Assembly (NCBI GenBank): GCA_043228905.1 | Contig: JBHGNT010000015.1 | Coordinates: 15,748,001-15,812,000 of the forward strand | Source: Azolla caroliniana | Taxonomy: Eukaryota; Plantae; Polypodiophyta | DNA: 64,000 nucleotides | Reading direction: 5' to 3' | Part shown: positions 1 through 64,000 of the stretch, piece by piece | Layout: each line of letters opens with the position of its first letter | Position numbering within the stretch: position 1 is the stretch's first letter | Notes under the pieces: generated by a model | Seen by the model: the letters and a program-made list of their open reading frames with translations, nothing else | Database searches by the model: none | Told to the model about the DNA's origin: nothing | Made by a program: the position numbers and the translations under genes

Positions 1-2816
1 TGATGTAAAAAGTATATAGGAAGTCCATCAATTCCTGCACATATTTGTTTGTTCCTATCCCCAATAGCGCCCTAGAATTCATGCATACCTATAGGGGTAT
101 TTAGTTAGTCCATCATCTTAGTTGTAACTTTCCTTGGTATCCTATTTATTATATTTCTAAAGGCAACCTGATCAACTTCATTGCATACCTTTAGTAGTTG
201 AGTATAATAGCTTGTGGCTATTTCAAGCATTTCCTATTTGCATGTGGTCGTTGTGCCATCTATCTTTTTTAAGCATGAAGGTTGAATATTGGATCCTTTG
301 CATTTAACAGATTCAAAAAATCCTTTAGTAACCTGATCTCCTACCCTCATCCAGTTGGTTGCCTTACTTCGATAGGCATAGGTACTCCTAAGTTTTTGGT
401 ACATCTCTAATTTGCTTTTGGCCTCCTCTAGTTGAGCCTCAATCCATACATTATGTGGGTATACTTCTCTTAGTCGTTGCATAGAAGAGAGGGACCATTG
501 CATTCTCTGCATTTTCTCCCTTATCTCTTTTCTAATTTCAATCGCTTTTTGTTGAAAAAACCCTACACATGCCTCAAGTTTCCCAGCCAACCTATGAGCA
601 GGGTCAAGATACCTCCGTTTGATATTAGACCATATTTTCCATATATCATCGATCTGTTTAGTATCCATGACCAATTCTTTGCATACCTTCACATTATGTG
701 GCTTGCATCGATTGTTTTCTTGTATGTGCAACAGAATTGGGGCATGATCAGAGAACATTGTACTCAGACAAATAATGCATCTGCCTTTCCTATCCATGAG
801 TCGAGGGTCCAAATACCATCTGTCCAGCCTGGACATCGTCCTCCCATGCATGCTTCCTCCTCCTCTAGAGTATCGAAGAGATTTTTCTATCACATTATAT
901 GCTAAACAAATCTTATCCCATGCATCCTTCTCTGCCCCCTGCACCGTGCCATTTGCATTGCCTCTTCTATCTTCTGGATGCTCCATCATATTAAAGTCTC
1001 CTCCAATGATCCACAACTCAACATATGGTTTCTTAGCCACTAATTGCAACCAGAATTCTTGTCTTTCAACAACTGAATTTGGGGCATATATGTTTAGTAT
1101 GCCCAAGTGCCCACAACTATGTTTTATCCTTATGTAGACAGCACGACCCTCTATTAAACTCCCCCTGCCTATACAGTCAGCAGTAAACTTAGCTTTCATA
1201 GCTATAAGTACTCCCCCATGAATCTACTTATCCCCCATAGTTGCTGACCATGTAGTGGTTCAATTCCTAGGGCAAATGCTTCCAATTTTATCGATCTTAT
1301 CCCCATTTAGATGGTGCTCCTGCACCAAGATAATATCACGCACCACTGCCTCGGTGCAACGCCGAATTTCAGTAGCCAATACATCCTTTTTCATCTGGAA
1401 TTGGGTGCCACCAATTCCTTGTATATTCCAAGTCAGCAAGCTAAGATTCATATAACGTGCACCTTCTGAGGCCCTACCAATGCATTTTCTGCTTCCAATA
1501 TGGTAGCTAATATCCTATCTTGGAGATTTTCCTCTTCCAATTGTGTCAGCATTTCAGGGTTGTATACCATGAATTCCGTGATCAGTTTAGGAAGCTTCCT
1601 AAATTTCACATTTATGTAGCATATGCCTTGTTCATTCGCCTTGCCCGAACTCCAGATCAAGGCATCTTTCCATTGTCTTTTCATTTTCACCCCTATTGCG
1701 GTACCATATGATGAGTCCACATGAACATCCATTTGTTGTTCCAAACATCCAAGTGCTTCTTCTCTAGTGTGTGGTTCCTTATTTCCCAAGGCCAGAATAT
1801 AGGACAGACTAGCGATCCGTCCTTCATCAATACATTTACCATATATATTGACTCTACACATGTTGTCCTTATTCATCTCACTTCCACATATTTCCTTGAA
1901 CCACTTTTTGCCTGTCAGTTTTAGTTTGATCTATTGTCCAATATTTGAGAGGGGGGTCGCCTTGTATTGAAGGTTCCAGTTCACTCTTGGCCATTTACGC
2001 ATCCCTTTATTTTTTTCCATCCCCTTCACGTCCTCTTTTCTAGCACACATGTGCCTTTTCATTTTTGCTATCCCCTTAATATATTGGGATGTCACCACTG
2101 ACTCAGCTTGCTCTTTCAAGGGGCTTACGACCTATCCTACATTTAATTCTCCTACCTCATCCATACTTTCATGAAGCATCTGGTCAATATCATCCCCTAC
2201 CAAATTGTCTTCCTAGTGTAGTTTCTCCATATCATTAATTGCTTCCACATAATTGCTCTCATGAGTTGCCTTCGTTCTTGCTTCCCTTTCATTAGGTTTG
2301 TTTTCATTGTCCTCTATGGTTAAGAGTGCATATATTGTTTCTAAGTGGGAGCCATTCTTGTCCAACCATGACTTTTTGTTTGCCTTTATAGGTGTTATAT
2401 TTCCATCCATCTTCATTCTTACTCATTGCATGGTTTATTAGTTGATTATTCCATTGCATCATACTTGTTTTACTTTTCCACCCTTGCTTCTCATTTCCAT
2501 GATGCATGTTCTCCTTTCCTCTAGGGCATTCTCGGGCCCTATACCCCATCTGTCTACATGCAAAGCATTGCCCTAGGAGTCCCGCATACTCCACAGTTTG
2601 TACATGGTCAAACATTTGTTTACTGCTCAACAACATCAATTGCAGTAAGGTCTTTACATCCGAAACAATTAGTTTGATCCTCGGTGTTTCACTTATTCTC
2701 TCTGTAAGAGTTTTTTCCAAGCATTGACCTCCCATACTTTTGCCAATGGCCGGGAGAAAGGACTCCCATTGCTTAGGTAAACCAAGGAAAAAGGTTGTTG
2801 CCACTGTAGGATTGCC
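1..2816 (-). mobile_element. Decayed L1/Tx1-like LINE: ORF1 remnant with zinc knuckle (2304-2804) and 5' part of ORF2 with APE endonuclease (1451 to <234), frameshifted; continues off the window start
   Basis: ORF 2304..2804 has CFACRQMGYRARECP (degenerate CCHC knuckle). ORF 1260..1451 begins LLTWNIQG...LVQEHH. ORF 234..1199 has NIYAPN, WIIGGDFN, SRLDRWY and SDHAPI (APE motifs). Frameshifts and stops separate the pieces. Confidence 0.85.
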
Positions 2817-5762
2817 TATTCAAGCATAAGCTTTACACATGTCATTCAATTCGATATTGTTCTCGACAATGACCCTAAAATTAAGTCTAGAGAAATCGAA
2901 CGAGTTGTTAATGTAAACTTCCCACGCAATTTAAAAAGGTAAAGGATTGAAATATGTATCTATTAATATTGGACTTAAAAGAGTGAAGTAATAGAAAATA
3001 TTACGAGAAAATTAACATAAATGGGAAAACTTATGAGAAAATAATGTTATTTGGCACTTAATGCCTAGACTCTAGGTTAATGATAGTTATAATATTCAAT
3101 GAAAATGTCAGTAATTACATAATATTAATCTTAAACACCATACATAAGCTAAAAGTTTTGAAAAGTGTGTTTCTCACATTAACATTCACTTTCGCAAAAC
3201 TATGTTAATATGCTCGTCAACACCATCATATCCCCAACATCGATGAAAATTGTTATACATTGATATTAACTTTGCCCAACTATGATGAGATTAATACCTT
3301 GTCGATTGTTGTTGAGAAGGATTGGGTGGTGCAATGCCCTCTAGACGTTTAGTCGGGCAAGAAAGTATCACTCCTCAACCTCTCGCATGCATTGATGGAT
3401 TAATTAATTCACATAGGTGAAACCTCGAATTCTATACTCACTTTTACTCACAAAACACTTAATACAAAGAAATGCCTCAAGGCTTACCTTAATCGATTAT
3501 TTAATTGACACCTAATTAACAGATGACTTGAGATCAACCTAACCATGGTCATAATACAGAGCATCAATTCCTAATATAGATGCCTAATGCCCAAACTAGA
3601 GATTATAATGAGGGTCAAAGCTTAATATGTGTGTGTGTGTGTGTGTGCACGCACATGTGTGTGAGCTATAACTTGCAAAGTGAAGAAGAATTAAAAGGTT
3701 TATAATTTCACCTTTATGCCTAGTGTACATATTATAGTTGTGGCCCTTTTTGTGTTTCTAAATCTTGATCTTAAGATTCCTCTAGTTTGTCCCTCTTGGT
3801 ATAACACTTAACTTGGGTACCAATCTCAACTTTGCCGCATGAAGTAATGAACATGAGGTGTACAACATTTACTTAACATACATCTTGGCCCCTTTTTATA
3901 AGTATTTATGATATTTGGAGTTTTTTTCTTTTGTGATAAGTCCTACTATAAAAACGAGCAATTTTTATAGCAAGAGATTAAATAAAAAATGAGCAATTTG
4001 GTTGAGTAACTTCAAAGTACAATATCTTTAGTACCATCAATGGGGTATAATTATACAAATCCAAATGTTAAATATGTGTACATAAACAACATTAGGATGA
4101 AGTTGAAACACGCTTGAAATATCATAGCCCAAACTTATTGCACCAATGACCATTGTTGCGTCTTAAATCTAGCGAGGACACCGTATGTATTGAATATAAT
4201 ATCAATATACTTTGTAACGTCATTGTTAGGTCCAAATTCAAGTTAGGACACCTTATGTGCCAACATTCTTTGTCGGCGGACAAGGGGTTCCCAAGTCCGC
4301 ATTTTGCAATAATGTTCATGAATGATTGTAGCGTAATGTCATGACTCGTGGGTTTGACATTCAAAAACATACTCTTATGTTTTCTTCCTTGAAATTTTTG
4401 AAAATCGATAATATGCATTCGATGGCTAAAAATGATGTATTTTTTTGCATTGTTTTGATTGGACTCGTAGATAATACTAGAGGATAATAGAGTCATTGCT
4501 TTGGTCCAGATTGGCTCCTTCATAGATTTGAACATGTTTTGCCTTCTTCTTTGACAATCATAACCTTGGGGACTCGATCAATGTACTTTGAAAATAAAAA
4601 ATGGACCTATATATGTATTTGAAAGAAAAACACTTACCACAATTTATTGCTACTTGTCACATTTGATCAATACATTATATCTAAACTTTCATGAAATGAC
4701 ACACAATTTCATATCGTCCACGCAATAATAAAAGATAGATATTAAATATCAACGAAGTCATAGTTGAACAGTGAACTCTTGCTAGCCTCTATTTTACTTA
4801 CATCTGGAATCATTTTATGAAGTGTTGTGATTTTACAAAAAGTTGGATTTTAAAAGTTATAATACAAATTATATGGAGTTTTGGAAAGGTCCTCAACCAT
4901 GACTTTGGTGATGAAATGCACACTAACTAAGTTAGGTCAAGTAAATCAAAATATGGTGCCAACTTCCAAAGCATTGACAAGTAGATAAGAAATATGCCAT
5001 ACCTATATACTTACAATGCGTACTTACTTTATATAAATTTAAGAGACAACTGGAGTATCGATCGAAAACAAAGCAATGAATCTATTTATGACAAATAGAC
5101 AAAGATTTAAGCTATAGGATGACTGCATAATAACGGGTGTTTATAAAGACATAAAACGGTTTGTGTGATAACAAACTTGAAAACAAACAATATGAGCAAG
5201 CATAAATACATTAAATTGGAGATGATAAAAATACGAAGACATATTAAAAGTCAATCAAACCTTTTGTATTTGTGGTCTACTTTTTTCTAGGCCGGAATTC
5301 GTCAAAAAAGGTGGTTGCAATTTGGAATGCCAATGTCAAATGGTGTTCGATGAGTGTCGACATCATGCGTGACGTGACACTCCTTTTTTCTTTTCTACGT
5401 TCATTGTAATGACAAAGGAAAAAGAATTGAAATTGCCACACCACAATGACATTGGTGTGTGTGTGTGTGTGTGTGTGTAAGAAAAAAATTCGGGAAAATA
5501 CGTGTATGACATAGATGAGTTTGATCAAAGATTGGTTGCCAGCCGCATGAAAAACGAGATAAATCACGTAAATTGCATCATATAAAATGATTAAAAAAAT
5601 TCGGTGAGGATATATGAATATTAGACTTTCTCGACAAGAATAAGGAACTTGGCTTCACCGAATTGCGAGGATTACAATATTCTCGAGAGGTTGTTATCTT
5701 ATTAGGTAGCGAATAAGCCTCGGATGAATTTTATGCTTCTTAAATTAGTTATTAATATCAAG

Positions 5763-5887
5763 AATCTGGAACCGTAAGAACCGAGAGGACGAGAAGCCGA
5801 AGGAGCTACTTTCACTTCCCAAGCAATCTGGGGACTTCCGGAACCGTAAGAACCGAGAGGACGAGAAGCCGAAGCAGCTACTTTCAA
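5763..5887. repeat. Direct repeat pair (~50-bp core GGAACCGTAAGAACCGAGAGGACGAGAAGCCGAAG-AGCTACTTTCA)
   Basis: Two near-identical copies starting near 5768 and 5840. Confidence 0.8.
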
Positions 5888-5954
5888 TTCTTAGTGATCT
5901 GGCTTTTTTCTGGGGAGTTCCATCTTCATCTTCAAGTTTCAAATTGTTTTTGGG

Positions 5955-6062
5955 GGGTTTGGTTCGGTTTAAGTTACAATTTTTAATCAAAAGGTTCGGT
6001 TTAAACCGGTCCGGGTTTAAGGCTTTCGAACCGAACCGAACCGAACCGAACCGAACCGGTGC
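5955..6062. repeat. AACCG/CGGTT-rich repeat, probable subterminal remnant of a non-autonomous DNA transposon
   Basis: (GAACC)n run at ~6028-6057 plus GGTTCGGTTT copies; the same motif family occurs at 47720-48066. Confidence 0.5.
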
Positions 6063-6896
6063 TAAAAAGAAAGAAAGAAAAAGAGGAGGTGAGGAGAAGG
6101 AAAAGGATGTACTCTGTTTTTCTCTATGTATGAAAGATTTTTCCTGGAACCCAACAGAGAGAAAGACAGACAGAGACATAGTCAGAGCTTTTGGAAGAAG
6201 AAATAAAGAAAGACAGACAGACAGACTAGTCTCATTGCACACAGTAGTTCTCTTCCTCTCCTTTGTTTGTTTGTCTGTCTGTCTGTCTGTCTGTCTCAAC
6301 CATAAGATTGCTAAGCTCAGCATATTGCAGAACAGGAATAAAAAACAGAGCCTTTCTCAGCCATTGGTAGATACACACAGTAGGAGAGAGAGAGAGAGGA
6401 TTTAGAATCCATTAAGAATAAGAAGAAAGCCCAAAGTCCCCTGTTACTTCTTATTTGTTTTCTTTTCTTCAGCATTCGACCCATTGATTGTTATGGTTTT
6501 GTTTTTGTTGATCCATTGCTAGATAGAGCGATTGGAGATTGAGATATTAGGATTCACGGTGCCATTGATCAAGGGAGCTAGATTTGAGATATTTCCCTTT
6601 TCTTATCAGGACTCAAGCTGCCTTTGATCAATAAATATACTCGTTTTTTTTAATTCCTCAAGCAAAGAATTGAAAAAGAGCCCAAGGAATTGAGATATTA
6701 GGGGTTTTGATTTCTCAAACAAAGTATTGGATATCAACAAAGGAATTGAGATATTAGGGTTTTCAAGTCAACATTAAAAAGAGCCTAAAAGAACTGAGCT
6801 GTTTGATCATTTCTCTGGGTTCAATCAAAAATTTGAAAAGAATCAAAATTTGGATTGTGGGTTGAGTTTTCTTTGTTGATGTGGGGGATAAGTAAG

Positions 6897-9800
6897 ATGG
6901 ATCCTACAGCTTCTAAAAAGAAATCTCACATTGGGATGTATGAAGTCGGACGCACGCTTGGAGAAGGTCGATATGCAAAAGTGAAGCTTGGGCGGCACAT
7001 AGAGACGGGGAGCCAGGTCGCCATTAAGATCATGCAGAAGGATCGTCTCAGGAAGGCTGACAAGCTGGTCAGTCTTCTCCCTTTATATCCTCCTGAAAAC
7101 GCCCTAAAAACTAAACCTTGCATATGAAAACCCTAAAATTCAAAATGTTACATATAGGAAACCCCTAAATCATGTTGTTGTGGCTACTATATTGATCACA
7201 GGTTCGGCAGGAGATCTCTACAATGAAGCTCATAAAGCATCCACATGTAGTTCGACTCCTCGAGGTGAGCCAAGTAGAAAGGATTGGGCAAATTTATATT
7301 CATGAAAGCCCAAACGTAGACAATATCAACCTCTTACTATTTTATGAGTCCTAGAAAATTCTTGTAAAAATTCTGCAAATCTTTTGAAAATATTCATCTT
7401 TAGGAATGACACAAATTTTCAAAAGCCTTGCAAAATACGAAGCCATGTTGTCAAACGTTTTTCCTATTCTATTCCCCTTTGGGTGGGAGTTGAGGCATTT
7501 GGTGCTTTATATTGGTGGGCTTTAACCTCTTCTTGCTCAATGTCATGCTATAGGTTATTGCGAGTAAGAAAAATGTGTACATTATCCTCGAGTATGTTCA
7601 TGGTGGCGAGCTTTTCGATAAAATAGTAAGTTTCTCTTGAACCTGGACTAGTTTAAATAGTGAATTCTATCTTTGCATTGGCTGATTGATTCCTTTTACA
7701 CTTATGCCTAAAGGTGGAAAAGGGAAGGTTGAGTGAGGATGATGCACGCAAATACTTCCGACAGCTCATTCGAGGTGTAGATTATTGCCATAGCAGGGGA
7801 GTCTATCACAGGGACCTCAAGGTATTGTCTGAACTCAGTTATAAATGCTGGCTGTCTGTGCATTTTTTCTGAGATCTTGATATATGTATATACATATACA
7901 TTTATGACATTTGCATATTGCCTTACAATCTCTGCATGTTGTTGAGAGCTTGTCATATGTGTGTGTGTGTGTGTACGCGCGCACGCTCTGTGTGTCAAGC
8001 TATGCTAACGTGTCTTACTTTTTGCTTTGGGCAGCCTGAAAATTTGTTACTGGATAGCGTTGGCAACTTGAAGATTTCTGATTTTGGTCTAAGTGTTCTA
8101 TCTCATCAACAACGGGTATGCATTCTTTTCCATTTACATGCACATGTATGCTGTGAGGCTCCTTGAAATTTCAAAGTCTCTCAATACATGAACAGAAGGT
8201 CTTATGTTGACTATTGCACATTCCTAATATTGTGACTATTCTTTGTACAGGATGATGGCCTGTTTCATACCACATGCGGGACACCCAGTTATGTAGCTCC
8301 TGAGGTACTGTTCTTTTTAGTCCTACATTTGATTTTTGACAAAACGTTTCATTTGCAGAAATAGATTTATTTATGTACCTTCTTGTTTTTTACACACTTA
8401 TAGGTTTTGGATGGAAAAGGGTATGAGGGTGCCCCGGCAGATTTATGGTCCTGTGGTATCATCTTGTATGTATTACTAGCTGGAACATTACCCTTTAATG
8501 ATTCAAACCTTAGCAATCTATCATTGAAGGTATATAAGTTTGGATGCTCACCTTGATATGTGAGCACATGGGCAAAGTTAATTTATCTTGCTTTTAACCG
8601 AACATTTGTTACCTACTTGTGTTTGGTTCTAAATGGAGCTTGCTTATGCCAGATACATAAAGCTGAGCTTGATTTCTCTTCGACTTTCCCAACCGAACCT
8701 CGAGAGTTGATCAGAAAACTGCTGGATCCTAATCCAAAAACGGTAAGAGTATATTTCTTTACATGATTCTCATGCTTATTCCTGCTCTTTCTTACATATG
8801 TATATTTTCTATGTATGTTTTGGATGACAGCGCTTGACTATTCAAGGGGTATTTGAGAATGAATGGTTCAAGGCTGGGGAGTTGCTCGAGACAGAGACAT
8901 TTGATGACCTTCAATTGTGCCCTGCCATTGATGACGATGTAAAAACCAACTAGCACTTCATTAAGGATGTTTGTTGTGTTGTCTGCAATGCGTGTATATT
9001 TATATAATATTTGAATTTTGTATTTGTAAGTGTATGTGTACATGTACATACGTATACATACAGATATGTGCATGCACACATGTTTCATATTTATATGCTA
9101 CATGTATACATTCATGCACATATTTACATGATTACATAACATAACATTATATGTGTTGACATTGTTAATCATTATGTGTTGGTTTATCAGCTCATGCAAG
9201 ATGTGCCGATAGGAGATAGCAGACCTGTTCTGATGAACGCATTCGAGATCATTTTAGCCTTGTCAGAGGGTCTAGATTTGTCGGGGCTTTTCATTGAAAA
9301 AGAGGTACATATTTAAATGCCTTCGAATAAAGGATGTTGTCTCAACTTCATCATGAGCTGAATAAATTCATTGATTTTGTATGCAGGAAACACATAAGAA
9401 AGAAGCCAAATTTGCCTCCACGCATCCCGCAAATGAGATCATGCTTAAAATCGAGGAATTTGCCAGGGGCCTTGATTATAGAGTGTGGAGCAAAAATTAC
9501 AAGGTATAGTATCTCCGTTTATGATAGGAAAACGATAACAATTCCTGCTTTTGGTTGCAAACTATCATAGTTTTTTAGAATTGCCATTTGTTGATCAGTT
9601 ATGGAAAATGAATTTGTGAAGCCATTATTTCTACAAGAAAAGCGTCAGCAGAAGTATGAATACTAAATGCTTTTTACAACGCATACAACATAAGACTAGA
9701 AACATTGAAAGAAGAGGGTACACATGCACTCTTAGATATCCTTGGAAACATGAAAAGCATGCACGGATTGTGACTGAAAACCTGAATGCTCAATATGAGT

Positions 9801-10687
9801 GGGAATTAGATTGACCATAATAAATATCTATATTATCAGAGCCAGTGCTCAGAAAAAGGAGTTGCCATTCACTAAAAAATGGTGATTGAGAATTTGAATT
9901 TGTGGGATGGGAACAAAATCCTACAGAAATATGTGAAATTTCTGCTAGAAATCCAATAGAGTTTCTATTATTTCATAGCAAAGAGAAAAAGTCTGCTGAA
10001 CAATTTTCCAAAGATTGTTATCTATCTATCTGTATATATATAAATATTGTTATCTATCTCTCTATCTACATATGTTAACAATCTTATTGTCTCTATATGT
10101 GGGACTGTGTGAAAAGCATTTATGGTTATGCCAATATCTTAATTCTACTTATGTGTAGTGCAGATGAATCTACTGAGCTCTAAGCCAGGAAGGAAGGGCT
10201 TCATATCGATTTCAATAGAGGTACATAATGCAAACACTTTTGAGTAGAGCTTACTTACATATAACATTACTTCTCAGAAATTTAAGAACACACTGATTTA
10301 ATGTCTATCTATCTATATCTATCAACTCACAGGTCTTGGAGGTCACACCATCTCTGTTCATGGTAGACATGCACAAAACCAATGGTGACACATTAGAGTA
10401 CTGTGATGTGAGTAAACATTCAATGCAAACCTTACAAACTATAAAAGACCAAAAACCCTGAAAGCCCAAAATCTGTGCCCTAAACTCGAAACCGTTTGAA
10501 CCCTAACCCTAACCTTATCCCCTATAAAAACTAAACCCCAACCCCTAACTCTGAAACTTAATCTCTGATCTCAAAGTTCTAAGCACTAAAACTTTGTGGT
10601 TCTATTTTGCAGTTCCAACAAAAGCTGTCCGTAGGATTGAAGGACATTGTATGGAGGGCAGAGGAGACCACAGAGTCTCAAGTGTGA
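6897..10687 (+). CDS. CIPK: CBL-interacting Ser/Thr protein kinase (SnRK3/CIPK, intron-rich clade), ~436 aa, 14 exons
   Basis: Exons 6897-7067, 7202-7264, 7554-7625, 7714-7821, 8035-8115, 8251-8304, 8404-8529, 8653-8742, 8831-8938, 9191-9304, 9387-9503, 10164-10220, 10333-10407, 10613-10687; all GT-AG, phase 0. Motifs: [43 protein letters not shown], the NAF motif (MNAFEII) and C-terminal GDTLEY...LKDIVW. Confidence 0.95.
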
Positions 10688-12173
10688 TTTTGTTTGTCTG
10701 GATCATGCATAACTCCTTTGCCCACGCGGCTCAAATAAAAAGAATCCAAAGAGAAATTCACAAAGATAAAAAGCATCCGCAAAAGTCCGATTCAGGGCTG
10801 AGCAGCAGTGATGGATCGACAATGGTAATTTCTCGGGTCATCGAAATAGAAACACACCTGACATTTTGTACATTGGAATGAGTTTTCGAAGGCAAAACTC
10901 CCTTCAGACTCTGCATTTGTAAGAGGTGGTGGATTTGCAAACCCACACACGATTGAGTTCCTTTCTTTGTATACCTTTCCCATTATTCATTTATTCTTGG
11001 AAGGAGAGATTGGCTTCTAATTCTTCCTGACCATTCTACCACCCATCATAACCAGTGTGCAAATTGTTTTGCTTTTCTTGAGGTCATCGAAATTCATGAT
11101 AGCCCCCCATTCCGTACTTCCCTTGGTTGACTGTTTCTTTATTAATATGCTTCAAAAAAATAATGATGCTAATAAAAACGACTTGTGTTTGATATCAAGA
11201 CTTTTTGTGATGCTATGTTATATGCCGCCACAATGTGAACTTTCTTTTGAACATAACATGTGGATGAAAGTAGGAAAACTAGCAACAAGAGTAGATCATT
11301 TAGAGAAGTTATGTTAATCCATGTTAGTGTGTTCTTGATTGTCTTATAGTCACCTTTTGATGGGCATTGGATTTTTACACCCCTCAAGTTCAAACATTGG
11401 AGAGGAAACTATGCATCAAACGACAATGGGTATACATAAACTACATTGGACAAAACTGCAGTTATTAATGTAACTACACCTCACAAAGTGCTATATAGCC
11501 ATTTGAATACTTCATTGTGCACTTGAGATTGGATATAGAGAGGAAATTATTCTTGTATAACTATAATTGTAATGGAATGAGAATTGATGTTGGGCACCTT
11601 CAATATATCTTAATATCCATAAGTTCTCGAATACTAATGATGTACATATTATATATCCATGGGATTTGAGTAAAAGAGTAAGAGGGTGCATGGTATAATA
11701 TTGTTAGAGTACATACCATGCATCAACAAGTGATACATGAGGTATGTCCTTGAGCTTGGACACAAACGATGTTGAAAATGACTATGTAATAAAAATTTGT
11801 AGCACTACATGATTCTTTACTTATTTTCACTTGAGATGGTATGCATGTGGCTAACTTTATTGTTATGTGTCTATATTCACTTGGGATGGTATGTGGTGGT
11901 CATCCATCGCAATGTGCACATTTTGGGTAGCCATACACTCCACCATATTGGACTAAGGCCAATGGTGTACAAGGATACTCCATGGGGTAGACTTACATAC
12001 AAGGGGATACTAGATTAAATAAGATCAGAAATATTTACAATCAAGAAACCATTTATCAATTGGTTCATTCATTACATGCATGTTGGTTCATTGCATTCAT
12101 TACTTTGTTGAAACCAAAGTGAAAAAAATACTATATTTTTTCTTACTATTGCCTTTGGATAGGATATATACTA

Positions 12174-12456
12174 TGGAAAAGTACCAGGATATGCCTAGAA
12201 GTTCGTCTATTTACCAGAATGCCCCTAGAAGTTCCAAATTTACCAAACTACCCCTATGCCCAAAAAATTACACTTTATAAAGTAATTATACACTCAAATC
12301 TACAAGCCCTATTTACCAAAGATGGAAGAAATGGACTCGGACTAGCCTTATTTACCAAATATTTGAGTGTATAATTACTTTATAAAGTGTAATTTTTTGG
12401 ACATAGGGGTAGTTTGGTAAATTTGGAACTTCCAAGGGTATCCTGGTACTTTTCCC
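12174..12456. mobile_element. Mutator-like MITE (~283 bp) with long TIRs and a 9-bp TSD
   Basis: Ends (T)GGAAAAGTACCAGGATA... / ...TATCCTGGTACTTTTCCC. Inner ~75-bp near-perfect inverted repeat (~12225-12298 vs ~12362-12431). TATATACTA is duplicated at 12165-12173 and 12457-12465. Confidence 0.9.
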
Positions 12457-13220
12457 TATATACTATTATCTTTTGGGGGAGCATCTAATAAGTGACCCAC
12501 AATTCAGATTTGGCTACATAAAGAATTTGGTAAATAAGATAATTTAACTATACAAATCCCATTTTTCTTAATTGTTTATATGATGCGGGCACCAAGTGCT
12601 TTGAGTACCTATAGCTCCAAGTTTTGAGGCATTTGACATGTATTGAGAACATCAAATTTGCCAAAATTAGTATGTGCAAAGTACAACTCCCTTCCCCACA
12701 TGGTATCTCTTAATTAGGCACAATAGCTTTACCAAATGGAATATGATGGGCTCTCAAATTACAAATACATATGATGTTAGATTTGGGAAGTTGTGGGTGT
12801 AATGCATTCTTGACACATTTACATTTTCAGTTTTTTTGCGGCTGCACCATACATGAATAGAAGTCCATCCAACCTATTATTATGTGCCGTATGTATAACA
12901 CATGACAGTCCTAGTGTGTCTCTCAAACCATATAACACGATGATTAAAAGAGAGAGTAGAAAGTGAAGATTCAATGCATTTTCAGAGTGCGAAGAGCGCT
13001 AATGTTTGGCTAGATTCCAGACATTAGGGTTTGGGCGTTATCTAATCAATTATATCGAATTAGTGCATCGGTAGAGTGAGATCTTATTTTGTCATTAATT
13101 GTTGGTCGGAACAAAAAGTGTGGTCGATGTCTTGAGCATGTATGTGCCCATGAGGAGAAACAAGTTCTCATATTATCTTCTTCATTTTCACCTTTGTTTT
13201 GAACAACAAAAACCATAGCC

Positions 13221-13251
<31 letters not shown>

Positions 13252-13381
13252 CTTCTCCCATCTATGGATATGGTATATTCTTTTGATTCCCTGTCTTCTC
13301 CCCTTCTTTGGGTTTTTGTTCTGTTACCTCTTTGAAAAGCATTTTAGACGAATTAAGAGCAAAAATCCCCCCCCCCCCCCC

Positions 13382-16300
13382 ATGGGTCCTCTTGAAGCCA
13401 CACAGATTCTCTCCGAAGTAGGATACTCTGTTTTCCTGTTCAAAGATGGAAACAGAGCTCTACTTAACTCGAAGCAGAAGAATAAGAAGAAGAAGAAGAC
13501 AACAGGACGCATTACATGTATTCAGTGTTCTGTGTTGCCCTCAAAGAAATCTTTCCTTTTGGGGTTGTCAGAAGTCGGGCTGAAGAATTCATCTCTGAAT
13601 AATAACGTAGACTCATCAAGACCAAATTTCATCCCTTCCACAAGAAACTGGACAGGGGATAAGAACCTCTCCCTCTCTGATGTAGATAATCTGTTCCGAA
13701 GTCGTGACAAGGATTCTATTGGCTTCAACAATGATCGGCCAAGGGTGGGTAAATAACTTACATTCTTAGCTGAGATGTTTGCCAGACACAATCCACAATC
13801 CACAATCCACAAACCACAAACCACAAACCACAAACCACAATCCACAATCCACAATCCACAACCCACAACCCACAACCCACAATCCACAATCCACAATACA
13901 CAATACACAATACACAATACACAATACACAATACACAATACACAATGCACAATGCACAATACACTATACATAATATGCAATGTTGCTAACTATTGCACTC
14001 TCTCTTGATCCTCTGAATGGTAGGAAGACCACGGCTTTACAAGAAACTTCCCGCCCTCGATTGAGGATTTGGATGATAATCTACGTAGATTGTGGCCGGA
14101 GAAATTTGATTGTGGTGAGAAAGAATGTGTAGAAGGCTCTCCGTGGGATTGGCGGGAACCGTTGGATAGAGGTGAGAACCAATATATTGAAGGGTCTATA
14201 CCACATTGGCAAGAAACATTTAATAGAGGTGAGAAAGAATATATTGAAGGGTCTACATTGCATTGGCGGGAACTATTCAGCAGAGATGAAAAAGAATGCT
14301 TTGAAGGGTCTACAACACATTGGTGGGAACAATTTGATCAGGGTGAGAGAGAATGCATTGAACAGTCTACTCCGAATAATTGGAAACAATCTGATGGTGG
14401 TGAAAGAGAACATATTCAAGTATCTACTTCTGATTACTGGAAACAAATCAGTAAAGGTGAGAAGAAAGAATGTAATAAAGAATCTGTGTCTTATTATGGA
14501 CAGCAGATGGATAGAGATGAGAAGAAAGAATGTATTGAAGCATCTACATTGCAATACCAGGAACAAACTGATAGAAGTGAGAAAAAAACATGCAATGAAA
14601 CATGTACGTTGCATTACCAGGAACAAATCGGTAAAGCTGAGAAGGAAGAATGTATTGAAAAATCTAAATCTCATGGTTCTAGCGTATCTGAATTTCCATC
14701 ATTCGTGAGTCCTAAATCATTACATGGTTTCTCCCCTCAGTGCAACAGTGAAACCAAGTCAAAAACAATTTCTTCACATCTCCAAGATGCTGGGACAATT
14801 CTTGAAAGTGAAGAGTTGGGCAAATTCTTCCTAGATAAAGATGATGGCATAACTGTTACACAAGTTCTGGGTAAAGAATGGGTTCAAAGTTCCAACTTTT
14901 TTGAAAAACTGGGTCCTGATCCTTCCAGAAAATTAACTTTCAATTTGTGCAAGTTCAGAGTTTCGATACCAAAAGAGATGATGAAGTCAATGCCACCTCT
15001 TCCATCCAATGATCTTTTTCCAGTGCCTGATACCACACCATATTTCCACATTACAGCTCAAATGGTTGAACTACACAATGTAGAGCATGTGAATTTATGC
15101 ATAGATTGGCTTCTTCAAGGTAACCCAAGTATCGTTTCTCTGGTATGCAAACATGCTGGTGGTTTTCTTCAACTTATTCAGCTTTCAGTGCATGATCGAT
15201 GTGTGCTTATCAAAGTGTCTCTACCCATGGCCCCCTTTGCACCTGTGGTTCCTTTGAAACTTAGAGATTTGCTCTCAGATAGAGAGACTATGAAAGTTGG
15301 AGCAAACATACAAAAGGATGCTCTTTCCATATACTATTTCCTGGGAGCAACAAGCAACGGGTGTGCTCGTATTTCTCAGTTTGTTGGCACGAAAAAGCGG
15401 AAATCTGTTCTGCATCTATGCAGGTGAGGATTCAGAGTTTAAATTCCTTTTTCACCTTTTTATATGAATTGATGAACGTGGTTTGTGTGATGCCTATGGA
15501 ATTGGTACTGGCAGGGAGTTGTTTCACTGGGATTGGAGCGAGAATAAGAAAGTTATTTACAGTGATTGGGGATCAAAGGTCATCTCACTGGAACAGGTTA
15601 TCTTTCAGCATTTTTAATTTGTATGAACTGTAGCCCTTGGACGTGAGGAACGCTTCACCTTGCCAAGTCTCTGACTGCACTTCATTAGACGACAATGTCT
15701 ACATATATGTCTAACACAATGTAGCTTTTGTTTTAGATGCTCAAGCCTTAAATAGAGCAAATAACAAGGAAACCATGTGACCTAAGGCAGTTTTAATGCC
15801 CAAACATGATGCACATATGAATGCTTTATGTTTATAGGGAATGATGCTTATGTATTTTAGAGTTGGGCAGTAAACAGGAGCCTTGTAGGTGTTGTTTATA
15901 TAAGGGAACACTGAAACAGCCCCAAAGTTTTCCTTTTATCTCCTGATTTTTTGTTATTTCTTCAAATCCCCTTGCTCAGCCCCAAAACAATGAAAAAAGG
16001 GATGAATTGACAATATAATTGATAAATATCGACCTTAAAATCACTCACAGAACACTTACAATTTCTCTTTCAAGGGTTGACCAATGGCATTTGATGGGCA
16101 TAGGTTGGAACCATAAAGAAAGGGCAAAACTCAGGAGTATTTGAGAGTTTCTCCCTAATAGATATTATGATAGACGGAAGCATATGCATCCTTGTTGTGT
16201 ATTGTTTCTGGAAGACGCTGCTTGCAAAGTTCATGTTTTAAAGGGATACAAATGACACTGAAATTTACCTTGTAGGTGAAGCATGCAGTTCTAGAGGCTT

Positions 16301-18249
16301 GGACAACGAGATTAGTGTGGGTTGGTCAGTCACAACTTTGGCATGTACAATCGCCAGCTTTTTCGTTGGTAGAGTTTCCGTGGATACTATTAGATTACTT
16401 TGGAAGGTCTGTCTTTTCTTTTGAATTGCAAACCCGGAATGATGAAGTCATGTCAGTTGAGGTATGAAAAGAAATCTCTTCTTGTCAATAGGACTTTAGA
16501 AAACTTGAATGATTGACATTTATTTTGATACAGGTGAAGGGGGCAACAGTGGAGCTCCATGGAGGCCGTCTTAGTCTCAAGCAAAAGAATTTCAGGTCTC
16601 GAGTTATGGGACAGAATGCTTTAGTGGAGCTTCACTTCAGGGATGGTAGAAAACCTCAGAAATATGTCACTGTTTATAGAGAAGGTAGTAGGGTGGTCTT
16701 GGATGATGCTGAGGCACCCTCTGTCATCAAAAGAGTAGAAGATCTACAAGAAGAAATAGGCATGGTGAGCAAGATCCTCGTTGACAAAACCAACAACCAT
16801 GATGTGCAAAAACAAAAGCTCGAGGAATCTCTTTACATGCTATTATGCATACCTGGAGCATGCCCACGACACATTCTAGCGGCATTGGGATGCTTGCAAG
16901 GTAAAAACATGGTAATGCAAAGTAAGAGCTTTGGTCTCGATGCAGCTTGTGTGCAAAGTTGTAAGATGGGCCTTAATCCAGGTCAATCCAATGCATGGCA
17001 GTATATGCTATCGTCGCCCCTCTCTGCAGTTGTGGGACCTCCTGGAACTGGTAAGACCACGGTTATATCGGCAGTCACAAAAGCGTGGCTATGGCTAGCT
17101 ACTTCTGGAGAGACTCTGGTATGTGCTGCTCACCAGAATGTAGCAGTTCGCCACATGGCTGAGACTATGGCAAAAGAGAGGATACCAGGGCTCTTAATGT
17201 TGGTGAGTGCGGATTACTACGAAGGTTGGCATGAAGACGAGTATAGTGCGCAGAAGGAGATTTTAGTAGTTTCAGGATCGGCTCAAACCACTGCAGAATC
17301 TATTGAAAATTGGGTTGCTCGGAATGGTGGGCAGCCCCCGAGGGTGTTGCTTTGTACGCTTGGTTTGATTGGGAATGACTCTTTCCATGCAAGCTTGATG
17401 GGGACTAGGGTCTCAGCCATGATCATTGATGAAGGGTCACAGGCTGGCGAAGGAAGCCTGATACCATCTTTGGGAGCATTACCACATCTTCAAATGCTTA
17501 GTGTTGTCGGAGACCCATGCCAACTCCCTCCTTATGGATGCCGACAGCGCCCCATCCGAAGTGTATTTGATTTGCTAGCCCAGAGCTGCGAGATACATGT
17601 GCTGCAAGAGCAATATAGAATGCCATATCGAATAGCTCAGTTTGTTTCCGCAGAATTCTATGGAGGAACTTTGCACACTGATGCGAAGAAGATGAGGCAA
17701 GACTCAGATATGGCACTTATTTGGGTGGATGTGACGGGTAAAGTAGAAATTGCCACATCTGGGACATCACTAAGCAACCGAGAAGAAGCAGAGGCAATTA
17801 TAGAGTGGTGTCAAGCTCGGAAACGTCATAATGGTGGAAGATCGATGCCACGGGGGAAAGTGGTGGTTCTCACTTTGTATGAAGCCCAACGAAGTCTTAT
17901 AAGTGGAATGCTTGATGAACAAGGAATGGGAGAAGAGATCATTGCATACAACGCCGACTCTTTCCAAGGCCAAGAGGCTGATGTGGTGCTTGTCTCCCTC
18001 GTGGTCGGGGCATGGGTATCGAGTTTCGCTGCAGATAGACGGCGGGCATGTGTCCTTTTGTCCCGAGCCAAGCATGAGTTGCATTTGTTTGGGAACTTGG
18101 AGGCCATTCAGGGCAAATTCAGCACGTTAAAACATAGTACTGAAAATAGTAATATATGGACGACATTGGCCGAATATTGCATGCAGCATGGCTGGGTTGT
18201 CAAGAGATGTAATCTTGAATTGCTTGCTCATTCATTTGGAGACATCTAA
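13382..18249 (+). CDS. Upf1-like superfamily 1B helicase fused to a degenerate DEDDy 3'-5' exonuclease domain and an N-terminal tandem-repeat region, ~1248 aa, 5 exons
   Basis: Exons 13382-13744, 14024-15423, 15515-15596, 16276-16461, 16534-18249 splice in phase. Helicase motifs: LNPGQSNA (Q), GPPGTGKTT (I), AHQNVAV (Ia), IIDEGSQ (II), VGDPCQLPP (III), LQEQYRM, DSFQGQEAD (V), RRACVLLSRAK (VI). Exonuclease-fold motifs: LIQLS...CVLI, PLKLRDLLSD...KVGANIQKD, SDWGSKVISLEQVKHAVLEA. Start codon and exon 1 are less certain. Confidence 0.85.
13787..13965. repeat. Compound heptamer microsatellite (ACAATCC/ACAAACC/ACAACCC/ACAATAC/ACAATGC) in helicase intron 1
   Basis: ~25 consecutive 7-bp units are visible; they explain the low-complexity ORFs 13522-14008. 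Confidence 0.95.
14093..14674 (+). repeat. Coding tandem repeat: six 19-aa plus four 20-aa units (consensus ~W/Y-x-EQ-x-DRGEKECIE-x-ST-x-H)
   Basis: Read directly from ORF 14069..15427; 57-bp and 60-bp DNA periodicity. Confidence 0.9.
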
Positions 18250-18941
18250 TAAAGAGAATTGTGTAATTAATCAATTGTATAAGACAATAAAATAGAATCA
18301 ACCATTAGAGAAAGTGATGTTTACTTGGTTGATACAAATATATAGCACCCTGTACTGATCCTTGTTCTTCTGGCACAAGGGCAAGGGCTGAAGATATTAT
18401 TGAGTAACTTTGGAAAAGGGAATGATTGTGGGAAATACTCAATTCGGATGGGAGCTAAAAAAATGATGCAGATTCCATAGTACATTTGATGCCTATAAGA
18501 TTTGTGAGTATTATTAGTGCTAGCATTGATGATGGGCTTGGTATTTGGTCTCCCATTGGTGTCAATAACATCTCTATCTATCAATCTATCTAGTCAAATA
18601 AATGTCTACTATTGTATTGCAAATTTGGCCTCAACAATTTCCTTTGTAAAGGACTTGATTTTGATGCGGTTCTCACTCTTTCGATGCAGTATCTTTTTCG
18701 CCATTGCCATGACAATTTTGAAATGTGCACCAATTGCTTTGGAGAGGATAAAGTGCTTGATTTTAAATTCTTTTGTTGGCTTGTATGGTGTTGTCTACAA
18801 ACCATTATTTCTTGAAGATAGAAATGTAGATTGTTTTATGTCCATCGTCTTCATATTTTAGTATTGATCTCGGTAGATTGATCATGTCCTTTGAAGTGTG
18901 CTTCTTGTTACACTAATGTTCAAGGAGCACAACATGCCCTT

Positions 18942-19418
18942 TTCTATGATGTTCGAGTATGTAATCCCTTCATTCTAGGTCTTGTGGTTGTCTCTTATAA
19001 TAATAGTTTGGGCTTGTCTACATGGTCACCCAAACAAATGTGAAAGAGCTAAGACATGATTCTATGAAAGAGATATATGACACTATTGTCTTCTCTCAGT
19101 CGTGTGAGTGTGGAGTGTATCTAGACCTCTCCATGGCTTTTTATCTCAAGTAAAGAGTGACCAAACATATATATATATATATTCTATGATGTTCGAGTAT
19201 GTAAGCCCTTCATTCTAGGTCTTGTGGTTGTCTCTTATAATAATAGTTTGGGCTTGTCTACATGGTCACCCAAACAAATGTGAAAGAGCTAAGACATGAT
19301 TCTATGAAAGAGATATATGACACTATTGTCTTCTCTCCGTCGTGTGAGTGCGGAGTGTATCTAGACCTCTCCATGGCTTTTTATCTCAAGTAAAGAGTGA
19401 TCAAACATATATATATAT
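18942..19418. repeat. Recent tandem duplication, 240-bp unit x2
   Basis: TTCTATGATGTTCGAGTATG... at 18942 and 19182; only a few substitutions; each unit ends in (AT)n. Confidence 0.95.
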
Positions 19419-20696
19419 CGCATTTCTAGACTTTGAGTTGTCAAAGGGTAGGTTCTTTGAAGACTCAATCCTTATGAGATATGCATATGCCCTCCATTGA
19501 CAAGGAAAATGCATGTTTTTGCCTATGATATATGCATATGCTCTCGATTGACCATAATAAGTGCATTCTCTCTGAACTTGATTGTCTATCAACCAAACTC
19601 AATGTCATTAAAGCAAGTAAACCAAATATTGCTAAGGGATTTACAATAATTAAGTGCCAAGAAGGCAAGACAACATGATGAGCTATTGAAATCATAGTAG
19701 GAACCATAGTATGTACTATGAACCATGTGTACCATACGTGCATTTGCATTCGAGAATGTTTCAATCACTCGAGTATGGTAAATACCATAATTTTGTATTC
19801 TTTATTTATTATAAGGTAAAAAAATTTTAAGTGAGAAAATTAAGGTAAAAAGTGTAAAAAAAACATAAGAATGTTTTGATAACATACGCATTCGTATGAA
19901 AAAGAATGTTTTCCAATGCATTCGAGTGTATTACGTATTATGGTATGAACCATATGAACCGTTCGCATTCAAAGTATGTTTAGATCATTCAAGTATGGTA
20001 AAGACCCTTGAAGTAAGGGAAATACCATACTTTTGTATTCATTATTTACTATAAGGTAAAACTTTTTTTAAGGTAAAAAAGTGTGAAAAAAAATTTAAAA
20101 CATCCACAAAAAAACATAAGTATGTTTTCTTAACATACACATTCATTTTCAAATATATGAAAACGAATGTTTGAGCAGAAGGATGAGAATATTATGTTCT
20201 ATGATTGAAATAGAGTTTTCAACTTGAAGCAACTCTATTATCTTCATATAAAAAAGACCCAAGTTTCCAAATCCCCAAAACATGAACCAAAAGTCAACGT
20301 TGTTGTCTTAATTCTTGTGGGATCACTTGTAAACATGTTCCTTGCACAAGATCACGTGTTGGTGTTTGATGACTGAGTGGGCCCAAATGCAAAGTGTGCG
20401 TTAAGTGTTGTGCAAGAATATATGTGTTTATGTCACGGTGAACTAGTGTTACATGTATATTCTTATAAACGTGTGTATTCTTTATAGGCAAGTCATCCCA
20501 AAATTTACAGTGTGTATTCCTTATAGGCAAGTCTACTAAATAATCAAATGTTGCATACAATAGATTGTAAACGTCGAGATGCAAGTCATCCCAATTTTTG
20601 TTGTTTTCTTTTCTAGAATCTCATTGAACAATTATATCAAAATTTATGCTTGGCTCTTTGGTGACCGGTGGAAAATCAAATTGGGATAAGCTTCAA

Positions 20697-20890
20697 GATG
20701 AAGTTGTGTAAAGCTAGTGAAGAGTTGCCCTAATCAAACATCAACATTTGGATAACAATTTAAATCAAATATCGCCACTTGGATAACAATTCAAATCAAA
20801 TATGAGCACTTGGATAATAATTCAAATCAAATATTGACACTTGGATGAAGTTATATAAAGCTAGTGGAGAGTTGCCCTAATCAAATATTT
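20697..20890. repeat. Minisatellite: ~31-bp units (CACTTGGATAACAATTCAAATCAAATAT) flanked by a duplicated ~45-bp segment
   Basis: Three to four units at ~20745-20846; GATGAAGTT...AAAGCTAGTG-AGAGTTGCCCTAATCAAA at ~20697 and ~20844. Confidence 0.8.
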
Positions 20891-20934
20891 ATGGTCCTAA
20901 CATCCACAATCAAAGTTGTCAATGATAACACACT

Positions 20935-22718
20935 CCACGTAGATGACATTGTCTTGCTCTCGGAGTAGGAACATGACCTACAAAAGTATCTTAATGCCCT
21001 AGATGACTTTTGTACACAACGAGGATTGGTGGTGAATCTAGCAAAAACTAAAGTCCTTATCTTTCATACATCATCTCGAGTTAAGAGTAAATGTCACCTA
21101 ATCCTCTCTCATAAACTAGTTGAGGTAGTTGGATCATATGTATACTTGGGAGTCACTTTTAGTGCTCGCTCAGGTAAATTCTCGATGACCTAGGCAACCA
21201 AAGATAGGCTAACGAGAGGGTATGCATCCCTCTCACTCTTAGAGAGACAATGCCACCATGCATACTTTCAAGAGCCACAGACTAAGGGATGTCTCTTCGA
21301 CTCATTAGTGACCCCTTCCCTCATGTATGCATCAGTAGTATGGGCTCCAGGTCTACCATCTTTCATGTGGACGCAATTAGAGAGACCTTTGGTGACAATG
21401 TTATCATCTCAACTCCGAAGCAAATCGACATTACTACATGACATTATTAGAGCAAAGTTTAGTTTGCCCCTAATGTTAGTAGAAGCATTTTTTCAAGTGG
21501 TAGTTTTTATTCATCGGATACATAGCCAACAACAAGATAGGATATCCGTCGAACCTTTGAGGCATCCTGAACCCTACATGCGTCTGGAGACACTAGCTCT
21601 TGGTATGACACTATGGTGAGTTGGTTACTTGCAAACGGCATAGACATTAATAACCTACCTCCCCTTAAGTACAACCATGGGACTGATCAAACTCTAATAT
21701 CTCATGAAGACCGTAACAAAGTGATACGCCAAGAAATATGGCAAATTTACACTCGATATAAATGGATCACCCCACGAGAGCCACTCCCATCTAAAATGTT
21801 GTACTATAACGAACACTTCTTGCACTTCTCTAAGTTAGGTTTTATTACATGACCAAGATATCTAGATACATTCTTATCAAATGCACTAAGGGTGGCCATT
21901 GGACAACTTAGGAGATCATCTCACCAACTTGAGATTGAGAATGGTCGGGCTAATAGAGTCCCTAGAGAGGAAAGGCTATGTAGGTTATGCCACATAGAGA
22001 TAGAGGATGAGTATCACTTCACATGCAAGTGCCCAACTTATGCTGAGATACGGGCGGAATACCAAGAGATATTAGGACCCTCTCCCACCCTCTCCAAACT
22101 ATTAGATACCCCGGATGTAAAGAGACTAGGTAGGTATATCTTAGAGCTAAAATAACATAGGGAGAATAAATTACAAAGTGTTAACTATAACCCTTTTACT
22201 ATTCATCATGTAACTAGTGTAATTTTTCAGGAACAAGGGGAGACGATGAATGTGGATATACTTACGTGGCTCAGCCTCTCTCTTAAGGAAGCATAAATGC
22301 AAATGACAACTAAATGCCCTTGGATGTTGGGCTTCAAAACAAGTCAACACGGAGTAGAAAAGATTAAGAAGATAAGGGAATGTGAGCTACATAAAGTAGA
22401 AGCTATGGTTGGGGTACCTTTCACATTGGGACCATGGACCACATCCACATCGAAACCCTTTGACCTCCCGCTTCTCTTTGAGAGACTTGGATGGAAATGA
22501 AAGTATGCCTAGTATAACATCATTTTCATTGTAAAACATGTTTTTTATATAGAACAAGGTTGTTATTTTACTAGAATTATTTAGCTTAAAACTCTATTTT
22601 TATTTTTAATTTTTACTTTTGATGAATGGGTAAATATCCCATTTTTTGTTGTAAACCATTTGTCTCATGGGCCAATTTTGGCCTTAGAAGACGTTAATAT
22701 ATCTTTCTTTCTTTCTTT
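20935..22718 (+). mobile_element. 5'-truncated, decayed RTE-clade LINE (RT C-terminus, Cys/His domain, 3' UTR with TCTT tail)
   Basis: (Y)VDDIVLLS...LNALDDFCTQRGLVVNLAKTKVLIF, YVYLGVTF, then QLRRSSHQLEIENGR...ERLCRLCHIEIEDEYHFTCKCPTY. In-frame stops are present. Ends GGCCTTAGAAGACGTTAATATATCTTTCTTTCTTTC. Confidence 0.85.
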
Positions 22719-23619
22719 CCAATGACCCGAATAAAATATACATTTAGCCCACATTTATTGTGGATGATATCAAATTTGTCCTAATGCACATGCATGTTTA
22801 TTTATTCTAGGGCCCTACCACATGACTCCACGCTCTTTAGTAACCTAACCACGATTAATGACCGATGCCAATGATTTCAAGCCGCACAAGCATGTGCGTT
22901 TATTCCAGTGTTCCACATTAATTCACATGGTCAATGTCAATGATTTATTTCATGGCACAAATGCATGGTCGATTGTTTGAGTTGCCAATATCAAGTGATG
23001 AAACTAGCCATAGATAATAAGAGCCTTGAAAAAGAAAAAACAAACCCCATGAATAATCGATGTACGAGAAGCTTACTGATTGCCCCATGATCTCAGGGCA
23101 GGAATTTGATCAATGGTTTTGCGGCAGATCGATAGGAGTTTCTGGCTCAAAACAAACTGGTCGGGCCGGGCCCAAAGGTACGACCGGCCACAGATCGATG
23201 GTTTTGTGGTCCGTGGTACAATCCATTGGTTCTGTGGCCAAGTCAATACAAGTTTCGGACGCAACGAGGGATTGACGGCATGATTCATGTTTTTCGCGTA
23301 GACATGTCAGCAGAATCCAAAGGAAATGGAATTTCGATGCTTCAGAATTGGGTGGAGTGGCCATAATCCAGCATACAATTGATATATATAATAACCCAAT
23401 TCAATTCTAGGTGGGAGTGTCAGAAATTGGATTTTGGTTTCTGTCTGCTTCTGTCTAAGCTCATGTGTTGACCAAAGATGTAAATATTTATGGCTTCTTG
23501 TTCTTAAACAAAATGCTGTTTCTGTAGTACTCGAAAGGACGATCGAGTATGTGTACGGATCCTGCTTCACCCATGTTTTTGTAGAAGGAAAGGAAAGGAA
23601 AGGAAAGGAAGAACAGGAC

Positions 23620-26600
23620 ATGGAGAGATGGGCAGGATCAAATGAGAGGAAGACATATTCTAAGCATCTTCTGCACAGGCTTCATAGCTCTTGGAAAGAC
23701 AAGCAAAAGCCTCTGGACCGCACTATTGACTTCTGGAGACGATCCATCTGGGTCTATGCAAGCTATAAGGTATTTAGTATTTATATATATCCTTTTTTTG
23801 CAAATTGCATAAAATCATTATATATATATATATTATCCCCTGCATGATCTGTGTTTAGAATCGTTTGTAATACATGAGCTTATGTGGGCACAGGAGAAAT
23901 GCATTTTTTCTATAATAAAAAAGCTCTACTCAAAATGATATGTTTGTTTGAGTACATGATACCTTCACTTGAATTTGACTGCCCTCACCCTATCTGTATG
24001 AATATATAGAGTGTGCATCCTGATCATGCTAAATAAAACATGTCTAGGAGAATCACTCACAAAATATCTGAAAAAATATCATGTGCAAAAGGGTTCAGAT
24101 ATGTTTTCTTTACTACTCGCCTGGGTGCCCGTTTACATGTATGAAATCATAGAAAAATGATGTGAACATTACCACAAAACCTGAAGCAAGTGTAGAAAAG
24201 TTATATAAATCAGTAGTGGATTTTATTGGCTTCATAAATATTTCTAGATTCTCTCCATTCAACCCCCTTGGATAATGTAGGTGTGTTTAATCAACTGTAT
24301 TTTTTATATACATCTTATTGACGTGTGGGAATATATATGGTTTCCATTTGTAAGCGCACTATGTATTACTTTCTTTATTTCATTTCAGATTTGCCAAGTG
24401 CATACTCAATTTTTACACAAGGACAAGCAAAATATAGTATGGGAAATCCAGCATGAATGGGCAGCTGAAAAAGTATATGACTTATGTTCTGAACTTGGAG
24501 GCTTCTTTTTGAAGGTTCATTTCTATTTCTGAAATATTGGATTTTTCCGATTAAAAAACCTGGTGAATGAAATCTAAGGAATTTGTTTTTGACAACCAAG
24601 GTAGCACAAGTGATTGGCAAACCAGATTTAGCTCCAGATGCTTGGGTCAAGAAATTGGTGACACTTTGTGATGCTGCACCAACAACACCATATTCAACTA
24701 TAATTCATGTTTTGGAGCAAGAGCTCGGGATCCCAGTAGATTTACTCTTTGAGGAATTTGACAAGAACCCAATAGGCTCTGCATCGGTGGCACAGGTGCA
24801 AAACGCGCACATGCACATATTTTCTCTTCAGTTAAGCACGTTAAAAACATCCACAGTATATACTTTACAAAGGATCTCTAGGCATACTCACATCATATAA
24901 ATGACAATATTTTTGCTGTAATCTCTTGTTGAGTGATACAGGTCATTCCCTAAACCCTAAACCCATATTTTGTTCTCTTTTCTTTTTAGGATGACTATTC
25001 CCCCCTGAATTGGATATTATCCGGTATAACACACTTTCTCTCTGGGATCAGATTCTCCCCTGAATTTTATGATATATCATTTATCACACAACTCTCTTGA
25101 TAGACTTATCTACTACCAAAATAGTTCTTTCATTTGCTTGTGAGGGTAGTTTTTTGCATTTTCATACTATTACATTGCAGCTTTCAGATCTTTTTGTATG
25201 GAGAAGGTATAATACATTATTGTGACTATGATATTTTGGGTTCCTTAGTCCAATTTTAGAGACTTTGATCTGGATCGACCTATGCTAGAGATCTTTTCAA
25301 GACAAAATTATAGTATATCTAACTTGAGAATCTCACATGTGCGGAAAACCAGATTCTTTAGCCTCTTTTTATCTTATTTACTTTTATATTTACTAGTAAT
25401 ATTTATTTTATTTTGATTTTTTGTTCTCAAAGACGAGACAACACTTAGATGTAATTTCTTGTTTCGTCTTATAGACCATTTTGGCCTCTTAAAAGACATT
25501 AATATATCCTTCTTTCTCTCTCTATCAATGATTGCCCACATGATAAAGAGCAAAGCATCGGTGCCCCATGATATAATCTTGCCATTGTAGGTGCTTCCCT
25601 TGCTTCGGAGACCTCTCCATTTTGGATCGACCTATGATAGAGATATTTCGAAGACAAAAGTTACAATATATCTAACTTGAGAATCTCACATGTGCCGAAA
25701 ACCAGATTCCCTTGTCTCTGTTTATCTTATTTACTTTTATATTTACTGAGTAATATTCATTTTATTTTGATTTGTTGTTCTCCAAGATGAGGCAACACTT
25801 AAGATATAATCTCTTGTTTGGTCTTATAGGCCATTTTGGCCTCTTAAAAGACGTTAATATATCTTTCTTTCTTTCTCTCTCTCTCTCTCTCTCTTTCTAG
25901 TGCGATATGTTTAGTTCTATTTATTTTGGGTTTTTGTTCTCAAAGATGGGAAAACATTGTAAGATGGTATCTCTTATAGGAGATTCTGGCCTTTTAAAAG
26001 GCATTAATGTAGTTTTCTTTGTTTATTTTGAATGGTTGTGAGTATACAATGGTGTGCTTGATTAGGATATTTTCAAATCTCGAGAGGAAGATTCAAGGGT
26101 TGTCAAAGTCATTGCATTATGCAGGCACAAATGCCTTTCCTCACATCAGAATCAGCAATGCATCCATGTGGTGTAACTACACGAAATCGTTGGTATGATA
26201 AGAAATGTTGTGATTAAGGAAACACTTCCAACAGGAAATGACCTGGAGGATTTGTACATATTATATATTGACAAACAAGATCAAACTTCCAATGGCTGGT
26301 GAGGAAGAAGAATGTATCATATTTGGCTAAATATGCAGCAGAGGTATACAGGCTGTTATTAGGACAAGAAAGTAAACAAACATGGAAAATGTTTAATGAG
26401 AGGAAGCCTAATATACACAACTGACCTCACCACAGGCTTGACATAAATATGCAAAGATACTCTTTGATTCCTCCCCCACCCACATTGCTCATACCACATG
26501 GAATCCACCTTTTTTGTTCCACAAAATGTGTGAAATACCAGTGACCAGTTAAAATTTGTAAAGCCCCAATGGATTTGTTGGTGAGGATTTTATCTATGCC

Positions 26601-29600
26601 CATGATACCTTGCTCCTGCTTCTTGCACACATCTTTAACAGAGCAATGTGTGAATGTTTCCCTACTAGTTGAATAAACATACCATTGTACTCATTTTCAA
26701 GAGTGAAGATCCCATGATGCCCAACAATTATAGAACTAGAATGCTTGGGCACTTCTTGGCCAAACTATATGGTTTGATCCTAAATTCCGAATTGAGTGTA
26801 TGAGCAGAGAAAGATGGTTGCAATTCAATGAGAAAACAGGTTTCCAAAAGAGGTTCACAACTTTGAATCACATACTGAATTCGTGAGCTTTTATGAAGGT
26901 TGGAAGATCCCATAAAAGTTGGGGCTATTGCTGCTTTATGATCTTCTGGAAAACCATCAACATTGTACTGCAGGCTTGGCCCAAGCAGTGACTAGAGGCC
27001 CTTGGCATCCCATTGGATATGGAATGGAGAATCATGCACTATATGAATCTGTTTCGCGGAAAAGAGCACTCTCCTATTGGGTTGTCAGAGTTTGTAGCTA
27101 GTAGTCAAATTGTTACACATAACATTAGAGAGAGAGAGAAGGCATTTAAACAAGGAATACAAGGAATATCTTGGAAAAGTGGAAGAGAGAGAAGGCATTT
27201 AAAGTGTTGCAGATTCTAGAGAGAAGAATCTAGGAAGAGAGAGAACGTAGAAAAGAGATAATAAAGATGAAAGAGAGTGCAGGTCTGGAGTTGCCACCCT
27301 CGAACACCTCCTCTCAGCTCTAGAACAGTGATTCAACATTGAGTCGAATGGTGGCTTGAAGCCACTTGGGAAGTGGTGGAAGTTGGTGTGTAGAGGAAGG
27401 GGAAATGATTGGAGTCAAGGGAGAGTTTGAATTGTAGGCGAAGTTAGAGGTTGAGTAGGAGTGGGAGGAGATGGAGGGCTTGAAGGTGAGCCATCTTCGT
27501 CAGAAATAGGAGATTTCGGAGCAGCTGGGATTTTAACCGTGAACTTAGGTGAAAGCCTAGAGTCATTCAGCTAAGACTCCACAAAATGAACATCCCTAGA
27601 GATGACTAGGGACTTTGATTCTAAATCCCATAACCTGTAGGCTTTAGATTGTGTGCTATAACCAAGAAACTTGCATTTCTTGGTTTTGGACTCAAATTTA
27701 GTCCATTTATGATCTGAAATGTGAACATAAGCATCACAACCAAAGACTTTAAAATGAGAAACTGAGGGCTTTACACTTGTAAATGCTTTTGCAGCAGTTG
27801 ATGATGTAGACTGCTGTGTTGACAGCTTCACCCCAAAACGAGAGAGGAGGATCAGATTGAGAAAGCATTGTACGAGCCATCTCTTGGGCTGTCTGGTTCT
27901 TCCTTCCCACAAGACCATTTTGTTGAGTATTGGGTGTACAAAATTGGCGAGCAATGCTTCGTTGCGAGAAAAAACGGTGGAAAGACAGCTTCACCCCAAA
28001 ACGAGAGAGGAGGATCAGATTGAGAAAGCATTGTACGAGCCATCTGAGTATTGGGTGTACAAAATTGGCGAGCAATGCTTCGTTGAGAGAAAAAACGGTG
28101 GAAAGCTTGGGAGAAACTCTCCACCATTGTTGGGCCTGATCTTTGGAACTTTCTTTGATGTCTCGTTCTCGACAAGAACCACCCATTCTTGAAATTAGGT
28201 GAAGGCTTGAGATCTCTCCACGAGAAATTAAATCCAAACCTTATGGGAGAAATCATCAATGATAAGCATGAAGTAGCGTGCACCACCAAGAGTAGTGGTT
28301 TTCATGGGACGACAAAGATCCATGTGCACTAACTCCATATTAGATGTTGCACTGTGAGTGGCTTGATGTGGGAAAAGCTTTGGATGTTGCTTGCCATGAA
28401 GACAAGCCACACATGGGGTATTGGGAGTTTTGAAAATAGGAAGACCCTTGACTAGCTGTGAAGAGGAGAGCTTTGAAGAGAATCGTAGTTGAGATGACCA
28501 AACCTAGCATGCCACAATGTGGGATCTTCTTGTGCCACCATGGCTGGACAGCCTTGAAGAATATGAAGAAGATGAGATTTGGATTTTTCCAAGGGGCTGT
28601 GGGAACTTTTCAGGCGGTATAAACCCCCTTCTTGTGTGCCACTAGCTATCTATACCAAGGAGAGTACACAATCCTATGCATATTTAGGAGTAATGTTCAC
28701 AAGGCCTTGAATATCCCTATGAGAGGCTGCCTGTGCTCGACTTTCTCGTGGATATGAAGCCCCTGGTACTCTTGGAAGATAATGTGGACATTTATATCTC
28801 GAACTAATTGTGGTAGTTTGATACACTCATAACACCAAGTCTGCTCTCCTAGGTAGAAGGTTGGGAACTGAGCCTTTGTAGACCACAACTCACTAGATTT
28901 GAAGAGAGACCTTTAGTCTCAATGAGTTCTTGCATCATAAGGAGCAAAGCTTTGGTGCCTGATGATATCATCCAGGTAGATATAGGCGCAGCCCCAATAA
29001 TGTCCACAAGGCATATTCCGAACAAGACTAGCATTTATATCATCAAAATAGTTTCCTGAACATGGAGATAGTCATTGTTGGTATATTGTCACATGGCATA
29101 AGTATAAACGCCCTACCCCCAATCCAATATAGCTTGGATTGTCCACACTTGAACATTACCGGAGGAAAAAATGAAGTTATTTGGACTGGTATCATTACAT
29201 TGGATAGTGGATCAGCCCCACAACATTTCTTGGTAGGAAGACAGCCCATTATAAGTACTTTTTACACACCTTGCACGATGGGTTTACCATGAGGTGTTCA
29301 ATACACATTTCTCTTGCACTCCCTAGTGTTATATACAACAGTTTGGAACCTCTTCACATGAGTTAGAGATTGAAATAAGCAGATCTGCGTGCTAATCTAT
29401 GTAAGATCTGCCAATCTTGTCACCGGGGGATAGAATCAGAAGAATGTCTCTTGCCATTGTGTTGTTTTATATGAAATAAGAGGAAAATACCACTCCCTCT
29501 TCAAACAAGGGTTTGGCTCCCTCAAGTTAATGGAATATCAAGAAAAGTAGTTGGAAAATGATCACAACTGCTCATCAACAAATAACCATCACAACTTTCT

Positions 29601-32600
29601 TTGTCTCACTCTCTCCTTTTCATGCTACAAGTCATCAAGAGCCACATAACTGGGGTCTCAATAAGGACACTAAAAAAAAGGTTACAATAGATCAGGCATA
29701 GAAATTAACATATATGTAGACCACTGCCATTCGGGATCGCAGCCTGATCACCCTTATCATTGTCAAATACAAGCCATTATCATCCAATGCTTAGGATGCT
29801 TCCCTTTCTTCGGATGTCTCTCCATCTTGGATCAGCCCATGCTGGAGATCTTTTGATGATAAAAGTTTCAGACTATCTAAGTTTAGAATGTGAAGTGCTT
29901 AGATAGCTTGATGCTTTAGTATCTTATATTTACTTTGGTTTATCGTTCTCAAAGATGAGAACATTGTAAGATTTAATCTCTTGTTTGGTCTAATATGCCA
30001 TTTTAGCCTCATAAAAGATGTTAATATAAATTTCTTTGTTTCATTTAAACTCTCATGTAGGTTCACCGAGCAAGAATCAGGGGAGCAAAAAACTATGTTG
30101 CAGTAAAGGTATGTATGTCTTGCTAATAAAAACATGAAACCCTTGATTAAGGCTGACTGATGTAAAAGATTTAATTGTGAGATGTCTAATAATATGCTGG
30201 TCAGGTGCAACATCCTGGGGTTGAAGAACTCATGATGACTGACATACGGAACCTGAAAGCGTTTGCTGCTTTTGTGCACCGTTTTGATGTAAAGTTTGAT
30301 ATCTTATCAGCATTATGCGAGCTTGAAGAACAAGTATGTTAGTTGATTCTATGAAATTCATATGTAAGATTGTCTTTCAAGATATGACGTCTATAATATT
30401 GGTTTACTTGAGAAAGGACTATCATGAGCATTTCCGATGTCTCGTTAATGAATTCATCATTGTGTTATTAGGGCACATGATAGGTTGCTGGACTCACATC
30501 CCTTGAGTATTTATGACCTTTCATAATAGTTTGTTTGGACTTACTAGATCTTTCTACTTAACAATAATTAGAAGCTATTCTAAAGCATTGGAAAGACAAG
30601 GGGGTTATTTCTCTCAGCAATGTGGCTTCCTAGGTTTATGATAGTTGTTCACATCAAGCAATTGAGATTGTTTTACATCAAACTTATTGAAGATTAAGTC
30701 CCAAGGATCACCTTATGAAGGTTATAATTCTATTCCAAATGACTGTGAGTTAAATGATGATATAAAAGTGATTCCAATGTTAAAATGTTTCCATTGCATA
30801 AAAAATCTAGTAAATTTTTGCCTTGTAAGTATATAAAAATACTCGCTAAAACTCTGACTGGGAGTCAAGACTACGATAATAGAAAAGATTTTTGTTATAA
30901 TTTCCACATGCAACTAGAAAATTACTTTAAAATAGAGGTAAATATGTTATTCAGAAAAGTGATAACATCATTTGATTGATCAAGAGGTTATTCTGATTTT
31001 GTAACATTTAATAATCTCTATTCATAACAAGTTACATGCATCTAATACCTGCATTAATTTGATGCATCTTCTTTCTCATTTCACTACAGGTTGGACTTGA
31101 GTTTGATTTTGTGAGAGAGGCAAAATCCATGGACAAAATAGCAGATACATTACACGTTGCTAATCGTGGAAGACCTCCAGTCGTCGTTCCTCGATCTATC
31201 CCAGGATTGGTTACAAGGTTTGCATTTATTTATTTTTTCATTATTGAAATGGATATGTGAATTGTATAATATAGCAGTTTTATTCCTTTCCTTCCATGAA
31301 ACAATTTCAGAATGAACACAAATTACTTTCCATATATTCTGGCATAGAAACTTGATGAGAACCAATGTTTATAACGTTTTGTCTGGATATTCCAGACAGG
31401 TTTTGACAATGGATTTTATTGAAGGTTTTCCGCTTTTGCGGTTAGGTGAGGTGATGAAAGAAAGAGGCATCAATCCTGATGGAGCTATCGGAAGGATTGC
31501 GCAAAGGTTGATCTCCAAAACATATAAAGCTTTTATTTATTTATTCTTAATTTATAGAAGAATAGAATGTTTGGGTTGTCCCATGCTGGATATTTTGCAA
31601 TTATTTTTAGCGCAAATAGTCAAGAACAAGAGAACAAAGTTTTATGAAAGAATTCCTAAGTAGATCAAGATTTTCGGTGCTCAATCAAGACATTTATTAA
31701 TGATTTTTACAGGAAAATTCTTAAGGATTTGACAACTGCTTATGGACAGATGATTCTAAGGGATGGATTTTTTCAAGCGGATCCCCATCCTGGAAACATT
31801 TTAATTACCAAGGAGGCTAGGGTAAAAACCTTTACTTCGATTCTCTCAGTCTAGTTTTTTGAATTGATCCTATTAAAGGAAATCTCACATCTTATTTATT
31901 TATTTATTAATACATTCGTTGCTTTGAAAGGTCGCTTTGCTAGACTATGGTCAAGTGAAATGTTTATCGAATAGCTTACGGCTTGATTATGCAAAGCTAA
32001 TTTTGGCATTGAGTGCCGGTGAGCCCTTTGAGATTGGCCGATGCCTAGAGTAAGTCACATTTTCAATCGATTAATGAAAATAAAAATTCCTGATTTTTTG
32101 TCACATAAGTGGTAAATTTCTCATAATAAATTAATAGTATTTTCTTATAATTTCCTATTACTATTTTTCATGCATAGAAAAGAAACACTTCAGATTAATA
32201 AAGAAAACTTTTATTTCCAAGTCTGATTGGTAAAGGTTTCCAAATCTCTTCTAGGTTTACAGATCTCACACCAATGAAAGCTTTTCTTGCAGAAATCTTG
32301 GAGTGGTGATTTCCAAGAGAATCGAAGATGACCCTGTCTCATTCATGCTTTTGGCAGCAACGATGTTCGACACCAAGTTGCCAAATGGTCAAACAAAAGC
32401 AAACCCTTTCCTTAAAGACGATGTGATGAAAAAGTTTCATGTCAAGGTAAATTTTATTTGCTATGCATCTAATGAAAGGTATTTGTACAAGGTCATATAT
32501 GGAAAGTGATCGCAAATTACGGATTAGAAATATAGAAAGGTTTTTAAACATTTTTGTGGCATTGACAAGTTTTCATATCTCGTGAAAGTGATCCTTGTTA

Positions 32601-33006
32601 TCTTAATGTCAATGCTAAATACTGATGAATGGTGTAGACACAGTTTAATATGGAAGTTTGTATTGCAGAATTTCCCAAAGGAAATGTTCTTTGTGCTTAG
32701 GACAATACAGATATTGCGTGGGTTAAGTGTTGGCATGGGAATATCGTATTCTTGTGCCGAAGAATGGCGAGAGTTAGCAATGGAAGCCTTGTCCACATCA
32801 AATGACAATGATCAAATGATCCTTAAGGGTGGGTATTTCAAGTGTGCAACATCTGATGCATTTACATTGTTTAATTTTTAATCTGTCCATTGTGAAACTT
32901 TTGGTAAACATTTACAGAGGAATCTAGTTCAAATTCGCGTGCAAAAGATGCAAGGGAGCTTATTTGGAAGAGGAAGCGTAATCGACGTTTGTCATGGTCT
33001 CGGTGA
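23620..33006 (+). CDS. ABC1/AarF (ADCK/UbiB) family atypical protein kinase, 12 exons
   Basis: Exons 23620-23769, 24389-24514, 24601-24795, 30061-30108, 30205-30333, 31090-31217, 31396-31506, 31713-31821, 31931-32049, 32293-32446, 32669-32828, 32918-33006. Motifs: LGGFFLKVAQ, PIGSASVAQVHRA, VAVKVQHPG, EFDFVREA, FFQADPHPGN, LLDYGQVK. Confidence 0.92.
25255..26030 (+). mobile_element. Head-to-tail cluster of short RTE-tail elements (SINE-like or truncated LINE), about three copies
   Basis: Repeated TGGATCGACCTATG-TAGAGAT...GCCATTTTGGCCTCTTAAAAGACGTTAATATATCTTTC ending in CT tails; 25528-25580 encodes RTE-like IAHMIKSKASVPHDII. Confidence 0.75.
26640..27100 (+). mobile_element. RTE LINE reverse-transcriptase fragment (pseudogenised) in ABC1K intron 3
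   Basis: Conceptual translation NNYRTRMLGHFLAKLYGLILNSELSV*AEKDG...GFQKRFTTLNHIL...YCCFMIFWKT. Confidence 0.7.
27300..28650 (-). mobile_element. Ty1/copia retrotransposon fragment (GAG-pre-integrase and integrase) with internal duplication
   Basis: LWHARFGHLN, CVACLHGKQH, ELVHMDLCRPM, YFMLIIDDFS, TPQQNG-like, FWGEAVNTAVY, KVFGCDAYVHI, FLGYS...KAYRLWD...ISRDVHF. Confidence 0.9.
29795..30045 (+). mobile_element. Diverged copy of the short RTE-tail element
   Basis: GCTTCCCTTTCTTCGG...TTGTTTGGTCTAATATGCCATTTTAGCCTCATAAAAGATGTTAATATAAATTTCTTT. Confidence 0.65.
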
Positions 33007-34854
33007 ACAACTCAGTTGATCTCAATATATGGTTGATGTACACTATATAGGTAGAAATTACATGATATGGGGGTAACTGGCTTCAAATTTTGTCAAATGT
33101 ATATGTTAAGATTATACATAATTCAGTCTAGTCATGACTCATAACCATATGGCTTCAAATCAGGTAAAGCTTATGCGGAGACTCGGGGTTTCAAATCATC
33201 ATAAACCCCAAGGTTTTGCACAATTAATCACAACCATTCACCACTATCAATTATTAAATAAAAAGAGTATCGATAGTCATTTATCAATTTCTTCAAATGG
33301 TTGGACATGGTAAACATATCAAGCACTTCACAAATGTTTGATCACATAAATATACAAAGACAAATGAGAGCTTTATTAATCTAATTACCAAGAATGTCCT
33401 CCATACAATATAAAGCAAAGGATAGCTGAGGGTTAATGATGGCTTATATCACAAATGAGAGCTATATCAAGCTAATTACCAAGAATGTGCATAGTACAAC
33501 GTATCCAAGTACATTCAAGGGTTGCATGATTGGTCAAAATGTAGCTATTGGCTTTTATTCTTGGTTACTATGTAAGGGCTCGGCTCTTGATTTCTACTAT
33601 AGTCTCATTCCTTTGCTCATTAGGCTTTATTGTTATTGAAGAAATGATATAAGTATTAGTACAAGAATATTCTAACTTGAAATTTTCTGTGTTGACAATT
33701 CTTTACAATTAAATATTGTAGAATACAAATGCAAGATATATTATGACAAACCAAAATTGACCATAGTATATAGCTAAAATCACCATACAATGTTGCTTCT
33801 CTTTGCATAGGTTGATGCTCATGAGATTTGATCATATAGTTCTCCTATGTCCTCTTGGGCCTCTTGGGGATGGATGATTCCGTTAATCTATTGTTTATTA
33901 TAGAAAGTTATTCACAATATAAAGAACCTCTTACACACCTTTGGGGGGACAAGAATGCATCACTTTCAAGGGCATGAGCCTATTGAGATCAAGGAAGGTG
34001 TCTTCCATGGGGTATCGGGCTTGTTATCTCATACGCAATTGGAGGTGACTCATCAATGCCATGTGGAGCCCAAGGTGAACCTCCAAAGCATGGGTGATAC
34101 ACTCCATTAGAAAATTTGAGCGTTGTAAGAAATGTGTTGCGATGGATATGTTTATGCATTGGGAGTAGCTAACGGTCAAATATATATATAATCTTCAGCG
34201 TGAATCGCTCTCATATGTCTTTCAATGACATAATGTGTATAACACCATCTATGGTTCCTAACATACAACATTTAATTCAAAACCAATAAATTGGGATGGG
34301 CAACTTTGGATACACTAGATGAACTAGAATACTAACCATATTGAATATATGCGCATCATCACAATCACATTGTCCCAATTCCTCCCTATATTCAATTATA
34401 ACTCGTCGACTCATATGTACAACACCTCAAAACTAGCCTAAAATGTTCCTAGTGCAAGTTGAATTATCATTTTGGCTGTATTCAAGCCAACAATAGGCCA
34501 TCTTGTAAGTGATAATCATATCTATTACAAATTTTCTGAACTAGGTATTTCGGGTTCACAAATATCAACAATTGTTTTATCAAAGATTGATTAGAAATAT
34601 TGCACAATTTAACAAATAGGAATATCAAAAAATAGTCCTTTTTTTAATATTGTTTTCTAAAAACAAATCTGCATATATAAATCACATTGTCACAACAAAT
34701 CAATGAAATTGTGATAAATACTACAAACATATAATTAGGTGATGGTTACAAATTGAACATGTCAAGCCTAACATATAAAGACAGCCATATGCACCAAATG
34801 AAGTAATAAAAGCTAATTTTAGATATTCGTCAACACTTTTTGTACACATTGAAT

Positions 34855-35390
34855 ACAAATTAGCAAGACCCATCTCAATCATAGTTTAAAAAGTCCAAAA
34901 TGTTACAATAGGATTCACAAAACTATTGACCACTTGCTATATTTTAAAATCATCAATGCATTATTATATTGATTTCACATACACTCAAACTTTACTCTCA
35001 ATTTCTGGTCATGACCATTGATGGCATCACCATTAGCATGGGATACCTTTACACATCGCGAAAGACACCTAAAGATGACACTAAATACACAATAAGTGTT
35101 ATCATTGCATACTTTATTATAGTTTAACAAATTAGCAAGATCCATCTCAATCATAGGTTAACAAGTCCAAAATGTGACAATAGGATTGACGAAACTATTG
35201 ACCATTTGCTATATTTTAAAATCATCAATGCATTGTTATATTGATTTCACATACACTCAAACTTGACTCTCAATTTCTGGTCATGACCATTGATGACATC
35301 ACCATTAGCATGGGGTACCTGTACACATCACGAAAAGACACCTAAAGATGACACTAAATACACGATAAGTATTATCATTGCATACTTTAA
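34855..35390. repeat. Tandem duplication, ~272-bp unit x2
   Basis: ACAAATTAGCAAGA-CCATCTCAATCATAG... at ~34855 and ~35127, moderately diverged. Confidence 0.9.
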
Positions 35391-36724
35391 TATATGAGTT
35401 GGTTCATTCAGTATCATGAACAGAATACCACGGGCATGAGATAAGACAAAAAAATAGGTGAAGGATGTAGGAGTCATCGTGAAAATGAACAAAAATAACA
35501 CCAAATATGTAATCTAAGTCTCCAAGCCTTCTACACATTGATATGATATGATAGACTTCTTTATAAGTCAATTTAAAAAAATATGATACGGCGAAGCAAA
35601 ACATAATCATTGAACTACGTACCCAAGGTTTGCAAGTGAAACACTACAAACAACATTAATGCCAAATGAAACAATACTCTGCATCATTAATCAATGTCCC
35701 ACGAAAATTTTCACCCAAAACATTTTCAAGAAGGTATAATCATAGATATAAAACACTTTCAGAAAGGTAAGATGGCTGTGTGATTTTAGAATTCTAAACC
35801 AAGGTCTTTAAGTAATACAAAATAACCATCTTTTGTCAAGTCCATGACCAAAATGAAACTTGGTCCTGTATGAAAGTTTTACACTCATGTCCAATTGTGG
35901 GCTCATGAGAGATTTGGGCTATAATCAACACAATATATAAACATTTTTCAGTACATAACTTCATGAGAAGATTTACTTGTCGTGAATCATGTTACCACAG
36001 GATTTAGGTGAATTTCAGGACCAGTATAAAAATAACAACAATTCATTTGTATCAAGACCAATATGAGAGTCAATCTATTCCATCATAGATGGGTTCTGGA
36101 GACCCCAAGGCCAGGAAAATTTTGGAGTTTCACCCAATCTGCAAACATTTTGCAGTCTGCCAATGAAACTTTCAGTTATTTCAGCAGTTTCACCTTTCAG
36201 GGGAAATGTCTCTTGCTACTCTTGAGCTTAGTTTACTAGGGTTCCTCAACCAAATGTGGAACCCACTCTTCTAAATGAGAGTCTTATCAATTTTTTCTTT
36301 GGGTTTCAAATACTTGAACCAAGTGACTTTAATGCTAAATACTTGAAACAAAAATTCATTGCATTTCTCGGACTTCTAGCCAGTTACAATCAAATCAACA
36401 CGAATATGTTTCCAGTGAGTTACAAAGATGCTGAGCAGACTCGATACCTTCAGCTACAAGTTAACTGGTTGTAAGATCTCACATATAATTTGAGCAAACT
36501 GTCCTTGCAATGAAAACCTCTCTTTCACAAACATCCAACCAATCACATAACGCAACATGTCCTTGGTCCTTAGAATACACTCAGATAAAAAAGTACTCTT
36601 CATCTTCTGAATCTGAGAAAAGCAGAAGAAAACTATTGCAGGTCACTTATTAATCATAAAATTAATTCCAAACAGATCCATATGCATAAGGCATGCAGCC
36701 ACTAAGAATCTAGCCAATTGATAC

Positions 36725-39700
36725 CTTTACTTAGTTTGACTGATTTTTTTTTCCATTTCCATTGGGCTTTGTTTATCCATTCTTGTCCCTGGCCACACAA
36801 AGCTATCGTCATGGTCAGGAATGCAAAGAAAAAAACTAGAAATAGCAGTAAAGGTCACAACCTTCTGCAAATCTTTGTTAACTCCATAACCCGCACAGTA
36901 CATCTTGCCAACAATCATCTGTGCATCCACATCCTCATTGTTTGCTTTCTTCAAGTAATCTTTGAATGAATGTCTAGCACAATCAGCAACAACATCTCGG
37001 AGAGGAACACCCCTTTCTTCCTCGGTCTGTTTTGTTGTCGATTGCATCTTCAATGAAAATTGTGCCCTCCGTACACGCTGCACCTCTTTATCACGAGTTT
37101 GATATCGCTGATCTTCATGTTCTTGCCCATCTGATTGGACACATGCTTCATCATGGGGGGATTGGTAGGACAGTGATGAATTGAATGATCGCGATGCGAA
37201 TCTGCAAAGAAAGCTTTCATCAGGCTGGCAGATAAAGTTAGAGCATTTTCTTGTGAATAAATCTCGGTTTAGGAACCAAGCATACACTCAGAAATCATAG
37301 ATGAAGTTATTCGCTTCACGAATACGTAAGAGAATCGCCTCTTCCAGATGAGATGGATCAGCTTTCATATATAATTGTATTTTCAAACATAACCAAGGAC
37401 AAGTGCTCTCAAACAGGGACCAATATTTGATACTCAGGAAAAACGGCAAAACAGGATTTGCTGATAAATTGGTTAAGAAAACGAGTATATAATCATTTTA
37501 TAACAATAGTTGGGAAATAAAACCTTGACAGTAAGTAATTGTTAGCTTAGACAACAAATAAATCATCATAACATATCTTGATTAGTAAAACCTCACTTTA
37601 TACCACTAAGCACGTTACACATACTGAAGTGATGCATATGTCATCTCTAGAATTATCTGCCCTCTAATCTTAAGTTTGACGATATAATATTCATCATCTT
37701 CTAATGTGTCCTAATTCCTGCTACAGACTTTCTATTATACTGTATAGAACATAAAGGTTTCAAATATTATTCGTCACAACTGTAGAAACTGCATCAAATG
37801 GACATGAATAATGAGGGCACATGAAGAAGGAGAAGGGCAGTGTGAAGGAACAGAAGCAATTGAGCACCAAAAGTGAAAATGATCTGATTTTGATGTGTGA
37901 AATATAAAATGAAAGGAAGGAGAAATTTATATTCGCTGGCATGGCAGATTTCTAGGGTTCAGAAGCCTGAGAAAGAGGTTAAGGTATTCTGATTTGCCGA
38001 AAATCATAAATGCCTTTATGCAATCAAGATATTTTGCGTTTACAGATTTAAGTGCACGAATGAATGTATGAAGAAATAGAAGAAATAATGAAAAATTGAA
38101 GTTATATTACCACTAAATAGAGTCCAAAGTCAGCTTGTGAGATCATTCAGAGGGTGTCCTCTCAGTACCTAACAAATGGAAATAACATGAAAAAACGGAT
38201 GTGCTGAGACAGTGTTATATTCTATGTGATGTAGAAACATGACCTTATGACTAGTTTCAACTATAATTCATTGTGTGGTACATGATTGTGGGTGACAGAC
38301 AAAGGGAGGATTCGAAACACATGTAGAATGATATTGGGTTGACTGGAAAGGTTATGGATGGATAGGCTAATGCCAACCCCTTTACCATGGGTCAGGAAAG
38401 CCCCTGGTTTACTCAAGTCCAACCCTAAACGTGATATGTGTGGTGCAACCCTCATAAAACCATCAATAATACTTCCTTATGCATGTGCAGAGAAGAGTAA
38501 CTCTACAATTAGGAGTTTTATTTTTGTGGGTTGGGGGGGGAAGGGTCTGGCATGCCAAAAAAGTGTCCCTTTACATACTTACAATACACACTTCGCTTGT
38601 AGCATGTGTGTTGCCGAGAGAGAGAGAGAGAGTGAGAGAGAGAGAGAGAGAGAGATCTTGGCCAAAGATACTCCCTCAAATAAGTAAAAATGCCAAAGAA
38701 ACCCATCCACTTGGGAGATGGTAGAGAGGAGAGGAATGGGTCTCTTGGATCTCCAAAAGAAATTTTTATATGTAGCGCTGGTCTGCTAACTCTGAGAATC
38801 GGAGCAAAATGGTGGAATTCTTCGAAATAGAATCACTTCCTTATCTTCTATCACAACTCTCTAAGAATGCGTGCTACATTTATCTTCTTAGTTGCACTCT
38901 ACAAGTCTGACTTTGGGAATGTGGATAAAGGATTAAAGAGAATACCAAGCTTGGAAATTGCTCAGTTCGATGTGTGACATTTGACTTTCTTCTTCAGATT
39001 TCTTCAAAATGGGTACAATTGCATTGGTGTCCATTATTCATAAACTCAGGATGTGAGGACAACATTTTTCTTAATAGTCAACTAGTCTCGGAATCCAACG
39101 ACATGTCAACAACCTAAATTTGGTTTTACACAAAACAAAGAGCTTTTGATCTATAATTCAGCATTTTTTTTCCTTTTCTTGAATGAGAGAATAGGAATTT
39201 CAGAGAAGAACACTGCAAAATTTATATATTCTCTGTAAAATTTGATTCCCTTACTAAATATTTGGCCACAGAATGTTGTACATTTCTTGTCATTAGAGCT
39301 TGTTCAGAAATTAGATCACATTTTCAACCTTTTCCCCTGATGCTATTATATTCATTTAATCCATGTGAGGCTTCTACTATTCAAGATTCAAGTGTTGATG
39401 AAAAAAGCATACAGATTTCTAAACAAATCATCTGCGAAGAACACAGAATCAAGGATAAAAGAAGGTAAAGATAAAGAATCAAGAAGAAAGCAATACAGTT
39501 TTTGACACAACGCTAAGCGAGCATGTAAGGCAAAAAAAGACTCATATTGAAAAGAAGCGGGGGAGGCATTGAAAAAGGAAAATACAAAAAGAGATGAGGT
39601 ATTTCGGGTTACCTGGAGGGTAGTTTTGTGTGGAAGCAGAAGCTATGGCGAGTGTAGGAGGAGGAGGAGGAGGGGGAGGAGAGGAGAGTGGGATTGAACT

Positions 39701-39929
39701 TCTTGTCTGCTTTCAGAAGGTCCAGACCTCGAAGGAGTGCTCGTGAGGATGAAGAAGAAACAATGGTCATGTTCCCTGATTCATAGCAGAGCGGTCTCTG
39801 TTTTTTTTTCCTGACAGGGGAGGAGGAGGAGGAGGAGGAGGAGGGGTTTGAAGAGGAGATGAGGTTTTTGTTAATTACAGAAAATGCCCTTCTTCTCTTA
39901 TGAACATCTTTCTCGCTCATGTTCTTCAT
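36725..39929 (-). CDS. Plant single Sel1-like-repeat protein with Ser-rich N-terminus; 3'-most exon not resolved
   Basis: Exons 39929-39613, 37201-36862, 36788-36725 splice in phase (GT-AG). They encode VPLRDVVADCARHSFKDYLKKANNEDVDAQMIVGKMYCAGYGVNKDLQK|GQEWINKA (Sel1-like repeat). Confidence 0.75.
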
Positions 39930-40399
39930 AAGAAAGTGATGGTGATGGTGTTGGTGGTTAGGATTAGGGTTAGGGTAAATCAGCACTTGAGGTCCTACCT
40001 TGTCCATGATTATTACTACAAGATGTTTGCCGTACTGTGGGAAACCCACATAACGAAATGTAGCAGGGCATAAGTTATGTTCTATAGAAGACTCACGAGT
40101 GTGGTAGTCCCAAAGTGAGTTGGGACAAACTAGAGTTGCCCCCATCAGAGTTGGGACAATCCCGGTCAGCATGCAGTCCCAATCTGAGTTGGGACTCGAG
40201 AAGGGAACCAACCCCAATCCTAGTCCCAATCCCAACATCTAGCCCAACAGCCATATCTTGGCCCATATAAGGAGGAGCTTCTCCTCATTTTGGATCATTC
40301 TTACTCTCTGAGCTCATCTCTCTTTCTTTTGGTGAAAACACACAATTATAGTAATAAATATGTGTAAAAACACTACTTACAATGGGTGTGACAATGGAG

Positions 40400-42757
40400 T
40401 ATGGTCACCCACTAACTACATCACATGGGTAGTGGAACATGTTGAATTGCCAATAGGCAAGACAAACACTCCACCGAGGAAAGAATTTCCACTTGCTCCA
40501 ATAAAGAAAATTGTCACATTAGTACTCCCTTCAACTTTCGTAGATATGCTTTCACTCCATGTCTACCATCGAATACAAAAGCATTGCGCATATTCCAATT
40601 ATGACGCAATCCCCAATATCTCAAAAATAGAAAAACAATCTCCATCTCCAATTTTGGGTCAACCTATGTAAATTGTGCAAACACTTACTGTCTAGGTGTC
40701 AAATAACATCATGATAAGACTTGCCAATTTTGAGAAATGTAATTCCAAATCTAACAAGCAATCAGACATTGTATAAATTGATGAGTACTATATTCCATTT
40801 GAACAGTGCAAAAGAAGCAATTACCCATTGTTAGTCCACGACGCTTTAGAGCTAATCCCAAAGGCAATCCTCCAATCAAAACTCTCCAAATGAAGACCTT
40901 TGCTACAAGTGGCAATTTAGAATTCCAACTACGTTTTAAGATTTGCCACCACCCATGATCAAATTTGTGTAATCGTCATTCTTCTTCAGCTTTAGATGAT
41001 AACCATCCAAGAGACTCAACAGAGCAATGATACAAAAGATTAGTAGTCACTTGTAACAACGATGTTTGACCCTTTAAATACCAATCAATCCACGGTTGTT
41101 CTCCTGTTTGTAGAGGTAAGGGACCTTGCATCAATGGAATATTTCATAGTTGTTGCCAAATAAACCCATAATTAGGCGGAATGCGTAATAATTGTTGTGC
41201 TTCAACAAACTCCAAAATTCTTTGAGATGGAGCCTCAACTATATCTCCCACCTCTTTGACCCCCAAACAAAACAAACGATTAAATTGAGAGCGTAATCTC
41301 ACCTTTCTTGGCCAACATAATAACCGAGAAGACACAAGTAACTCTTTTTGCAAAGAATTACAATGCTCTCTACTAGATGATGGTTTCCATACACATAACA
41401 AGAGTGCTTCTTGCCATGAGGTAACCAAGTGTTTAACACATGTAGAGCCCAAAATCCTAGGTGAAATACATCCATTTAGTAATTTCCACCATGAAGCCTT
41501 AATTGTTGTCCTCCCACCCTTGTTCTCAATGAAATATTGAACAATAGATATCCATGGTTGTAAGTTTGAACACATGTCTTCTAATAATGAAAATCTACGA
41601 GCCATCATATGCTTAGATAAGTTCAATACTCTAGCTCCCCCCAAGCGCTTAGGAGTTGCTAGATGATTCCATGCAACCCAAGTGATTCCCATCTTATCCC
41701 TTTTCTTCCACAACAAATATCGAAGAGGTTGCAAAATAGAATGCAAAGCCTTCTTTGTCCACGACAACAATGACAAGTAATATAATATCATAGGTTCCAT
41801 AATACATTGTACAACCTTCAAACGTACATGAAATGGCCAAGATTGTGATTTCCAATACATGAACTTATCCCTCAACGTACTAGACATCCATTCAATCAAT
41901 TGACCATTTGTAACATTCATTCGTAATGGATAGCCCAAGTGTCGAAAAATAGAGCCTTTCTTCACCACGGATCCTTGCCATCCTAAACATTCCAAATCCC
42001 TTTTAGTACATGATATGAGACTAGACTTCCTCCAATTAATATGTAATCCGGAAGCCAATGCAAATTGGTTCCATACAAGCATCCCCTTCTCAAGATTCTC
42101 TCGTGAGGCTTGTAAAAACATGAAAGAATCATCAGCCAAAGCTTGTGCAACTAGTTGCCCTCCAGACGAAAGGTGTAGACCCACAATATCACCATTTGTT
42201 GCAAGCCTTGATAGCATCACTAAAAAGGGATGAGTAACAATAACGGGCTAATAGGGCATCCTTGACGAACGGATCTTGTAAGGGAAATATCTGATGTAAC
42301 TCCTCCATTGAGCATGACTCAAGACACCACATCTTGTCCTAATAAAACTATGAGGCGAGACATACGAGGTCCAAAGCCCATTGTCCACCTCATCCTCAGT
42401 GAAATCCGCATCCAATTCATGACTAATGAGGTCATGCACAATACATCCAACCACATCATAAAACTCATGACGAGCTCTACTCGCCACATTTGTCATTAAC
42501 AATTGTGGGTCAATCAACTCCTTAAAGTAATGAACACATATGTCAATTATTTTAGCAGGATCCACTATCCATTCATCACCTTGCTTCACATCTACCACAT
42601 TAGATCGAGTATAAGTAGGATGTAACGCTTGGAAAAACAAATGGGATTGACATTGATTATCTATGAGTCCATCCCTCAATTGTCGCATCTTCCCATAACG
42701 ATAACTTTGGCATTGCAACTGAGAAATAATAACATGCAATTGACTTTGGATATTCAT
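40400..42757 (-). mobile_element. Decayed L1/Tx1-like LINE ORF2 (RT C-terminal half and downstream), internally deleted
   Basis: RQGCPLAPLL-like junction near 42250, AQALADDS, SGLHINWRKS, FRHLGYPL, WVAWNHLATPKRLGG. Confidence 0.85.
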
Positions 42758-42779
42758 TCTCTCTCTCTTTCTCTCATAA

Positions 42780-42965
42780 TTAGCTTGCCCTATTGGTAAG
42801 TTGTTATACTACAAGTCACTATGTCTTGGGTTTGAAACCCAATTTTACTCACCTCTCTATTATATACTCCATACATATCGCTTAATTCATTAAATGCCAC
42901 TGTGGAATGTAGGGGTTAAACCCATGACCACCTGGTCTCCATTGGGCAACCTTACCAACTGAGCG
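42780..42965. mobile_element. Two degenerate tRNA-derived SINE heads in convergent orientation between (CT)n tracts
   Basis: Plus strand: CCTATTGGTAAG...GGGTTTGAAACCC (~42790-42840). Minus strand: GCTCAGTTGGTAAG...GGGTTTAACCCC (42964-42912). Both resemble Pol III A/B boxes. Confidence 0.5.
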
Positions 42966-44749
42966 CTCTCTCTCTCTCTCTCTTGTTGTAATATAGAACA
43001 CTCTCTAGTTCCCTTTTCGGTTTGGTCCCAACCTTGGGATGATTGTAAACTTGTATCTCTTTCTTACGATCAAAATCACATTTCTTGTCCCAATTCTCTT
43101 CATCCCAACCATGTTTCCTTGCATTTCAAGACCCCCATATTTTAGGGGCACAACAGAAGGGTATGACTAGTATGACAAGAAGGATATGATATAAGATGGA
43201 GTCAAAGACATAGTGCAATCAGCAAAGAGCTTACACTACTTTACAATCGGAAAGAGCTTACTTGGGATCTCCTCTTAAAGCTTCACCTACTCTTGTAATA
43301 TCTATATCTTCTTGATCTACTTGCCGAAAAACCACTCTATGTAATGGAGTCAAGTCTTATTACTCATAGTATTTGTTTCTATTTCATAAGCCCTTTTGTA
43401 CTTCATCTTTTTTATATCTACGACTACATTATATTATTTCCGATAAATCTACAATATGGTACGATTCGTAACCAAACAAGGTGTTAGGTTTTTTGGCTCG
43501 ATGCATGAAGTTACAGAATTTGGGAGCAACATCGATGAATCTTCACACTACCACATTGGAAACTTCAGCATTGGGAAGAACTCTTGCGAGGATTGTGGCG
43601 AAATTTTAGGATCTCAATTTTGATTATCGAGCAAAAAGTTATGAGTTAGTGTGTAAATTTCAGAATGATGGAGTCGAACTGGCCACACCAACCAAAACAG
43701 ACATCTTTTCCACCAGACGGTGAATGACAAAGGAGGAAAAAAATGCACCCTATCCTCCCTGAACTCTCTTTTCCCTTATTTTTTACATCCCTCCCCCTTA
43801 ACACATCTTATGTGTTGAGGGGTTTCGTGATTGGAACCGTAACACACCACCTCGACAAATTGAGGTGAGGGCCTTCTCAAATGGTAGAGAAGCCGCCCAT
43901 GACTCAAGGTGCGAGTCATAGGCTTGTAGCGAGTGTACCCTTGCCAAGGCACACACGTTTCCCAGCTCACATGAGTACACTTGACTTGCATGCGAAACTA
44001 GGCTAAATCCTAGATAGCCCCACCTACGTGTGAAACCTCCTCTTGGTGCTTAAGACGCGGGGTGCGTGAACATACGTCAAATGTGGGGGATGGAATCTCC
44101 GATGTGTATTCAATAACCTTATAAATAAATATAAGGTAATAATGTATGAGATGCATCATACATGAGAGAATAAATGTATATTAATGAGTTGCATTATTCC
44201 TACTCAGAAAATCGGACAACCACTATGGTCATCCACGTTGAATTATTGAGCAGGGCTATGGAGCCACATGACATTTAATTAGGATTCAATCGTGATCTCC
44301 TATTTAAGTTGGACAATAGGTAGTTGGGCGGCATGTTTAGCAGGTCCAAATTCTGCACTAAGTTAATTAATTATTCACACATTCGAGCAACACCATGTTA
44401 GCTAGGGTTTTTGTAATCAAGGATCTCTTTGAATATATTAAATGTTTCCAACTCTGAGTCTCTCTACTATCGTTAGATCTTAATATTTCAGATTACTGCA
44501 TGTTCAACAGACAACCATGTTACCTATGAAATGTGTCTTCTCAAAGACATGAGACAACAACACCACATGGCCACCACCATGCACGTGTCCCTGAGATCTT
44601 CAGCCTCATGATCTTGAGGCCCTCCATCCCACACAGTAGAACCCCACAGAGCCACACCTTCGTCGGGGGATATATGGGGTCCTTGCAAATCTCTAAAAGG
44701 AGGGTGGAGTGACTTCTCAACATTAGTAGCCAAAGCTTAATCTTTATTG

Positions 44750-44853
44750 ATTGATGGGTCTAAGCCAATGGATTAGACCCCATGACTTTATAGGTCTCTC
44801 CTCAATTCGCTCGGGTTCGAAATCCACTCGTTGCTTGACGCCCCCCCATCAAT
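44750..44853 (+). mobile_element. tRNA-like element (SINE head or tRNA pseudogene)
   Basis: A-box-like TAAGCCAATGG inside hairpin GGGTCTAA/TTAGACCC; B-box-like GGGTTCGAAATCC; no clean cloverleaf. Confidence 0.45.
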
Positions 44854-45082
44854 GCTCCATCTCCCCCTTACCATTGCTTGTGTTCCTGTTTTGACTTGAC
44901 CTTTACACGTCCAACCATCGCCTTGAAGCTCGTTCACATGCCCCTCAACTTTTGCACTATCTCACTTACATCTGAATCTGAGGTCCCAGATTCAATATCG
45001 GAGTTAAGTTCTAAGTCCTATGCACTTGAGGAAATGATCCCCACATGCTCTAACCTAAACCCTAAACCCTAAACCCTTCAAA

Positions 45083-47330
45083 CTACTTCAAGTAAGCTTT
45101 CACCCCATGTCTACCATCGAACATGAAATCATTATTCATATTCCAATAGTGTTGCAAACCCGAATATTGTAAAAATTGGAACAATATCTCTAGCTCTTTA
45201 TTTGGACCATTTTGAACATATTGAGCAAATACCCATTGTTGAGGCCTCAAATAACAATGGGTTAACATATTTGCCACCACCTTGCATTTGACTTGCATAC
45301 ATTTCCACACCTCTTCTGCTTTAGGTGATAGCCAAGATAATGATACCATTGCATGATGATACAATATATTTGCCGTGACCTGTAGCAAGTGTATAACATC
45401 CTTTAACTGTCAATCCACACATGGTGCACCATTTGTTTTCATTGGCAAAGATCCATGCATCACTGCTTGCTCAACCTTTTGTCTGAGCCATCATTATTCC
45501 ATAGGCCAATCCATGGGCACATCTCCATGACCCATGGAATAATGGTGACAATCTTTTGTCCAAGCCATCATTATTCCATAGCCCAATCCATGGGCACATC
45601 TCCATGCTTGCTCAACTTTAATTTGTATTATGTCAATGGCTACCATCTAGTCTCAAAGAAGATGCTTTTACCCATACGATATTAAATGCCTCTTCCTTTT
45701 TGCCTTCCATAGTCTTCTTGGAGGTCAATTGCTTCTTTAGAGGCCAATTTCATATTGATCTCATCACCTTTGTTCCTTTTTTGAATTTGTGTCATCACCA
45801 AATTAGTTGTTCCTACATCATTTGTATATATGGTGTTCTCATTCCCTAACAGGTAGTTGATGTGCGTGTTTGAGAGTTTCCACGAATTGAACATGTTGAA
45901 CTTCCACAACTCAAGTGTTTAATGACTTTATTCTCGAGGTTACGCGTTCAAATGTGACCAAGACTAAACAACATGAAACTTGATGCTTTGAAGTATGAAT
46001 ATCCCTTTTTAGGAAGGAGTCACACATCAAGAATACCTTTGTACATAGGTCCCATGAGTCATTATTGGCCTCTCTATGGACGTCCAAAATATCTATCTAC
46101 CTATCTGTCTTTGGCATGATTGGTGGTTGTGGCCTCACCCTACAAAGCATCACACTTTCCAACACCGCTTGTTATGGCCATTGACTTTGCTTGGCTTAAC
46201 ACTCTCAAACTTTATTTGATGCTTGACATCTTTGCTTAAATCTCCTCAATAACAAGTGCAAAACTTTTGTAAGCTTTGATATTGTTTCAATGACTGACTA
46301 CATGGACACAAGAGGATGAACAAACATACATTCATCACAATGGAGAAGATATATAATTATATTATAGTAGTACATCATTGAAGCATGATTATAAGGAAGG
46401 GTTGGATGTAGTGGGAACTTTGCATCATGAGCAAACAAAGTGATGACAAGACTAATTCTCCTTAAGGTTTGTTTTTTAATGCAATTGGACATTAGTCTCA
46501 ATAGCTACCCCATCTAACATTTTAAATTCAATACCACAACTATTGGATTAATGTAAAATGTTGTTAGGAAACAATTAAAAAGAAATCATACTTAGCAAAA
46601 TGGAAGAGGTATTTATTGTATGATGTAAATGAATGATAAGTTATTCAGATTATCAATTGTAAGAATAAATATTACAAGTATTATTTGTACAAATATAAAC
46701 AAGTAGCACAATACCACTAGCTATATGATTTCTTAATAGTATATTGCATCTAATGCACTAATTAAGATGTTGACGATGTAGTAAAAATCAATTTCTAAAT
46801 AGTTTATGCTGTTCCGAGAGCTTGGATGAAATGGTTAGTAATGGGACAATCCTTTCAATATTAGTTTTTGACGATGAAAACCCTAATATTGAAGGGCATG
46901 GAGTTCATAAAAATCAAGCATTTTGTCAAACATGTCATGAACATGATATGCATCTTATCAAATAGTGAATTGGAAATATGGTTGAGCACTGCCATGCAAT
47001 CCTAATAAACATCCCTAGAATTTATGAATATAAATGTGTCAATATTTGTGGCCAAGTTATAGATTTCAGTTCATCTCCCTTCCCCCATTCTGTGTGTTTC
47101 CTTTCCTTGTCTTGCAATGTTGTTGTCACGAAATGTTCTTCTAAATTGGCCAACCATGGCATGATCACAAAATTGATGTTCTTTGATGAAAAGGGGCAAT
47201 GGTTAGTAAGCAAAATAATCACAAGAGACATACCACTAGTTGGCGTTACCAAGTCATGTACACGATTGCATTCACATCATTTGGATATCAAAATTCCCCA
47301 CAATCCAAAAATGCACTTCTATTAGGATAA
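45083..47330 (-). mobile_element. Highly decayed L1-like LINE remnants
   Basis: FWIVGNFD/LTNHCP endonuclease-like remnants near 47180-47300; C-terminal LINE-like ORF 45083..45388 (PKAEEVWK...YWNMNNDFMFDG). Confidence 0.4.
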
Positions 47331-47711
47331 TATAATAGACTATATTATGAGAGGTGTAACACTTAGTCGTGGAGACTAGATATAGTGGGTTCTACAAAAA
47401 GCAATAATTTTGTGTTGGAGGGGTGTGCAAGGGTGGTTTAAAGTTGAGCTTGGCAACGATTTAAGAGATGTCAAACTTGAAACTTATCCAACTCAATAAT
47501 AGTTCAAGGCATGCAACTCAGTAGCGTGTTGATTGTGGGCCACATAAAGGTTATCAATGCTCGAGTGGAGGCGACGAACGAGGCGCCACCATGTGGACAC
47601 ACGACAGAAGGGTTTCCCACCACACCATATATCATATATGTAGATTTAGAGATGGACATGTTTAACAAAAATATGATACCTTTGAGTTGAGGGATGGGAT
47701 GGGATCATTAC

Positions 47712-48067
47712 TAGTAGGAATCAACAATGGTTCGGTTCGGTTTGGCCTTTGTCCAGACCAAACCAATTAAGCCTTAATCGATGAAGCTGTAACCATTTCG
47801 GCCCAAAACGGTTCGGTTCGGCTTGAGCCTTGTAAAAACCGAGCTAAAACCAGCTTCATCGGTTTTGAAACTGGAACTGAGCCCGGTTCCAAACCGGTTT
47901 GTCTAAACCGATGAAGAAGTTGTAACCATTTCGGACCAAAACGGTTCGGTTCGGCTTGAGCCTTGTAAAACCGAGCTAAAACCGGTTTGTGAAGGTCAAG
48001 CCTAAACCGAGCCAACTGGTTTACAGCGGCTCGGTTTAGGCTTGAGCCGAGCCGTTGCATACTGCTA
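47712..48067. mobile_element. Non-autonomous DNA transposon (hAT-like MITE) rich in AACCG subterminal repeats, with an internal direct repeat
   Basis: GGTTCGGTTCGG/CCGAGCC arrays; unit GATGAAG-TGTAACCATTTCGG-CCAAAACGGTTCGGTTCGGCTTGAGCC at ~47780 and ~47910; imperfect inverted ends. Confidence 0.55.
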
Positions 48068-48096
48068 ATGGGTGGGTCTGCATAAAATCATATCAC

Positions 48097-48097
<1 letters not shown>

Positions 48098-48135
<38 letters not shown>
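48098..48135. repeat. (GAT)n microsatellite upstream of THF1
   Basis: About 12 ATG/GAT units. Confidence 0.95.
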
Positions 48136-48136
<1 letters not shown>

Positions 48137-48224
48137 GTGGATAAGGCAAAGCTCAATCATCCTACCCTCTCTCTCTCTGTTTCTCTCTCTCTGTGTTTCT
48201 GTGGAAGGGGCAAAGAAATTACCC

Positions 48225-51200
48225 ATGAGAATGGCCGCCTTATCTTCTTCTTACTCTGTTTCTCCTTCTCCTTCTCCATCCTCTTGCCCTTCCTCCTCTT
48301 CTTCTTCTTCTTCCGCCGCCCCTGCGATTCTCGACACCGCTCGCTGGACCTTCTTGTCTCGATCCCTGAGAGGGGCATCCTCTAAGCTCCGAACCCCCAC
48401 CAATGGTAACAACAGTGACGGCCTTCTGCTTCTCAGGTCGACCTCTCTACGTTCCCGGATTCATGCCGTTTCCACCCACAAGCCGTTCAGATGCGTCGCC
48501 GTCTCCAATGATGGTCAGTCCCTATTTCTATTACTAAGAGTTTTCGTTGGTTGGATTTAGGGTTAGGAAGGAAGTGACTAATTATAGCAAGGACAATGCA
48601 TGAATGCCATGAATAACTGATTTTCTGGTCAGGTCTAGATTACAGAAGAAGGGTCTAGTCGTGATGAGAATGATATGCTTATATGCTTATATGCATTGGT
48701 TAACTATACTAAGAGTTTTCGTTGGTTGGATTTAGGGTTAGGAAGGAAGTGACTAATTATGGCAAGGGCAATGCATAAATGCCATGAATAACTGATTTTT
48801 ATGGTCAGGTCTAGATTACAGAAGAAGGGTCTAGTCGTGATGAGAATGATATGCTTATATGCTTATATGCATTGGTTAACTGATTTCGAAGTTAGGGTGA
48901 CGTGTAATCTTTAATTGAAGAAGGATATGCTTTCAATAAGGACAATGCTATGTTTTGGATGATTGCTATTATGGTTATGGTTAGGATTACTCCCTAAAAG
49001 AAGAAGGATCTGGTTGGAATGTTTGCATAACGGATTTGAGGGTGAGGGAAAGGAGAAGGATCTGATTGTAATGTTTATGTAATGGGTTTGAAGGTTAGGG
49101 AAAGAAGAAGGAATTTGTTGTATGAAAAGGAGAATGCTTGCATACTTTGACTATCTGGTTTTGGAGTTAGGGTTAAAGGTTAATCCTTAAAGAAGAAGGA
49201 TCTGGTTATAAGAAGGAAAATGCTTTTATGACTTGGATAACTAGCTTCAGGGTATCTTTAAACGATGAAGGATATGGTTATGATAAGGCAATGCTTGTAT
49301 CCGCAGGATATCTGATTTTAAGGTCAGGGTGTGGATTAGGGTTAGAAAAGAAGGATCTGGATGGATATGAGAAGGACGATGACTTGGATAACTGCTCTTA
49401 AGAATTTTTAAGAGAAGTAGATAGTTCTGATGAAGACATTGCTTGTATGCCCTGGAGAATTGCTCAGGGTTAGGATCAAGATGCAGATCAGGGTTAGGGG
49501 AGAAGAAGCTGGTTAGAAGGACAGTGACTTCAATAACAGGTTTTTTAAAGGAAGGATATAGTCATGAGAAAAACAATACTTGTATGCGCTGAATAATTGC
49601 ATTTAGGGTGTAGATTACAGTTAGGGCCAGTGAAGAAGGTTCGGTTTATGAGAAGGACAATGCTTCTATATGTTGGGTATGGCTAGGGTTCACATTAATA
49701 TTTAGAAGAAGAAGGGTTTTGGTTATGATAAGGAAATGCTTGTGTATGATGACACAGTTTGTGTGAATTGGTTAACAGATTTTAAGCTTGGGGTTTGGGT
49801 TAAGGTTAGTATTTAAAAGAATGCTTTGGTATCTATCAGGTGTAATCCTTGATCTATTTATTTCGCTGCAGATGTACCAACTGTGTCTGATACCAAATCA
49901 GCCTTTCTTACTAAATTCCGGAAACCGATTCCCAGCATTTATAACAATGTAATTCAAGAGCTCATTGTGCAGCAACACTTGATGCGATACAACAGAACCT
50001 ATAAATATGATGCGGTTTTCGCCTTGGGTTTCGTGACCGTTTATGATCAACTTATGGACGGATACCCAATATTGCAGGATCGAGAAGCAATATTTAATGC
50101 ATATATCGAGGCTCTCAAAGAAGATCCTAAGGCATACAGGTATAGATATGTCTTAGGTCTTACTTTTTATATTCATCACTAAGAATTTCTGTTTGTTGTG
50201 TGGATTAGAGATGGTATCCTTATTTAAGGGGATTTATGCAGCGATTAAGATTCTAAACAATAACCCATTGAAAATGAAGTGGCTAACATGTGAAAAAAGC
50301 TAGAAGTTTGCATATTTACCTGTTGGGTATCTGTACCAATATCCTGATCAGGAATTTTGAACGATTTTGGAGAGCAATAAAGGTTCACATTTTTTTGAGC
50401 AGGAGCCACAGATGGGTCTGATATAACTTATTTATGCTTTGATAGATTGAAAATGATTTACACATTGTCACATGTTGAGGAATATAAGTTGCGTGGCATG
50501 TGTAATTTTTGGAATACTAGATGTAGGCAAGTTTGGTTCAAATTTACATTTGATTTTAAAATGAAGTCTTTTGAGTTCCCCTAAGCCACTGGGAAATAAT
50601 ATGTTGTGTTCTCTTCATCTTTAAACGAGAGAGGCAAGACCCATTGTAAAAATATGGGATCTGATGAAACCATCATGGTTTTATGTGTGAGCTTATGGAT
50701 TGTATTGTCCAATAAATGTCAAGTATCCAAGGTGTTCAGGTTTCTAAAGTGTTGGGAATCAGAGATCTGTACGTTCATAGATGGGAATGGTGTTGTGTCA
50801 TGTATGTTGCATCCATTACCAAAAAGAAGTGTATAAGATGCCGATTTATAGATGAATGAAACTTGAGGAGAGCTAAGCTTAAGGTGACCTCATTGACTTA
50901 AAATTTTTTAAGGCTGAATGTTGTACATGTCCTTGCCATTATAGAAGGCCAGAAAAGAATGCAAGAAAAGGTTTGCGGACCAAAATCATCAGCAATTTGA
51001 TGCTTTCTCAGGCCACATGTATCTTTGTGTGAATAAAATTGAGGTACATTTTCTCTGATCTGTATGACTAGAGGAAATATATTTTCTCTTACCATACAAT
51101 GGAGCTTATTTCCCGGATCAAAGAAAGATAAAATAAGATAATAGAGATGCTTAACCATGAAAAGGTCGAGAACTGTCTTTTACTGTGCAAGAATCACTAG

Positions 51201-52864
51201 AGAGACAATTCCAGAGGAAGATGATATTATGAAGCATACTGTCATTTCTCCTCTTCTTACCAAAGAGCAGAAGTCATCTAGCCAAGTTCGTGTCAACTTC
51301 ATTGAGGCCTATGTGTTCGAAAACTTCAATGATGCTGAGTTGAGCAGCTCAATGATCATGAGAAATAGGGGGGAGCTTTGAAAGAATTTAGAGCTTCCAC
51401 TCAAAATTTGACACTATCTGCATTCTAGTTATGCTTGTTTACTTCCAAATTTGTCATACAAAGATTGAAAGTCTACTCATATTTTGGCTTGATTCTAGAT
51501 TATTGAGCTGTGAACTTCCTTATTTTTCCTTTGCCTACACATGAGACATTTTATCTTGTTACAAGCTAAGAAATAAAGTATGGAGCGGCATTAGATTTGA
51601 TAATATCATAATTTCCTTGGTTTTTTAAGTTTTCTTGTGATGTTTTGTGTGGATGTGAAGTCAGAAACTATACACTTTCATACTTTTCTCGTATGTTTGG
51701 CATATGCAAAACACAACTCTATCTCCAACATTTACTTTTAAACTTTTTCGAGCATTGTTTTCTGGAACGAGGAACCTCCTTTGAGTATTAGGTTTGTTAC
51801 ATCCATGAAGCTTTTTATCCATTTGTAAAATGATTGTTTTTCATCTCGATGATGGATTAGTAACACAATAATTTTTGTATACTCGAATATGATTATTGAG
51901 ATACGAAACTTTTCTAGAATTTCTCCATGCAGCTGTGCCATATTTTGTAATTGGTTGCCATTGAATATCTACTCAAGTGTTGTGTCATTGATGTTGCTTT
52001 AATGGTTTGTGTAGGAACGATGCAAAAAAACTAGAGGAGTGGGCGAGTTCAAAAACTTCTGAGACGATTGTTTCCTTTGCATCTGGTGATGGGGAGGTGG
52101 AGTGCATCCTCAAAGAAATTTCTCAGAGGGCAGCCGAAGGAAAATTTCACTACAGTCGTTTCTTTGCAATTGGACTATTTAGGTTGCTTGAAAGAGCAAA
52201 TGCCACTGATCCATCAGTCTTGGAGAAGGTAATGGGTGTATTATACTTATTTCTCATCATTGCTGTTGCCATTATGGTTGTGCCTTTGTAAATGAAGAAG
52301 TAATGATACTAAAAGAAATAATATTACCCCTCAGTTTTCAAATATTACCAGAATAGCCCTCGATGTTTCGAAATTATGCAAATGCTTCTTAGTTTTAATT
52401 AGGCAAAAGGTGCAAAAGTTGGTTTTTTCCCTCAAAAGTAATTTTACAAGCGTCTTATGAAATAAAACTCATAAGATGATCAGTTAGTTCTTTGATTTGT
52501 AAACTTGAAGACAAATCTGAGAAAGGTTTTACCAAAGTCCATAAGATGATGGTTATCTTGACATTTATGAATAACAGCTTTCAAAAGAACTAAATGTAAG
52601 TAAGTTGAGCGTTGATCGAGACCTCGATGTGTATCGCAACTTGCTGTCAAAATTAGTCCAGGCTAAAGAGCTCCTTAAGGAATATATTGACAGGTAAGGA
52701 AGTCGTGATGGTATCTGTTTTCTATGTAATGATATTTGTTTGAGACAGATATGAGCTAAATTCTTGCTCTTCATTGAAACAGGGAAAAGAAGAAACAAGC
52801 GGAGAGGGAGGCAAACTCCAAGCCTAGTGAGGCCGTTGCAAAAATGGTGTCAATCGATCTTTGA
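48225..52864 (+). CDS. THF1: THYLAKOID FORMATION 1 (Psb29 homologue) with chloroplast transit peptide, 5 exons
   Basis: Exons 48225(or 48231)-48513, 49872-50139, 52015-52228, 52578-52693, 52783-52864. Motifs: PTVSDTKSAF...PIPSIYNNVIQELIVQQHLMRY, FALGFVTVYDQLMDGYP, FHYSRFFAIGLFRLLE, SVDRDLDVYRNLLSKLVQAKELLKEY. Ser-rich N-terminus. Confidence 0.97.
48530..49830. repeat. Satellite-like array in THF1 intron 1: 175-bp unit x2, then degenerate units carrying TTAGGG and GAAGAAGGATCTGG
   Basis: TAAGAGTTTTCGTTGG at 48535 and 48710; recurrent TTAGGGTT, AGAAGGA and ATGCTT motifs to ~49830. Confidence 0.75.
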
Positions 52865-54953
52865 ATTGAGATGTTTTGCAAGTGCATAAAATGTAAACAT
52901 TACATATAATATATGCCGGAGGTGGGAAATGGTTGTACATGCTTTTTACTGAAGTTTTTACCTGGAGGTAAGAAGTGAAAGAAAGCTACTGAGTTCAATG
53001 ACAAAGTCTTTCATTAAGTACTTTGATGCTGTATATCTCTCTTAGTTGAATTCTTTTAAATTTCCTTTGTAACATGATATTAAAAAAACGTTGTGTATTT
53101 GCAAAGGCTTTGTTTCCAAGGCGATTAATACATGACAAATGAAAAAAAACCCTGTTAACTCTTGTACTTTTTTGGATGATCAATAAGACCTCATGAAACA
53201 GATAATTGGAATGTTTTCCAGATGTGTTGGATCAATATTGCAAATGTCATTTTCATAGCTTCTATCGGTATTGTTTCTGATTGCAATGTAAATGTTGGTA
53301 CCATGGATAACTTCTATCATCCCTGTTGCTTATATCATCTCCATGGTGGTTAGTCGAGTAATAATGCAGAGATAAGAACAAGGAATACCGCTCAGAATAT
53401 GTCTCGAGGAATATCAGATTTATCCATCCACAACGGAAGTCCATGTTTTGGTTCACTTGTATTAAGTCATTCACATGCATTCTCCAATCGGATGCATTAT
53501 CAGGGCCTTGCATTGGAATACATAACACTCTTAATTCTATTGCAGTATAGGATGTGTTAGCAGCTATGTGATGATATAGTTAATTGGTTTGTGATGCTTT
53601 GAAAGGAAACAAATCCTGGCATAACTGAGAAATCAGAGTGAGGTTTGGATTTCTTTACAATTGAATGTGTTCTGACAAAATTGTGACACTTAGATTAGCG
53701 TAATGACATTGTTGTAGACGTTAAAAAGCAAGAATATTTCTCATCATTCTTCATGGATATGCAACACATGCTTATGGACTATGTACATATGTGTACGATG
53801 CAACATTTTCCAAAGAACTCGGCGCATCATTTAGGTTTGCAAAATCACAAGGGGAAAGAAATTACTGAATCTTGAAGTGTCAAACTAGTGTTGCACCCTG
53901 TATTGCCCCCACTACTTACATATCCGTAGTTCTCTGCATATCTTTAGGAATAATTAAACGATATCATTTTCTCGTCTCATCCTTTGATATGAGTCATATT
54001 CTCTTGTGAAGGTTGCACATTTATTTCTCGAAATGTCAGGGCTACTCCAACACTCGTGTAATTGCATTTTCCATAACCAATTGCACATCTAATGGTAGGT
54101 TGAAATGGCTAACTAAAATGCCACTGGCTTCATGTGGCGCAAAGAGAAATTTCAAAGGGATATCCAATAAATTGTAAATTATGCAATGAATCGTGAACAC
54201 TAAATTCAGTAATGTGAATGAAGGCCTAAACCAATAATACATGTATGTCAATGCGAAATCAATCTAAAACCAAGCATGTGTCAACATGTCAGAACCATGC
54301 ATAATGAATTTGGGCATGTTAATTGAAATTGATGTTTGTTCATTTCAAACTTTCTCTCAATAGCATTGATGAATGCATGTTTTTGAGGGAATTGTAAATG
54401 TGAAGAAGATGGGATACATGATTAAAGTGATGGATGAGGGAAATATTGGAGACTCCACAAGATCTATTTTATGTAGTTTATGATTAATGAACCTTTCATC
54501 TAGGTTCTCTATTTGATGTGTTGTCCTTGTTTTGATATGTGATGGTTCCTAGTCATTAAGCACTAATCCCTTGTGGCGCATTCTTGCATGCCTTGGGGGC
54601 ATTTCCACAACCCCACATATATACCAAAGAGTTATTTTGGCAGCCGAGAGAGAGAGAGATCAGGACCCAACAATTTCCGCATGAAAACGTAATAATAAAC
54701 ACATGAGTGTTTGAAGAAACCGCGAATGGTTTGTTTGCCAAGCATATTTAATTTACAACAATTCCAAGAGTCCCATTCATCAAAGTCTAGAGCCTAGGAG
54801 TGTGTGTGTGTGTTGTATTGATGATTTCTTTTAATGTTTGTTTATGTTTATTGTTTTGTTTGTTTATTGTTTGGTTTGTTTGTTTGTTTGGGTTCACGTG
54901 ATGAGAAGGGGTGGCCATGGCGCAAGCAAGCAACTTGTGACGTTTCTTTTGAT

Positions 54954-55003
<50 letters not shown>

Positions 55004-55305
55004 CATGCACACAAAAGAACGTGTGTTTTGTCTGTGTATGTGTCAGGGTCTCTCTCTGTCTGTTTGTCTTTCTCTTGTCTTGTTTCTCTTGTCTTGTTTG
55101 TTGGTTGCACCACCTGATCCACAACCAACCAACCAACAAAACAAACAACATTGAGATTCATGAGGGAGAGAGGCATTCTTCTTCCTTCCCTCTCTTCATT
55201 TGTCACCCCCACACTCACACACATACACGTACACATGCACATGCACATACACATACACATATCTTGAGCTTCCATTGATTGATTGGTTCCTTGCAAACCA
55301 TTAGT

Positions 55306-58300
55306 ATGTCGGACTATCCTCTCCCTCCTCCCCCTTCTCCTATTTTCGAGGAGAGGACACCCACCCCGAATGATGCTCCCGCGCGTTTCTCCAATGTCAT
55401 GCCTCCGTCGTCGACAACAACACCGAGCGATGCTACACGACGTTTCTCTAGCACCAGGCGCTTGCAAAGCTTCAGGTTTGAAGATGCTAATAATTGTGTG
55501 TGTGAGAGAGACAGAGAGATGAGAGAGATGAGAGAGAAGGGAGATGAGATTTTGAACCATGCATGGGGATCGAGGCCGCGGAGAGTATCTAACTTAAAGA
55601 ACATTCCCTCATGTTTATGTCTTTTGATGCTATGAATGTAAAGCATTGAGCCAACAACTCGAAAGAGAAAAAATAAAAAATCATAAATTTTACATCCATA
55701 GTATGCTTGAAGGTAGTTCCAAGGTAGATATGGAACCAAAAGTTCAGACACTAGATTAGATTGAGGTCAATCCAAAGGAAGAGCAAGCGAAAGAGAGAAA
55801 ACGGGTTTAGGTAAGTTCGTAAGAGTTGTCTGAGTAAAAAGAAAAATAGTCGCACATTCTACAACTTTTGTATACCCCCAAAATCATCTAGCAACCAAAT
55901 TCAGAAATAGGCGGGTCTCGAATTATGGAGGTCTCTTCAAGATGGATACATATAGTATTAAGTAGAATCCGTAAGTAGCCTAAGGCATCCATTTAATGAA
56001 ATAGAGAAGCCTAGTCACCTACATATATAAATAAGGTATTTATACCGAGATTTTGATTGAAAATACAACCTAGATTGGAGATGAGGTCGAACCTGTCATG
56101 ATGTTCAAACTTGTCTTTTCTAAATCTTATGACTTTGATGCCATGGTTTGAAATGTCATGTTACCAAGTGTTGAGAAGGCCAAAATGAACGATGTACCCA
56201 AAATAACAACCATAATTTGGTAATGGAAATGTTAGCTTAAAAGCTAAAGAGAACGAAAAAATAGTGCAAAATCCTGGAGGTGGATACAAACATTCGATGA
56301 CAACTTGTAGGCAATAAAGACATCGAGACGATGAATGTTTTCAAAAAACTTAGAACATAAACTCATTTGTATACTTAATAACTCTAGGAAGATATAATAC
56401 AAAGAAACCATGATGATGTTTGGTTGATGGACAGATGCCCCGGAAACAACACAAGGTTAGTAGACGGGTGGAGTTCTCCGGAGAGATCAACAGGAAGAGT
56501 GGAAGTGTTGTTACCAACGTTTGAAGGCATCGAGGTGCAAAGTGGCGAGATTGCCAAGTCATTATTGGTATCGGCCACAGGCCAATGTTCTACCACAACT
56601 TCTAGCCTCCCAGTTGAGGAATCAGATACTGTGGACGATAACGCACAAGGCTTTGTCTCAAATCAACCTAGTACGGGACATGGTGCCACTAGTGATGTCC
56701 TTGTGGATGGCACCACGGGAAAAAAGGCTCCCTATTGCTTCAATTGGTTCTCTATGTCATTTCTCGTAAAGTTTGTCACCAGTTGCATTTGGCCTATCCC
56801 CGAGTGGTCCGCTTCTGGCAAGAGAATCACCGTTAGCAAGGTCTCTCTCTCTCTCTCTCTCTCAAAAGATGTTAATATTTCTTTCTTTCTTTCTTTCTCT
56901 CTCTCTCTTTCTCTCTCACCCACCATCACATGTGCTTCCCTCGGCTTCAAAGACCTCTCTATTCTGGATTGACTTATGATAGAGATCTTTCAAAGACAAA
57001 AGTTATAATAGATCTAACTTGAGAATCTCACATGTGCCAAAAACCAGATTCCTTCGTCTCTTTTTATCTTATTTACTGAGTAATATTCATTATATGCCGA
57101 TTTGTTGTTCTCAAAGACGAGACAACACCTAAGATGTAATCTCTTGTTTGGTCTTATAAGCCATTTTGGCCTCTTAAAAGACGTTAATATTTCTTTCTTT
57201 CTCTCTCTCTCTCTCTTAGAGCCATTGACTTAATAGTGTAGGTGCAGAGTTCGAATCTTTGTTAGAGTACATTAACAAATTATTAATAACCAGTTGTCTC
57301 ATGGGCCAAATTTGGTCTTAGAAGACTGTTAATATATCTTTCTTTCTTTTCTTTCTGTTCTCTCTCACACACACATTCATATGTTTTTGTCACATGGAAT
57401 GCCATGGTGGAAGCATGGTAGTTTGTGTTTCACAACAATAAGCTTTAGTTATTGGGCTGCATTTCATTCTCATTATCATGTGCTGGAATGGAAGAATGAG
57501 ACCTCAATTTTCAGCTCTGTTCTGTATGTGTAGGATGTTCTATCAATATACCATGAATCCTTCCTCTATGGCAAGGTTCCACTCTCGACCAAAGTGAGAA
57601 CGAGCCTCCGAGGACCTTTTTTGGGCAGAATTTTACTGGTGGTAATGCATATCGACACCGAAAACTGATATATGCAGCTTATATGTTTTTTTATCAATCA
57701 ATGTTCGGTTATAATGTTTTGAGACATGATGCAACTCCGATTCTTCTTAATGCAGCTAGAATGCATTGCAGGCTTGCTGTTGCTAGCACTCTATGTGCGC
57801 ACGACGTGAGTTTTCTTGTTCTGAAACATGTCCTATATTAATTTCACCATTTTGAATGTGTTTGCCTTTTTTTTTTCTAAATGTTTTTGTTTGTGCATCC
57901 TTAATTCGCGAAGATATGCGAGCAACACACCACATTGGATCACGGTTGTTCAATTCTCCTGCAGCTTCTTCTTTCTACTAGATTATCTCATTAAACTTTA
58001 CAGGCAAGTCGATAAATTCTAGTATGAGCTCGTCATTTTGTCTCTAAACTACATCTGATTAGTAATATCATTTGGCAGTATTTACTAACTAAAGATAGTT
58101 GTAAAACATGGATATCCGTGCATATCAAAGATACTAACCTCTTTTTAGTTTCAACAATTTGATTAGACATTGGAAAACATTTAATTACTGGAAATGCATA
58201 CATCAGTGGTTGTCCATTAAATCTATCATTAATTTTCTTTTACATCTAAAACAGATTGGATTTACCTTTCATTCTATGTCTATTTATTAATCAGTGCCCC

Positions 58301-61300
58301 GGTGCGGCTGTATTATGCCTTATCTCTCAATGGGATTGTGGATCTAATAAGCACACTTCCAATCTATTTCATACTTAGGTGATTGGAATCATGCTTATAT
58401 CAATGAATAATGCTCTCCAAATAAATTATGTCTGTAAAATATGACTTGACGACATTGCTGTATGGAACAGTGGTGTGATGGAGGATGCGGCAATACCCCA
58501 AGTGTTTTTGGTATTTCGAGTTCTCAGGTTTGTGTCAAAGCTCAAATGTTGCAATAACCATATCCAGAAATCATGTCAGTACAGATTGAGAGCGTAGTGA
58601 TGTTGGACAGGGCAGTTCCATTGTTATCATCTTGGGCACTTCCGGGTGGAGCTGTCGGCCAAGAAATCTTTATGATGATTGCTTACTGCCTTGGAATCTG
58701 TGAGCAAATGAATTGAGTTTTTAATGATTACTAATTGTGGTATTATCACATTCTCTTTTCCTCTCACGTTCGGTCAAGTGAACCTCCTCGATCGCATAGT
58801 GGATTGTATTGATCTAGTGTATCAACTTTCGGTTGCATATGCCTTCAAGACTCTAATTTTTGTTTTATAGACAATTAGCACCATGTTAATGCTACTTTGG
58901 GTATTAAAATTGTCTTTCTTTGTTTCTTCAGTTGTGCTAGCAGCAGGGGTGTTGCAATGGGTTGAGTGGCGTGCGACCCCAAAACATGTGCAAGAATCAG
59001 AGAGTTGCCTTCCATATGGATGTCTAAGTTTCTATGATGCCTTCTACTTCGTGATTGTCACGGTAAATGATCTGCATTTCTCTCCTTGTTCTCATAAGTC
59101 AGAATATCTCACTTTGCCCCCAAATCTGCATATATACTGGATCCAGCTAACAAATAGTCTTAATATGTCATGGTTATCAAGTGGGCAGGTCTTCACTGTG
59201 GGGTATGGTGACATTACATTGAAAACAGAATGGGGTCGTTGTGTTACAATTCTCATAATTTTAGCTGCTGTCGTATATATCCCTGTAGAAATAAACAAGA
59301 TACTGGATCTGGCATCTAGAAGGTAAATCTGGTTGCTCATGCCTACCATATTTTAGGTAAAGTCTCAATCTCTCCTTGCTCCATTTCTAACCAAAAAGAC
59401 ATGTATCTGAACTTTTTTGCAGGCCTTATGGTGGGAAATATGCTGCACAAAAAGTTGTCGGGTCTCGTTTCATAATTGTTAGCGGGAATCTATCTTATAG
59501 AGCTGTAGAGGACTTTCTTTCAGAGATTTATCATCCATCACATGCTGAAGGTCAGCTTATATTATCTAATGAATGCTACATTCGTTATTGACTTTGTTAC
59601 ATTGACGATTAGTTCTTCCACACGTTTAAACTATAATACATGCGTAATCTTATTTGCAGATATGCGAGCTTTTCCTCTCCGAATGGTCATAATGGCTCCT
59701 TTTAAGCCCTCGTAAGGATTGAACATAAAAATGTTTGCAGGATGTCCATCATCTCTCTGTGTGCATTATTTTGTTGGTAATTTGTCACCCTTTGTTGCAG
59801 GTTTGAGCTAAAAGTTTTGTTAACAGAGTACAAAGGTCGTGTTGACTTCATTGAGGGCACACCCCTTAAGGACTTGGACCTTGCACGCGTGAGTGCTAAC
59901 ATTGCATCAGCATTTTTCTTGATGGCAGATCACCTGGCACAGGTTCGGCTTTCTTCAAAAGCCTGATATGTATTTAGTAATTGGGAGTCTTATAATCTAT
60001 AAAATGCTCTTATGTTTGGATTATATTCCAACAAAGCTCAGGATCCAGTCGCCGAGGATGCTGCACAAATCATGCGTACATTGTCGGTGCATAGATTTTG
60101 TGGCTCAAAGGTGCGGCTGATAGTGGAAATGTTGAAGCCAGAGAATCAAGATAATCCCATATGGGATGATGTTGATGGTGGGATTGAAATTGTATGCCCA
60201 GAAGCGATCCGGTACCAACTTCTGGCTCGAAGGTGACTCCGTAGTCATGTTTTTTCCTCAATCAGATTTCTTTGTTGTGTTGTAGTGTTCGGCAACGTAA
60301 AATTGGTCATGCAATCGATATGAACATAAAGAGGAAAAATATGAGGGATGGTATACATAGAAACTATTTGGACAATTAATAAAACAATTTTAAGTCTGCT
60401 AATTGATCATAAGATAGGCAACTCCAAATTCTCTTACCAGAGGATTGTGTGTTTTGTCAGCTGTGAAGTCAAAGGTATCTCTACTCTGGTTATAAACCTT
60501 TTCAAGTCTGGGCTTAAGGTATGCAGTCCTATGCCTGGTCATTGGATGGAAAAATATTGCCATGGACAGCAGCAAGAGATATATCCAGTAATCTTACCAG
60601 CCTGCTTCCACCAGAAAGGATTAACATTTGAGGAGGTATGCTCTATTTGTTAACTTTTACAAACATGCACAAAACTTCTTCTTCCTATATGCATGCACCA
60701 GAGATCAGTTCAACATGGATGCTGCTGATTTCTGTTAGGTTGTGGAGATTGTCTACAGCAAATTTAAGATAATTCTCTTTGGCCTTGATATCTCCATCGA
60801 TGTCACAAATGGCACACGAGAGGTCATACTCTTTCCCCACAAACGTCGAGTTCAACCTACTGACATTGGTTTCGTGATTGCGGAGGATCTTGCTGTCGCG
60901 GAAAAGGTTTCCAAATACGGAAAGGAAACTCTACATGCTTGGTATGAGAAGCTTTACCAATGGGCATTCAAAGCTCCGTATCGTCGAGATGGCACGATGA
61001 TCAATAGATCAGTGACGAAAAGTCACGAGATTCATCAACTTGGCAAGGAGTCGACAACTTCAAAATCTCAATACTTAAGCATGAGGCAAGGATCGGGAAT
61101 AATGAGTTCCGGTCATAGAGTAGACCTACAGATGCAACTACAAGAAATCGTGTGCGCTTCGACGAGCAATGCTCAAGAAAAGCTGCAAGCCCCGCACCAA
61201 GGATATGAGGAGCCATCTGGTGAGGTAAACAAGGTTTATTCTTTACAAGAGGCAGTGGACCTTATAACACAATGGCCGCCTTCGAAACCTGAAAGGCCAG

Positions 61301-63133
61301 ATTATCCGGTCTTGGAGAAGAGGGCAGAGAGCATTAAGAAAAACTTGGAAGAGAGGACGTTGCAGCTTGTGAAATTGACCAAGCCTCATGTGCTGGTGTG
61401 CATACAAGGGAAATGGCCTGCCAATCTATTCTGTTTTGTGGCACATTTGAGGGTGCCATCTCTACCGAACCCACCCATAGTCATACTTCATCCTCACAAT
61501 CCTAGCATTGCCGACTGGGGTTGTGTCGGCATGTTCGAGGAGGTCTATCATGTCCAGGGTTCACCATTTTATGAGATTGATCTTGTGCGTGCGGGAGTAC
61601 TACAAGCAGGTATGTCATTTTAGGGTTTAGGATCCATGGTTCTCAATATTACACACTTAAATAACACTTAACCTTGTACAAGCAGGTATGTCATTTTAGG
61701 GTTTAGGATCCACGGTTCTCAATATTACACATTTAATAACACTTAACCTTTGCACATCCATGTTTTTGAAGTTCAGAGGTTTTCTTGATGCACTTAACTC
61801 CATGGAGCCATGTGGCCATGGAAGTCATAGGAACTATGGTGTATGTTTTCTTTTTTGTTTATGGGAATTTGCTGATATATCTATCTATGCGCTTTTATAC
61901 GACAGAGAAAGTCGTTGTATTGTCGCCGAGTGGTAAGAGCGATGGGAATAAAAATATCACAAGTGAAGACAAGGACATAGAAATTGATATAGACAATGTC
62001 CTAGTTACTGCCACTATTGAAAGATTGCTACATCCAGTGCAGCCGGGCCGAATCATAGTTGAACTTCATCAAGAGACTGAAATTCACTACTTGAGGCCCA
62101 AGCTTCGGATTAATCCCCGCCGCTTTGACCCATTTCTCTACAATCGGAACCGGACAGCCACATTCTTGTATGCACCAGCCTTTGTTGAAGGCAAAGGCTT
62201 TTGCTCAGCATCTCTCACCTTCTTGCTGTAAGTTAATTTTGCTTCCATTTGTGTGAGTGAGAGAGAGTGTGTGTATTTGTATTTGTATGTATGTATACAT
62301 ATACACGTAATTTATTTCTCGTAAAAAAAACACCGTTGTGCCAAACCTTTTCGCACATATTTACCAGGATATCTGTCAATTCATAAAAATGATGAGCATC
62401 ACCCTCACACATGTTTTTTGAGTATCAAACTACCCATCAAATTTAATTAGACTAAACCAAAGGTAATTTTCTCCGCAACTAATTCAGTTCTCATTAGGGA
62501 TAAGGTAGGTTGGTCCTCATTAATCCCATTAATATGCCTAACTAAGAATCGATAAACCCCCATGAAAATAAAGGGGAGGCAATTTGGTCATACCAAAAAA
62601 CCTGATAGGATGTTCTAGTAATTTGTGAAAGGTGATGGGGGTCTATGTTAATGATCTTCGGAAATTGGCGAAAGTTTGCAAAAGAGTTACTAGGGACATG
62701 CCAATGTTTCTTCCTTCTTTCCCCTAAAATGAAGAGTGAGAAATCCTAACCTCACTCTTAGTAACATGAATGATGACACAATGAATTTTGAACTTTTTTT
62801 TTCTGTATGTGTGTGTGTGTGTTTAGGTATTCATTGTTCTTCAACCGGAACACGGTGACAATAACTGAGAAGCTGATATGCGGTGGCAATGCTGAAGTGG
62901 TGGAGACAGCTGATGGCCAGGAAGTGGTGGGGGCAAGGTTGGAACAAGTCCCACTGCCCAAGTCATATGAAGGGAAGAGATTCCAAGAGCTATTTCTCGG
63001 GATGCTGAGAAATCAACAATGGCTCGTATTAGGGCTATACCGCACTAGCACCATGACTATACCTTACGTATATACGAACCCACCCCAATCTGAGATCCTC
63101 CTTCCCGGAGACCTTGTTTATGTGTTGCAATGA
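55306..63133 (+). CDS. Slo/BK-type (KCNMA1-like) potassium channel alpha subunit with RCK domains, ~1168 aa, 18 exons
   Basis: Exons 55306-55475, 56435-56840, 57534-57641, 57756-57805, 57914-58003 (GC donor), 58295-58378, 58471-58527, 58611-58699, 58932-59062, 59189-59322, 59423-59550, 59660-59711, 59801-59942, 60042-60232, 60461-60635, 60739-61609, 61906-62227, 62827-63133 give an open 3507-nt frame. Pore FYFVIVTVFTVGYGD. RCK1 motifs FIIVSGN, DFLSEIYH, EGTPLKDLDLARV, EDAAQIMRTLSV. RCK2/C-terminal motifs QGSPFYEIDLVRAGV, IIVEL, LGLYR...YVYTNPP...GDLVYVL. Confidence 0.92.
56863..57365 (+). mobile_element. Stack of RTE-tail short elements in BK-channel intron 2, including a tRNA-headed mini-SINE (57218-57365)
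   Basis: Tail AAAAGATGTTAATATTTCTTTC at ~56864; longer copy 56925-57216; then TGACTTAATAG...GAGTTCGAATCT...GTCTCATGGGCCAAATTTGGTCTTAGAAGACTGTTAATATATCTTTC. Confidence 0.75.
61601..61750 (+). repeat. 76-bp tandem duplication spanning the exon 16 splice donor of the BK channel
   Basis: TACAAGCAG|GTATGTCATTTTAGGGTTTAGGATCC at 61601 and 61677. Confidence 0.95.
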
Positions 63134-63673
63134 GCTATCACTATTTATTACCTTCAATCGTGTCTCTCTCACACATCTCACACATCTCGATAACAATCCG
63201 GGCAAATGGTATTATAAAAGTCTTGTTGTTGTACAAAGCTTTATTTAATGAAGAATTCATAGGCTGAGAAGAAATCATTTGCAATTTTACATATATGTCT
63301 CTATCTTCTCCTCCCACCTTTTTTTGTCATGATGGGTAAATGTATTCATGACTATGGTATCAAAAATCACAAAACATTTACATTACTAACAAATAAATTG
63401 AAAATATTGTGGCATGACAAGGATCCATATCGTCCTTGGTATCAAGAACTACATGTGCTATGTTGTTGAACTACTAGTGAAACAAACCTCTCAAAATGGA
63501 TGATATGATTGCACTATAGAAATGACAACCAAAGATGAATACATTCTGGATAGTTCAATTATGGTATTAGAACTTGAGGGTTGGTGATCCTTCATTGAGC
63601 TCATGGGGATCACATTCGAATTGATAAGAGTTGTACGTCGAGGATAAGAGCTAAATCAACAAATGAAAGCATG

Positions 63674-64000
63674 ATGGGTAGCACGCTTCCAACAGAGAAG
63701 TTGGACATGCACAACTACACATCTTGGGAGTACAAGATGCACTAGTACCTGGTTGGGTAGGGTTACTACAGTTATACCTAGGGTGCTCAAGAAATAGCCT
63801 CCAATCTCATAAACCTTGACTATACGACATCACATTAACGTGTTTGTTGAGTAATGTACTGCTTGGAAACATGTGTGCAAGATCACATGTTTAGCTATAT
63901 CCGGTACACAAAGGCCCCAAAGGAAGTTTGGAAAATTTTGAAGAAACTTTTCGTAGTTTCAACCATGGGTCAAAAGCTTCAACTCTAGCAAGACTTGAAC
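63674..64000 (+). mobile_element. Ty1/copia gag pseudogene start, running off the window
   Basis: MGSTLPTEKLDMHNYTSWEYKMH*YLVG*GYYSYT*GAQE...VMYCLETCVQDHMFSYIR...PKEVWKILKKLF, with stops. Confidence 0.8.

Follow-up and report, generated by a model that had tools for sequence, protein, structure and literature searches.

A fern gene joining a degenerate exonuclease-like domain to a Upf1-like helicase, from an old uncharacterized family

INTRODUCTION

Proteins that fuse a nuclease with a helicase, WRN, Dna2, and HELZ2 among them, play central roles in genome maintenance, RNA decay, and innate defense. The inactive DEDD domains of EXD1 and Egalitarian serve as RNA- or partner-binding modules. 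HELZ2 is an interferon-induced human protein that combines Upf1-like helicase domains with an RNB 3'-5' exoribonuclease; its helicase and nuclease cooperate on structured RNA, and the protein stays active though a key catalytic residue is lost (PMC10516660).

Here, we describe a gene within a 64,000-nt stretch of Azolla caroliniana DNA (the window; contig JBHGNT010000015.1) whose product carries an exonuclease-like domain followed by a Upf1-like SF1B helicase. Its family resembles HELZ2 in uniting Upf1-like SF1B modules and a 3'-5' exonuclease in one polypeptide, and one member, P0008 of Edaphochlamys, carries two helicase modules, placed around an exonuclease domain. HELZ2 differs in its RNB rather than DEDDy nuclease fold and in its zinc fingers, the fern nuclease is degenerate, and the sequence relationship between HELZ2 and the family is limited to the helicase core. 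WRN likewise carries its exonuclease N-terminal of the helicase and provides the best structural match to the exonuclease-like domain, but WRN exo is active and the WRN helicase is an SF2 RecQ enzyme of 3'-5' polarity. Dna2 is a nuclease-SF1B fusion with a helicase core among the top fold matches, whereas its PD-(D/E)XK nuclease is unrelated in fold to the DEDD-type N-terminal domain of the fern protein, and the two fall in separate clades. EXD1, which works with TDRD12, and Egalitarian have the same fold and have also lost catalytic residues while retaining the domain; they are not orthologues, and their helicase or motor acts in trans instead of lying on the same chain. Among solved helicases, UPF1 is the nearest in sequence (4e-22 for exon 5 against solved UPF1 chains) and has the same layout of 1B barrel, stalk, 1A, and 2A, but the family has another N-terminus without the CH zinc-knuckle domain (no Pfam match to the UPF1 CH zinc-binding domain in the Azolla exons or the orthologues).

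RESULTS

Five exons on the + strand between positions 13382 and 18249 of the window form a single frame of 1248 aa (121 + 494 + 62 + 571) with no in-frame stop (Table 1). A sequence-only reading of the window had proposed five in-phase exons and about 1248 aa; the exon count and length hold, the common phase does not, since intron 2 splits an Arg codon (AG/G). This Arg occupies a nearly invariant position of the exonuclease-helicase family, invariant in ferns, in the alignment. An AATAAA sequence overlaps the stop codon.

Table 1. Features of the exonuclease-like/helicase gene, in window positions
Feature	Position	Strand	Remarks
Probable 5' UTR	13222-13381	+	UTR status inferred; TRF and sequence
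(CTT)n tract	13222-13256	+	In probable 5' UTR; TRF
C15 run	13367-13381	+	Abuts start codon
Exon 1	13382-13744	+	121 aa, poorly conserved N-terminus
Lysine run KQKNKKKKK	13472-13498	+	Exon 1; encoded by (GAA)n microsatellite; TRF and translation
Intron 1	13745-14023	+	279 nt, GT-AG, phase 0
(CACAATC)25 microsatellite	13787-13964	+	Inside intron 1
Exon 2	14024-15423	+	Repeat array and first half of exonuclease-like domain
Exon 2 start	14024-14113	+	Short motif SIEDLDDNLRRLW at 14057-14095
Tandem repeat array	14114-14698	+	Six 19-aa units, three 20-aa units, one degenerate tenth unit
Exon 2, C-terminal part	14804-15423	+	Conserved beta-strand lead-in and first half of exonuclease-like domain
ExoI, V-C-K	within 15137-15157	+	
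ExoII, Q-K-D	within 15305-15325	+	Asp kept
Intron 2	15424-15514	+	91 nt, GT-AG, phase 2
Exon 3	15515-15596	+	27 codons, exonuclease-like domain; S-D-W motif at 15561-15575
Intron 3	15597-16275	+	679 nt, GT-AG, phase 0
Exon 4	16276-16461	+	Last helix of exonuclease-like fold, then start of Upf1-like module
ExoIII, His codon	16282-16284	+	In K-H-A-V-L-E
ExoIII, Glu codon	16294-16296	+	In K-H-A-V-L-E
LLDYFGRSVF	16387-16416	+	Start of Upf1-like module
Intron 4	16462-16533	+	72 nt, GT-AG, phase 0
Exon 5	16534-18249	+	571 aa and stop; 1B-type beta-barrel, stalk, RecA-like 1A and 2A
Motif I, GPPGTGKT	17035-17058	+	Exon 5
Motif Ia	17125-17148	+	Exon 5
Motif II, DEGSQ	within 17422-17442	+	Exon 5
Motif III, GDPCQLPP	17509-17532	+	Exon 5
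Motif IV, QYRMP	17611-17625	+	Exon 5
Motif V	17959-17982	+	Exon 5
Motif VI	18034-18072	+	Exon 5
Stop codon TAA	18247-18249	+	

The full-length Azolla protein itself is absent from the protein collections searched; the gene was analyzed exon by exon and otherwise through database orthologues, to which its exons align seamlessly. Exons 2, 3, 4, and 5 map to positions 2-191 (192.6 bits), 193-219, 220-281, and 282-323 of the family exonuclease profile, leaving no gap or overlap. Even the short exon 3 is 74-78% identical to P0162 and P0155, its nearest orthologues, and 41-70% identical to other family members, and 112 aa of exon 1 align in colinear order with P0155 residues 52-152 at 30% identity. 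In every orthologue the exonuclease-like region and the helicase are colinear on one chain, and the P0155 fusion is encoded by one uninterrupted 3279-nt ORF on three fern run-assembly transcript contigs of 3.5-4.1 kb. These comparisons bear out the earlier claim of one gene with both parts fused, and on their evidence the locus is confirmed as a single intact gene with a real exonuclease-like and Upf1-like helicase fusion. Eighteen sequencing runs from eight studies contain 14-30% of the query words, none of them recorded as RNA. Eight neighboring ORFs, within about 13 kb on either side, had no Pfam match and therefore offer no informative gene context.

Exon 1 had no match in a Pfam search, and its predicted basic stretch was found in the translation. 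The motif SIEDLDDNLRRLW at the start of exon 2 is common to the orthologues of one fern paralogue clade, clade A (BLASTP against P0155, P0152, and P0153). Ten tandem repeats had been proposed downstream of it, and the array indeed contains nine full units and a degenerate tenth (TRF and translation), with unit sizes of 19-21 aa overall, periods of 57 and 60 nt, and 74% matches. The units are acidic and bear Trp or Tyr, with a consensus of roughly G-E-K-E-C-I-E-G-S-T-x-H-W-x-E-x-F-x-R; comparison among the units gives a dN/dS of about 0.46 for the coding frame and 0.75 for a shifted one. The nearest orthologue, P0155, has a single unit, and by sequence comparison only the Azolla copy has the ten-unit repeat and the lysine run. 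Each unit opens with a donor-like GGTGAG, so splicing could remove some of the array.

For the exonuclease-like domain, Pfam found no match in exon 2 alone, and this exon scored 67.5 bits against a profile made solely of members from outside the ferns with an intact catalytic site. In orthologues, PF01612, the Pfam model of DEDDy exonucleases of RNase D/WRN type, reached 53.6 (P0001), 44.1 (P0162), 38.7 (P0168), and 44.7 bits (P0008) at a gathering cutoff of 23.6 bits; ferns of clade B, the second paralogue clade, scored just under it, at about 22 bits. Structural comparison of the domain model of P0155, an orthologue 51% identical to the Azolla protein in the exonuclease part and 74% in the helicase, gave Z 17.8 for WRN exo (rmsd 2.8 Å over 173 residues), Z 16.9 for RNase D, Z 14.3 for Egalitarian, and Z 14.1 for EXD1, with a Foldseek E value of about 1e-9, in agreement with the WRN/EXD-type fold first read from the letters.

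That the exonuclease is degenerate, as the same reading held, is evident from the alignments and a residue table of 27 domains. Active members have D-x-E at ExoI, every fern has V/S/A-C-K, and the Azolla copy has V-C-K. The ExoII Asp of the Azolla copy is kept and is invariant across alignment A2. At ExoIII, where the family has Y-x3-D, the Azolla copy has K-H-A-V-L-E, with Tyr replaced by His and Asp by Glu; the Tyr is invariant in all family rows other than the Azolla copy (15 rows of alignment A1), and many ferns retain both Tyr and Asp. The full DEDDy set (D-T/V/C/A-E, D, Y-x3-D) is present in the algae, the glaucophyte, Geranomyces, Phlyctochytrium, and the liverwort protein P0168 of Calypogeia. 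In DEDD enzymes both ExoI carboxylates hold the two metals; with the ExoI Asp and Glu replaced, the proteins of ferns very probably cannot bind them, and we infer from these substitutions that nuclease activity has been lost in ferns.

The helicase has every motif. Pfam detected AAA_12 (1e-31, 110.5 bits) and AAA_11 (3e-17, 63.8 bits), and motifs I to VI were all found, in keeping with the complete SF1B helicase that had been proposed. Over its residues 252-839, the orthologue model resembles IGHMBP2 (Z 30.4) and UPF1 (Z 29.7); IGHMBP2 residues 3-644 and the UPF1 core (residues 295-906) align to this span, with the stalk and 1B barrel ahead of 1A. Judged by sequence and model, this is a complete Upf1-like SF1B helicase of stalk, 1B barrel, 1A, and 2A. 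The short linker once assigned between the two domains is essentially nonexistent: the alignment with UPF1 and IGHMBP2 begins near model residue 252, the module begins within exon 4, and the stalk and 1B barrel directly follow the exonuclease fold.

The same architecture occurs in two fern paralogue clades, a liverwort, volvocine green algae, a glaucophyte, chytrids, and other fungi, a range that overturns the suggestion of a lineage-restricted protein. In quick trees of the helicase core with SH-aLRT support, the family forms its own clade (97%) with a land-plant clade at 100%, apart from IGHMBP2, DNA2, MOV10/Armitage, Hrr1, Aquarius, and the UPF1 sequences, which form a separate clade at 99-100%; the protein is thus not an orthologue of any of these. 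Protein database searches found no seed-plant protein with this architecture. Named entries of the family are all labeled hypothetical or with a generic helicase name, and literature searches on the family found no paper. In some fungi the family HMM finds weak, degenerate exonuclease-like regions; a profile comparison of the fern exonuclease region with a basidiomycete N-terminus gave a probability of only 3%. We also considered the fusion of a helicase to an inactivated family B DNA polymerase known from polinton-like viruses and Tlr1 (PMC5499653). This candidate was ruled out, as the present gene has an RNase D/WRN exo domain, a Upf1-like helicase, introns, and old plant orthologues.

Relative to P0155, dN/dS is 0.20 in the exonuclease part, 0.24 in exon 4, and 0.107 in helicase exon 5, values that are rough because dS (about 1.4-1.5) is near saturation. 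By these values both halves are under purifying selection. The Azolla copy keeps 103 of the 106 family-invariant columns. It breaks 6-7% of the fern-invariant columns, against 0-3.7% in other ferns, and its branch (0.24-0.31) is about five times longer than that of its sister (0.05), suggesting that some relaxation of constraint is possible.

DISCUSSION

The reading that we favor, and consider likely, is that of one intact, maintained nuclear gene of a fern, from an old uncharacterized family, in which an active helicase is joined to a dead exonuclease serving as a binding module. Most non-fern members keep an intact DEDDy site, and the ancestor was therefore probably a working exonuclease-helicase. 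Since the five catalytic residues persist in algae, the glaucophyte, one of the liverwort paralogues, and some chytrids, it probably linked unwinding driven by ATP with 3'-5' degradation, like HELZ2 with another nuclease fold. The ExoI Asp and Glu would have been replaced in a common ancestor of both fern paralogue clades, with the ExoIII Tyr and Asp lost additionally in the Azolla copy. From its intact motifs, the fern protein is predicted to be an active ATP-dependent helicase or translocase. Given that the dead domain has stayed conserved and that no helicase motif is damaged, the pseudo-exonuclease may act by binding either a partner protein or a single-stranded 3' end, and thereby recruit or regulate the motor; an RNA substrate and any cellular role are likewise conjectural. 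The repeat and lysine run would be recent private additions through tandem amplification and microsatellite growth, and probably form a disordered interaction region.

Other explanations differ in how much of this they would change. The wrong joining of two neighboring genes, one of exonuclease-like exons and one of the helicase exon, has next to no probability: the single long exon that holds the helicase core, behind an intron of 72 nt, could be an ORF by itself, but the Upf1-like module already starts in exon 4, the exons tile one profile without a gap, and both parts share one ORF in every orthologue, transcript contigs included. We find it very unlikely that the Azolla copy is turning into a pseudogene, as a paralogue in decay or under recently relaxed constraint, even with its long terminal branch, the loss of an otherwise invariant ExoIII Tyr, and the microsatellite- and repeat-driven insertions within its coding region, given 1248 codons free of stops and frameshifts, canonical splice sites throughout, 103 of 106 family-invariant columns, dN/dS of 0.1-0.24, and intact helicase motifs. 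A fern domain that is still a nuclease, with a changed set of catalytic residues, is just as unlikely. Its strong conservation, the invariant ExoII Asp, and the ExoIII Tyr and Asp kept in many ferns would suit such an enzyme, as would the activity of HELZ2 despite a substituted key residue (PMC10516660), yet in every fern the two ExoI carboxylates have given way, the first to a hydrophobic or small residue and the second to Lys, and the Azolla copy also lacks the ExoIII Tyr and Asp.

Two further possibilities concern origin and location. Horizontal transfer of the gene from fungi to land plants is unlikely; chytrids and basidiomycetes are among the closest non-plant relatives (named database proteins), but the sister clade is of green algae mixed with fungi, a glaucophyte branches nearby, and vertical descent in Archaeplastida with many losses fits at least equally well on a tree with long branches and an unplaced root. 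Import into plastids or mitochondria, with action on organellar DNA or RNA rather than in cytoplasmic or nuclear RNA surveillance, deserves somewhat more weight, though the odds are against it. The first 50 residues of the fern proteins are Ser/Thr-rich, acid-poor, and mildly basic, as in transit peptides, and Upf1-like helicases also work on DNA, Dna2 among them; however, these N-termini are not conserved in sequence, the lysine run in the Azolla N-terminus is more like a nuclear signal, and plastid-less chytrids carry the family.

Within the favored reading of a maintained helicase with a dead nuclease, a role in silencing or in antiviral or transposon defense may be suggested by analogy with HELZ2, MOV10/SDE3, and EXD1-TDRD12. 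A bolder proposal, which we regard as tentative and rather doubtful, is that the family represents an ancient eukaryotic enzyme of nucleic-acid surveillance or defense, a DEDDy counterpart of HELZ2 unwinding and degrading foreign or aberrant RNA, that disappeared from seed plants, animals, and most yeasts and whose nuclease became a sensing or recruiting domain in ferns. If so, the fast Azolla branch, the repeat amplification, and the volvocine tandem copies would bear witness to an arms race.

Joining a DEDDy exonuclease to a Upf1-like helicase would be a fourth combination beside WRN, Dna2, and HELZ2. The absence of the family in seed plants would account for its having escaped plant genetics. 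Its members can be arranged in a natural series, from apparently active ones in algae, chytrids, and one liverwort to those of ferns with a conserved dead nuclease, and this series could reveal how a helicase reuses a pseudo-nuclease. Knockouts are feasible in Ceratopteris and in volvocine algae. In volvocine algae, members of the family occur as tandem gene copies.

The gene model and its relatives

The gene under study is a member of an undescribed but ancient family that joins an exonuclease-like domain to a Upf1-like helicase. As the sequence-only reading had proposed, the five exons make a single gene: the 1,248 codons summed over them are free of stops, all four introns (279, 91, 679, and 72 nt; phases 0, 2, 0, and 0; split codon AG/G, encoding Arg) are of the GT-AG type, the exon translations align to family proteins with no residue missing or extra at any junction, and the exons tile family profile positions 2-191, 193-219, 220-281, and 282-323. 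Searches were run exon by exon, with single exons or database-returned proteins. Exon 1 shows weak but colinear similarity to residues 52 to 152 of P0155, the nearest fern orthologue. Of the Pfam domains expected in this protein, those of the helicase were recovered, and the two N-terminal exons gave no match.

Features of the gene and its surroundings
Feature	Position	Strand	Content
Gene, five exons	13382-18249	+	1,248 codons
Exon 1	13382-13744	+	no Pfam match
(GAA)n microsatellite	13471-13499		encodes the lysine run
(CACAATC)25 microsatellite, intron 1	13787-13964		95% matches; long spurious ORFs on both strands
Exon 2	14024-15423	+	no Pfam match
Repeat array	14114-14698		ten tandem units
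Exon 3	15515-15596	+	
Exon 4	16276-16461	+	
Exon 5	16534-18249	+	Pfam AAA_11 and AAA_12
Tandem duplication of a 240-bp unit	18942-19418		237 nt, 98% identical
Weaker periodic repeats	19772-20153		period 240-251 bp

An exhaustive HMMER search of exon 5 against 1.84 billion representative proteins returned few strong matches (E values of 1e-238 to 1e-43), below which identity was at most 37%. The strong matches comprise Ceratopteris richardii KP509_04G052000 and KP509_35G005800, Adiantum capillus-veneris GOP47_0022066, and several run-assembly proteins; additional searches contributed Ceratopteris KP509_26G072400, Adiantum GOP47_0013632, Adiantum nelumboides L7F22_057545 and L7F22_056937, and two proteins of the leafy liverwort Calypogeia fissa. 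In every full-length member, exonuclease-like region and helicase share a single chain, the architecture first read from the DNA. P0155, 74% identical over exon 5, is found on three contigs from three runs (3.5 to 4.1 kb), each with one uninterrupted 3279-nt ORF. Since four introns interrupt the window's gene, the contigs most plausibly represent spliced transcripts, which shows expression of the fusion in a related fern. Ceratopteris KP509_35G005800 (P0004/P0164, 2,837 to 2,994 aa) is a third, giant fern paralogue with exonuclease-like domain (residues 1965 to 2281, ExoI V-C-Y) and helicase at its C terminus, preceded by ~1,900 residues without a Pfam match.

Distribution and phylogeny

The protein had been suggested to be possibly lineage-restricted, but the architecture is spread more widely than that. 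Outside ferns and the liverwort, the family exonuclease profile detects its domain, on the N-terminal side of the helicase, in numerous sister-group proteins, from chytrids (Geranomyces, Phlyctochytrium, Quaeritorhiza, Thoreauomyces, and Spizellomyces), other fungi (Neolecta and several basidiomycetes, with weak, degenerate matches), the glaucophyte Gloeochaete, and the volvocine algae Volvox, Pleodorina, Tetrabaena, and Edaphochlamys. P0008 of Edaphochlamys debaryana (HYH03_012079, 2,096 aa) holds two exonuclease-helicase units in one predicted protein, and a further copy, P0043 (HYH03_012074), lies on the same contig five locus tags away; the two form a local tandem cluster in this green alga, or P0008 is possibly a fused gene model. 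The Quaeritorhiza protein (P0009) comes from Q. haematococci, a chytrid that parasitizes the green alga Haematococcus, and its exonuclease-like region is degenerate. No member from seed plants, mosses, or Marchantia appeared in any protein search, with coverage short of a full census, a result that speaks clearly against a close seed-plant orthologue.

The helicase-core tree groups the family into one clade (SH-aLRT support of 97%, and of 100% for its land-plant part); the trees come from quick searches and have long branches. The clade stands apart from UPF1, IGHMBP2, DNA2, and Aquarius-like proteins, and from Armitage, Hrr1, and a grass DUF6469 helicase; SETX, ZNFX1, and SDE3 were compared with the family through solved structures only, outside the tree. 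The window's gene falls inside clade A, one of two fern paralogue clades, adjoining P0155. Fungi are among the nearest relatives outside plants. A retroposed origin of the helicase disagrees with the data, given that its module begins within exon 4, that algae and fungi share the fusion partner, and that liverworts belong to the land-plant clade; on horizontal transfer the results point neither way.

Domain folds

PF01612 (DNA_pol_A_exo1) scores above its cutoff in the close orthologue P0162, in another member, P0001, in the Calypogeia protein P0168, and in P0008, and sequence searches with the exonuclease domain retrieve the solved structures of NrnC, EXD2, and the WRN exonuclease. Folds were predicted with AlphaFold on the orthologue P0155 in place of the window's own protein, with family alignments as input. 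Its N-terminal model (pLDDT 69, mostly above 80 in the exonuclease part) bears out a WRN/EXD-type fold, matching the WRN exonuclease (Z 17.8), RNase D (Z 16.9), RRP6 (Z 15.8), Nibbler (Z 15.2), Egalitarian (Z 14.3), and EXD1 (Z 14.1). In the full model (854 residues, pLDDT 76.8, pTM 0.73), residues 252 to 839 match IGHMBP2 (Z 30.4) and UPF1 (Z 29.7), with further matches to SETX, Dna2, ZNFX1, Aquarius, and nidovirus nsp13. The exonuclease fold is thus followed immediately by the Upf1-type stalk and 1B barrel, which leaves no real linker where a short one had been described; in the window's protein, this boundary lies inside exon 4.

Catalytic residues and their changes in ferns

We aligned 27 exonuclease or exonuclease-like domains from the wider family and cross-checked them against two further alignment results. 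The D-x-E, D, and Y-x3-D residues of the DEDDy set are intact in the volvocine Edaphochlamys, Pleodorina, and Tetrabaena, in Gloeochaete, in the chytrids Geranomyces and Phlyctochytrium, in several environmental proteins, and in Calypogeia P0168; the Volvox domain keeps ExoI and ExoII, its ExoIII stretch being unaligned. In all ferns of both clades, ExoI reads V/S/A-C-K, and the ExoII Asp is retained. The ExoIII Tyr is invariant in every family row except that of the window's copy, which reads H-A-V-L-E. Other degenerate members are the second liverwort protein, the giant Ceratopteris paralogue, and several fungi. The earlier call of a pseudo-exonuclease agrees with these residues, and the fern members are predicted to carry a conserved dead nuclease. 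DEDD enzymes work by an established two-metal mechanism, by which the fern residue changes would abolish nuclease activity. In the simplest reading, the family ancestor would have been an active exonuclease-helicase, and ExoI would have been lost in the fern lineage ahead of the duplication into clades A and B.

Constraint and repeat gain in the window's copy

The window's copy keeps 103 of 106 family-invariant columns, and the change of Tyr to His is the only radical one among the three. It breaks ~6 to 7% of fern-invariant columns, against 0 to 3.7% for the other ferns, each taken singly in a leave-one-out control, and its terminal branch is ~5 times the length of the one leading to its sister P0155. 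Relative to P0155, dN/dS is 0.20 in the exonuclease part of exon 2, 0.24 in exon 4, and 0.11 in exon 5, ratios that are rough because dS is ~1.4 to 1.5 in exons 2 and 5, near saturation. Column conservation, branch length, and dN/dS together indicate a constrained gene that evolves faster than its relatives. A pseudogene was also considered; column conservation and the dN/dS range of 0.11 to 0.24 argue against it.

The ten tandem repeats first noticed are nine full units (six of 19 aa and three of 20 aa) and a degenerate tenth. P0155 has one unit only (S-W-W-E-Q-V-N-G-G-D-G-E-C-I-E-G-S) between the same flanks, so the array arose by tandem amplification private to the window's copy. Its units diverge by ~26% at the DNA level, under mild constraint in the coding frame (dN/dS of 0.46, versus 0.75 in a shifted frame). 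A splice-donor-like GGTGAG opens every unit, and some units may be spliced out of the transcript. P0168 (1,697 aa, DEDDy set intact) has long Lys/Pro-rich tandem repeats of its own, at the N terminus and between the 1B barrel and domain 1A, unrelated to the window's units and gained independently. Repeat gain may thus be recurrent in the family.

Possible function

The best functional parallel in the literature is HELZ2, in which Upf1-like helicase domains are joined to an exoribonuclease. In the published accounts, its helicase domains and RNB exoribonuclease jointly degrade structured RNA, and the protein is interferon induced and counters LINE-1 (PMC10516660; bioRxiv 10.1101/2022.03.26.485892). 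The HELZ2 nuclease is of the RNB type, whereas that of the present family is of the DEDD type, and the gene adds a variant to the nuclease-helicase theme, an exonuclease-like domain with a Upf1-like helicase. EXD1 and Egalitarian, both among the fold matches of the P0155 exonuclease model, illustrate that dead DEDD domains can be used as binding modules. By analogy with these three proteins, the fern protein could work as an active helicase, with the pseudo-exonuclease guiding or regulating it.

By our rough estimates, RNA is somewhat favored as the substrate. A role in surveillance or defense, as suggested at the outset, is possible but falls well short of an even chance, and housekeeping RNA processing or decay is about equally probable. 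A DNA or organellar role seems a little less likely than either; the organellar one stays a candidate because fern N termini have a transit-peptide-like composition.

Surroundings of the gene

None of the eight longest neighboring ORFs in positions 1 to 13000 and 18500 to 34000 has a Pfam match, and the gene's stretch is therefore without recognizable neighbors. The tandemly duplicated 240-bp unit lies ~700 bp downstream of the stop codon and is followed by the weaker periodic repeats; each of its copies contains the same 43-codon ORF.
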